In this document: positions 1 through 32,000 of the stretch, piece after piece
How positions within the stretch are numbered: position 1 is the first letter of the stretch
Layout: every line of letters starts with the position of its first letter
Assembly: GCF_000145295.1 (NCBI RefSeq)
Contig: NC_014408.1
Coordinates: 1,440,001-1,472,000, forward strand
Origin: Methanothermobacter marburgensis str. Marburg
GTDB taxonomy: Archaea; Methanobacteriota; Methanobacteria; Methanobacteriales; Methanothermobacteraceae
Reading direction: 5' to 3'
DNA: 32,000 bases
Made by a program: the position numbers and the translations under genes
Notes under the pieces: model-generated
What the model was told of the DNA's origin: nothing
Seen by the model: only the letters and a program-made list of their open reading frames with translations
Databases searched by the model: none

Positions 1-102
1 GTAGTTTAATTTTTAAATGTACATCCTCATGGGGCGTTACATATAAAAAATAGAATTATGCCAGGTCCTCAACACCACACTGCACCTGAGATAATAAGAA
101 TG

Positions 103-1191
103 TTAGTTCTGCCCGAAGAAATCCCTGACAGAATCCACAATCCTTTCAAGGTCCTCATCAGTAAGGGCAGGGTGTACCGGTAGCGATAGGACCTCCTCCG
201 CAGCCTTTTCACTGACCGGACAGCTGGCATTGAAGCCCATCCTCCGGTAGAGTTCCTGCCTGTAGATGGGTTTCGGGTAGTGAATCCCGGTACCTATGCC
301 CCGCTTGTTGAGGAATTTCATGAGCCTGTCCCTTGAACCCGGAACCCTCAGGGTGTACTGGTGGAAGACGTGTTTAACCCCCGCTGCAACGTGGGGTGTT
401 GATACTCCCTCAAGGTCCCTGAGGCTATCTGTGAGGTACTCTGCATTTTTGATTCGCCTTCTGTTGAAGTCTTCAAGTTTTCCTAGCTGGGCTATGCCAA
501 TGGCCGCGGCAATATCGGTCATCCTGAAGTTGTAGCCAAGGTAAGCGTGATTGTAGCGCTCTGTCTCCCCGTGGGCCCTCAGAATCCGTGCCATTTCTGC
601 AATTTCCTCATTATCAGTTGTTATCATCCCGCCCTCGCCTGTTGTGATGTTCTTTGTTGGGTAGAAACTGAAGCATGCGGCATCCCCCATTGAACCCACC
701 ATCCTCCCATGATACTCTGCACCATGGGCCTGGGCAGCATCCTCAATCACCAGGAGGTCATGATCAGCAGCCAGGTCCAGGATGGGGTCCATGTCGGCGG
801 GCTGTCCGTAGAGGTGTACGGGTATTATTGCCCTTGTGCTGGGTGTTATGAGTTCCTCGATCCCCTCAGGATCTATGTTGTAGGTTTCGGGATCTATATC
901 TGCAAATACAGGCTCAGCACCAACGTATAGGGCTGCGTTTGCCGTTGCAGCGAAGCTGAATGGTGTTGTTATAACCTGGTCCCCTTTTCCAATCCCTGCG
1001 GCCAGGAGGGCGAGGTGGAGGGCTGTTGTCCCTGAACTTGTTGCAACAGCGTGTTCCGTACCCACGCAGGATGCAAACTTCTCCTCAAATTCCGCCACCC
1101 GTGGTCCCTGGGCAATGAATCCCGATTTAAGTACCTTCACGACTTCCTCTATTTCCTCTTCATCGATTATGGGAGTAGCAACCGGTATCAT
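103..1191 (-). CDS. DegT/DnrJ/EryC1/StrS-family PLP-dependent (sugar) aminotransferase
   Basis: 362-aa ORF. Family hallmarks are readable: N-terminal '[26 protein letters not shown]', 'EDAAQAHGA', and the PLP-lysine motif '[18 protein letters not shown]'. Confidence 0.85.
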
Positions 1192-1237
1192 GTGAACACC
1201 TGAGTAAGAGTTACTGAGTTATTAGTTTCTCACTGGC

Positions 1238-1291
1238 ACTTAAAAAGTGATACCCTAACCCTGCAATCAGTTAAAATGTGATAACCCAACC
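1238..1291. repeat. Two copies of a 23-bp box (period 31 bp) upstream of the aminotransferase gene
   Basis: acttaaaaagtgataccctaacc (1238-1260) versus agttaaaatgtgataacccaacc (1269-1291), 19/23 identical. On the minus strand each box contains a TATA-like A/T run (ttttaa). A regulatory function is only inferred. Confidence 0.5.
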
Positions 1292-1322
1292 AGGTTACTC
1301 CGATTCAGTGGGTTATTAATCC

Positions 1323-2222
1323 TCATCCACGGTACCTCAGAACATCCAGCACATCCCCATAGCGTCCCCTGAATAGTATGGCCACAAGAAGAGCCGATGC
1401 AAGGATCAGTGCCAGTGGGGAGGCGTAGGGATCCGATGGGCTTACCATCAGGGATGGAAGGTTTCCAAGACCGGCCTCCGGGGAGCTGTGTATAACACTG
1501 ACATAGAGGTTGTTTGCAATATGCACCCCCATGGCGAGTTCCACACCATCATCTGCGAGTGTTATGAGTGCAAGTACCAGCCCAATGATGAATGTGCTTG
1601 CTGTTATTGAAAGGCTCATTGTAAGGTTCGTGCCATTCCACCAGTGAAGGATTGAGAATATAAGTGAATTCATGATCATCAGTGGGATGGGCCTCTTAAT
1701 GATCATCCACATCCCCTGCATGAGGTATCCCCTGAAGAATATCTCCTCAAAGGAAGCCTGCACAGGAAATGCAAGTAATGCAAGTATCAGAAGCCACCAG
1801 AATGCTGGTGTGAACTTAAGTCTGACGGAAGACGGATCCATCACAATCGAGATCAGGTCAAGGATCCCGACAATAATAAACCAGGCCACCCCTCCACTGA
1901 GTATCCGCCTCCAGTCGACACTACCCCTTGAGTTCACGGCTGATATGAAATCACGCCTGTGGATGAACTTCAACCCAACGTAGAGAAAGAACATTGAGGT
2001 AGAAAAGGCCACTGCCACCATGATGAGTAAAGCTGGCCAGCTGAAGCCCGGGATGTCCCCAAATGCATCCATTCTCCCTGTGATTATGAGGATGGCCACC
2101 AGGAATAACCCCACCATAAAACCGGCGCCCACATTGGACACCACGAAGCTAAGGAGCACCGTCAGCATATAACGCCATGGCTCATTTCTTCCAGTGTAGA
2201 CTCTGTCCAGAAAATCCCTCAT
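1323..2222 (-). CDS. CPBP-family (CAAX/Abi-type) intramembrane metalloprotease
   Basis: 299-aa polytopic hydrophobic ORF with the three CPBP motifs: 'EEIFFRG' (EExxxR), 'FSILHWW' (FxxxH) and 'HIANN' (HxxxN). Confidence 0.8.
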   Translation of the reverse strand: MRDFLDRVYTGRNEPWRYMLTVLLSFVVSNVGAGFMVGLFLVAILIITGRMDAFGDIPGFSWPALLIMVAVAFSTSMFFLYVGLKFIHRRDFISAVNSRGSVDWRRILSGGVAWFIIVGILDLISIVMDPSSVRLKFTPAFWWLLILALLAFPVQASFEEIFFRGYLMQGMWMIIKRPIPLMIMNSLIFSILHWWNGTNLTMSLSITASTFIIGLVLALITLADDGVELAMGVHIANNLYVSVIHSSPEAGLGNLPSLMVSPSDPYASPLALILASALLVAILFRGRYGDVLDVLRYRG

Positions 2223-2312
2223 TGATTCACCGGCCCTCCTACTAAATCCTGTCTGAGTATCACAGTAATCACTAAATCATCCGGCACTAATAAACATATT
2301 GATGTTAGTCGG

Positions 2313-2438
2313 GTTGGATGCTGATCCCTGGTATGTAACTGAGATTGATGTGAGTCTCAATGTTGGATGCTGATCCCTGGTATGTAACTGAGATTGATGT
2401 GAGTCTCAATGTTGGATGCTGATCCCTGGTATGTGACT
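2313..2438. repeat. 49-bp tandem direct repeat, about 2.6 near-perfect copies, in the divergent intergenic region between the CPBP gene and trm1
   Basis: The unit gttggatgctgatccctggtatgtaactgagattgatgtgagtctcaat occurs at 2313-2361 and 2362-2410, identical by eye. A third partial copy lies at 2411-2438 (one a>g change). Weaker, degenerate resemblance continues to about 2540, e.g. ttggatgtaagtcccgaactataactgtggatt. Confidence 0.95.
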
Positions 2439-2562
2439 GCGTTTCATTAGGGTTGCTCCCAGAGTATAAGAATGTGAATGTTAATCGAGTTTCATTTATT
2501 GGATGTAAGTCCCGAACTATAACTGTGGATTATTATCGTGTTTAGGTAGGGAAGTGTTGAAT

Positions 2563-3708
2563 ATGATAACCATAAATGAGGGTTCAGTCACAATTGAGGT
2601 TCCGGATTTCAGTAAGGTATCATCCAGGGCCCCTGTCTTCTATAACCCTGTGATGGAGTTCAACAGGGATGTGTCGGTGCTTGCGGTTCAGGCCTTTCAG
2701 CGGATACTTGATAGGGAGATAAGTGTAGCGGATACATTCTCAGGGAGCGGCATAAGGGCCATAAGGTACCTGGTGGAGGTTGATGGTGTCTCTGAGGCCG
2801 CTGCAAATGATATAAACCCCCTTGCAGTTAAATGCATAGAGCATAACTCAGAGCTGAATTCTGTATCCCCCCTGGTCAGCAGGGAGGATGCTGCTATCTT
2901 CCTCAGAGGGAACCCCGGCCGCTTTGATGTTATCGATGTGGACCCCTTCGGGACTCCGGCGCCATTCATGGACTCTGCGGCGGCATCCGCCAGGAACAGG
3001 TCACTCCTTGCTGTTACCGCCACGGACACCTCGGGTCTCTGCGGAACCTATATAAAACCCTGCCTCAGGAAGTACTCGGCAAGGCCCCTCAAAACAGAGT
3101 ACTGTCATGAGACAGGGCTGAGGATACTTGCAGGTTTCACTGCAATGAACCTTGCCAGGTACAGTAAGGGTGCATCATTCCTTCTATCACACAGCAGCCA
3201 GCACTACATGAGGATCTATGCCCATGTGAGGAGGGGTGCCAGGAGGGCCGATGAAACCCTCAAAAACATTGGCTACATACTCCACTGCTTCAGCTGCCTT
3301 CACCATGAAGATGTGAGGGGTGTGCCTGAAGACAGGAAATGCCCCCTCTGCGGGGCTAAAATGGATGCTGCCGGACCCCTCTGGCTCGGGGACCTGCATG
3401 ATGAAAAATTCATCGGATCCATGATGGCTGAAGCTAAAAATAAATCCCTCAATAAATCAGAGGATGTCCTGAAACTGCTCAAGACCTGTATTGGGGAGGT
3501 GGGAATGCCGCCCGGATTCTATGACGTCCATGAGATCTGCAGCAAGCTGGGTGTGAGTGCCCCCCCTCTTATGGATGTTATGGGTGGTCTTGGGGAGGCA
3601 GGGTTCAGGGTTTCAAGGACCCATATAAGGCCAACCGGCATAAAAACAGATGCAGGGGTCAGGGAGATTGAGGAGATCATAATGGACCTCCACGGTTCCC
3701 GTTCGTAG
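2563..3708 (+). CDS. trm1: tRNA (guanine26-N2)-dimethyltransferase Trm1
   Basis: The ORF is open from GTG 2554 and the ATG at 2563 is preferred. Trm1 hallmarks: 'FYNPVMEFNRD', the SAM-binding 'DTFSGSGIRAIRY', and a Cys cluster 'CFSCLHH...CPLCG'. Confidence 0.9.
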   Translation: MITINEGSVTIEVPDFSKVSSRAPVFYNPVMEFNRDVSVLAVQAFQRILDREISVADTFSGSGIRAIRYLVEVDGVSEAAANDINPLAVKCIEHNSELNSVSPLVSREDAAIFLRGNPGRFDVIDVDPFGTPAPFMDSAAASARNRSLLAVTATDTSGLCGTYIKPCLRKYSARPLKTEYCHETGLRILAGFTAMNLARYSKGASFLLSHSSQHYMRIYAHVRRGARRADETLKNIGYILHCFSCLHHEDVRGVPEDRKCPLCGAKMDAAGPLWLGDLHDEKFIGSMMAEAKNKSLNKSEDVLKLLKTCIGEVGMPPGFYDVHEICSKLGVSAPPLMDVMGGLGEAGFRVSRTHIRPTGIKTDAGVREIEEIIMDLHGSRS

Positions 3709-3746
3709 TCCTAAAATTCAAATCCCTATTCAACCAAAAACTGTGC

Positions 3747-4433
3747 TCATTCATAGTTCAGCATGTTGTGGGTGTAGTAGTACTGAAGGGCCCTTGCATT
3801 CTTGATTTCAAAGTTCCGGTAGGGGTTGTTGAGGTAAGGGAAGATTATTCCCCTTATAACATAGTAGTATGCTGCGATGGGCCCGTACTCTTCCCTTGCA
3901 ATTTTGTAGTACAGGGGAAAACCGCACCCCTGGTTTATGAAAATGTCCCCCTCCCTGACAGTCCCGTGGTACACCATTGGTATGGGGCCCACCTGCCCGT
4001 GCTCCGCGGCCCTCTCCTTTATATAAGCCAGTGCCTCATCCAGTGTATCAAATTCCTTACCATCTGAACGGTAGGTCCACTTGTCGTCAGGGACACCATA
4101 TATTCCCTCCTGCCAGACCTCATTCCAGTCTATGCCAGGATTGTACTGCTTTTTCTCGACGTATGCAAGTTCAAGGATGTAGACATCCCCCTCCATGTAG
4201 CAGCGGTAATTGGAGCTTCCCCCATAGTGGACAACAAGGATGCACCTTGATCCCCTTTCCCGGGCATAATCTGCAAGCAACTTTGAGTGTATGTGACCAG
4301 GGTACATGTCGGGGTTTGCGATTTTAACGAATCCGAGCCTCCCCAGTGGTTCAAAATCTCCTGAAGTGGATGTAAAGTAGAAGTAGCCCCCGACGATCAC
4401 CAGCAAAGCAACGATTAGTATCCCCTTCTTCAT
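3747..4433 (-). CDS. Hypothetical protein with an N-terminal membrane anchor or signal ('MKKGILIVALLVIVGGYFYF')
   Basis: 228-aa ORF with no competing frame. One N-terminal hydrophobic helix is followed by an aromatic-rich soluble domain. No family recognised. Confidence 0.6.
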   Translation of the reverse strand: MKKGILIVALLVIVGGYFYFTSTSGDFEPLGRLGFVKIANPDMYPGHIHSKLLADYARERGSRCILVVHYGGSSNYRCYMEGDVYILELAYVEKKQYNPGIDWNEVWQEGIYGVPDDKWTYRSDGKEFDTLDEALAYIKERAAEHGQVGPIPMVYHGTVREGDIFINQGCGFPLYYKIAREEYGPIAAYYYVIRGIIFPYLNNPYRNFEIKNARALQYYYTHNMLNYE

Positions 4434-4559
4434 CCATTCACCCGCTCTTTTGTATTATTAACTGTGCAGCGATTTATATCTTCCTCTAAACAGATTAGGC
4501 AGTTTTATATATAATCATTTATATAATTTTAGCTGCGGAAATCCGCGGAGGTGTGAAAA

Positions 4560-5233
4560 TTGGATATAGGTGAAATTGTAAACGACGCCATAAGGTATCC
4601 CTCCAGTGACTGGAAGAAGGTCATAATACTCGGTGTCCTTATGATAGCCAGTGTTGTCATAATACCCATCTTCCTGGTCATGGGATACGGCTTCAGGGCC
4701 CTCAAGGCCTCAATAGCGGGTTTTGATGAGCTTCCTGAATTGATGAATGGGGTGAAATGTTCGTTGATGGATTAAAGGTCTTCGTTGTCCAGATTGCATA
4801 CATGATAGTTCCACTGATAATAATATTTGCAGGTACTTTCGGATCCCTGGCAATGATTTCACCAAGCGGTGTTATCACAGACCCCACAGCCTTCACAGGT
4901 CTCCTTGGAGGTACTGTGATAATCGGTGTGATACTTGCAATAATCCTTGGGCTCATAGAGACCATTGCAATAGCACACATGGCCTACAATGACAGTGAAC
5001 TTGGAGCAGCATTCAGGTTCGGTGAAATACTGGATGTGATCTCCCAGATCGGATGGATCGACTACATCATCTGGTACATCGTTGTCGGCCTCATCGCAGC
5101 TGTTATTGCATTCATTGCGGGTCTCCTGAATTCAATACCCATCATCGGTACCCTCATAGCACTGCTCATAATATACCCCTACATCCAGCTCTTCTTTAAC
5201 AGGGCCCTTGCACTCAGGTACGCCTACGAATAG
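4560..5233 (+). pseudogene. DUF4013-like polytopic membrane protein interrupted by a 1-nt frameshift (ORFs 4560..4775 and 4757..5233)
   Basis: TTG start at 4560, 6 nt after GGAGGTG (4547-4553). The first frame ends '...[17 protein letters not shown]'. The -1 frame, open from 4739, reads '[15 protein letters not shown]...'. Joined, this gives the contiguous motif 'LPE(x)[12 protein letters not shown]' typical of this family, so about 1 nt is missing near 4740-4742. Confidence 0.7.
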
Positions 5234-5240
5234 ATTAACC

Positions 5241-5254
5241 TTTTTTTACTTTTT
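5241..5254 (+). terminator. Oligo-T tract (T7 then T4) downstream of the DUF4013 gene
   Basis: tttttttactttt lies 8 nt after the stop codon. Archaeal intrinsic termination typically uses such T-runs. Confidence 0.4.
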
Positions 5255-5339
5255 CCTGTTTCAGCTAAACATTTATAAGGGAATAGCTCCTATCTATAAA
5301 AGTTAATAACTTCTTCTAAAACACCATACTTTAAAAAAG

Positions 5340-5347
5340 TTTATAAT
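5340..5347 (+). promoter_or_regulatory. TATA-box-like element (tttataat) with a purine-rich BRE-like run upstream, for the Lrp gene
   Basis: aaaaaagTTTATAAT lies about 40 nt upstream of ATG 5387. GGTGA (5377-5381) fits as the ribosome binding site. Confidence 0.35.
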
Positions 5348-5386
5348 ATAACTTCCATAGGTATACATTGTTTAGTGGTGATTCCA

Positions 5387-5860
5387 ATGGATGATGATCT
5401 AGTCAAAATCGATGATATTGACAGAAAAATAATAGACCTCCTAAATGAAGATGGACGCATGTCCTACAGGAACATCTCAAGGATACTCGATGTCTCGGTG
5501 GGTACCGTGCACAACCGTGTTGAGAAGCTGGTCAAGAAGGGTGTTATAAAGAAATTCGTGCCAGTGATAGACCACTCCAAACTTGGATACAAACTCACAG
5601 CCATAATAGGTGTTAAGGTCAAAGGTGGTGTTCTGAGGAACTGGGAGACGCGGACAGCCTACCACAAAAACGTCCTTGCAGTCTACGACGTCACAGGAGA
5701 ATTCGACGCCATACTCATAGGGAAATTCAAGGATACCGGGGAGCTGGATAGCTTCATCAAGGGTTTGCTGAGTGAGGGTGACGTTCAGAGGACCTACACC
5801 CAGACAGTCCTCAACATAGTGAAGGAGGACATGACCTCCACCAAGATGATAGGCGATTAA
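5387..5860 (+). CDS. Lrp/AsnC-family transcriptional regulator
   Basis: The N-terminal HTH 'IDRKIIDLLNEDGRMSYRNISRILDVSVGTVHNRVEKLVKKGVIKKF' is followed by an RAM/AsnC_trans_reg-type C-terminal domain. ATG 5387 is preferred over GTG 5375. Confidence 0.9.
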   Translation: MDDDLVKIDDIDRKIIDLLNEDGRMSYRNISRILDVSVGTVHNRVEKLVKKGVIKKFVPVIDHSKLGYKLTAIIGVKVKGGVLRNWETRTAYHKNVLAVYDVTGEFDAILIGKFKDTGELDSFIKGLLSEGDVQRTYTQTVLNIVKEDMTSTKMIGD

Positions 5861-5891
5861 TTATTTATTCCCCTGCACCAAAAATTCAACC

Positions 5892-6887
5892 ATGGCCATT
5901 ATACACTCCAGCACCTATGACCTCCACAACAATGAGGGCCATGTTGAGAACAAGGGGAGGACAGGTGCAATCATTGACGCCCTGAAGTCCTCGGGGCTCC
6001 AGCTGAAGTTCATGGAGCCAAGGATGGCAGGTGTCCATGATATCCTAATGGTCCACAGCAGCGTCCATGTGGAGTACCTCGAGGTGTTCTCAGGGAGGGG
6101 CGGTGGATGGCTGGACTATGACACCTACATGACACCTGAGAGCTTCAGTGTGGCGAGGCTCGCCGCAGGTGGCGCCATGGTCGCGGCTGAGGAGGCATTG
6201 AAAAGTGGATGGGGATACTCCGTTGCAAGACCCCCAGGTCACCATGCCACCTATGACAGGTCCATGGGTTTCTGCATATTCAACAACATCGCCATAGCCA
6301 TTGAGCACAGCCGCAGGAACCTCGGGATTTCAAAGGCTGCTGTAATTGACTTTGACGTTCACCACGGAAACGGAACATCAAGCATATTCTACACCGACCC
6401 GGAAGTCATGTACATCTCGGTGCACCAGGACCCCAGGACACTCTTCCCAGGGACAGGATTTATTGAAGAGATAGGAGAGAGTGATGGTAAGGGCTTCAAC
6501 CTCAACATCCCCATGCCCAGGGGTTCAGGAAACAACGACTATATCTGGATACTCTCAGAGGTGCTCCCCCAGGTACTCAGTGAATTCAGGGCAGATATGT
6601 TATTCGTATCTGCAGGGTTCGATGCCCACAGGCTGGATCCGCTGGCAGATATAATGGTGGATGAGGAGTTCTTCTCATGGATGGGATGGTTCATCCATGA
6701 CACAGGGCTGCCATGCGCAGCTGTGCTTGAGGGAGGCTATGACCTCCAGGCCCTTGGAAACTCAAATGTCTCATTCATTGAGGGCCTTGAGGGTTCCAGT
6801 GTTAAGGTGGAATATGAGAGGTCACCGGCTGTGGCTGAAATCTTCAATGAGATTAGCGATGTGTTTTCACCATTCTTCAATTTCTGA
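5892..6887 (+). CDS. Histone deacetylase-family enzyme (acetoin utilisation AcuC / acetylpolyamine amidohydrolase-like)
   Basis: 331 aa. Class I/II HDAC motifs: 'RPPGHHA', 'DFDVHHGNGT', 'SAGFDAH' and 'LEGGYD'. Confidence 0.9.
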   Translation: MAIIHSSTYDLHNNEGHVENKGRTGAIIDALKSSGLQLKFMEPRMAGVHDILMVHSSVHVEYLEVFSGRGGGWLDYDTYMTPESFSVARLAAGGAMVAAEEALKSGWGYSVARPPGHHATYDRSMGFCIFNNIAIAIEHSRRNLGISKAAVIDFDVHHGNGTSSIFYTDPEVMYISVHQDPRTLFPGTGFIEEIGESDGKGFNLNIPMPRGSGNNDYIWILSEVLPQVLSEFRADMLFVSAGFDAHRLDPLADIMVDEEFFSWMGWFIHDTGLPCAAVLEGGYDLQALGNSNVSFIEGLEGSSVKVEYERSPAVAEIFNEISDVFSPFFNF

Positions 6888-6899
6888 GAGGGTCAGAAG

Positions 6900-7568
6900 A
6901 TGGAAAAAATCAGGCTTGAACAGGCAGAGGAGCTTATAAGAAAATCATGCACGAATATCCGGAGGGAATCCAGGTTCAGGGACCCCCATGATGGTGTCAT
7001 AGACACCAGAAAATTTCAGGAGGCCCTGATGGAACTCATTGAAGCCGAGGACCATATATATGCCAGCCTTCCATCCCATGAGCTCACCGGGGAAGATGCA
7101 TACGATTTCTGCAGGAGGCTCATGGCCTCCAGGGAGGCCATTGACGGCATGCTTGCAGATTTCGGTGTCATTGAACGTGAAGACCCATCTGAAAGGATAA
7201 AAGAAGCTTCGAAGGGTAAACTGATACTTGTGAATAATTCATCAGTTAAAAAGCTCCTTGTTAAGGCCGGCGTTGAGCCGGGGAATATCCTGGTTGCAGG
7301 TGCGCCCCTCTCAGTGGATGATATGAAGAAGATAAACCCCCGGATCCCTGATGCTGCCCTTAAGGGTATAGAGAAGAAGATAGAGCACCTTAAGAATGAC
7401 ATTGAAAGGAAGCTTGAAGACCTTGGGGAAATCCTCGTTATAGGGGAGCCCGATAAAAGCACAGGCCTCCTTGCATCAAGGGCTGAAGAACTGTATGGTG
7501 CCGGTGTGAGACTGAATGAGAATATCAGGGACCTCACCCCTGAGGAGATACTGAAACTCCTCTCATAG
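6900..7568 (+). CDS. Conserved-looking hypothetical protein (222 aa, acidic, helical)
   Basis: Long ORF in the same orientation, 12 nt after the HDAC stop. The antisense 173-aa ORF is Ser/Leu-rich shadow. No family confidently recognised. Confidence 0.6.
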
Positions 7569-7832
7569 ATTGATTATTGCCTGAGGTATCTTTTGATGGT
7601 AGAATGATGCCTTCAGTCACAGCATGACCCAAGGTTCCGGTACATCCTCCATTATTGCACCATTTCAGAAAAGACCGGACTGAAATTCCATCAAAGAAAC
7701 CAATCCGCCTTACACGGGACTTCAGTGTAATATTATGTTTCATGGGACTCATAATCACCTGACAAGTATATAAGCAAAGTTTTCATACTATACTTAAAAA
7801 CCTAGGTAACCATTACTTATGGGGTGTAAAAT

Positions 7833-8789
7833 TTGGGTTTAGTTTGTTTTCCAGATACACAGGACAAGATTCCTAGCATCCCCGTTCACCTTACAAGGGT
7901 GGGTGTTACAGGTGTTAAGAAGCTTCTGAAGATAGAAAGGGATGGTAGAAGACCCATAATACTTCTTCCAACATTTGATGCATTTGTGGACCTTCCGAGC
8001 AGGCAGAGGGGGATCCACATGTCAAGGAACCCCGAGGCCATAAGTGACGTCCTCGAGGAGGTTGTTGAAAACAACGCCCTTGAACTGGAATCCCTCTGCG
8101 CAGAGATAGTCAATGAACTCCTCAAAAAGCACAGGTACGCCCGCAGAGCCGAGGTGAGCATGAAGAGCGACTTCATGTTCATGAAGAAATCCCCTGTCAC
8201 CGCCAAGAAGAGCCAGGAGATGACAAAGATCATGGCAGACGCCATCGGGTACCGGGACGATGACGGTATAGTCATACGCAAGATGATAGGGGCAGAGGTG
8301 GTAGGGATGACCGTGTGCCCCTGTGCACAGGAATCGGTTAAGGAAACATCCCGTCAGAATCTCCTGGAATTCCTTGACCCTGAAACAGTTGAAAGGGTTC
8401 TTGACTGTGTATCCTTCGCCTCCCACAACCAGAGGGGGCGCGGCATGATAATGATAGAGGTCCCAGAGGACCAGACGATAAGGGCCGAAAACCTCATAAA
8501 CATCATAGAGAGCTCCATGAGTTCACCTGTCTATGAACTCCTCAAGAGGCCCGATGAAAATGCCGTTGTTGTGAGTGCCCATGAGAACCCCATGTTCGTT
8601 GAGGACTGCGTCCGTAACATGGTGCACAGGATAGTCAGCGAGTACCCCCACCTCCCCGACGACACTATAGTCACCGTAAGGCAGATAAACGAGGAGAGCA
8701 TACACAGACACAACGCCTTCGCTGAGAAGGTTGCGACAATGGGGGAACTTAGATACGAGATAGAGGAACTTAACGGATCAGAGGAGTGA
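7833..8789 (+). CDS. mptA: GTP cyclohydrolase MptA (FolE2/GTP cyclohydrolase IV family), methanopterin pathway
   Basis: 'VHLTRVGVTGVKKLL' and 'QRGIHMSR' match the FolE2/MptA family signature regions, and 'CPCAQE' is present. TTG start at 7833 lies 6 nt after GGGGTG. The upstream in-frame ATG 7819 runs into a stop. Confidence 0.8.
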   Translation: MGLVCFPDTQDKIPSIPVHLTRVGVTGVKKLLKIERDGRRPIILLPTFDAFVDLPSRQRGIHMSRNPEAISDVLEEVVENNALELESLCAEIVNELLKKHRYARRAEVSMKSDFMFMKKSPVTAKKSQEMTKIMADAIGYRDDDGIVIRKMIGAEVVGMTVCPCAQESVKETSRQNLLEFLDPETVERVLDCVSFASHNQRGRGMIMIEVPEDQTIRAENLINIIESSMSSPVYELLKRPDENAVVVSAHENPMFVEDCVRNMVHRIVSEYPHLPDDTIVTVRQINEESIHRHNAFAEKVATMGELRYEIEELNGSEE

Positions 8790-8797
8790 TAACCTTG

Positions 8798-9235
8798 ATG
8801 AAACTGCACAGGATAGCCGGGGAGATCATGGGTTACTTTGAAGCTTTTGAGGGCTCAAGACCAGCCCTTGACTCAAAGGAGATACTAATAGTTAGGGGAA
8901 TGTCAAGAAAGAGGATGAACATTGAGGACATGGGCAGGGAACTTGATGGCCTTATAGAGAAACTGGGTGCAGAGGAACTGGAGCTCATATCCGAGGAGGG
9001 CACGGCCCTCATTGGTGTGATGGATGAGCAGATAAGGTCCTGTGTTGAGGTAGGGACAGAAACCGATATCGGAGGTATCCACAGGCTCAAGGAGGCCCTT
9101 GAGGATATGAACTTCAGCGTGGATTACAGGCTCTGCATGACAGAGGATACAGGGCTCTTTGTTGTTCTCTACAGGGACCGGAGTGGTGTGGGGCCCTGCT
9201 TTGTTGAGGTTGTTGTCTCTGATATTTCAGATTAA
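8798..9235 (+). CDS. Hypothetical protein (about 145 aa) translationally linked to mptA
   Basis: The ORF is open from GTG 8786, overlapping the mptA stop. ATG 8798 follows GGAGGAG (8780-8786). Acidic soluble protein, no family recognised. Confidence 0.5.
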   Translation: MKLHRIAGEIMGYFEAFEGSRPALDSKEILIVRGMSRKRMNIEDMGRELDGLIEKLGAEELELISEEGTALIGVMDEQIRSCVEVGTETDIGGIHRLKEALEDMNFSVDYRLCMTEDTGLFVVLYRDRSGVGPCFVEVVVSDISD

Positions 9236-9256
9236 ACTTATTTTAGCGGTGCTCCC

Positions 9257-10330
9257 ATGGTTCTTGGAAAGGAAGAAATCCTGGAACTTCTCCTTGTTGA
9301 TGGCCCTGAACTACTGGACCTCATGAAGCGTGTCTGCGAGCCAGGGGAGGTGACCTACTCACGGAATGTCTTTATACCCCTCACAAGGGCCTGCCGCAAC
9401 CGCTGCGGCTACTGCACCTTCAGGTCAGACTCCCCCGACCCACCCATCATTCCCCCAGGGGACGTCCTAAGGGAGGTCAGGAGGGCCAGGGATGTGGGGT
9501 GCACAGAGGCCCTCTTCACCTTCGGTGAGAATGCACATGAGTTCCCCGAGGTGATGGAGAAACTCGAAGAGCTCGGATTCAGTGATATGGTTGATTATGC
9601 CCATCACCTCTGCAGCGCCACACTGGATCATGGTCTTCTGCCACACACAAATATGGGTGTGCTTGGCTACAGGGATCTCAGGAGGCTCAGGGAGGTGAAC
9701 GCCTCCATGGGCCTCATGCTTGAGTCTGCAAGTCCCCGACTGATGGAGGAAGAGGCACACCGTGAAAGCCCTGGTAAGGATCCTGCCTTAAGGATAAAGA
9801 TGATAGAAGACGCTGGGCGGCTCAGAATACCGTTCACCACAGGGATACTCGTGGGTATAGGTGAGACAGTGGAGGAGCGGGCCGAATCACTCCTTGAACT
9901 CAGGCGTATCCAGGACAGGTACGGTCACCTGCAGGAGATAATAATCCAGAACTTCCGGGCAAAGCCAGGGATACCCATGGAGCGCCACCCAGAGCCCTCA
10001 CTACTTGAAATGGTGAGGATGGTTGCTGTGGCCAAGCTCCTCTTTCCCGATGTGAGCATACAGGTGCCCCCAAACCTCAACAGGGAAACAGGTGAGGTCT
10101 TCCTGCTTGCAGGTGCAGATGACTGGGGTGGTGTTTCACCGCTGAGCAGGGACTACGTGAACCCGGAGGCCCCCTGGCCAGAGATAGATGAACTTCGAAG
10201 GCTCACAGAGTCCGCGGGCTTCACGTTAAAGGAGAGGTTACCGGTTTACAGGAAGTTCATCAACCCTGATTTTTTAAGTCCGAAGGTCATCGAGACAATA
10301 GAAAGGCTTTACCCTGAATTCCTTGTATGA
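9257..10330 (+). CDS. cofG: FO (7,8-didemethyl-8-hydroxy-5-deazariboflavin) synthase subunit 1, radical SAM enzyme CofG
   Basis: Radical-SAM cluster 'CRNRCGYCTF' preceded by 'NVFIPLTRA'. The size (357 aa) and the C-terminal 'DDWGGVSP' are typical of CofG/CofH. The choice of CofG over CofH rests on N-terminal context and is from memory. Confidence 0.8.
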   Translation: MVLGKEEILELLLVDGPELLDLMKRVCEPGEVTYSRNVFIPLTRACRNRCGYCTFRSDSPDPPIIPPGDVLREVRRARDVGCTEALFTFGENAHEFPEVMEKLEELGFSDMVDYAHHLCSATLDHGLLPHTNMGVLGYRDLRRLREVNASMGLMLESASPRLMEEEAHRESPGKDPALRIKMIEDAGRLRIPFTTGILVGIGETVEERAESLLELRRIQDRYGHLQEIIIQNFRAKPGIPMERHPEPSLLEMVRMVAVAKLLFPDVSIQVPPNLNRETGEVFLLAGADDWGGVSPLSRDYVNPEAPWPEIDELRRLTESAGFTLKERLPVYRKFINPDFLSPKVIETIERLYPEFLV

Positions 10331-10443
10331 CACCTTCTTTGAGAATTTATGGGTCCCTAAGGGGCTGGTTTATCCAACTGTTTTTAGATTATGATTCTTC
10401 AACCACCGGGGCCTTTCATGTTTAATCTCAAGGTCTGATTTCT

Positions 10444-11010
10444 TCAAATGTTAGATTGTGTTTCTTCAACATCAGGTAGTATTATGGTTCCCTCGGAGGG
10501 ATCCCCTAATTCAATGAAATTTCCCTCTGAATAGAGGAGGGCGACCAGTGCAGCCGTGAGGGCGTCCCTCTGGTGTATGCTCATTGTGGAGGTATCACAG
10601 ATTTCCAGCCGCAGACCCGCATTTTCTAGCATCCCCTCTGCCGTCCTGGGGTGTGTCTCAATAACCTCCACCCCACGGGACTCAAGTGCCTCCCTTATCC
10701 TGATACCCCTCATGGTGAGCTCCCTCATCCCCCTCCAGGTCAATGGTAGAACACTGCCATACCTTCTGATCTCAAGGTCCGCCCTTCTGAAGTGGCCATG
10801 CCTGCTGCAGCTGCAGTCACTCCTGAGGCAGCAGCGCCCTCTGGGAAGTGAGAGTGGCGCGTCAACCGCCACTGTATCTGCGGATTTCACTGAATGGATT
10901 ATCTCATCAAATGAGAAGACACTGAACACCTTCACTCTCCTGCCGTCTATTATGGCCACACCTGTCTCGTTTTCATGAGATGCGGCCAGATCAACGCCTG
11001 CAACAGACAC
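10444..11010 (-). CDS. DUF429-like predicted RNase H-fold protein with a Cys cluster
   Basis: 188 aa. The N-terminal 'GVDLAAS..ETGVAIIDG' beta-strand/Asp pattern is typical of RNase H-like DUF429 proteins, and 'CCLRSDCSCSRHGH' is a metal-binding-like cluster. Confidence 0.55.
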   Translation of the reverse strand: MSVAGVDLAASHENETGVAIIDGRRVKVFSVFSFDEIIHSVKSADTVAVDAPLSLPRGRCCLRSDCSCSRHGHFRRADLEIRRYGSVLPLTWRGMRELTMRGIRIREALESRGVEVIETHPRTAEGMLENAGLRLEICDTSTMSIHQRDALTAALVALLYSEGNFIELGDPSEGTIILPDVEETQSNI

Positions 11011-11019
11011 CGCTACCCC

Positions 11020-11802
11020 TCAGTGGACCCTTACATCCAGGACAACATGCCAGACACCCGGCGAGTACTTCTTTATAATATGCCTGTCAAGAACAGACAC
11101 CCTTCTCGGGTGTGCTGCCCTTTCAATCCTCTTAATGGGTCTTGAGAACATTATATTCTCGGGAACAGTTTCATGGTAGTGTAAAACGCCCCCCTCATTG
11201 ACGCATTCCATCGCAGCTTCAAGGAAGTGGTGGGTGGTTCCAACATAACCCATTATAACCCGGTCAGCGTCCAGTTCAGGGGCGATGGAACGGCAGTCCC
11301 CAAGGTGTGGTTCCACGACCCCCTCAACCCTGTTGAGTTTTATATTGGATTTGAGGAATTCAAATGAGTCAGGGTTTATCTCTATGGAGTGGACCCTCCC
11401 TGGGTTTGAATGGACCGCCACCGGTATCGAAAAGTAGCCTATACCTGCAAACATGTCAACAACGGTTTCGCCGTCCTCAACAACTCCGGGTATTCTGGCC
11501 CTCTCATTTATGTTACCCCTTGACCACATTACCCTGGAGAGGTCTATCCTGAAAAGGCAGCCGTTTTCCCTGTGGATTGTCTCGGTGCATTCACCTGCAA
11601 GGACCCTGACGCGGGGCCTCCTCAGGGGTCCACTTATCCCCTCAACAAGGAGAACACCCCTCACACCCGGCATTTCAAGGAATCTTTCAGGGTCCTCAAC
11701 ATCCCTGTTTAGAACTATAATGTCCCCTATCCTCACCCATTTCATGTTTTCACTGCTATGGAGGGCTTTCTGAAAAATAAATCCATAAATGTTCTTCTTC
11801 AT
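11020..11802 (-). CDS. Trm5/Taw2 (Met-10+) family SAM-dependent tRNA modification enzyme
   Basis: SAM-binding 'VVDMFAGIGYFSIPVA' and 'EINPDSFEFLKSNIKLN' are characteristic of Trm5/Taw2. The short length favours Taw2-like. An internal Met at 11745 ('MKWVRIGDIIVL') is an alternative start. Confidence 0.75.
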   Translation of the reverse strand: MKKNIYGFIFQKALHSSENMKWVRIGDIIVLNRDVEDPERFLEMPGVRGVLLVEGISGPLRRPRVRVLAGECTETIHRENGCLFRIDLSRVMWSRGNINERARIPGVVEDGETVVDMFAGIGYFSIPVAVHSNPGRVHSIEINPDSFEFLKSNIKLNRVEGVVEPHLGDCRSIAPELDADRVIMGYVGTTHHFLEAAMECVNEGGVLHYHETVPENIMFSRPIKRIERAAHPRRVSVLDRHIIKKYSPGVWHVVLDVRVH

Positions 11803-11889
11803 CAAAGTATTTAATGGCTTCTGTTGAAGGCAAAAAAGATAACTAGCATGAAATCCAACTCTTCATATATAAATTTGAGGGGTTTTTTT

Positions 11890-12981
11890 ATGAGTAAGGT
11901 AAACCGTGATGAGATACTCAGCATCCTTGATGGATACAGCAGGGAAGACATAACAGTTGCAACCCTTGGCAGCCACACATCACTCCACATACTCAACGGT
12001 GCAAAACAGGAGGGCTTCAGAACCGCTGTGGTATGTGAAAAGGGCCGGGAGGTACCATACCAGCGGTTCAGGGTTGCAGATGAATTCATAATTGTTGATA
12101 AGTTCAGTGACATTGTAAATGATGATGTTCAGGACAAATTAAGGTCCATGAACAGTATAATAGTCCCCCATGGATCATTTGTGGCCTACGCAGGCCTTGA
12201 CCATATCGAAAACGACTTCTATGTCCCCATGTTCGGTAACAGGGACATACTGAGATGGGAATCCGAACGCGACCTTGAGAGGAAACTCATGAAGGAGGCT
12301 GGTATAAGGATACCCCTCAAGTACACTGACCCCGAAGAAATAGACAGACCAGTGATGGTCAAGTTCCCCGGGGCCAGGGGTGGCCGGGGATACTTTGTGG
12401 CGTCCAGTACAGGGGAATTCAACGATAAAATCGATTCAATGATTGAGAGGGGCTGGATAACCGAGGACGATGTTGATGATGCCCACATTGAAGAGTATGT
12501 ATCAGGTACGAACTTCTGTATCCACTACTTCTACTCAATCATGAACGATGAAGTGGAGCTCATGGGTATGGACAGCCGCTTCGAGTCAAACATCGACGGC
12601 CTTGTAAGGATCCCTGCAAGGGACCAGCTTGAGATAAACCTGGACCCATCATATGTTATAACAGGTAACCACCCTGTTGCAATGAGGGAATCACTGCTTC
12701 CACAGGCATTTGACATGGGCGACCGTATGGTTGAGGCAGCCAGTAAAATCGTGCCCCCCGGTATGAACGGCCCATTCTGCCTTCAGACCATGTGCACAGA
12801 TAACCTGGAAATCGTTACATTCGAGATGAGTGCCCGTACAGATGGGGGAACAAATACCTTCATGCATGGATCCACCTACAGTTACCTCCTCCATGGGGAG
12901 GGAATGAGCATGGGGCGGCGTGTTGCAAGGGAGATAAAGGTGGCCTCAGAGACAGACCGCCTGCCTGAAATCATAACATAG
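11890..12981 (+). CDS. purP: 5-formaminoimidazole-4-carboxamide ribonucleotide (FAICAR) synthetase PurP (ATP-grasp)
   Basis: '[32 protein letters not shown]' is the typical PurP N-terminus. ATG 11890 follows GAGGGG (11877-11882), and the longer ORF from 11824 is unlikely. Confidence 0.85.
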
Positions 12982-13188
12982 CACCCCCACTTTCATTCTG
13001 GATCCGGAAAATCCTGAAATGATAACCCCCTTAACCTTATTTTATTATAAAAAAATCGCAAAGTTTAATAAGGACCTCCAATTTATATAAGGTACAGAAC
13101 TTTTATGTCCTCATGGACAGCCACTTACATCATAAAACACAATTAAGAACTGGAGCTGGTTTTTTATTATTTTTACTGAGGTGTATTT

Positions 13189-13821
13189 ATGAAAGATGAA
13201 AAAACGCTGAAAGGCACCACAACTGTTGGCATAACATGCAAGGATGGAGTTGTTTTTGCCACAGAGAGAAGGGCCAGCATGGGCAACCTCATAGCCCACA
13301 AGGCCACAGACAAGATCTTTAAAATAGATGAACACATAGCAGCCACAATAGCGGGCTCAGTTGCAGATGCCCAGAGCCTCATGAAATACCTCAAGGCAGA
13401 GGCTGCCCTTTACCGCATGAGAAACTCAGAGAGGATAAGCATAGAAGCTGCAGCTGCACTTGCAGCCAACATACTTCACTCATCACGTTTCTACCCATTC
13501 ATTGTCCAGACACTCCTCGGTGGTGTTGATGAAACAGGTGCAAAGATATACTCCCTTGACCCATCAGGGGGTATGATACCTGACAGGTTTGTATCAACAG
13601 GTTCAGGTTCACCCGTGGCCTACGGTGTGCTTGAGGACAGGTACGCCGATGAACTCTATGTTGATGATGCGATTGACATCGCCATAAGGGCCATAAAGTC
13701 AGCCATGGAGCGGGATACCTATTCGGGCAACGGCATCCTTGTGGCGACTGTCACAGAGGAGGAAGGCTTCAGGATGCTCAGCCAAGAGGAAATCCAGAAA
13801 AGGCTTGAAGACCTCAACTGA
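13189..13821 (+). CDS. psmB: Proteasome subunit beta
   Basis: A short propeptide is followed by the catalytic 'TTTVGITCKDGVVFATERR'. 210 aa. GAGGTG ribosome binding site upstream. Confidence 0.95.
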   Translation: MKDEKTLKGTTTVGITCKDGVVFATERRASMGNLIAHKATDKIFKIDEHIAATIAGSVADAQSLMKYLKAEAALYRMRNSERISIEAAAALAANILHSSRFYPFIVQTLLGGVDETGAKIYSLDPSGGMIPDRFVSTGSGSPVAYGVLEDRYADELYVDDAIDIAIRAIKSAMERDTYSGNGILVATVTEEEGFRMLSQEEIQKRLEDLN

Positions 13822-13838
13822 TTTTTTTTCCTGTTTTT
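13822..13838 (+). terminator. Oligo-T terminator candidate (T8 and T5) after psmB
   Basis: attttttttcctgttttt lies immediately after the psmB stop codon. Confidence 0.4.
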
Positions 13839-13893
13839 AATCTGCAGTAAACACCAGTTTACTGTTGATCCCCTGTTTTTTAGAAGTGATCTT

Positions 13894-15804
<1,911 letters not shown>

Positions 15805-15850
15805 GGCTAACTATTTAGATGACCTTAAACTATTCTTTAGTGGTGATTGA

Positions 15851-16867
15851 ATGGTAACCTATTCAGAATCCGGTGTGGATATAGACCTGGAGGAGCTGAC
15901 CGTATCACGCTTAACCTCCCGGCTTAAGGGCACACTCAGATATTGTGACGTTATAAGCGGGGCCGGCCACTTCGCGGCCCTGGTCAGGATGGGTGATGTG
16001 GCCATAGCCATGAGCACCGACGGTGTCGGTAGCAAGATACTGGTCGCTGAGATGATGAGCCGGTACGACACCGTGGGGATTGACTGCATCGCGATGGTGG
16101 TAAACGACATACTATGTGTTGGCGCAAAGCCGGCGGCACTCGTTGACTACCTCGCAGTTGAAGAACCAGACCCTGATGTTGCTGATGAGATAGGTAAGGG
16201 CCTTGCAAGGGGTGCTGAAATCGCACAGGTGGCCATAATAGGTGGGGAGACAGCCTCCCTCCCAGGTATAATCAGAAACCTTGACCTTGCAGCCACAGGG
16301 ATCGGTTTTGTGGATGTGGACCGCATAATAACCGGTGAGAATGTGGGGGAGGGTGACGCTGTTATAGGCCTTGAAAGCAGCGGTATACACAGTAACGGCC
16401 TGAGCCTTGCCCGTAAGGTGTTCTTTGATGAGCTGAAACTCTCAGTGAACGATGAAATGCCGGGCTCCGCTAAAACCGTGGGCGAGGAACTCCTTGAACC
16501 CACAAGGATTTATGTGGATCCCATAATGAGGCTCCTTGAGTCAGGGGTGAGTGTCCATGGCCTTGCCCACATAACAGGAGGGGGCTTCGGAAACCTCAAG
16601 AGACTCAACAGGGACGTTGGATACCATCTTGATTCCCTGCCAGAACCACAGGAGATATTCAGGACCATCCACGAAGCAGGGGTTGATATAACAGAGATGT
16701 ACAGGGTTTTCAATATGGGTGTTGGCTTCTGTGCTGTTGTCAGCCATGATGACCTGGACGACGCCCTTGACGTCCTTGGTGACGGCGCCCACCATATCGG
16801 TAACGTAACACCCAGGAAAGCGGAGGTTGCCCTTAAAACTTACACCGGTGAATCAATAAAACTTTAG
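15851..16867 (+). CDS. purM: Phosphoribosylformylglycinamidine cyclo-ligase (AIR synthetase)
   Basis: '[10 protein letters not shown]', '[13 protein letters not shown]' and 'LAHITGGGF' are classical PurM motifs. 338 aa. Confidence 0.95.
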
Positions 16868-16877
16868 GAGGACTCTT

Positions 16878-17903
16878 ATGAGGATAAGTGCTGAAGAGGA
16901 AGTTAGAATCATAAAGGAAATACTCACCGCCATGGAGGTTCCAGAGGAGGTTTCAGAGATAGTGGCTGATGTTACCCTGGACGCGGACCTGAAGGGTTTC
17001 AGTTCACATGGAATCGGTCGTTTCCCCCAGTACGTTGAGGGGCTGCGATGTGGGACAATAAAGCCCCATGGTGACATAACCATTGAAAGGGAAACCCCCT
17101 CAACGGCCCTCATAAACGGTAACCACATGTTCGGACACTTTGTTGCCTGCAGGGCAATGGAACTTGCAATTGAAAAGGCCAGGGATACCGGCGTCGGGCT
17201 TGTTGGTGTCCATGACTCAAACCACTTTGGTGTTGCCGGATACTACTCGGACATGGCGGTCATGAACGACATGATAGGGGTTGTGATAGCAAATACAGAG
17301 CCTGCTGTGGCACCCATAGGTGGCAAAACACCCATCCTGGGAACAAACCCCGTGGCCATAGGGATCCCATCAAACAGGCACTATGTCTCGGTTGACATGG
17401 CAACCTCAGCATCCGCCAGGGGCAAACTCCTGGAGGCCGCCAGGAAGGGTGAGAGTATACCCGAAAACATAGCAATGGACGCCGATGGAAACCCCACAAC
17501 CGACCCTGAACTTGCCCTTAAGGGGTCCATACTCCCCTTCGGTGGGCATAAGGGTTATGCGCTTTCATTCATGATAGAGATCCTAGCAGGTCCCCTTGTG
17601 GGGGCTGCCTTTGGGGCTGCGGTGAAGGGAACCGCGAACCCCCGGGAGATGTGCACCAAGGGCGACCTCATGATGGCCATAGACCCCTCAAAGATGGTCG
17701 ACCTCCAGGAATTCAAATCCAGCGTGGATGAATTCATCGAGGAGGTTAAATCATCCGGGGACGTCCTCATACCCGGTGACATTGAGGCCATGAACATAAA
17801 GAGGGGGCGTGAAGAGGGAATAGAGGTGGATGAAAAGCTCCTTCAAAGGCTGAATGAAATATCAGATGAACTCGGCCTGGACCTCAAGATTAAGGGGTTA
17901 TGA
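16878..17903 (+). CDS. comC: Ldh_2-family (R)-2-hydroxyacid dehydrogenase; sulfolactate dehydrogenase ComC by context
   Basis: Malate/L-lactate dehydrogenase (Ldh_2) family features ('[10 protein letters not shown]', 'NHFGVAGYY', 'GGHKGYALS'). It sits immediately upstream of comD/comE and is coupled to them by an ATGA overlap. Confidence 0.8.
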
Positions 17904-18397
17904 AGTTGGATAGCAGCAGGGCTGTTTACGAGGGTATGAAGGAGGCGGGGATAGACTTCGCGGTCAGTGTCCCCTGTGTGAACCTCAGGTTCGTCCTTGA
18001 AATGGTGGACTCTGACCCGGAAATCAGGCACGTGCCTGTTACACGTGAGGAAGAGGGATTCGGTGTTGCAGCCGGCGCCTACATGGCCGGCAAGACCACA
18101 GCCATGCTGATGCAGAACTCAGGTCTCGGTAACTCCGTGAATGTCCTCGCATCACTCTACAGCCTCTACCATATCCCCATAACAATGATTGTAAGCCACA
18201 GGGGGACAAGGGGTGAGTTCATGGAGGCCCAGATCCCCATGGGAAGGGCCACGACCGATATACTTGATATCCTCAAAATACCCTACAGTACCCCTGAAAC
18301 ACCCTCAGAGGCAAGGGAATCCATAATGGAACTCACAGAACTTTCACTTAAAAGGAGGCATCCTGTGGCTGTGCTCCTTGAGGTTGCCTACTGGTGA
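17900..18397 (+). CDS. comD: Sulfopyruvate decarboxylase subunit alpha
   Basis: 165-aa TPP-enzyme N-terminal (pyrimidine-binding) module ('[19 protein letters not shown]', '[11 protein letters not shown]'). Its ATG overlaps the comC stop. Confidence 0.85.
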
Positions 18398-18401
18398 TAA
18401 C

Positions 18402-18944
18402 ATGCTTACACGAATTGAAGCCATAGAAAGAATTGTGGGCGTCCTTGATGATGAAATCGTGGTATGCAACCTGGGTTTCCCATCAAGGGAGCTCTACAGT
18501 ATCAAGGATTCGTCAAGACATTTCTACATGCTTGGATCCATGGGTATGGCCCCCTCCATTGGACTTGGCCTTGCCCTCTCACAGGATAGGAGGGTTGTGG
18601 TACTTGATGGTGATGGATCCATCCTCATGAACCTGGGGGGACTGGTAACAGCCGCTGCCCAGGCACCCAAAAACCTCGTCATAGTCCTCCTGGACAACAG
18701 GTGCTACGGAAGCACTGGTTCCCAGTGCACCTACTCAGATCTCATAGACCTGGGGGATGTTGCCGGGTCAATGGGATTCAATGTTATCAGATTCCACGAG
18801 GAACCTGACTTTAAGCGTGTCCTCCAGGAGGATGGGCCAGTTTTTGCCCATGTGCCTGTAAAACCTGGTAACGCGGATGTCCCTGTCATAGATTTAAGCC
18901 CTGAGGAGATAATTGAGAGGTTCATGGATGAGGTGAGATCCTAG
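18402..18944 (+). CDS. comE: Sulfopyruvate decarboxylase subunit beta
   Basis: TPP-binding motif '[15 protein letters not shown]...[12 protein letters not shown]...LLDN'. ATG 18402 is preferred over TTG 18378. Confidence 0.85.
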
Positions 18945-20710
18945 GACCTCCTCCCTGTGTATGTTGCGTAGAAACCATCTGTATCTGCATAAACCGTATG
19001 GAAACCGAATTCCTCGGCTATTTTTATTGTCCTCTTTATGTAATCCCTTCCCCATGCGGTTATGGCCTCTGCACACTCCATTGAATACCACCTGAACCTT
19101 GAGTAACCGTAGACCCCGTACATGGTGTTTGCAAGCCTCTTGAGGGCCTCCTGCTGTACATTGAGTATCTTTCGCTCCATGGGGTCATCTGAGCGCTTCA
19201 TCTCCCCCTTGATTCTGACCCTCTCAGAGAGTATCTCGCCTATAACCGAGGGTACAAAACCTGCTGGCTCCTTACGGAACCTGTAACCGTATTCCGGTGC
19301 AACGTGGCAGTCACAATCTTTCTCATCGGTGAGTGTGTCCGGGGATATGTTCTTTGAGATTATTATGCTGGGGTATAGGCTGCGGAAGTCGAACTGGACT
19401 ATGTTCTCATGGAGGCCCCTCTCAGGTTCCTTAACATACCCTCCAACGGCCCTGCGACCCCTTCTCTTTGAGAACTCCGAGTGTGATGGTTTGTTTGGTA
19501 CAAGTTCGCCGTACTGGTATGCCTTCCTTACAAGGAACCATTCGGCCTGCTGTCCGGTTGCCATGCGGGATATGTCAAAGAGGGGCTGGCCAACTATACG
19601 GGTGAGCTCCATGTTGAGGGGGAGAATCTTCTCTGCGATCCGGTAGGTTGCAACGACGTCATCAAGGGAGTACCTGAAGAGTTCATCCCTCAGCTCCTCC
19701 CGGTCCCAGTACTCCCAGAGCTTATCGCCTGGAAGGTCCAGCTTCTCCTCCCCGAAGAGTTCCTGGTAGACCCTCTCAAGTGTGTAGCGGTCAAGGTTCA
19801 TGTACCTCCTCATCACAGGGTAGAGGTCCACGTGCACCGTTCCCTTTATGGCTGTTGCGTTTGCAAATCCCCTCCTCATGGTCTTTATCCTTGAGCCATC
19901 CCATCCAAGGTCAAGTTCCACCCCAAGGATCTCGGCCCTCCTTGATAGGTAGGGGAAGTCGAAGTTGTCGGAGTTGTAGCCCACAAGGATGTCGGGTTTT
20001 TTCTCCCTGACGATTTCAGCGAACCTCTCAAGGATTGCCGCCTCATCCCCAACCCTTTCAACGAAGTCCAGGTGCTCACCCCTCGTTGATATCACCGATT
20101 CAACGCCCATGTTACCGGCAATTCCAACCATCACTATCTCATCATTCTCAGGGTCAGGCATCCCATGGGGGTTTCTCACCTCAATGTCAAAGCTGAGGAT
20201 GTCCAGCTGGGGGAAGCCAGAATCAGATGTTTGTATCCCGTCGGTTATCTCAATTATCCTCACATCATCTGATGTGATGGATGATGCCGACTCCGCCTCC
20301 ACGCCATTGAATTCTATCCCTGCCATTGGAACGATTGACCTGTCAATGAGGTACCTCCGGTAGAAGGGGATGTCATGTTCCCTTATATCCGCAACGGATT
20401 CAAGGTTCCTTATCCTATCCCTTAACTTCGGAACCTCCTGGGGGTGCCTGAATTCTATCCTTATAACCTCCACCGGTTTTCCAAGGTCCCTTCGCTCTGT
20501 GACCTCAAGTTTTTCCAGTCCCAGTTCAGCGAGGTCATCCAGGCACCTCTCTGTATCGATGGGGATTGCATAGATGTATGGCCTGAATGAACTGTCATAT
20601 GCGATGATTGGCTCATTTCCTGACTTGTCCTTACCAAAGAGCCTGATGACGGGCATCTCATCGACCGTTAGGTAGTCGATGTCAAGGAGCACCATGCTGT
20701 ATCTTTCCAT
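18941..20710 (-). CDS. polB1: Family B DNA polymerase, large N-terminal piece of a split PolB (exonuclease domain plus polymerase motifs A-C)
   Basis: Exo I 'LSFDIEV', Exo II '[11 protein letters not shown]', motif A '[10 protein letters not shown]', motif B '[13 protein letters not shown]', motif C 'VYADTDG'. The ORF stops 12 codons after motif C, so the thumb domain is absent. Confidence 0.9.
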
Positions 20711-20963
20711 GGAGTTTACTCTGTTGTGTGGGACTAATAAAATGTTCTAGGAATGAAGGGGTTATCCGTTTAACTGGCTTGCCAGACCAGTATGCCATAG
20801 TATCAAAAGATATTAAAAAATGTGAACACAGAGCAGTTGACTTGTAAAAACACCTGCAAAATCTCGACTTGAACAACTTCTAAAACAAAACGGAACAAGA
20901 AAAAAATCAGATAAAAACTATAGATCCCTTTCATGTCAAAATGTAATAAGACACCATTGAGTT

Positions 20964-21284
20964 AGAGTTTCTGTGAACAGACAATACATCCCATTACAAA
21001 TCGATAAAGATGTTAAGCCCGTGAAGAATTACAGTAAAGAACGTGAAAAATTACGTGATGTAAGCATTATCGCTTCCTCCTTTGGCAATAAACCATACGC
21101 TCCTGGTGGAGTGTAAGTACCGCAGATACAGACTCAAACAAAGACGTTATGTGATGAAATGCCAATTTATCACTGGGAAAATCATTCCAATGCCAATTTA
21201 AAGAAACACTCAATGCAATCTCATTTGCATTACAAAGAAAGAGATATTAACACTTCATGCATGCTTTGCATGGATTTTTTGTAA
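20964..21284 (+). pseudogene. Possible decayed ORF: about 107 codons open except for one TAA
   Basis: One frame reads '..VNRQYIPLQIDKDVKPVKNYSKEREKLRDVSIIASSFGNKPYAPGGV*VPQIQTQTKTLCDEMPIYHWENHSNANLKKHSMQSHLHYKERDINTSCMLCMDFL*'. A single stop at 21114 in about 35% GC DNA is fewer than chance would predict. No family recognised. Confidence 0.25.
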
Positions 21285-21430
21285 GTTTTTAATGAAAATC
21301 ATGAACATGGGATGTTAGAGATCTAAGAGAAAATGTAAGTGACGAAGATCTTATCTAATAAATTTTAATATTAAATTTGTGTTATATAATGGGATTTATG
21401 TTTTTCGGTCCTCAATTGGATAATAATATT

Positions 21431-21438
21431 TTTATATG
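21431..21438 (+). promoter_or_regulatory. TATA-box-like element (tttatatg) for the large island gene
   Basis: It sits in an A/T-rich context about 46 nt upstream of ATG 21477. GGAGGTG (21464-21470) is the ribosome binding site. Confidence 0.4.
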
Positions 21439-21476
21439 ATTTTATAATCAACTTTATTTTGCTGGAGGTGTTTTTT

Positions 21477-23996
21477 ATGAGAAAGTTTCTGTTCTTTATG
21501 ATGGCTGTCTTGTGTTTCTATCTTATAGGTAATTCTTTCGCTCTAAGTTTATCATATGATGAGGTTTGTGACGCCTCTAAGATGATAGGAAACTATACAG
21601 CATCACAGAACCGTATACCATCAATGGTTGTGGTTAATGGGAAGAATATAACATCAGACAATTATTTGTATGCGGCGTCCTCCACTGTCCTGAACCTTAA
21701 TCAGGGCAAAAGGACCGGCATATCATTACCTGATTATAATCCTCCTACTAATCCGAGTGGGGCGGCAACAGGAACACTCTACAAGACATACACAACAGGG
21801 ACAGGATACCTCCAAGCAGCCCAGAACATCAAAAACTTCATGGAATCCAATGGCAGGTCGCCGAACTATGCCAACACAGCCATTGGACAAGTGCGCTACG
21901 AAAGCCTGATCTACGCCTATGCAAGGATAATAAACTTCTACAACAGCACAGGCAAACTACCAGACCACATTACAATACAACAAATAACAAAAAAAGAAGG
22001 AACCATCACAAGGCCACGGGCCGACTACACCTACAAAATCGAAGGTTACACCACCTATTTCATGGATAAGAGCACAGGTTCCATCCAATCATGGCAATGG
22101 GACCTTGGAGACAACACAACAAGCACTGAAAGGAACCCAACACACACCTACAAAGCAGGAACATACACCGTAACCTTAACCGTCCGGGGTTATGGTGTCA
22201 CATCCACTAGGACGATGATGTTGGAGGTTATGCTTGCGACAATTCATGTTAATTCAACAGCAGTAACGTTTTTGGGACAAACTTTAAACTTAACCTTTAA
22301 AATGCCTCTTAACAATACAGCCAAATGGATTAGTATAGGGGCTATGGCTACAGGCCCATTCAATGAGACAGTATTCCTTGTGGAGGATGGTGTAGCATAT
22401 AAACTGGCAGAGCTAACCAACCCATTCTATCAGGTGAACAGGCAAAGTCAAAGGGAAATTGTCTGGACCGCCACCGCAGGACTGAACAGACTCATAGAAA
22501 TCTGCACAAAACTCGGACTCGACGAACTCGAAACAATAAATGAATACCTCAACAACTTCAACCTAACAGAACAAGAAAAGAACTTCATCCTAACAAACCA
22601 TGGAAGATGCATAGACATCCTCCAAGTCAGCATAGAATATCCTGGCGAAGAAAGTGTCACAATAGCCAACATAACATTCCCAGGGAACCGATCAACAAGG
22701 ACGCTCCTACTACTCTACACAAACGGCTACTACATACACCCGCCAGGAGAAACCGGGCCCAACATAATAATAAATGACACCCTAACCTGGGAAGCCAGCA
22801 ACTATGACGCCATTATAACCTACACCATAGCCACCAAAAAAATAACAAACCAGACACTACAATACTGGCTAAACAAAGAATACCCTCCAGGACCATTAAA
22901 AGCAGCCTACGGACTATTCCTCGCAGGCCTCGAAACAATATACCTCCACGACACAATCGCAGACCAGGCAGCCGCAAAATACAACATAACATGGACAAGA
23001 ACCAGGCCAGCGATGGTCTCAGCAGGAGACCACAGCCCAGCGACATGGATAAGCCTGGAATGCAACCACAACATGGGAGTGAAAGCCAACGGAACAACAC
23101 AAAACCTGAAAGCATTCAACTACGCAAGGACATCCACCATAAACCCAATAGAATACTATGTTATGGAAGCCTTATTCCCAGGATCAGACCCCACAACCGC
23201 CCCAATAACAGGAATAGGCCAGAAACTACTCAATGGAGAGCCACTAGACATCCTCGAAACCGAAAATTATACGCTAATCACTGACAACCAAGGAAGATAC
23301 ATCATAATAGACCATAAAACAGGAATGGTCAGAGACATAATCTACAATCTTATGGGAGCATACTGCTACTACCACCAACAAACAGAATGGGCCCAAGAAC
23401 TTGGCCGAACCATAATGTCCTCTGAAAGGTTAAAGTCACTCTTGGATGGTAATGGCACAGTAAATCTTGAAGGTTTAAGGGATAGTGTGGGAAAAGCCTT
23501 CATGGGTCTTATAGTTTCAATGCGACTCGCCCTACATAACCCCATGACCTTTGTTGAAATCATCAGTTATGGCTTGGTGGGTCAGGGCCTCATAGGAGTT
23601 AACATAGCAGCATACGCAACAACAATAGCCTACATAAACTCCAAACTCAACAACATTACAGGCAGCATCAAAGAATTTATCGTGGAACATCAAACATACA
23701 TTTCAAATGATTTTGTTGAATATATGCTTCCAGCAGTAATATATGTATTATCGAAATCTGGTGGTGGGGTAATACTTCAGCCAGTTGGTTTGTGTATGGC
23801 TATAGGCAATGGGATACTCGATTTTAGGGATCATTATCTCCCAGAGGAATATTGGAAATATATTGCATATCATCGTACATGGGCTCATGGTTATGAGCTT
23901 AGGGCTTATGTTGGTGAGGATCATTGTATACACTATATTGAAATACCGAAGGACCCTGATGGTACTCTACGGTGGGATGAAGCAGTATATATTTAA
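21477..23996 (+). CDS. Large secreted or cell-wall-associated protein: signal peptide, two pseudomurein-binding-like repeats, a PKD domain, an unknown region of about 400 aa, and a hydrophobic C-terminal region
   Basis: ATG 21477 lies 7 nt after GGAGGTG, and the TTG at 21459 is unlikely. Signal-like 'MRKFLFFMMAVLCFYLIGNSFA'. PMBR-like segments 'YDEVCDASKMIGNYTASQNRIPSMVVVNGKNITSDNYLYAASSTVLNL' and 'YLQAAQNIKNFMESNGRSPNYANTAIGQVRYESLIYAYARIINFY'. PKD signature 'WQWDLGDNTTSTERNPTHTYKAGTYTVTLTV' (about 22020-22235). At least 18 N-x-S/T sequons counted by eye. Hydrophobic segments lie near the C-terminus. Confidence 0.85.
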   Translation: MRKFLFFMMAVLCFYLIGNSFALSLSYDEVCDASKMIGNYTASQNRIPSMVVVNGKNITSDNYLYAASSTVLNLNQGKRTGISLPDYNPPTNPSGAATGTLYKTYTTGTGYLQAAQNIKNFMESNGRSPNYANTAIGQVRYESLIYAYARIINFYNSTGKLPDHITIQQITKKEGTITRPRADYTYKIEGYTTYFMDKSTGSIQSWQWDLGDNTTSTERNPTHTYKAGTYTVTLTVRGYGVTSTRTMMLEVMLATIHVNSTAVTFLGQTLNLTFKMPLNNTAKWISIGAMATGPFNETVFLVEDGVAYKLAELTNPFYQVNRQSQREIVWTATAGLNRLIEICTKLGLDELETINEYLNNFNLTEQEKNFILTNHGRCIDILQVSIEYPGEESVTIANITFPGNRSTRTLLLLYTNGYYIHPPGETGPNIIINDTLTWEASNYDAIITYTIATKKITNQTLQYWLNKEYPPGPLKAAYGLFLAGLETIYLHDTIADQAAAKYNITWTRTRPAMVSAGDHSPATWISLECNHNMGVKANGTTQNLKAFNYARTSTINPIEYYVMEALFPGSDPTTAPITGIGQKLLNGEPLDILETENYTLITDNQGRYIIIDHKTGMVRDIIYNLMGAYCYYHQQTEWAQELGRTIMSSERLKSLLDGNGTVNLEGLRDSVGKAFMGLIVSMRLALHNPMTFVEIISYGLVGQGLIGVNIAAYATTIAYINSKLNNITGSIKEFIVEHQTYISNDFVEYMLPAVIYVLSKSGGGVILQPVGLCMAIGNGILDFRDHYLPEEYWKYIAYHRTWAHGYELRAYVGEDHCIHYIEIPKDPDGTLRWDEAVYI

Positions 23997-24127
23997 GGTG
24001 GTGGTTTGTTTGGATTGATAAGCTTTATGTGCTGATTATCTAGGTGTTGGTTTCAGTGGCAGATCTACTAAGTTGTGTTTGGTTTTGGCTTTGAGGTGAT
24101 TTGTGGTGGGGTGATTGGAGAAAAAGG

Positions 24128-24517
24128 ATGGGTGGTTCTATGTTAGGTTTAAGAATAATCATAGGCTGTATACTTTTTATGTTAGTATTTATAGGTTGTA
24201 TATTACTGATATTAGGAGGTTTAGGAGAACGGGAAAAGAGGTTGGATTTTCTCTTATATGGGGTTATAGGTGGTGTGTTGCTTGCCATTGGATCTTTTTT
24301 CCTTGGGGGGGATGTGGGGGCTTTCACATTCCTCATAATCTCTTTCATCTTCTTAAATAAGATAGGGAAACTTAAGATGGAATGGTTAGCCAAATCCTCC
24401 ATAATACTAGCATACATCTTTGCTTTAACAATGATAATCTTAGACAGAATATTAATAGGTATTTTTGCTCTGATAGTGGCAACCCTTTTAATCAAAGAAT
24501 CCAAGACTTCAGTATGA
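24128..24517 (+). CDS. Small polytopic membrane protein (129 aa, about 4 TM helices)
   Basis: ATG 24128 lies 7 nt after GGAG (24117-24120). Four long hydrophobic stretches, e.g. 'LRIIIGCILFMLVFIGCILLILGG'. The overlapping antisense 163-aa ORF is low-complexity and rejected. Confidence 0.6.
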   Translation: MGGSMLGLRIIIGCILFMLVFIGCILLILGGLGEREKRLDFLLYGVIGGVLLAIGSFFLGGDVGAFTFLIISFIFLNKIGKLKMEWLAKSSIILAYIFALTMIILDRILIGIFALIVATLLIKESKTSV

Positions 24518-24597
24518 GGATCCCATTGCATACAACATGGAATGCCGAAGAACCCTGATGGTACTCTACGGTGGGGATGAAGCAGTATATTGTTAGT
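24512..24597 (+). repeat. Second, degenerate copy of the last ~85 nt of the large gene (tail copy B)
   Basis: gaggatcccattgcatacaac...accctgatggtactctacggtgggGatgaagcagtatat aligns with 23916-23996. Identical runs of 24 and 14 nt are separated by one extra G. Weaker similarity continues about 35 nt past the stop (23997-24035 versus 24598-24635). Confidence 0.8.
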
Positions 24598-24611
24598 GAG
24601 GAGGGTCTTTT

Positions 24612-24848
24612 TTGGATTATGAATCTTTGTTTGGGAAGGTTTATTTTCTTATTTGTGTTGATATTATTTTATATTTTGTTGGGATTAGGCATTTTAATGG
24701 TTTGGTTCCAATAGCGGCCCTTTTAGCCGTGTTTATTTATTTCCTTTTATTCTGGTTGCACTTCTTCGTGGATGAGTTGAAGGGAAAAAAAGAAGAAATA
24801 AGATGGATGATGGCCATAATCCTTGCATTAATTATATTCGGAACATAA
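24612..24848 (+). CDS. Small hydrophobic protein (78 aa, 2-3 TM helices), TTG start
   Basis: TTG 24612 lies 6 nt after GAGGAGGG (24598-24605). The product is hydrophobic ('VPIAALLAVFIYFLLFWLHFF', 'MMAIILALIIFG'). A 32-codon ATG ORF in another frame (24619) is an alternative, so the call is tentative. Confidence 0.4.
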   Translation: MDYESLFGKVYFLICVDIILYFVGIRHFNGLVPIAALLAVFIYFLLFWLHFFVDELKGKKEEIRWMMAIILALIIFGT

Positions 24849-24925
24849 AGAGGAGTTATCATGTTGCCAAGATGAAGGGGGATGTTAAGGTTTTTTCATT
24901 TAATAGACCATAAAACAGGAATATT

Positions 24926-25546
24926 ATGGGAGCATACTACCACCAACAAACAGAACTAGCCAAAAAACTTGGGAATGAAATTTTGAATTGGAGTGGTTGG
25001 TGGAAATTTATTGGTGTTGCTGGTGTTTCAACAGCCGAGGCTGCTGTGCTTGAACTGGGTGTGCTTTCAGCCCCAGAAACCCTTGGTTTGAGTTTGGCTG
25101 TTACCCTGGCCGCATATATTATCATGGAGCATCCTGAATGGCTACCATACATCAAAGACGCCGCAATAATGACACTACTAACACCAGGTGGCATACCTCT
25201 TGCTATGGCGTATGCATGGTTGAGTAAGGATGCTACATACTTTGAATTACTTTTAAAGAAGATAACGGATCCTAATGAAGTCTTGGATAATGTGATAAAA
25301 GAGCTTCAGAATAGTTTAGATCCAAATAGTTTAATAGGACCCGATGGGAAAAGAGGAGATATTCTCGGGTTTTTCCGTGATAGATATGTGAGGTTCTATA
25401 ACTCTCTTAAGAGGGGAGATATTGTGGATGTTGTGAAATATGGTATTGAGCTTATTGCTGGAGGAATAACGGTTGGTTCGTGGGTGGTGAGTGGCTTTAA
25501 GGAATTTGTGAAGGCCGTTCTTGAAAAAGAAACTGGAGGAGATTAA
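24926..25546 (+). CDS. Orphan C-terminal fragment 1: begins with the junction motif of the large gene (MGAYYHQQTELAKKLG) and then diverges; hydrophobic plus helical, 206 aa
   Basis: DNA at 24899-24972 is homologous to 23303-23404 of the large gene (identical runs aatagaccataaaacaggaat, tatgggagcatac, taccaccaacaaacagaa). The ORF starts at the Met conserved in 'NLMGAYCYYHQQTE'. The remainder has no visible similarity to the main C-terminus. Confidence 0.6.
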   Translation: MGAYYHQQTELAKKLGNEILNWSGWWKFIGVAGVSTAEAAVLELGVLSAPETLGLSLAVTLAAYIIMEHPEWLPYIKDAAIMTLLTPGGIPLAMAYAWLSKDATYFELLLKKITDPNEVLDNVIKELQNSLDPNSLIGPDGKRGDILGFFRDRYVRFYNSLKRGDIVDVVKYGIELIAGGITVGSWVVSGFKEFVKAVLEKETGGD

Positions 25547-25547
25547 A

Positions 25548-26171
25548 TTGGATTTAAATGCAGTCATATTATTTATATTTCTATTAAGTGTAGTCTTCAT
25601 TTTCATAGAATATTCTCTAGGAAAAATCGCGTTGGGATTAATTGAAAAAGAAGAGTATGAAAAAGCCATAAATGTCTATAGGCTCCTCATATCAAAAACT
25701 GAGAAAGATTTATTCAACATAGGATTCTGTTTCACCCAAAACAAAGAATACCAAAAAGCTTTAAAATATTATGACAAGGCATTAAAAATAAATCCGGAAT
25801 ATGCAGAAGCATGGAACAACAAAGGAATAATACTAAAAGAACTTAAAAAATACAAAAAAGCCCTAAAATGCTACAACAAAGCCCTAGAAATAAACCCTGA
25901 ACTTATAGAAGCATGGAACAACAAAGGAACAACCCTCCAGGAGCTGGGCAAATATGAAGAAGCACTAGAATGCTACAACAAAGCCCTAGAAATAAACCCA
26001 AAAAGCATTGAAACATTAACTTACAAGGGAATAACATTATCCAAAATCGGCAAATACAAAAAAGCCCTAAAATGCTTCGACAAAGCACTCAAAATAAACC
26101 CAAAAAACAAACTATTACACAAAACCAAAGCAGCACTTCACAAAAAACTTAAAAACCAAGAAAAAGCCTGA
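25548..26171 (+). CDS. TPR-repeat protein with an N-terminal TM anchor (about 207 aa, about 5 TPRs)
   Basis: TTG 25548 lies 7 nt after GGAGGA (25535-25540) and 1 nt after the stop of fragment 1. 'LNAVILFIFLLSVVFIFI' is a TM helix, followed by repeated 34-aa units such as 'AEAWNNKGIILKELKKYKKALKCYNKALEINP'. Confidence 0.85.
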   Translation: MDLNAVILFIFLLSVVFIFIEYSLGKIALGLIEKEEYEKAINVYRLLISKTEKDLFNIGFCFTQNKEYQKALKYYDKALKINPEYAEAWNNKGIILKELKKYKKALKCYNKALEINPELIEAWNNKGTTLQELGKYEEALECYNKALEINPKSIETLTYKGITLSKIGKYKKALKCFDKALKINPKNKLLHKTKAALHKKLKNQEKA

Positions 26172-26195
26172 TGTTACAACCTCGAAAATGTCGCA

Positions 26196-26639
26196 ATGAT
26201 GACCATACTACCAACACCAGGTGGTCTGCCAACATTCATCACCTACACATTACTAACAGGAGACACACAACCAATACAAAACTATCTTGAAATACTATCA
26301 AGACAGTCAGACGGATGGACCCGTAGAATGGTAAATGAGTATAGAGAAGCCGTAGATACTCTAAGGGCGGTTAGCAGTGGTAGTGTTGGTGGCGATCCCG
26401 ACGATATAGAAAGGGCTATAAATAATTTAGGTAAATTCATGAGGGATGAATGGAAGCTGTTCAAGGAGGCTTTAAAGGATGGGGATGTTGTGGAGGCCAT
26501 AAAACATGGAAGCACTATAATAGGCACCGGGATGGGCGTTGCGGCCCTGTTAACATATGAGAATCGCGAGGCGATAGAGGCATGCATACTAGGATTCAAA
26601 AACTACCTAGAAAAGAAGTTGAGAGAGGCTGGAGCATGA
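26196..26639 (+). CDS. Orphan C-terminal fragment 2: divergent paralogue of the C-terminal half of fragment 1 (147 aa)
   Basis: 'MMTILPTPGGLPTFITYTLLTGD' matches 'IMTLLTPGGIPLAMAYAWLSKD', 'FKEALKDGDVVEAIKHGSTIIGTGMGVAALL' matches 'FYNSLKRGDIVDVVKYGIELIAGGITVGSWV', and 'GFKNYLEKKLREAG' matches 'GFKEFVKAVLEKETG'. No obvious ribosome binding site, so expression is uncertain. Confidence 0.5.
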   Translation: MMTILPTPGGLPTFITYTLLTGDTQPIQNYLEILSRQSDGWTRRMVNEYREAVDTLRAVSSGSVGGDPDDIERAINNLGKFMRDEWKLFKEALKDGDVVEAIKHGSTIIGTGMGVAALLTYENREAIEACILGFKNYLEKKLREAGA

Positions 26640-27796
26640 ACCCCCTTAAGAAGATAAAGGATTGGATGGCCAGCGGAAAAGCTGGATGGCACCTCAGCGG
26701 GGGCCGATCAAGCCTAAAACAGGGAAAATACAAAGAAGCTCTTAAAGAATTCAGGAAAGCCCTCAAGGCGAGTCCAAACGACCCGGAAATCTTGCACTAT
26801 AATGCAATGACACTACTAAAACTCAAAAGACCAGAGAAAGCCTTAGAATGTTATGAAAAAATCCTCAAAAACAATCCAAAACTAGCAGAAGCATGGAACA
26901 ACAAAGGAGTAGTCCTTAAAGAACTTAAGAGATATGATGAGGCATTGGAATGCTATGAAAGGGCACTACAAATAGATCCAGAAGACGATGGAACATGGAA
27001 CAACAAAGGAGCGCTCCTTGACACAATCGGTAAACCTGAAAAAGCAATAGAATGTTATGAAAAAGCCTTAGAAATAAACCAAAAAAATGCAAAAGCATGG
27101 TATAATAAAGGTAACGGATTACGTAGTCTTGGAAAATATGAGGAGGCATTGGAATGCTATGAAAAAGCATTACAGATAAACGCAGAATTCGTAGAGGCAT
27201 GGTACAACAAAGCACTAATTCTTGAAGAACTTAAGAGATATGATGAGGCATTGGAATGCTATGAAAGGGCACTACAAATAGATCCAGAAGACGATGGAAC
27301 ATGGAACAACAAAGGAGCGCTCCTTGACACAATCGGTAAACCTGAAAAAGCAATAGAATGTTATGAAAAAGCCTTAGAAATAAACCAAAAAAATGCAAAA
27401 GCATGGAACAACAAAGGAGTAGTCCTTGAAGAACTTAAGAGATATGATGAGGCATTGGAATGCTATGAAAAAGCCTTAGAAATAAACCTAGAAAACGACG
27501 AAACATGGGCTAACAAGGGAGTACTCCTCAGGAAACTTGGAAAATATGAGGAGGCACTGGAATGTTTTGAAAAAGCCCTTGAAATAAACCCAGAATTCGC
27601 AGATGCATGGAAATGGAAAGGAATAATCCTGGAAGACCTCAAAAAACCAGAGGAAGCCCTGAAATGCCACAAGCAAGCCCTCAAACTAAACCCCCCAAAA
27701 CAAAACACTACAAAAACTTGGAAAACACCAAAAAAGTCCTACAAAAAAAGCCCTGAAAGAACTCCAAATGAAAGGCCAAAGTCACCCTTAGGGTAA
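26636..27796 (+). CDS. TPR-repeat protein (about 386 aa, about 10 TPRs) with a Lys/Pro-rich tail
   Basis: ATG 26636 overlaps the stop of fragment 2 (gcATGA) and follows GGCTGGAG. It contains repeated 'AWNNKG..L..L.RY.EALECYEKALEINP' units. The tail is 'NPPKQNTTKTWKTPKKSYKKSPERTPNERPKSPLG'. Confidence 0.9.
   Translation: MNPLKKIKDWMASGKAGWHLSGGRSSLKQGKYKEALKEFRKALKASPNDPEILHYNAMTLLKLKRPEKALECYEKILKNNPKLAEAWNNKGVVLKELKRYDEALECYERALQIDPEDDGTWNNKGALLDTIGKPEKAIECYEKALEINQKNAKAWYNKGNGLRSLGKYEEALECYEKALQINAEFVEAWYNKALILEELKRYDEALECYERALQIDPEDDGTWNNKGALLDTIGKPEKAIECYEKALEINQKNAKAWNNKGVVLEELKRYDEALECYEKALEINLENDETWANKGVLLRKLGKYEEALECFEKALEINPEFADAWKWKGIILEDLKKPEEALKCHKQALKLNPPKQNTTKTWKTPKKSYKKSPERTPNERPKSPLG
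26921..27406 (+). repeat. Perfect 180-bp direct duplication inside the TPR gene (26921-27100 = 27227-27406, offset 306 bp = 3 TPR units)
   Basis: The two 180-nt strings (gaacttaagagatatgatgaggc...aaaaatgcaaaagcatgg) are identical on base-by-base reading. In addition, 26891-26960 recurs at 27401-27470 with one mismatch. Confidence 0.95.
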
Positions 27797-28299
27797 CAGC
27801 ACCTTTGAAGGCTTAAAGAACAGCGCGAAAAAAGCTTTTATGAGTCTTATAGCTTCAATGCAACTCCCCCCACACAACCCCATAACCTTTATACTCGGTT
27901 ATGGCTTGGTAGGCCACCAAGTTAAAATGGCAGCATATGCAACAACAATAGCCTACATAAACTCCAAACAGGCAGCATCAAAGAATTTATCGTGGAACAT
28001 CAAACATACATTCCATGGGATGTTGTAGAAGGTATAATAACTATTGGTGGTGTTAAAGCTCTTGCTACTAGTGTGGAACTCAATCTAGGTTTTATAGGTG
28101 TAATTATAGGTGAAGGTGATTTGATTCTTAGGATAAGGGACCATTACCTACCTAGGGAATACTGGAAGTATCGTATCATCCAGGGTCATTCTATGGTTAT
28201 GAGGTTAGGGCTTATGTTGGTGAGGATCATTGTATACACTATATTGAAATACCGAAGAACCCTGATGTAGTTTGAGGTGGGATGATGCTCGATACATAG
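27792..28299 (+). pseudogene. Decayed third copy of the C-terminal ~530 nt of the large gene (tail copy C), broken by frameshifting indels
   Basis: It aligns with 23465-23996 and includes identical runs of 31 nt (gcaacaacaatagcctacataaactccaaac), 44 nt (caggcagcatcaaag...catacatt) and 53 nt (23899-23951 = 28205-28257). A 13-nt deletion after 'aactccaaa' and a net 4-nt deletion after the 'EYWKY' codons split it over three frames (ORFs 27840..28028 and 27992..28270). Confidence 0.8.
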
Positions 28300-28656
28300 G
28301 CTTCTTTATTATATTGCGGTTATTTTGTCATCTTTCACGGTTCCAGTAACTTTGCTGGCCATTAGATCATATGCAGTGATGCAGGCACAGGTCAGATTAT
28401 TGTTAGTGTTTCTTTTAATGATAAATTTTGTACTCCTATTATCTTAGGTCTAAGAGAGCGTTTAAATGAGAAGAAAAAGGGGCAATTGAAACCCTCACGT
28501 TTATAATATTTTTACTACTTATAATTGTTCTTCCAGGTGCTCCTGCTTAACAAAACACGGGAGACATGTAAATGAATTATCATAACTAACATGATGTGCA
28601 ATTATCATGATGCTGTAATATTACGAAATAACCGGAATAAGCATGACACTTTATGT

Positions 28657-29664
28657 TCACTGGTTCTCCTCAGCAGCTGATTCTCCAAGCCGGTAGGCCT
28701 CAAGGGCCGCGTAGGCAAGCCCCAGGACCAGTGGCCCCACTATGAACCCGGCAACACCCCATACGACCGGGCCCCCAAGGAAACCCACAAGGAATATCAT
28801 GGGGTGTATATCAGCATACTTACCTGAAAGCTTTGGCCGGAGGTATATGTCGATTGTGCTGAGGAATATCCCGAATATGAGGACCAGAACCCCCCTGAGG
28901 ATATTCCCGGTCACCAAGTCATAGATGGCAAGGGGGGTGTAGGCAGCCCATGGACCTATAACCGGTATGAGCTGAAATATCCCGGTTATTATACCGAGGA
29001 CTATGGCGTAGGGGTAGCCCAGGAGGTGAAAGCCGAGCCCCGCCATGATGCCTATGAGGAGCGCTGTGAGGAAGTGGCCATAGAATATGCTCATGAGCAC
29101 ACGTTCTGTCTCAGAGGCCATCCTCCTCATGAAGGGCTTGGCTTCAGTGGGTATGATGCCCCTTATATATGAAAGGAGCCTTTCACCATCCCTTGCAAAG
29201 TAGAATGTTGATGAGAGGAATATGAAGAGCTGCAGGGCTATCATGGGGACTGACTGTATCACATCAATCACATAGTTGATGGATCCTCTCAGTATGTCGG
29301 TTAAAATACCCCTCAAAGCCCCCAGGGTGCCCCCGGAACTCTGGAGCTGTCCCGGAAGGTAGGGGATATCAAAGCCCCTTGCAAGGGTTATGAGTGAGGG
29401 GGTGGAGTTTATGAGGGAATCCACGGTAAAAACCACTATACCAATAAGGGGCATTATAACAACGATCATGGCGATGATTATTGAGACCGAGAGGTAGGGT
29501 ATCCTCTCATTTATCCTTAAAGCCACCGGCCTTACAATGTAGGCGAACACAGCCCCCAGGAAGAGCATGGTCCAGATGGGATAGATTACAATGGCCGATA
29601 GAAGTATCAGTGCAAGTACAAGGAATGAAGCAGATGTGATGGTGCCCCTGAGCCTCTCAATCAT
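28657..29664 (-). CDS. AI-2E family transporter (PerM/UPF0118-type permease)
   Basis: 335-aa polytopic membrane protein with the family's typical layout and the C-terminal 'RPKL.G....HP....L..LGG....G..G...GP' region. Confidence 0.8.
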   Translation of the reverse strand: MIERLRGTITSASFLVLALILLSAIVIYPIWTMLFLGAVFAYIVRPVALRINERIPYLSVSIIIAMIVVIMPLIGIVVFTVDSLINSTPSLITLARGFDIPYLPGQLQSSGGTLGALRGILTDILRGSINYVIDVIQSVPMIALQLFIFLSSTFYFARDGERLLSYIRGIIPTEAKPFMRRMASETERVLMSIFYGHFLTALLIGIMAGLGFHLLGYPYAIVLGIITGIFQLIPVIGPWAAYTPLAIYDLVTGNILRGVLVLIFGIFLSTIDIYLRPKLSGKYADIHPMIFLVGFLGGPVVWGVAGFIVGPLVLGLAYAALEAYRLGESAAEENQ

Positions 29665-29676
29665 GAAACCACCACA

Positions 29677-30471
29677 TTACCAGCTGATTCTCCGGCCGGC
29701 AGCGTCCCTCCTGTACCTGCCAAATTCACCGACACCCCGTAATTCATGGTCCCAGAAGACAGGACCCTCGGCACAGACCCTCCACCCTGTCCCGTCGACG
29801 CAGCACTGGCCGCAGATACCCACGGCACACTTCATGTACCTCTCAAGGGAAAACTGGGTCGGTATCCCCCTCTCATCAAGCACCGCCTTCACATGGAACA
29901 TCATGGGTTCTGGACCGCACACAGCCGCCATGTCATATTCTCCATCCATTTCAGAAAGGCGTTCATGTGCAAATCCCTGAAACCCGCAGGTTCCATCATC
30001 TGTACATGTATGGATATTAACACCTGCATTCTCAAGCCTCTCTGTGAAGAGAAGCTCATCTGATGTCCTTGCAGCCACAACCGCATCCACATTCATGCCC
30101 CGTGCCACAGCCTCCTCTGCAAGGGCTGCAAGGGGTGCCATACCTATCCCGCCGCCCACAAGGATCAGGTTTCTTCCCATGAGTTCAAAACCCCTTCCAT
30201 AGGGTCCCCTGACCCCCAGGAGGTCTCCCTCGTCCAGTTCATGGACCGCTGATGTGAATTCACCAACCCTCCTTATGGATATGCCGATCTCAGACCTCTT
30301 ATGGTCAATGAGTGAGACTGACATGGGTTTCTCGTCGCTGAAATTCCAGACCATGACGAACTGTCCGGGCACTATTTCCCTCCTGAAGTCCCAGTCAAAT
30401 ATGAATGTCCTGACGGTCTCAGATTCCTCAACTATACCCTTAATTTCAAGAAGCTCTGGAACATTTCCCAT
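29677..30471 (-). CDS. pyrK: Dihydroorotate dehydrogenase electron-transfer subunit (FAD / 2Fe-2S)
   Basis: FNR-like fold with a C-terminal cluster motif 'CAVGICGQCCVDG...RVCAEGPVF'. ATG 30471 sits just after the pyrD stop with GAGGGGGTG upstream, and the longer ORF to 30513 is unlikely. Confidence 0.9.
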   Translation of the reverse strand: MGNVPELLEIKGIVEESETVRTFIFDWDFRREIVPGQFVMVWNFSDEKPMSVSLIDHKRSEIGISIRRVGEFTSAVHELDEGDLLGVRGPYGRGFELMGRNLILVGGGIGMAPLAALAEEAVARGMNVDAVVAARTSDELLFTERLENAGVNIHTCTDDGTCGFQGFAHERLSEMDGEYDMAAVCGPEPMMFHVKAVLDERGIPTQFSLERYMKCAVGICGQCCVDGTGWRVCAEGPVFWDHELRGVGEFGRYRRDAAGRRISW

Positions 30472-30475
30472 GAAA

Positions 30476-31384
30476 TCACACCCCCTCATGGGCCAGTCCA
30501 ACCATCTCATCAACCGATGAGAAGCCCTCCTCGATCATGAACCTTTCAAGGCCCCTGCATATCCCCATGAAGATCTCGGGGCCATCATACATTATGGCTG
30601 TACCCACCTGAACGGCCACTGCACCTGCAAAGAGAAATTCAACCGCGTCTCTGAAGTCCCTGACGCCACCGGCGCCAATTATTGGGATCTCAACACTGCG
30701 GTAAACATCATAGACGCACCTTACAGCCACGGGTTTTATGGCGGGACCAGACATTCCCCCAAAGGCATTGGAGAGTACAGGTTTTGCTGTTTTTATATCG
30801 ATCTTCATCCCGGGACCAAGGGAGTTTATGAGGGTCAGGGCATCTGAACCTGCATCCTCTGCGCTTTTTGCTATCTCAACGATGTCTGTAACGTTTGGTG
30901 TGAGCTTGGTGGATACCGGCACGCCCACAGCATCCTTTACAGCCGATACCACCCTGAATGTCAGCCCGGCATCCTGTCCTATGGAAGCCCCGCAACCCGC
31001 CATGGCGTGGGGACAGGACACGTTGAGTTCGATCATGTCCACGTAGTCCTCCACTGAAGCCGCCACCCTGGCAAATTCCTCCGGTGAAGACCCGTAGATG
31101 GATGCTATGAGGGGCACATCATCATCCACCCCCCTGAGCTCCTCTTTAAATGCCTCAACTCCAGGATTTGATAGGCCTATGGCATTTATGATCCCGCCGG
31201 TAACCTCCACTGTGGTGGGATTTTTATAGCCCTCATTGGGTTCCAGTGAAAAGGATTTGGTTACAACGGCCCCTGCACCTGCACGGTAGACCCTGTTGAG
31301 GGATGAAGCCATGCTCCCCATAACTCCCGCAGCAAGCATGGTTGGATTCCTGAGCTCAATATTACATATCCTGGTCCTCAGCAT
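30476..31384 (-). CDS. pyrD: Dihydroorotate dehydrogenase catalytic subunit (class 1B)
   Basis: 'NPTMLAAGV', 'ELNVSCPH', 'GGMSGPAIKP' and 'IIGAGGV' are canonical PyrD motifs. ATG 31384 follows GGTG, and GTG 31393 is an alternative start. Confidence 0.95.
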   Translation of the reverse strand: MLRTRICNIELRNPTMLAAGVMGSMASSLNRVYRAGAGAVVTKSFSLEPNEGYKNPTTVEVTGGIINAIGLSNPGVEAFKEELRGVDDDVPLIASIYGSSPEEFARVAASVEDYVDMIELNVSCPHAMAGCGASIGQDAGLTFRVVSAVKDAVGVPVSTKLTPNVTDIVEIAKSAEDAGSDALTLINSLGPGMKIDIKTAKPVLSNAFGGMSGPAIKPVAVRCVYDVYRSVEIPIIGAGGVRDFRDAVEFLFAGAVAVQVGTAIMYDGPEIFMGICRGLERFMIEEGFSSVDEMVGLAHEGV

Positions 31385-31435
31385 GAAAAACACCTTCTAA
31401 ATATATTTATAGTCACCACCTATAGATGTACCCCT

Positions 31436-32000
31436 ATGAAGTGTTATCTCACAGGCTGCGTTGCTGGTTTTGTTGCCTTCAGTGAAGATCTGAAAGTCAT
31501 AGATTATGAAACTTTCCCGCTGGATGATGTGGCCAGCAGGCTCAGCGAATCACAGATGGGAGGTATCACACCTGAGGAGAGGAGGATACTTGAAAGGCTC
31601 CTTGGTGAATACGATGAGGTTGTTGTTGAGGCTGAACCATCCCCTGCATACTCTGAATTTGGTAAAATCAGGTTTGAAATGCCATCAGCCGCCGGAGTCC
31701 ATCTGAGGGAGAACCTCGATGAGATACTGGAATCAATCACTGATATCCCCCCATCCAGATTCATACACAGCGCCCTCATCTCGGCAACCCGGGAAAAACT
31801 GAGGGAGTCCCTCAGGGAATCTGACAGGTTCCTCATACAGGCCATAAATGCCCTTGATGAACTGGACGAGGAGATCGGGAAACTGATAGAGAGGCTGAGG
31901 GAGTGGTATTCCCTTCACTTCCCTGAACTGGATGGTGTGAGGAGCCATGAGCAGTACGTTGAGCTGGTTGCCAGGTACGGTGACCGGGACAGGATACTTG
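31436..32000 (+). CDS. nop5: Nop5 (Nop56/58 homologue, C/D box sRNP core protein), 5-prime partial, runs off the window
   Basis: Not in the supplied ORF track, because it has no stop in the window. My translation from ATG 31436: 'MKCYLTGCVAGFVAFSEDLKVIDYETFP...SDRFLIQAINALDELDEEIGKLIERLREWYSLHFPELDGV...'. 'LREWYSLHFPEL' is the Nop-domain signature region. The listed antisense 113-aa ORF is shadow. Confidence 0.9.
   Translation, partial: MKCYLTGCVAGFVAFSEDLKVIDYETFPLDDVASRLSESQMGGITPEERRILERLLGEYDEVVVEAEPSPAYSEFGKIRFEMPSAAGVHLRENLDEILESITDIPPSRFIHSALISATREKLRESLRESDRFLIQAINALDELDEEIGKLIERLREWYSLHFPELDGVRSHEQYVELVARYGDRDRIL

Follow-up and report, generated by a model that had tools for sequence, protein, structure and literature searches.

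What occupies the nearly 8 kb between polB1 and the AI-2E transporter gene of Methanothermobacter marburgensis str. Marburg, and what might it do? The stretch of DNA that was analysed (the window) comprises 32,000 nucleotides of contig NC_014408.1. In it, polB1 (18941–20710, minus strand; Pfam DNA_pol_B_exo1, 1.4e-36) and the AI-2E transporter gene (28657–29664, minus strand; Pfam, 1.1e-66) border an island (20711–28656) with a GC fraction of 0.393, as compared with 0.502 in the remainder of the window; of all 7946-bp segments in the 32 kb, the one with the lowest GC begins at 20701. The GC3 ranges of the seven island ORFs (0.34–0.45) and of the 25 flanking genes (0.52–0.66) are disjoint, and most island ORFs prefer AAA to AAG and GAA to GAG. 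The plausible island genes all lie on the plus strand, between non-coding flanks of 748 bp (20711–21458; GC 0.325) and 374 bp (28283–28656; GC 0.342). Pfam matches and hydropathy identify a protein with a signal peptide, pseudomurein-binding repeats (PMBR) and a PKD domain, two multi-TM proteins, two TPR proteins and tail fragments. A sequence-only reading of this DNA had described AT-rich coding composition distinct from the core, AT-rich non-coding flanks of 750 and 360 bp, genes on one strand and secreted, membrane or TPR products; all of these are borne out, and the windowed GC and codon profiles that it proposed place the island far outside the local range.

Homology of the left flank stops at 20776 in the comparison with locus L086 and at 20774 in that with L001, and homology of the right flank to the close relative L086 restarts at 28618; the insert is therefore approximately 20777–28617. 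At its left end is an AT-rich, non-coding spacer (20777–21393), common only to strain THM-2 and with no Rfam match and no tRNA; at its right end is a second AT-rich spacer (28283–28617). Blastn alignments to the system at other chromosomal sites (L082–L085) begin at 21394, and the region 21394–21476 (plus strand) thus moves with the system. On inspection it contains an A/T-rich, TATA-like sequence and a ribosome-binding site, GGAGGTG, and is a candidate promoter region.

The island is a strain-variable insertion. The gap between the AI-2E and polB1 genes is an empty site of 114 bp in the Methanothermobacter-like metagenome contig L091 (polB1 85% identical in amino acids) and of ~580 bp in two others (L138 and L090; polB1 81%), and it measures ~1 kb in the more distant Methanobacteriaceae L094 and L123. 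At the same site, with flanks 96% identical to the window, L086 carries a 6.3-kb version of the island that is inverted and has a different tail, and whose main gene is only ~68–70% identical in nucleotides to that of the window. Strain THM-2 has the same island with cassette-level insertions and deletions, and three other chromosomal positions hold the system, in strain EMTCatA1, in a M. marburgensis assembly and in a MAG. When the comparison is anchored on polB1, as had been suggested, gene content at the site is thus not identical among relatives, and strain variability is established by empty sites, by different content at one site and by alternative sites. Horizontal transfer and recombination are the means of spread to which the low GC and the several insertion sites point, and the earlier suggestion of a possibly horizontally acquired accessory locus gains support from the deviant composition together with the variable content and sites.

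The same low GC, the insertion between conserved genes, the inversion in L086 and the several insertion sites might also be expected if the island were what is left of a virus, a prophage or another integrative element, for instance of a receptor-binding protein with exchangeable tips; PMBR domains are also reported for the prophage enzymes PeiW and PeiP (PMC2989375). Genes for an integrase, capsid, terminase or tRNA are absent from the island, no direct repeats are present at its ends and no significant repeat is shared by its two flanks. A pattern search of 2.9 million viral contigs returned no relative, there is no fold match in BFVD, and PADLOC gave generic TPR matches only. This origin is consequently very improbable. 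As for a known class of element, an integrase-mediated island or prophage was also considered and rejected, no integrase or recombinase, tRNA, flanking repeats or viral hallmarks having been found.

Read from the ATG at 21477, the main gene (21477–23996, plus strand) encodes 839 aa; the ORF as listed begins at a TTG at 21459. Its product consists, in order, of a signal peptide, two pseudomurein-binding repeats (PMBR, 1.1e-21, in two stretches), a PKD domain (PKD_4, 1.3e-12), a pre-tail domain, a junction motif and a tail, CT-A; it shares 99% identity with a protein that Methanothermobacter sp. THM-2 has under the name ‘pseudomurein-binding repeat-containing protein’. Hydropathy shows a single strongly hydrophobic segment, at the N-terminus, and the protein is probably exported by the Sec route; because of the pseudomurein-binding repeats, it is predicted to attach to the pseudomurein wall of its own cell. 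The conserved pre-tail domain (22221–23303, plus strand; approximately residues 255–615, roughly 390 aa) has 187 representative relatives in phmmer at E<=1e-3, 48 of them at E<=1e-30. It has no match in Pfam or NCBIfam, none at E<=0.001 in Foldseek searches of PDB and BFVD, and no hits in a PDB profile search; its AF2 model is confident (pLDDT ~85–96).

The junction motif, IIDHKTGMVRDIIYNLMGAYCYYHQQTEWAQELG (23304–23405, plus strand), separates this conserved body from the variable tail. Throughout the family it takes the form xDxETGIVRD...G(A/S)YC(Y/F)xxQQTEWAxDLG and is followed by unrelated sequence; among homologues of the main gene, the invariant junction leads into three unrelated tail types, and in DNA alignments the switch from shared to unrelated sequence falls directly after CAACAAACAGAA. 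Judging from these alignments, the motif is the recombination breakpoint between body and tail.

Tail CT-A (23406–23996, plus strand; 196 aa) is a candidate effector. It features helices with G/A-rich, moderately hydrophobic stretches and, at its C-terminal end, a terminal beta module conserved in the CT-A family alignment, RDHYLPEEYWKY...HCIHYIEIPKDPDGTLRWDEAVYI. Its AF2 model is of low confidence (mean pLDDT 48.7) with the exception of the last hairpin, and there is no Pfam match even at E<=10. Behind CT-A is imA1 (24101–24517, plus strand), encoding 138 aa with ~4 TM segments (KD hydropathy up to 3.29). Copies 98.5% identical stand directly behind the same CT-A in THM-2 and EMTCatA1, and imA1 is missing where CT-A differs in the loci compared; it is a candidate cognate immunity protein of the window's CT-A variant. 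A 74-nt scar (24538–24611, plus strand) separates imA1 from imA2; it repeats 23939–23976 (92%) and 23974–24011 (76%), and is what remains of a displaced tail of CT-A type, of which it keeps the final ~70 nt. The adjoining imA2 (24612–24848, plus strand) encodes 78 aa with 2–3 TM segments, as judged by hydropathy. Its homologues (44–59% identity) are found directly behind diverged CT-A variants in L082 and L083, and imA2 is a candidate orphan immunity gene left from the displaced tail.

Further downstream, the window contains three orphan cassettes. The first, CT-B (24901–25546, plus strand), joins a short junction arm to a complete tail B. Its ORF (24926–25546) encodes 206 aa with no signal peptide, and its homology arm (24901–24972) repeats 23305–23404, with 22 nt identical, 83–87% identity and a 28-nt deletion. 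Behind it lies the gene for TPR216 (25521–26171, plus strand; TPR_1, 1.4e-49), which has one N-terminal TM helix (aa 7–42). Each of the four loci with a CT-B has TPR216 behind it, at 95–98% amino acid identity, and TPR216 is the candidate cognate partner of this tail. The second, CT-C (26196–26639, plus strand), is a 147-aa fragment whose 5′ end is gone, including the junction and approximately the first 60 aa, as seen by alignment to L082 and L086; it aligns with residues 62–199 of the complete orphan in L082 and, at 85% aa, with the tail of the main protein (969 aa) of L086. TPR404 (26582–27796, plus strand; TPR_1, 1.7e-111; no TM segment) probably starts at the ATG at 26636, which overlaps the CT-C stop. 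It contains an internal 306-bp duplication and is intact although the adjoining CT-C is truncated; TPR units in the island repeat every 102 nt. Since TPR404 is also found behind CT-C in L082–L086, it is a candidate cognate partner of that tail. The third cassette (27840–28282, plus strand) is a fragment of yet another, third variant of CT-A and, with two or more frameshifts, a pseudogene. Four blocks of 22–75 nt, with 86–97% identity, repeat 23563–23961 at 27895–28267; the fragment is broken up into two ORFs (62 and 92 aa) that do not share a frame, its final part is out of frame, and overall it has 72–75% nucleotide identity to CT-A variants at other loci. The internal repeats and pseudogene fragments noted in the sequence-only reading are therefore present, at several coordinate pairs and in this frameshifted tail copy. 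What that reading did not recognise is how they are organised: they are spare C-terminal cassettes and recombination scars in an array like that of polymorphic toxins, rather than products of random decay.

The linkage of tail and partner is without exception in seven of seven Methanothermobacter loci, CT-A occurring with small multi-TM proteins, CT-B with TPR216 and CT-C with TPR404, and the pattern is also found in two Methanobacterium loci. Two backbones and two tails combine in a mosaic. Between the window and EMTCatA1, the N-terminal part of the main gene is 76.4% identical in nucleotides, whereas CT-A is identical at 592 of 592 positions, imA1 at 99.6% and the imA2 region at 98.7%. Against L084 the N-terminal part is 95% identical, and at the junction L084 runs straight into CT-B; L085 combines an EMTCatA1-like backbone with a CT-B 98.4% identical to the orphan of the window. 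Both spare tails, silent in the window, are fused to a full-length gene elsewhere, tail B in L084 and L085 (95–97% aa) and CT-C in L086. Junction-bearing orphans also occur in L082, L083, L086, L087 and L169, and ~730 bp that lie between two CT-A fragments in THM-2 are missing from the window, which counts as a further recombination scar. Intact partners stand beside destroyed tails in two places, imA2 by the 74-nt scar and TPR404 by the truncated CT-C.

With its signal peptide and its PMBR and PKD domains, the main protein belongs with the Methanobacteriales adhesin-like proteins, and other family members share their Beta_helix, NosD, CHB_HEX_C_1 and Big domains; public names are ‘pseudomurein-binding repeat-containing’ and ‘right-handed parallel beta-helix repeat-containing’. 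The description of these proteins omits the pre-tail domain, the junction, the polymorphic tail and the array of partners and orphans, which are unannotated in the public records compared. Many of the 187 family representatives are adhesin-like proteins of 1000–2400 aa, with beta-helix, Big or PMBR domains followed by the pre-tail domain and divergent tails, mostly of ~200–270 aa; many others are short ORFs that begin inside the pre-tail domain. In M. petrolearium and M. alcaliphilum, the loci consist of a main gene, a TM protein, a junction-bearing orphan, a further TM protein, and so on. By homology, the system occurs in Methanothermobacter and Methanobacterium.

An ordinary adhesin could account for part of this. 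The tail would then be a C-terminal membrane anchor, the next gene an accessory protein, and the extra fragments decaying paralogues with no cassette function; adhesin-like proteins of Methanobacteriales typically have PMBR, PKD and beta-helix bodies, hydrophobic helices occur in the tails, and several fragments are frameshifted or truncated. A simple anchor, however, would not exist as unrelated types with the switch exactly at a single motif, nor would it be 100% identical across backbones that are 76% identical. The fragments of the window are main-gene tails of other strains, the array pattern is found again in Methanobacterium, and the hydrophobicity of the tails is far below that of the real TM proteins of the locus. 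We regard the adhesin explanation as distinctly unlikely.

The island is probably a polymorphic, cassette-swapping surface-protein locus, built like a bacterial polymorphic toxin or contact-dependent inhibition locus. Like CdiA-CT/CdiI, Rhs-CT/RhsI and MafB, it would encode a large exported protein with a conserved, anchoring body, in which a short junction motif precedes alternating, unrelated tails of ~200 aa; a tail-specific and presumably protective gene lies immediately 3′, promoter-less orphan modules of spare tail and partner carry a short homology arm, and displacement scars and near-identical cassettes on divergent backbones are present. The definition of such polymorphic toxin systems is that of Zhang et al. 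2012 (PMC3482391). The differences lie in the parts. The CdiB/TpsB, FHA, RHS/YD, LXG, VENN and PxxxxDPxGL elements are missing; the body is of PMBR/PKD or beta-helix type with a pre-tail domain that has no Pfam or PDB match; the tails are no recognised toxin and the partners no recognised Imm family; and the system is housed in an archaeon, which has a pseudomurein wall and lacks an outer membrane. Two bacterial classes were considered and rejected. For CdiBAI (T5SS), neither the proteins of the window nor 59 family members contain CdiB/TpsB, FHA-repeat CdiA or VENN, and the junction differs; for Rhs/YD-repeat toxins, the same proteins give no RHS matches, and the junction is GAYCYxxQQTEW rather than PxxxxDPxGL.

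What the comparisons most favour is a polymorphic toxin/immunity-like system that is new in its domains, in which toxicity itself is inferred. They show that homologous recombination at the junction swaps the tail of the main gene; the displaced tail decays, with its partner gene kept intact. The tail may be a membrane-acting effector passed to neighbouring cells on contact, the partner genes may confer immunity, and retained orphan partners could protect against relatives expressing the corresponding tails. The argument for toxicity is an architectural one, because searches of Pfam (at E<=10) and NCBIfam assign the CT-A, CT-B and CT-C tails to no toxin family and CT-A has no reliable AF2 model; Pfam likewise detects no known toxin domain in the 59 family members. 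Several points count against this reading. The hydrophobic stretches of the tails are only moderate (15-residue KD maximum of 1.5–2.2), which weakens the case for assured membrane insertion; an immunity role is unusual for TPR proteins, and TPR404 lacks a membrane anchor; and neither a processing protease nor a secretion machinery nor a route through the pseudomurein wall was identified.

Small membrane immunity proteins are known for pore-forming colicins and for the ionophoric CdiA-CT of E. coli EC93. By analogy, the ~200-aa helical tail with hydrophobic, hairpin-like stretches and the partners of 78–138 aa with 2–4 TM segments may resemble these pairs. Unlike them, CT-B and CT-C pair with TPR proteins; moreover, the tails have no Pfam match at E<=10, Colicin included, and no usable structure model.

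The closest archaeal likeness is to VARTIG of the Thermococcales (Makarova et al. 2021, PMC8416519). Both occupy strain-variable islands that open with a gene for a large secreted protein, whose C-terminal region recombines and is hypervariable; variable, co-directed small genes follow, many for membrane proteins tied to particular variants, and neither system has an identifiable toxin domain. The variable region of VARTIG is an Ig (CARDB) domain, and Ig domains occur in its downstream genes as well. In the island, by contrast, a fixed junction motif precedes a variable tail that is helical and partly hydrophobic, and the spare cassettes repeat the 3′ end of the main gene in truncated form. 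Membership of VARTIG was rejected, as the PKD (Ig-like) domain of the island is conserved and N-terminal and the variable part is not Ig; no counterpart of VARTIG was found outside Thermococcales (PMC8416519).

For VARTIG, roles as toxin, immunity or self-recognition were left undecided, and an MHC-like hypothesis exists (PMC8416519). In the island, tail and partner might similarly be a matching pair in non-lethal self/non-self recognition or kin adhesion, with exchange making new recognition types. The architecture and the co-variation of tail and partner are the same as expected for toxins, no toxin domain is detectable in the tails or the family, the body is an adhesin-like, wall-anchored protein, and the option is left standing by the authors who described the analogous Thermococcales module. 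Intact partners after tail loss (imA2, TPR404) nevertheless suit protection better than matching. In EMTCatA1, the system lies directly downstream of a bacteriocin-like cluster of Peptidase_C39, leader-peptide and TM-protein genes, and shares a module with it: the C39 protein ends in the CT-A terminal module, behind a double-glycine-like leader. By analogy, the small multi-TM partners of CT-A may also be likened to immunity proteins of membrane-acting toxins. Recognition, which would be comparable to Proteus IdsD/IdsE, is on balance unlikely, with about one chance in five.

A more specific form of the toxin/immunity reading is tentative, and we lean slightly against it. It holds that the system is a contact-dependent one native to archaea rather than derived from bacteria, the first tied to a pseudomurein wall, with its own pre-toxin domain, whose fold is undescribed, its own junction, new families of membrane-acting effectors and new immunity types (small multi-TM, TPR), and that it would shape competition between strains, here among industrially important thermophilic methanogens. 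Archaeal polymorphic toxin systems have been described as rare and of bacterial origin, in an account from which methanogens and pseudomurein are absent (PMC3482391), and as of 2021 none had been characterised experimentally (PMC8416519). The locus is a compact candidate with clear limits, from a methanogen genus that can be cultivated, and natural ‘experiments’ are at hand, with one backbone carrying different tails and one tail carried on different backbones and at different sites. If the tails are effectors, they would explain strain replacement of Methanothermobacter in digesters and power-to-gas reactors, and would add new membrane-toxin and immunity families; if they are not, the island nevertheless illustrates clearly how a surface protein varies by cassettes in an archaeon. 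In addition, it opens part of the large, unannotated repertoire of Methanobacteriales ‘adhesin-like proteins’ to functional study.

Two details of L086 may be added. CT-C is the tail of the main gene in this locus, whose flanks are those 96% identical to the window, and, in another recombination scar, its orphan tail and the next TM protein have identical last 16 aa.

The interval between polB1 (18941–20710, minus strand) and the gene of an AI-2E family transporter (28657–29664, minus strand), both confirmed by Pfam, has a lower GC content and different codon use from its neighbours, as the sequence-only reading had proposed. GC content is 0.393 within the interval and 0.502 in the rest of the window, and of all 7946-bp stretches of the 32 kb the one beginning at 20701 has the lowest GC. 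The GC3 ranges of the seven island ORFs (0.34–0.45) and the 25 surrounding genes (0.52–0.66) are disjoint, and lysine and glutamate codons ending in A prevail in most island ORFs. The AT-rich non-coding flanks, which that reading had put at 750 and 360 bp, measure 748 bp (GC 0.325) and 374 bp (GC 0.342). It had also described a one-strand gene layout with internal repeats and pseudogene fragments; every plausible island gene indeed lies on the plus strand, and both repeats and gene fragments are present. Neither an Rfam match (at the gathering threshold) nor a tRNA (by tRNA scan) was found anywhere in the window. The product of the bordering polB1 (589 aa) holds no more of a family B DNA polymerase than its exonuclease domain and a portion of its polymerase domain, and matches Pfam DNA_pol_B at model positions 15–230 of 453 only; this is consistent with the split PolB of Methanothermobacter.

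Homology with the flanks of a close relative (contig L086, flanks 96% identical) ends at 20776 and restarts at 28618, while a second relative (L001) departs from the window at 20774. A polB1-anchored scan of species genomes yielded one Methanothermobacter contig only, ending ~1 kb from polB1, and synteny was taken from exact-protein look-ups and a metagenome scan. Related contigs show the ancestral order to be pyrD-pyrK-AI-2E-polB1 with a short AI-2E/polB1 gap: 114 bp in L091 (polB1 85% identical at the amino acid level), about 580 bp in L138 and L090 (81%), and about 1 kb in L094 and L123 (about 70%). A different, 6-kb insert with a PMBR match occupies this gap in L092 (3958–10001; polB1 69% amino acid identity), which suggests that the gap is a recurrent insertion point. 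At the same flanks, L086 carries a 6.3-kb version in reversed orientation, the main gene of which is only 68–70% identical in nucleotide sequence to that of the window. In strain THM-2 (CP043480) the window's island is found at 98–100% identity over most segments, with cassette-level differences that include about 730 bp absent from the window, and EMTCatA1 (AP018336), a M. marburgensis assembly and a MAG have the system elsewhere on the chromosome, at three further sites. The locus is shown by these comparisons to be an inserted, strain-variable unit. Since both contents and position differ between strains, the earlier interpretation of a strain-variable, possibly horizontally acquired island is supported, but it understates the content of the locus. 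An inverted repeat at 21196–21221 and 28394–28419 (77% complementary) was considered as the cause of the L086 inversion and discarded, the match being at chance level.

The main gene, with a probable start at the ATG at 21477 preceded by a GGAGGTG ribosome-binding site, encodes a surface protein that consists, from its N-terminus, of a signal peptide, two pseudomurein-binding repeats (PMBR, 1.1e-21), a PKD domain (1.3e-12), a pre-tail domain of roughly 390 aa without family assignment, the junction motif IIDHKTGMVRDIIYNLMGAYCYYHQQTEWAQELG, and a tail of 196 aa, denoted CT-A (23406–23993). Directly 3' of it, and likewise on the plus strand, lies imA1 (138 aa, about 4 TM), followed by a 74-nt scar that repeats the end of a CT-A-type tail, and by imA2 (78 aa, 2–3 TM). 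Next comes an orphan with a short junction copy and a complete alternative tail, CT-B (24974–25543), in a 206-aa ORF without signal peptide, and then TPR216, a TPR protein with one N-terminal TM. The array is completed by a 5'-truncated fragment (147 aa) of a further tail, CT-C, by TPR404, a soluble TPR protein, and by part of a third CT-A variant, broken by frameshifts, all on the plus strand. A minus-strand ORF of 163 aa (24040–24531) that wholly overlaps imA1 is regarded as spurious, as gene calling in THM-2 and EMTCatA1 picks the plus-strand ORF, the product of which clearly has 4 TM segments. A 306-bp duplication lies inside TPR404 (26834–27111 and 27140–27417, 89% identical), superimposed on its 102-nt TPR repeat, and in this region the sequence of THM-2 departs from that of the window.

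Alignment of full-length homologues shows the body to be conserved as far as the junction, beyond which three unrelated tail types follow; one junction motif divides a conserved body from interchangeable tails, with the switch point immediately after CAACAAACAGAA in all five aligned sequences. CT-B, predicted to be silent in the window, is the expressed tail of L084 and L085, and CT-C that of L086, as read from the genes; tails predicted to be silent here are thereby the expressed ones in other strains. The mosaic was measured by segment-wise nucleotide identities, which show near-identical cassettes on diverged backbones. Against EMTCatA1 the N-terminal part is 76.4% identical, while CT-A is identical at 592/592 positions, the intergenic region with imA1 at 99.6% and the scar with imA2 at 98.7%. 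Against L085 the N-terminal part is 76.3% identical, CT-B 98.4% and TPR216 99.4%. The N-terminal part of L084 is 95% identical, and its junction leads straight into CT-B; the window therefore has a 1.5-kb insertion relative to L084, containing CT-A, imA1, the scar and imA2. This insertion is edged by the direct repeats of the junction (23305–23404 and 24901–24972), in which 22 nt are identical and the remainder is 83–87% identical. Displacement scars are likewise shown to be present. Taken alone, an architecture of cassette exchange is very likely. The main gene of L084, a MAG contig, is called as two overlapping ORFs (9388–11878), one of 239 aa that includes PMBR and one of 625 aa; this reflects either a pseudogene broken by a frameshift or an error in the assembly.

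Each tail type is shown to have a downstream gene of its own, and the pairing of tail and partner is without exception across seven Methanothermobacter loci. Every CT-A variant is followed by a small protein of 2–4 TM that diverges in step with the tail: imA1 accompanies the window-type CT-A only, and the other variants are followed by relatives of imA2 (44–59% identity) or by unrelated TM proteins of 79–92 aa. TPR216 always lies 3' of CT-B, and a TPR404-like protein 3' of CT-C. The partner genes survive the loss of their tails, imA2 being intact beside the 74-nt scar and TPR404 intact beside the truncated CT-C, which is the expressed tail in L086, the strain with flanks 96% identical to those of the window. 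In the loci of M. petrolearium and M. alcaliphilum, the main gene is followed by a TM protein, a junction-bearing orphan and a TM protein, in a repeating order, and the terminal module of CT-A ends a later orphan in M. alcaliphilum. In L086 (14250–15729), a 181-aa orphan tail and the next, 173-aa 4-TM protein share their last 16 residues (GIKPPHIPTESEVIGG), in what looks like a recombination scar fusing the ends of tail and partner; a second TM-protein paralogue of 135 aa follows the 173-aa one. A DDE transposase (DDE_Tnp_IS240, weak match) lies within the M. alcaliphilum cassette array, between two sets of orphan and TM protein (L169, 13298–14572).

The pre-tail domain, the tails and the small TM proteins have no match in Pfam, NCBIfam or PADLOC, and PADLOC gave generic TPR matches only. 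The AF2 model of the pre-tail domain is confident (pLDDT about 85–96) and of mixed alpha/beta structure. It has no Foldseek match at E<=0.001 in PDB or BFVD, and for the top-ranked matches the query TM-scores do not exceed about 0.1; a profile search against PDB sequences gave 0 matches, and a search of viral contigs gave no relative. Among 1.84 billion representatives, 187 proteins matched the domain at E<=1e-3 and 48 at E<=1e-30. Many are of 1000–2400 aa and have the domain close to their C-terminus, ahead of divergent tails that mostly measure about 200–270 aa. The consensus of the junction is xDxETGIVRD…G(A/S)YC(Y/F)xxQQTEWAxDLG. Many others are short ORFs starting within the domain, consistent with orphans that bear a homology arm. 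The N-terminal parts (Beta_helix/NosD, CHB_HEX_C_1, Fn3_assoc, Big, PMBR) have the domain make-up of Methanobacteriales adhesin-like proteins, and the family members scanned contain no known toxin domains. The members that are named belong to Methanothermobacter, Methanobacterium petrolearium and M. alcaliphilum and bear no annotation beyond hypothetical or beta-helix repeat protein; WP_209626752.1 and WP_248611851.1 are among the homologues. The family recurs in Methanothermobacter and Methanobacterium and is unannotated in every record examined.

The island is a polymorphic-toxin-like cassette locus. It has the same working plan as CdiA-CT/CdiI, Rhs and MafB loci with orphan modules, but fails every domain-level test of membership in them. 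The main protein would be exported and anchored in the wall through its PMBR repeats, its tail acting as an effector, probably membrane-directed, on neighbouring cells; the downstream partners would give protection, and the orphan cassettes would form an arsenal or a protective set. This full reading appears reasonably probable. The main rival is a non-lethal recognition system instead of a toxin, and the TPR partners, the absence of a toxin signature and the pseudomurein wall as a delivery barrier all weigh against a simple toxin model. A literature search found no paper that ties polymorphic toxins to Methanobacteriales, to adhesin-like proteins or to PMBR; the survey of Makarova et al. 2019, the key one on archaeal conflict systems, lay outside its scope and may list the family. 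The island resembles VARTIG of Thermococcales in logic, but its variable part is of a different kind, and the VARTIG study reported no counterpart beyond Thermococcales (PMC8416519). Zhang et al. 2012 described archaeal polymorphic toxin systems as rare imports from bacteria, with no mention of methanogens or pseudomurein (PMC3482391).

A helical structure is predicted for the tails, in which G/A-rich stretches are moderately hydrophobic, far below the true TM partner proteins. Tail models are unreliable except for a terminal beta hairpin in CT-A; the AF2 model of CT-A from a 23-sequence alignment is too poor for a fold search. The terminal module RDxYxPxEYWxY…HCIHYxEIP… is kept across the CT-A family and also ends (last ~47 aa) a Peptidase_C39 protein of EMTCatA1, behind a sequence like a double-glycine leader. 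In EMTCatA1-type genomes (L082, 6135–9078; L085, 5150–8446) the system has a bacteriocin-like cluster immediately upstream, which contains this Peptidase_C39 protein and small peptides whose 'LSTEEMQKIIGK' leaders resemble those of the double-glycine type, each followed by a multi-TM ORF. An MNT/HepT toxin-antitoxin pair (NTP_transf_2 and HepT-like) adjoins the system in M. petrolearium (L087, 9083–9695) and in a Methanothermobacter MAG (L084, 18368–18836).

Follow-up and report, generated by a model that had tools for sequence, protein, structure and literature searches.

Here, we identify a locus with an exchangeable protein C-terminus in the window, i.e., the whole 32,000-nucleotide stretch of Methanothermobacter marburgensis DNA that was analysed. 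Comparison with related loci shows that a predicted secreted pseudomurein-binding protein consists of a conserved body ending in GAYCYYHQQTE and an exchangeable C-terminal module (CT) of ~200 aa. It also shows that every CT type invariably has a particular partner gene directly behind it (small multi-TM proteins for CT_A, TPR216 for CT_B and TPR404 for CT_C), that apparently promoter-less or eroded CT-plus-partner cassettes with pre-junction homology lie 3' of the expressed gene, and that modules are exchanged or lost through homologous recombination, either at the junction, at a second breakpoint (LLTPGG) or between repeats of the CT; the products of such recombination are found naturally in relatives. 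By analogy, we consider this probably a locus of polymorphic C-terminal cassettes of the kind seen in polymorphic toxin systems, in which the CT would be the effector and the partners would confer immunity. The layout is that of bacterial polymorphic toxin/immunity loci, here built of uncharacterised archaea-specific parts.

The main gene and its downstream array

The locus comprises the following features.

21477..23996 (+), main (expression-locus) gene, an ORF of 839 aa with signal-like N-terminus, two PMBR, PKD, pre-CT domain, junction motif and CT_A
21882..22220 (+), best-scoring pseudomurein-binding repeat (aa 142-173) and PKD domain (aa 201-254), by Pfam; PKD also by PDB profile search
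22221..23387 (+), pre-CT domain (aa 255-643), common to giant Methanobacteriales surface proteins (phmmer)
23355..23387 (+), junction (demarcation) motif GAYCYYHQQTE, where protein and DNA identity switch; recombination breakpoint
23388..23996 (+), CT_A module (aa 644-845; hydropathy), 202/202 aa identical to P0002
24101..24517 (+), o138, 4-TM membrane protein (TM prediction; probable start ATG 24140), candidate immunity gene cognate to the window CT_A allele
24515..24618 (+), CT_A-type cassette remnant (last ~85-100 nt), 79-85% to 23915-24016 by blastn, stop codon inside
24612..24848 (+), o78, 2-TM membrane protein (TM prediction; RBS GAGGAGG), orphan candidate immunity gene, partner of a deleted CT_A'
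24901..24972 (+), eroded pre-junction homology and junction of orphan cassette B, with 22-nt and 6-nt deletions relative to the main gene
24926..25546 (+), o206, orphan CT_B module (starts MGAYYHQQTE), 97%/95% identical to the C-termini of P0006/P0005
25521..26171 (+), TPR216, N-terminal TM anchor (TM prediction) and 4-5 TPR repeats (Pfam TPR_1 1e-49), cognate partner of CT_B
26196..26639 (+), o147, truncated orphan CT_C module beginning at a second, nested breakpoint, LLTPGG
26582..27796 (+), TPR404 (probable start ATG 26636), ~10 TPR repeats (Pfam TPR_1 2e-111), no TM, cognate partner of CT_C
27769..28288 (+), CT_A pseudo-cassette, frameshifted (tblastn frames 3, 2, 1) and chimeric, deletion scar at 28168

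ATG 21477, which has GGAGGTG 7 nt upstream and is where P0001 of Methanothermobacter sp. THM-2 starts, is most likely the start of the main gene and is preferred over the previously considered TTG 21459. The product is 99% identical to P0001, and the exact protein is also present on a biogas-fermenter contig. It has a hydrophobic N-terminal segment together with PMBR (Pfam 1e-21) and PKD (PKD_4, 1e-12) presentation domains. The pre-CT domain is without match in Pfam, NCBIfam or the PDB (best E in the PDB profile search, 0.17). CT_A, ~200 aa long, has amphipathic Gly/Ala-rich helices followed by a beta-rich C-terminal sub-domain of ~50 aa (RDHYLPxEYWKY...DHCIHYIE); based on hydropathy and low-confidence models, the CT is predicted to be helical and hydrophobic and not Ig-like. 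The terminal sub-domain recurs in the C39-peptidase gene of L002 and L004, behind a double-glycine-like leader in a bacteriocin-like cluster.

The two small membrane genes are partners of two different cassettes: o138 accompanies CT_A in L004 and L006 at 99-100% DNA identity, and homologues of o78 lie directly 3' of CT_A' modules in L004 (16231) and L005 (12516, 15754). The CT_A-type remnant is kept in L004 and L006. Farther downstream, the four ORFs bracketed by repeats of the main gene are two more cassette-plus-partner modules, CT_B/TPR216 and CT_C/TPR404. o206 has 98-100% DNA identity to the CT of the L002 main gene and lacks an RBS, and its start codon is not conserved in L004 and L006; TPR216 lies directly behind CT_B at 96-99% identity in four loci, those of the window, L001, L002 and L006. 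o147 is 30% identical to aa 81-199 of o206 and 85% to the C-terminus of P0007. TPR404, which lies directly 3' of CT_C in all Methanothermobacter loci compared, contains 102-nt unit repeats, differs from its THM-2 counterpart by a one-unit indel (67-72% identity), and extends with its last codons into CT_A-derived sequence. Altogether, CT-partner pairing is kept in seven Methanothermobacter loci and one Methanobacterium locus, the pairs being CT_A/o138, CT_A'/o78 family, CT_A''/o85/92, CT_B/TPR216 and CT_C/TPR404 (7-8 loci).

Repeats and recombination at the junction

Self-blastn, the check proposed in the earlier note, recovered all three repeat sets described there, confirming them as real and at or very near the positions given. 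The junction block, placed at 23303-23404 and 24899-24972, aligns between 23346-23404 and 24920-24972 (80%, E 6e-9) and contains exact runs of 22 nt (23305=24901), 15 nt (23350=24924) and 21 nt (23367=24935), the last reading TACTACCACCAACAAACAGAA. The second block, placed at 23465-23996 and 27803-28299, aligns between 23423-23983 and 27769-28288 (71% over 575 columns with 18 gaps, E 1e-75); its perfect runs of 53 and 31 nt were as claimed, while the run given as 44 nt measures 45 nt. The downstream block is homologous but not an intact copy, being spread over three reading frames in a chimera born of a deletion. A third copy of the last ~85 nt, placed at 24512-24597, was matched at 24515-24618 to 23915-24016 (79%, E 4e-18; exact runs of 24 and 17 nt). 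The spacing was also as described (60 nt in the gene, ~2.8 kb downstream): the blocks lie about 20-60 nt apart in the main gene versus ~2.8 kb downstream, with four ORFs between. As a control for chance, the 8-kb island was shuffled 50 times; no exact direct repeat then exceeded 18 nt, and the longest one per shuffle averaged 12.6 nt.

Comparisons between alleles argue for exchange at the junction. First, bodies and CTs differ in identity, with the split exactly at E643 in each pair. The window protein and P0002 are 72.5% identical in the body and 100% in CT_A, and both come with o138 and o78; P0002 and P0006 are 99.6% identical in the body and 21% in the CT; the window protein and P0005, 96% and 21%; and P0005 and P0006, 77% and 96%. 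DNA identity likewise switches sharply and exactly at the junction motif, and the breakpoints take in the partner genes. Second, the predicted fusions occur in nature. It had been proposed that a crossover would join the body in frame to the first downstream fragment, with loss of CT_A and two membrane genes. P0005 and P0006 carry the conserved body joined in frame at HQQTE to an o206-type CT (95-97% identity), and P0007 carries it with an o147-type CT (85% identity); thus, the objection that no such alleles exist fails. Third, a simulated crossover in the shared ...CACCAACAAACAGAA run gave a 1568-nt deletion that removes CT_A and both small membrane genes and leaves an uninterrupted 833-aa ORF, as predicted, whose product is 96.6% identical to the natural protein P0005. 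In L001, the locus of P0005, the array is ordered exactly as this deletion would leave it, and a crossover within the 21-nt run at 24935-24955 of the cassette B junction is in frame. Fourth, the window differs from THM-2 by an 865-nt deletion at 28168, between two CT_A repeats: the 5' part of the pseudo-cassette at 27769..28288 matches THM-2 copy 1 and the 3' part THM-2 copy 2, and the two genomes are otherwise 99-100% identical across the main gene and first modules. Judged from this alignment, the deletion is a visible natural recombinant.

Orphans keep the junction, and the stretch that they share with the main gene of their locus reaches 184 nt at 99.5% identity. In the window, erosion has left exact runs of 15-22 nt at the orphan junction, and switching in this strain may therefore be rare.

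The same evidence makes it very improbable that the fragments are scars without present function, i.e., pseudogenes from tandem duplication of the 3' end of the gene. The frameshifted and chimeric distal copy, the ~85-nt remnant, the unconserved start codon of o206 and the somewhat raised dN/dS of the orphans (0.47-0.59) would suit such decay. However, o206 and TPR216 are 98-100% DNA-identical to a module expressed in another lineage, modules occur in every combination with bodies, and the mosaic alleles, DNA breakpoints and simulated crossover product contradict it. Against it, too, the layout is repeated in another genus, and most of the 196 family members are of orphan type. The dN/dS of CTs and partners as a whole (0.25-0.93, small counts) does not separate the models.

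In that family, phmmer identified the pre-CT domain in 196 cluster representatives (134 at E≤1e-10), in giant Methanobacteriales surface proteins, with the family-wide junction motif G[AS]YC[YF]x[DN]QQT[ED]|WAxDLGExLLN. When 58 proteins were clustered, the 100 aa before the junction formed one cluster and the tails 24 unrelated clusters; 56 of the 58 tails have a hydrophobic segment, and orphan tails that are not hydrophobic also exist (L003 type D, P0145, P0165). Of 148 representatives, 84 start inside the pre-CT domain (79 of these with Met), and more than half of the family members look like orphans by this measure. Distant members carry NosD/beta-helix, Fn3-associated and PMBR domains. As judged from these matches, the cassette architecture is one that reaches across the Methanobacteriales, including another genus.

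Function of the cassettes and likeness to known systems

We suggest that the CT is a membrane-active antagonistic effector, and that the PMBR/pre-CT body displays it at the pseudomurein wall or else passes it across this wall, to act on Methanobacteriales cells nearby. The partner genes would encode cognate immunity proteins, and the stored cassettes would both diversify the weapon and retain immunity to other alleles. This effector/immunity reading is indirectly favoured by the hydrophobic segment in nearly all tails, by partners that are membrane proteins or a TM-anchored TPR protein, by the reuse of the CT_A sub-domain in the bacteriocin-like C39-peptidase cluster and by intact partners beside decayed CTs (o78 at the remnant in the window; the TPR gene at a frameshifted CT_C in L006). 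Polymorphic toxin systems are already known to include CTs that form pores and immunity proteins with TPR repeats (PMC3482391). TPR404, which has neither TM segment nor signal, is awkward as immunity against an externally delivered membrane toxin, and the hydrophobic C-termini could simply be membrane anchors.

The CTs and partners of the window matched no known toxin or immunity family in Pfam or NCBIfam, and 35 family tails gave one marginal match, Transglut_core (E 0.003). AF2 models had pLDDT 40-41, were unusable and thus lend no structural support to a toxin/immunity function. With no known toxin matched by any CT and no usable structure model, we infer this function from the architecture.

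Membrane-depolarising effectors paired with small membrane immunity proteins include CdiA-CT of E. coli EC93, Tse5-CT and pore-forming colicins. Their Gly/Ala-rich amphipathic or hydrophobic CT helices and small multi-TM partners immediately downstream resemble the arrangement found here; however, no sequence similarity was detected, and two of the three window CT types pair with TPR proteins.

A non-toxic system of identity or anchoring is possible but rather unlikely. The CT would be the membrane anchor or identity determinant of the producer, the partner its cognate membrane or cytoplasmic binding protein, and exchange would diversify identity, as in kin recognition by Proteus IdsD/IdsE. 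Almost all tails open with hydrophobic, uncharged segments, the tails searched lack toxin homology, TPR404 looks cytoplasmic as would suit a binding partner inside the cell, the wall to which the body binds is that of the producer itself, and the cassette and recombination evidence fits equally well. By contrast, partners that stay intact beside decayed CTs are expected of immunity genes and not of a partner that has no use once its CT is lost. Also against this reading are the second use of the CT_A sub-domain, in the bacteriocin-like C39 cluster, and the orphan tails that are not hydrophobic. An identity role is one of the three readings, beside polymorphic-toxin-like and immune ones, proposed for the VARTIG module of Thermococcales (Makarova et al. 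2021, PMC8416519).

VARTIG is also an archaeal locus in which the C-terminal region of a large surface protein is hypervariable through recombination and in which variable downstream genes, including membrane proteins, track the variant (PMC8416519). In VARTIG, the variable part is the Ig domain of an arCOG07710 protein; its counterpart here is a hydrophobic helical module. The domains differ, and the lineage here is Methanobacteriales. According to the VARTIG study, no comparable module was found outside Thermococcales (PMC8416519).

Effector/immunity loci of bacteria also resemble the locus in layout. As in CdiA-CT/CdiI and Rhs-CT/RhsI arrays (Zhang et al. 2012, PMC3482391), a large secreted presentation protein has a conserved motif beyond which its last ~200 aa are hypervariable, the gene directly behind it is a partner that varies together with the CT, orphan CT-plus-partner modules farther downstream keep pre-junction homology, and homologous recombination displaces or deletes modules, with decayed toxin pieces adjoining intact partners. 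The parts differ: the locus is without TPS/FHA, YD/RHS, PAAR, LXG, HINT and a dedicated secretion partner. Pfam found neither TPS domain nor FHA repeats in the window protein and no RHS/YD repeats in it or in eight distant members, and the locus has no transporter gene that could stand for CdiB. The body instead joins PMBR/PKD (or beta-helix) to a novel pre-CT domain, and at the junction GAYC[YF]xxQQTE takes the place of VENN or of the PxxxxDPxGL cleavage motif. No CT or partner falls into any known Tox/Imm family, pseudomurein forms the target envelope, and toxicity is putative.

The earlier note had likened the locus both to CDI/Rhs orphan modules and to Neisseria pilE/pilS. As in the latter, there is one expressed gene with promoter-less, silent partial 3' copies in direct orientation, and conserved flanking sequence is a documented site of recombination. 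Surface (antigenic or phase) variation of this type, in which silent cassettes only alter the expressed protein to evade viruses or external recognition, is nevertheless improbable. The variable part is the membrane-proximal hydrophobic C-terminus and not the exposed PMBR/PKD region, and the events are deletions and whole-module replacements, in which modules move with their partners, in contrast to the mosaics made by non-reciprocal gene conversion at pilE. The pilE/pilS likeness thus fits less well, and the CDI/Rhs-orphan analogy is the better one because every cassette has a co-varying partner gene, which pilS-type systems lack.

Anatomy of the main gene and its downstream array

The main gene (21477-23996, 839 aa) most likely starts at ATG 21477, which has a well-placed GGAGGTG ribosome-binding site and agrees with the database proteins; the mechanical ORF call is TTG 21459. 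The product has a hydrophobic N-terminus, two pseudomurein-binding repeats (PMBR) and a PKD domain. The following ∼390-aa region, without a match in Pfam, NCBIfam or PDB, terminates in the junction motif GAYCYYHQQTE, after which comes the 202-aa C-terminal module (CT) of the type CT_A. Downstream, the following features are arranged in order:

Position 1: o138, a 4-TM protein
Position 2: 24515-24618, a CT_A-type 3'-end remnant of ∼85-100 nt
Position 3: o78, a 2-TM protein
Position 4: o206, beginning MGAYYHQQTE; its type is named CT_B
Position 5: TPR216, an N-terminal TM anchor followed by TPR repeats
Position 6: o147, 30% identical to the C-terminal two-thirds of o206; its type is named CT_C
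Position 7: TPR404, a TPR protein
Position 8 (distal): a CT_A-like copy that spans three reading frames

A simple search for TATA and T-tract motifs, which is only suggestive, gave a TATA-like TTATATA at 21382 and T6 tracts between modules at 24608 and 24891; these tracts could be archaeal terminators before o78 and the orphan CT_B.

The earlier note had described three sets of repeats linking the 3' part of the main gene to the array, and gapped self-comparison recovers them all: 23423-23983 matches 27769-28288 (71% over 575 columns, E 1e-75), 23915-24016 matches 24515-24618 (79%, E 4e-18) and 23346-23404 matches 24920-24972 (80%, E 6e-9). The large block contains exact runs of 53, 45 and 31 nt, the junction block ones of 22, 15 and 21 nt; as a chance control, the longest exact repeat in the shuffled island was ≤18 nt. 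An Rfam search of the window for RNA elements gave 0 matches. As types, CT_B and CT_C start with a hydrophobic sub-domain (∼80 aa) that is nearly the same in both, and they diverge after 'LLTPGG'. Because this divergence coincides exactly with the start of o147, we place a second, nested breakpoint at 'LLTPGG'.

TPR404 is built of 102-nt units and, in the region 26834-27723, has a recent internal duplication of 306 nt, i.e., three units (26834-27111 vs 27140-27417, 89%). Between the window and strain THM-2, it differs by a one-unit (102-nt) indel and is only 67-72% identical, while neighbouring DNA is 98-100% identical, and apart from an 865-nt deletion (below) the differences between the two concentrate here. 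This TPR partner evolves through repeat shuffling. The last codons of TPR404 (...NERPKSPLG*, 27769-27796) are of CT_A-like origin, with SERLKSLLDGNG as the counterpart in the main gene; the ORF continues into the distal CT_A-like pseudo-cassette, whose 5' end is truncated, and this marks another deletion scar.

Exchange of C-terminal modules among natural alleles

The locus is almost certainly a recombining system of cassettes, each consisting of a CT and the partner gene directly 3' of it. The decisive test, set beforehand, was whether alleles with swapped C-termini exist in nature. They do: tails of the o206 and o147 types are found on the natural proteins P0005, P0006 and P0007, the expressed C-termini of P0006 and P0005 being 97% and 95% identical to o206 and that of P0007 85% identical to o147. 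Close orthologues of the main gene are confined to Methanothermobacter, and their bodies and CTs were compared from an alignment cut at E643.

Identity of body and CT between natural alleles
Window vs P0002 (EMTCatA1): body 72.5%, CT 100% (202/202)
P0002 vs P0006: body 99.6%, CT 21%
Window vs P0005: body 96%, CT 21%
P0005 vs P0006: body 77%, CT 96%

At the DNA level, locus L004 is 72-87% identical to the window up to ∼23340 and 100% identical from 23400 across CT_A, o138 and o78, and locus L002 is 100% identical to L004 as far as the junction and unrelated beyond it. The expressed CT_B and TPR genes of L002, in turn, are 98-100% identical to the window orphans o206 and TPR216. The mosaic identities in protein and DNA therefore indicate that modules move as CT-plus-partner units with the junction motif as boundary. 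Recombinant alleles are seen between near-identical strains from thermophilic digesters.

The pairing of CT and partner is kept in seven Methanothermobacter loci at ≥4 different chromosomal sites. The window allele of CT_A is directly followed by o138, CT_A' variants by o78-family proteins, CT_A'' by an 85/92-aa TM protein, CT_A''' by a 79/80-aa TM protein, CT_B by TPR216 and CT_C by a TPR404-type protein. Given the linkage of the o78 family to CT_A', the third repeat copy (24515-24618) is thus what is left of a CT_A' cassette, and o78 is its still intact partner. Several orphans keep ∼70 aa of body 5' of the junction, and an orphan in L002 keeps 184 nt of pre-junction sequence that is 99.5% identical to its own main gene and stops exactly at the junction. 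Locus L003 adds an extra orphan type, which has the junction motif and stands before a pair of 4-TM paralogues.

The earlier note had also predicted that a crossover could fuse the body to o206. When simulated in the shared 21-nt run (23367-23387 = 24935-24955), this crossover removes 1568 nt and leaves an uninterrupted 833-aa ORF with 96.6% identity over 616 aa to the natural P0005. The P0005 locus, L001, has the order expected after such a deletion: body, CT_B, TPR216, o147-type, TPR404-type and a CT_A-like remnant. In L001 (a MAG; 9388-11878), a frame change close to residue 225 divides the main gene into a PMBR ORF of 239 aa and P0005 of 625 aa, which points to either a pseudogene or an assembly error.

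Aligned to THM-2, the window itself holds a natural recombinant. Relative to THM-2, 865 nt are missing at 28168, and the match of the distal window copy to THM-2 changes at CCTAGGGAATACTGGAAG (the DHYLPxEYWKY motif) from copy 1 to copy 2; this chimera accounts for the frame change seen there by tblastn. The deletion took out a 92-aa TM ORF, which in THM-2 comes after the intact copy 1. Elsewhere in THM-2 (L006 14707-15169), the orphan CT_C cassette is frameshifted and also contains a 21-nt duplication (GDTEPIQGDTEPIQ), and its TPR partner is intact.

The wider family and candidate functions of the modules

A search with the unannotated body region (query aa 255-664), which covers the pre-CT domain, returned 196 cluster representatives, of which 134 reach E≤1e-10. 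Named members are 'parallel beta-helix repeat' proteins of Methanobacterium and Methanothermobacter of up to 2414 aa, in which the domain lies 100-280 aa from the C-terminus; these proteins also have NosD/beta-helix, Fn3-associated and PMBR domains. The family-wide junction motif reads G[AS]YC[YF]x[DN]QQT[ED]|WAxDLGExLLN, and among 58 proteins the 100 aa before it form a single cluster while the tails after it fall into 24. More than half of the representatives (84/148) begin inside the pre-CT domain, 79 of these 84 with Met and mostly at a conserved GP[ML][KR]AAYG, and look like orphan cassettes. In Methanobacterium petrolearium, the main gene encodes 1602 aa and the next gene a 95-aa protein with 3 TM segments. 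After these come an orphan, in which 146 aa of pre-junction sequence and the junction lead into a tail of another type, and small TM ORFs. Only one further locus came from a scan of species-representative genomes, owing to the strictness of the back-translated patterns.

That these cassettes are specifically toxin/immunity modules seems to us a reasonable, somewhat favoured reading. Among 35 family tails, none matched a known toxin domain save for one marginal match to Transglut_core, and Pfam, NCBIfam and PDB searches with CTs, partners and the pre-CT domain gave nothing meaningful. AF2 models had mean pLDDT values of 40.0 for the full protein (17-sequence alignment) and 41.5 for o206 (9 sequences) and are unusable. 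With neither a toxin-domain match nor a usable model, we therefore infer function indirectly. dN/dS values of CTs, orphans and partners range from 0.19 to 0.93, with small counts and likely saturation, and do not separate the rival readings.

We suggest that the CT may be a membrane-active effector with the partner as its cognate immunity protein, and several lines of evidence are consistent with this. First, 56/58 tails contain a hydrophobic, largely uncharged segment. Such C-termini could also be plain anchors, and a non-toxic identity or anchoring system is a serious rival explanation. Second, and in favour of effectors, the partners either span the membrane several times or, in one case, join TPR repeats to a TM anchor; bacterial systems offer precedents both for CTs that form pores and for immunity proteins with TPRs (PMC3482391). 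TPR404, in which neither a TM segment nor a signal was found, counts against the effector/immunity reading. Third, partners are intact next to decayed CTs. Fourth, the last ∼50 aa of CT_A are 50% identical to the domain with which a secreted C39 peptidase ends, and there the domain comes after a double-glycine-like leader (LSTEEMQNIRGK). The peptidase gene lies outside the window in a bacteriocin-like cluster directly 5' of the locus (L004 6135-9078 and L002 5126-8069), where the peptidase is apparently split or frameshifted into ORFs of 92 and 223 aa; the cluster also encodes several small TM proteins and two cationic Trp/Gly-rich peptides (75/90 aa), which share the double-glycine-like leader motif.

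More tentatively, and with slightly less than even confidence, we propose that Methanobacteriales own a native polymorphic toxin/immunity family that is not derived from bacteria. In this model, giant pseudomurein-associated 'adhesin-like' proteins would bear a novel pre-toxin domain, with GAYCYxxQQTE as the junction motif. Their C-termini would be membrane-active effectors, novel and of dozens of kinds, delivered to nearby cells that also have a pseudomurein wall. Immunity would come from small TM or TPR proteins, orphan arrays would form a switching reservoir, and a large share of the unexplained methanogen adhesin-like proteins would thereby be given a function.

Known systems and genomic setting

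The locus has every genetic hallmark of a polymorphic toxin system, with archaea-specific parts and a tie to the pseudomurein wall. It follows the genetic logic of CDI and Rhs systems with orphan cassettes, and every architectural feature of polymorphic toxin systems is present; the hallmarks of CDI and Rhs proper (TPS/FHA/VENN, YD repeats) and a recognisable toxin domain in the CT are absent. The likeness to CDI/Rhs orphan modules drawn in the earlier note holds for the genetic logic. Its comparison with pilE/pilS is a poorer fit, since a partner gene accompanies each cassette and modules are seen to be replaced or deleted. The nearest archaeal analogue, VARTIG of Thermococcales, uses Ig domains, and its authors reported no counterpart in other archaea (PMC8416519). 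Zhang et al. 2012 described polymorphic toxin systems as rare in archaea and largely borrowed from bacteria, the only cases being Methanosarcina RHS systems, barnase-like systems and haloarchaeal PVC toxins (PMC3482391).

Through the pre-CT domain, the locus is tied to ∼200 families of giant surface proteins in Methanobacteriales that now go under the labels 'adhesin-like' or 'beta-helix repeat'. We found no prior description of this family in the full-text literature on polymorphic toxins and Methanobacteriales or pseudomurein-binding proteins, a body of work that did not include Makarova et al. 2019, reportedly the main survey of archaeal polymorphic toxins. To our knowledge, interference competition among archaea has had almost no experimental study. 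If the CTs are effectors, they would represent new membrane-active protein families together with their antidotes, would account for strain replacement in methanogenic reactors and in gut and rumen communities, and would offer a tractable model of archaeal kin discrimination; Methanothermobacter thermautotrophicus is genetically tractable. If they are not toxins, the locus is still a clear and well-documented case of programmed-looking exchange of C-terminal modules in an archaeon.

The cassettes lie in a low-GC island (∼21000-29000) with 37-44% GC, compared with ∼51% for the housekeeping genes around it. On one side is the gene of a family-B DNA polymerase (PolB), on the other are AI-2E transporter/pyrK/pyrD genes; GC skew is strongly positive at 24-26 kb. 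A Methanothermobacter contig from a biogas fermenter is 99.5% identical to the window, and THM-2 is collinear with it, at 93% overall and 99-100% over the main gene and first modules. The island in the window (20711-28656), in THM-2 and in the JGI contig L003 (9514-15906) occupies the same site, inverted relative to its flanks in L003; in other genomes it lies at unrelated sites adjoining MIP/DUF2193, Nre or glycosyltransferase genes. An origin of the repeats from a phage or mobile element was rejected: there were 0 matches in the phage collection and 0 in viral contigs, no tRNA was found, and the island has no integrase or transposase ORF. An MNT/HepT toxin-antitoxin pair (NTP_transf_2 and HepT-like) lies directly 5' of the main gene in Methanobacterium petrolearium (L008 9083-9695; L009 8641-9253) and again a few kb 3' of the array in L001 (18368-18836), a neighbourhood that hints at cassette loci residing in conflict or defence islands.

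Follow-up and report, generated by a model that had tools for sequence, protein, structure and literature searches.

A low-GC island and its main gene

The window, a 32,000-nucleotide stretch of the Methanothermobacter marburgensis str. Marburg genome (NC_014408.1, positions 1,440,001 to 1,472,000), contains a hypervariable low-GC island (20777..28617, a feature without strand), delimited by GC content and flank comparison, and the whole of the system described here lies inside it. GC content is 37-42% in the island versus ~51% in the flanks. L004 matches both flanks (13707-20776 and 28618-32000) at 96-97% identity, but between them the island and L004 are unlike in content, length, and orientation. 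All genes, cassettes, and junctions below are on the + strand.

The main gene (21477..23996), identified from Pfam matches, hydropathy, and orthologues, encodes a secreted PMBR/PKD protein of 839 amino acids (aa). Its open reading frame (845 aa) opens at TTG 21459; ATG 21477 is the likely start, and GGAGGTG lies 6 nt ahead of it. The protein comprises a signal peptide (the N-terminus is hydrophobic by hydropathy), pseudomurein-binding repeats, a PKD domain, a conserved body of ~370 aa and, at present, a C-terminal domain (CT) of type CT-A. Pfam returned PMBR at E 1.1e-21 and PKD_4 at E 1.3e-12, and the PF09373 score of 76.2 bits over two stretches, against a gathering cut-off of 24.9, identifies a PMB-domain protein. 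PMB domains supplied externally to cells bind their pseudomurein (PMC3210951). The orthologues (P0005-P0011) come from Methanothermobacter only.

The C-termini diverge after junction J1 (23355..23408; GAYCYYHQQTEWAQELG). Its conserved motif, GAYCYYHQQTEW, follows the pattern GAYC[YF][YS]H[QL]QTEWA, and columns G633-G649 showed no variation in alignments of proteins with unrelated C-termini. When the CT-A profile was compared with those of CT-B, CT-C, and CT-E, J1 was the only common region (hhalign, 22 columns, probability 97.6).

CT-A (23409..23996), in the expressed position, is 100% identical to the CT of P0006 (L006), the main-protein bodies being only 71-78% identical. The variable part of CT-A is a hydrophobic segment of ~40 aa flanked by conserved parts. 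Downstream lies the gene for TM138 (24101..24517), by hydropathy a membrane protein of ~4 helices and by synteny a candidate CT-A partner, since it is found 3' of the same CT-A in L006, L008, and L011. TM138 had no family match in Pfam and similar collections, and its Shine-Dalgarno sequence varies with the start codon chosen. Next comes a 3'-terminal relic of an earlier CT-A cassette (24530..24596). Direct repeats D8 and D14 pair it with 23939-24011 (76-92% identity), and at the corresponding site in L006, L008, and L011 tblastn gave matches to CT-A residues 172-194. The partner gene of this relic cassette is intact. It encodes TM78 (24612..24848), a two-helix membrane protein by hydropathy, has AGGAGG 7 nt upstream, and has paralogues 3' of CT-A cassettes in L001, L006, L007, L008, and L011. 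Another degraded CT-A copy, orphan cassette 3 (27792..28266), has no partner gene after it; it is frameshifted, with CT-A tblastn matches in three frames (47-73% identity), and its DNA repeats D5, D6, D9, and D10 are 80-97% identical to 23467-23961. Separately, we observed that a CT-A-like tail, made up of a membrane helix and a basic segment, also terminates an unrelated ORF with a C39-peptidase domain.

Two orphan cassettes and their TPR genes

Orphan cassette 1 (24901..25546), defined by homology, consists of a relic of the body 3' end, J1, a shared hydrophobic N-half, and the CT-B variable tip. Its ORF, fragment 1 (24926-25546, 206 aa, stop TAA 25544-25546), opens with the main-gene junction: MGAYYHQQTELAKKLG matches aa 632-654 of the 845-aa ORF. 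Homology to the main gene begins at the DNA level at 24901, 5' of the ATG of fragment 1; positions 24901-24922 are identical to 23305-23326, and deletions of 22 nt and 6 nt relative to the main gene follow. Upstream of fragment 1 there is AGGA only, without a usable ribosome-binding site. The sequence of fragment 1, CT-B, is the true C-terminus of P0009 (L002) and P0010 (L003).

TPR1 (25548..26171) begins 1 nt after fragment 1, at TTG 25548, with its own GGAGGA at 25535-40. Pfam TPR_1 matched it in four stretches (E 1e-49), identifying a TPR protein of 4-5 repeats, and one N-terminal hydrophobic segment (aa 1-33, Kyte-Doolittle 2.68) is its predicted membrane anchor. Synteny marks it as the putative cognate partner of the CT-B tip: CT-B is directly followed by TPR1 in L002, L003, L008, and L009, and in L001 a CT-B that is 67-70% identical precedes a TPR1 version that is 51% identical.

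Orphan cassette 2 (26181..26639) is, by its identity to L010, a displaced CT-C variable tip cut at a second junction, J2. Its ORF, fragment 2 (26196-26639, 147 aa), is without a Shine-Dalgarno sequence and is 96.4% identical to the C-half of the active CT in L010. CT-C is the true C-terminus of the main protein in P0011 (L004) and in L010, and full-length versions are found in P0002, P0003, and P0011. The end of fragment 2 overlaps ATG 26636 of TPR2 (26636..27796) as ATGA, an overlap kept in L002-L004, L006, L008, L010, and L011 that points to TPR2 as the cognate partner of the CT-C tip. TPR2 is a predicted soluble protein of ten repeats (TPR_1, E 1e-111, 10 stretches); the repeat DNA has a 102-nt periodicity, an internal 306-nt duplication shows 89% identity, and the Shine-Dalgarno sequence is weak (GGAG). 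In the Marburg window the C-terminal tail of TPR2 is frameshifted and departs from the conserved ...KKAKKALKEL ending, and the copies in L003, L007, L008, and L010 are broken after 57 aa.

Fragment 2 aligns to residues 81-199 of fragment 1 at 30% identity, well beyond chance (E 9e-13, pairwise), and neither fragment had a match in Pfam, NCBIfam, or PADLOC. The first-pass annotation, made from the letters alone, had placed the fragments and TPR genes exactly here, with the 1-nt gap, the GGAGGA, and the ATGA overlap, had called fragment 2 a diverged paralogue of the C-terminal half of fragment 1, and had recognized no family; all of these readings hold. The translational coupling that it proposed would apply to the main gene and its TPR gene in the active configuration but not to the orphan ORFs, whose start codons are conserved internal Met codons that no Shine-Dalgarno sequence precedes.

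Recombination at two junctions and the linkage of CT and partner types

J2 (25130..25197; EHPEWLPYIKDAAIMTLLTPGG) is a second recombination point, within the CT, located by a drop in identity, DNA alignment, and blastn breakpoints. Fragment 1 and the active CT-C of L010 are 97.7% identical up to PGG and 31% identical past it; the hydrophobic N-halves of CT-B and CT-C are thus near-identical, and the difference is limited to the last ~115 aa. Compared with L002, the window has a 1.5-kb insertion precisely at J1; compared with L010, it has a ~1-kb insertion of the CT-B tip and TPR1 at J2 (blastn and DNA alignment). The active CT of L010 equals the N-half of fragment 1 (97.7%) joined to fragment 2 (96.4%), and therefore ~1 kb bearing the CT-B tip and TPR1 was inserted into a CT-C cassette. 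Fragment 2 is truncated because this pair displaced the CT-C tip and TPR2 at J2. The block CT-B tip-TPR1-CT-C tip-TPR2 is 92-98% identical among L002, L003, L008, and L009, and an orphan array that follows another main gene, in L008, matches the whole window array (23192-27289) at 96.1% identity.

A new tip and its partner gene enter the expressed position by homologous recombination at J1 or J2, and the old pair is pushed downstream. Fragment 1 is a CT-B cassette displaced at J1 together with TPR1, and fragment 2 a CT-C tip displaced at J2 together with TPR2. On sequence grounds, the two fragments are orphan C-terminal cassettes of the upstream main gene and not free-standing genes. The earlier suggestion that a fragment-plus-TPR module was duplicated locally and then diverged gives way, on the L010 comparison, to recombination at the two conserved junctions that stacked alternative alleles. 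Its view of the fragments as independent small effector genes gives way to displaced 3' ends of a PMBR/PKD gene, which are true C-termini in P0009, P0010, P0011, and L010.

A survey of fragment homologues for an adjacent TPR gene, as the first-pass annotation had recommended, found a TPR gene of matching type after every tip-bearing CT-B/C/E/F cassette at 13 loci, a count that takes in many orthologous copies, the truly divergent pairs numbering about five. The pairings are CT-B with TPR1, CT-C with TPR2 (ATGA overlap), and CT-E (L005) and CT-F (L012) with a third TPR type. A membrane protein of 78-138 aa comes after every CT-A, and TM173 after CT-D; CT-A and CT-D are families unrelated to CT-B/C/E/F. 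A TPR-repeat query of the window and L001-L011 found no TPR genes outside CT cassettes. Partner genes are mostly full length, also behind truncated CTs. TM78 and TPR1 have clear Shine-Dalgarno sequences (AGGAGG and AGGAG) at normal spacing, whereas the orphan CTs have none and either retain J1 together with part of the 3' end of the body or begin at J2. The linkage of fragment and TPR gene is genuine, and the module recurs for CT types B, C, E, and F. What survives of the original effector/cognate-binder impression is this linkage and its toxin/immunity-like organization, not the stand-alone effectors.

Alignments and the signal peptide describe an exported multidomain protein with a strain-variable C-terminus behind a conserved junction; an immediately downstream partner gene co-varies with CT type, and orphan CT/partner cassettes with junction homology are exchanged. 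We are all but certain of the cassette architecture, the junctions, the recombination, and the linkage of CT type to partner type. The region has the architecture of a polymorphic toxin/immunity system (PTS) with orphan arrays.

Function and comparison with known systems

We lean toward reading the region as the orphan-cassette array of a toxin-like surface protein system in which toxicity, delivery, and immunity by TPR proteins are inferred. The Sec-secreted main protein would bind pseudomurein via its PMBR repeats, and it carries an exchangeable C-terminal domain after J1. CT-B/C/E/F each consist of a conserved, weakly hydrophobic helical N-half, J2, and a variable helical tip of ~115 aa. 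The CTs may be membrane-active or membrane-translocating toxins delivered to neighboring pseudomurein-walled cells, the N-half being the module for insertion or entry and the tip the one for specificity or toxicity. The TPR solenoids (membrane proteins for CT-A) would bind the tip and act as cognate immunity proteins. Orphan tips would be silent spares, and their partner genes, having their own ribosome-binding sites, would stay expressed and protect against neighbors' toxins.

Several results bear on this from the other side. Searches of Pfam, NCBIfam, and PADLOC matched the CTs to no known family of toxins, pore formers, or enzymes, a PDB sequence search, dominated by PKD matches, gave no toxin match, and the two AlphaFold models had pLDDT values (41.5 and 42.7) too low to use. 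No delivery machinery is evident, which counts against a toxin. So does the possibility that the several moderately hydrophobic CT helices could be plain membrane anchors of a resident surface protein, with the tail of the C39-domain ORF as a further case. TPR2 and the TPR proteins beside CT-E and CT-F lack both signal and anchor and are predicted to be cytoplasmic, and TPR1 is membrane anchored; how both kinds would neutralize related toxins is not obvious, which counts against immunity. Selection for immunity is also less well supported because some orphan TPR genes are decaying (the TPR2 tail in the window and the broken copies).

Such anchors are central to an unlikely alternative, non-toxic kin or self recognition or polymorphic anchoring, in which the CT helices of a resident wall-to-membrane protein anchor in the producer, tip and partner set strain identity or assembly, and orphans allow identity switching. 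In Proteus, the variable membrane regions of IdsD and IdsE pair for identity. The moderate hydrophobicity of the CT helices, the ~40-aa hydrophobic segment and membrane-protein partners of CT-A, the CT-A-like tail on the C39-domain ORF (as expected of a generic anchor), and the empty search for toxin homology all fit. Yet that hydrophobicity (Kyte-Doolittle 1.5-1.6, with internal Glu) is borderline for a stable membrane helix, CT-C, CT-E, and CT-F have soluble TPR partners, and every cassette brings a complete, separately translated partner gene; intact partners behind truncated CTs fit protection against others' toxins better than identity display. We give rather little weight to the TPR proteins being dedicated chaperones or export/assembly factors that keep a hydrophobic or amphipathic CT, toxin or not, soluble before or during secretion. 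The class II TPR chaperones of type III secretion hold hydrophobic translocators, and the tight gene order (1-nt spacing or ATGA overlap at the CT coding end), the helical, partly hydrophobic CTs, the cytoplasmic location of TPR2 and the CT-E/CT-F TPR proteins, where a chaperone would act, and the decay of some TPR genes behind CT remnants, as if useless without a client, are in keeping with this. A chaperone would not explain the anchor on TPR1, why TPR1 and the majority of TPR2 copies are still full length next to silent or truncated tips, or the membrane proteins that CT-A and CT-D use instead; moreover, TPR type tracks the variable tip, not the conserved hydrophobic N-half that most needs chaperoning.

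It is very improbable that the fragments and TPR genes are functionless leftovers of rearrangement decaying in a recombination-prone island, their adjacency meaningless. The frameshifts in cassette 3 and the TPR2 tail, the missing translation signals of the fragments, and the unstable TPR repeat numbers have that look, but the CT/partner linkage is strict for four divergent CT types in several genomic contexts, the four-part block is conserved among four loci, fragment 1, TPR1, and fragment 2 are still open, and the same cassettes occupy the expressed position in other strains. Scarcely credible is the idea of free-standing effectors, two small genes each coupled to a TPR binder and derived by tandem duplication and divergence, even though both ORFs are open beside TPR genes, their C-halves are homologous, and a gene caller named the fragment 1 orthologue P0001 a hypothetical protein. 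Fragment 1 bears the main-gene junction, preceded by relic DNA that has deletions; fragment 2 is what truncation at J2 left of a cassette whose N-half is now joined to fragment 1; both ORFs lack ribosome-binding sites; both sequences are genuine C-termini of a ~830-1,000-aa protein (832-1,025 aa) elsewhere; and 10/10 homologues from 5.8 billion proteins searched are such cassettes or full-length fusions.

Within the toxin/immunity reading that we prefer, a more specific proposal is offered tentatively. A PMBR-targeted exoprotein might deliver a new family of membrane-entering helical toxins, with tips neutralized by long TPR solenoids and alleles switched via a two-tier J1/J2 silent-cassette array, making this the first polymorphic toxin system (contact- or wall-dependent competition) of pseudomurein-walled methanogens. 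The CT family is restricted to Methanothermobacter.

Bacterial CDI and Rhs systems offer the closest layout: a large exported protein in which unrelated, interchangeable C-termini come after a conserved pre-toxin junction, a partner gene directly downstream that changes with the CT, and cassettes common to divergent main genes. Their orphan modules are displaced CT/partner cassettes that start at the junction without translation starts and keep upstream homology for recombination (PMC9086364; PMC3967940), as the Methanothermobacter cassettes do. CdiA-CT combines an entry domain with a toxic domain (PMC9086364), comparable to the conserved N-terminal and variable C-terminal modules here. Unlike CDI/Rhs hosts, Methanothermobacter is archaeal with a pseudomurein wall, and its main protein has no CdiB/TPS, FHA, VENN, YD-repeat, or PAAR/T6SS components (Pfam: only PMBR and PKD). 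The junction motif differs, the putative toxins have no known toxin fold, the partners are long consensus-like TPR solenoids or small membrane proteins, and the internal J2 allows nested displacement. We rejected membership of CDI proper (CdiB/CdiA/CdiI, type Vb) on those Pfam results, on the junction (GAYCYYHQQTEW, not VENN), and on the host's having no outer membrane, and membership of Rhs/YD-repeat proteins (YD shell, PxxxxDPxGL junction) on the lack of any RHS or YD Pfam match at E <= 0.01.

Archaeal polymorphic toxin systems were reportedly predicted in the 2019 mBio survey of Makarova et al. VARTIG of the Thermococcales is a hypervariable locus led by a large secreted Ig-fold protein whose C-terminal region recombines between strains, and its PTS-like organization has been noted in a paper that makes no mention of Methanothermobacter, pseudomurein, or TPR (PMC8416519). 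VARTIG and the Methanothermobacter region are both archaeal hypervariable loci with a big secreted protein that contains an Ig fold, a recombining C-terminus, and variable downstream genes. The hypervariable part of VARTIG, however, is an Ig (CARDB) domain, and the system occurs only in Thermococcales, whereas that of Methanothermobacter is helical, partly hydrophobic, and behind a sharp junction, with explicit orphan cassettes and TPR or membrane partners. VARTIG membership (arCOG07710, C-terminal Ig/CARDB) was rejected: the helical variable region had no Ig/CARDB match, and the sole Ig-fold (PKD) lies in the conserved N-terminal part.

The CdiI of CdiA-CT(EC93) and the immunity proteins of pore-forming colicins are membrane proteins. 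CT-A, weakly hydrophobic, helical, and paired with a membrane protein of 2-4 helices (TM78/TM138), may be analogous, CdiA-CT(EC93) being pore-forming (PMC9086364). There is no sequence or fold match, however, and fragments 1 and 2 use TPR partners, atypical for pore-former immunity. Among Methanobacteriales, the PMB-domain proteins MTH719 and PeiW/PeiP are an S-layer protein and phage endoisopeptidases (PMC3210951); they share the PF09373 repeat, which targets the pseudomurein wall, also from outside, but unlike the main protein they have no polymorphic C-terminus or cassette array. We found no published description of a Methanothermobacter CT/TPR family. As far as the literature found goes, this layout is new for Methanothermobacter, and it matches that of the swap-in toxin/immunity cassettes of bacteria.

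Origin of the two fragments

Fragment 1 is an open frame of 206 amino acids (24926-25546) that ends with TAA at 25544-25546. The adjoining TPR1 gene is opened by a TTG codon at 25548, 1 base past this stop, with GGAGGA at 25535-25540, and encodes a 207-aa protein with four to five TPRs behind a single, strongly hydrophobic segment at the N terminus. Fragment 2 (26196-26639, 147 aa) shares an ATGA overlap with the ATG of TPR2, which encodes a 386-aa protein with ten TPR repeats. The first-pass annotation had these coordinates and features correct (the ORFs, the 1-nt gap, GGAGGA, the ATGA overlap, the TPRs, and the anchor), and it was also right that fragment 2 is related to the C-terminal half of fragment 1 (residues 81-199, 30% identity, E 9e-13). 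Scans of both fragments against Pfam, NCBIfam, and PADLOC gave no family match.

The large gene upstream, here called the main gene, lies in an ORF at 21459-23996 and likely starts at ATG 21477, with GGAGGTG 6 nt ahead. Its product carries a signal peptide, two pseudomurein-binding repeats (PF09373, E 1e-21), a PKD domain, a body of ~370 aa without a known fold, and a 195-aa C-terminal domain (CT) of the type we call CT-A. The presence of the pseudomurein-binding repeat assigns the organism to the Methanobacteriales, and the closest proteins are those of Methanothermobacter sp. THM-2 (99%) and KEPCO-1. The N terminus of fragment 1, MGAYYHQQTELAKKLG, matches LMGAYCYYHQQTEWAQELG, residues 632 to 654 of the main protein. 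Homology at the DNA level starts 25 nt upstream of the fragment 1 ATG, where 24901-24922 is identical to 23305-23326; past 24922, the fragment 1 DNA lacks stretches of 22 and 6 nt that the main gene has. Both fragment ORFs begin at conserved internal Met codons, and a usable Shine-Dalgarno sequence is absent from both. Clear Shine-Dalgarno sequences (5 to 7 nt of the AGGAGGTGATC consensus at 6- to 7-nt spacing) are found at the main gene, at TPR1, and at TM78, which encodes a small membrane protein. The presence of one at a second such gene, TM138, depends on the start chosen, and that of TPR2 is weak (GGAG, 1 nt from the ATG).

The same sequences occur as the ends of full-length proteins elsewhere. 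In P0009, from a Methanothermobacter MAG, and P0010, from a metagenome contig, the common body is joined at the motif GAYC[YF][YS]H[QL]QTEWA to fragment 1 sequence; in P0011 and the main gene of related locus L010, it is joined to a full-length version of fragment 2. The CT-A of P0006 (strain EMTCatA1) is 100% identical to that of the window, and its body is only 71 to 78% identical. These relatives therefore place a conserved junction, J1, at this motif, dividing a conserved body from exchangeable C termini (alignments A1 and A5). In a profile-profile comparison, the CT-A family and the fragment family had only the 22 junction columns in common. On the evidence of these alignments, the fragments belong to the upstream gene, as its orphan ends; the idea that they were genes in their own right was not borne out by the fusions in P0009, P0010, P0011, and L010. 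A stand-alone toxin-antitoxin pair was likewise rejected, since the fragment sequences are C termini in full-length relatives.

The last ~55 aa of CT-A (23832-23996; RxxYLPxEYWKY...GEDHCIHYIEIPKxPDGxLRW) are almost invariant in all CT-A variants, and the ~40-aa hydrophobic segment ahead of them varies. Upstream of the main gene in other strains (L006, 6368-7039; L003, 5461-6030), an ORF with a Peptidase_C39 domain closes with a CT-A-like tail, made up of a membrane helix and RDKYVPRKYWKY...GRDHCIHYVEY. These observations point to the tail being a mobile Cys/His module.

Array layout and cassette exchange

The body, junction, CT types, and downstream genes were mapped by tblastn on the window and eleven related loci; a twelfth, L012, was mapped by ORF listing. 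In the window, the body, J1, and CT-A extend to 23996 and are followed by TM138 (24101-24517), a 3′ relic of an older CT-A (24530-24596), TM78 (24612-24848), a body relic with J1, the N-half, and the CT-B tip (24901-25546, including fragment 1), TPR1 (25548-26171), the CT-C tip (26181-26639, including fragment 2), TPR2 (26636-27796), and a frameshifted CT-A copy (27792-28266).

The main gene of L002 ends in CT-B, and relative to L002 the window has a 1.5-kb insertion exactly at J1, containing CT-A, TM138, the relic, and TM78. Identity is 93.8% over 21394-23404, and the match restarts at 24920-27496 (94.1%). The 67-nt relic lies between two intact small membrane-protein genes and therefore implies that an earlier displacement left the partner gene alone. 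Window positions 23192-27289 are 96.1% identical to an orphan array in L008 that stands behind a different main gene; that array carries 160 nt from the 3′ end of the body, a stretch that would provide homology for recombination.

A second junction, J2, lies inside the CT at about 25130-25197. In L010, the main-gene CT matches fragment 1 at 97.7% identity between J1 and a PGG motif and fragment 2 at 96.4% identity beyond PGG; the two fragments themselves share only ~30% identity after PGG. CT-B and CT-C therefore have one weakly hydrophobic N-half in common (WWKFIGVAGVSTAEAA...EHPEWLPYI), and their difference is confined to the last ~115 residues. In the window, a unit of about 1 kb comprising the CT-B tip and TPR1 sits at J2, between the common N-half and the unit of CT-C tip and TPR2, and it is for this reason that fragment 2 consists of a C-terminal half only. 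The two fragment/TPR pairs are alternative alleles that displacement at J1 and J2 has stacked. The first-pass annotation had proposed local duplication followed by divergence, which the comparisons with L002, L008, and L010 did not uphold; local tandem duplication was rejected because the L010 CT combines the N-half of fragment 1 with fragment 2. Taken together, it is practically certain that the locus has exchangeable C termini, two junctions, displaced silent cassettes, type-matched partners, and cassettes shared between divergent main genes. Cassette exchange nested over two junctions illustrates cleanly, in a natural setting, how arrays of this kind grow.

L008, a 91-kb bioreactor contig, contains the block J1-CT-A′-TM-body relic-J1-CT-C-TPR2 twice (1179-3180 and 10534-12535), ~9.3 kb apart and on either side of a copy of the window's array. 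The repeat reflects a large duplication in tandem or else an artifact of the assembly. In L002, a smaller frameshifted paralog of the 3′ part of the body (15286-16235) ends in a junction-like GGACYHNTHPT and may represent a second, more distant family on the same principle.

Partner genes and distribution

The type of the downstream gene tracks the CT type in every locus examined. CT-B precedes TPR1 in the window and in L002, L003, L008, and L009; the same order is kept in L001, where identity falls to 67 to 70% for CT-B and to 51% for TPR1. TPR2, with its ATGA overlap, comes after CT-C in the window, L002 to L008, L010, and L011, regardless of whether CT-C is full, truncated at J2, or reduced to a 27-aa relic. 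CT-E (L005) and CT-F (P0256, in L012), two further divergent members of the superfamily to which CT-B and CT-C belong, precede TPR proteins of 266 and 504 aa, respectively; these form a third TPR type with a related N terminus (MLFTGFKKRSLL and MIFKWIKRRSLI). Each CT-A cassette is followed by a 78- to 138-aa protein with two to four membrane helices, and CT-D (L004) by a small membrane protein, TM173. Many of these instances are orthologous copies, and the truly divergent CT/TPR pairs number about five.

A TPR-repeat query of the window and L001 to L011 found no TPR genes elsewhere in the loci. With this result and the match of partner type to CT type in all loci, chance adjacency of abundant TPR genes was rejected. 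A survey for a constant TPR neighbor, suggested earlier, found one beside every homolog with a tip in the 13 loci; the sole member of the CT-B/C family without one, P0004 (L001, 10271-10567), is an N-half that stops precisely at J2 and continues into unrelated DNA beside a CobN-like fragment, so that its variable tip is missing too. Judged from sequence, the TPR linkage is real and the fragment/TPR units are cognate modules. The modular pairing proposed at the outset thus stands, type matched at every locus, and its picture of free-standing duplicated genes does not.

TPR2 of the window has a recent internal duplication of 306 nt (26834-27417; three repeats, 89% identity), and its tail (27680-27796) is frameshifted relative to the conserved ...KKAKKALKEL ending in L002, L003, and L010; between strains, its length ranges from 301 to 437 aa. 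Downstream of CT-F and its TPR gene in L012 (11363-12483) are genes for a 136-aa Gly/Ala-rich ("glycine-zipper"-like) protein and two small membrane proteins, possibly another type of cassette.

The CT family is very rare, with ten proteins among 5.8 billion, all from Methanothermobacter. A metagenome scan gave four loci, a genome-collection scan with PMBR-region patterns recovered one, and a viral-contig scan gave no match and hence no sign of the system being virus borne. In a HMMER search of 1.84 billion representatives, short rows were taken as fragments and the profile grew to 730 positions including PKD, so that PKD matches filled the list and the useful ones were only P0176 and P0256. 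A PDB sequence search with the same PKD problem returned PKD structures only. Scans of the window for Rfam families and tRNAs returned nothing.

The system occupies an island of low GC (20777-28617; 37 to 42%, versus ~51%) flanked by PolB on one side and by an AI-2E-family transporter with PyrK/PyrD on the other. The flanks are 96 to 97% identical to contig L004, whose island (9552-15836, 6.3 kb) is inverted relative to them and different in gene content; its main protein, only 37 to 57% identical, ends in CT-C, followed by TPR2, CT-D, and TM173. Other strains carry the system in different chromosomal neighborhoods. An imperfect 26-nt inverted repeat (21196-21221 and 28394-28419, 77% complementary) encloses the window's island.

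Possible function and relation to known systems

By analogy, a toxin/immunity function is, on balance, probable. Pseudomurein would be the docking site of the main protein; PMB domains attach to cells from the outside (PMC3210951). The helical, Gly/Ala-rich, marginally hydrophobic N-half of its CT could enter or cross a neighbor's membrane, the variable tip would be the toxic or specificity module, and the TPR solenoid would bind and neutralize the cognate tip, as the small membrane proteins might neutralize CT-A. Most partner genes keep their full length, even where the CT ahead of them is truncated, which is consistent with retained immunity. Scans of the CTs against Pfam, NCBIfam, and PADLOC found no toxin homology and, also at permissive E values, nothing meaningful for the CT family. 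AlphaFold2 models were all-helical but unusable for fragment 1 (9-sequence alignment, pLDDT 41.5) and confident for the PKD domain alone in the whole main protein (10 sequences, pLDDT 42.7).

Several observations, the absent toxin homology and the unusable structure models among them, count against toxin/immunity. The CT helices could be plain membrane anchors, and a CT-A-like tail ends an ORF with a C39-peptidase domain; even so, a nontoxic recognition or anchoring system seems unlikely. TPR1 is membrane anchored, but TPR2 and the TPR proteins beside CT-E and CT-F are soluble. That the TPR proteins act as chaperones we consider more doubtful still. Some TPR copies are decaying, with the frameshifted tail in the window and 57-aa truncations in L003, L007, L008, and L010. 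Debris and the stand-alone duplication model are very improbable, even jointly.

Antagonism and kin discrimination among archaea, and methanogens especially, are almost uncharted, and the locus is a concrete, testable candidate in Methanothermobacter. This genus is dominant in thermophilic biogas and power-to-methane reactors, in which strain replacement is of practical concern, and the finding bears on its strain dynamics and on archaeal interference competition. If the toxin/immunity reading is true, the locus would provide a new scaffold for delivery through pseudomurein binding, a new family of toxins in which a modular entry part is joined to a variable tip, and a case of TPR solenoids serving as cognate immunity proteins. 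Even if nontoxic, a surface protein whose exchangeable C terminus is strain specific and has a partner to match would stand among the rare archaeal candidates for self-recognition.

We found no description of this system in the literature; an earlier mention in a 2019 mBio survey of archaeal polymorphic toxins is possible. The locus shows the genomic hallmarks that define polymorphic toxin systems equipped with orphan toxin/immunity modules. CDI orphan toxins begin at a pretoxin motif, without initiation signals, immunity genes stay expressed, and incoming pairs displace resident ones (PMC9086364; PMC3967940). CdiA-CT consists of an entry domain and a toxic domain (PMC9086364), and the split of the CT into a conserved N part and a partner-linked variable tip resembles this arrangement. 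The locus works like CDI and Rhs systems but lies outside those families: TPS, FHA, VENN, and YD repeats are absent, and Pfam finds PMBR and PKD only. The nearest described archaeal analog is VARTIG of Thermococcales, where the hypervariable part is an Ig domain; the paper describing it does not cover Methanothermobacter, pseudomurein, or TPR partners (PMC8416519). In the locus, nested two-junction displacement is thus found together with a scaffold, a junction, a CT family, and a partner type that are all new.
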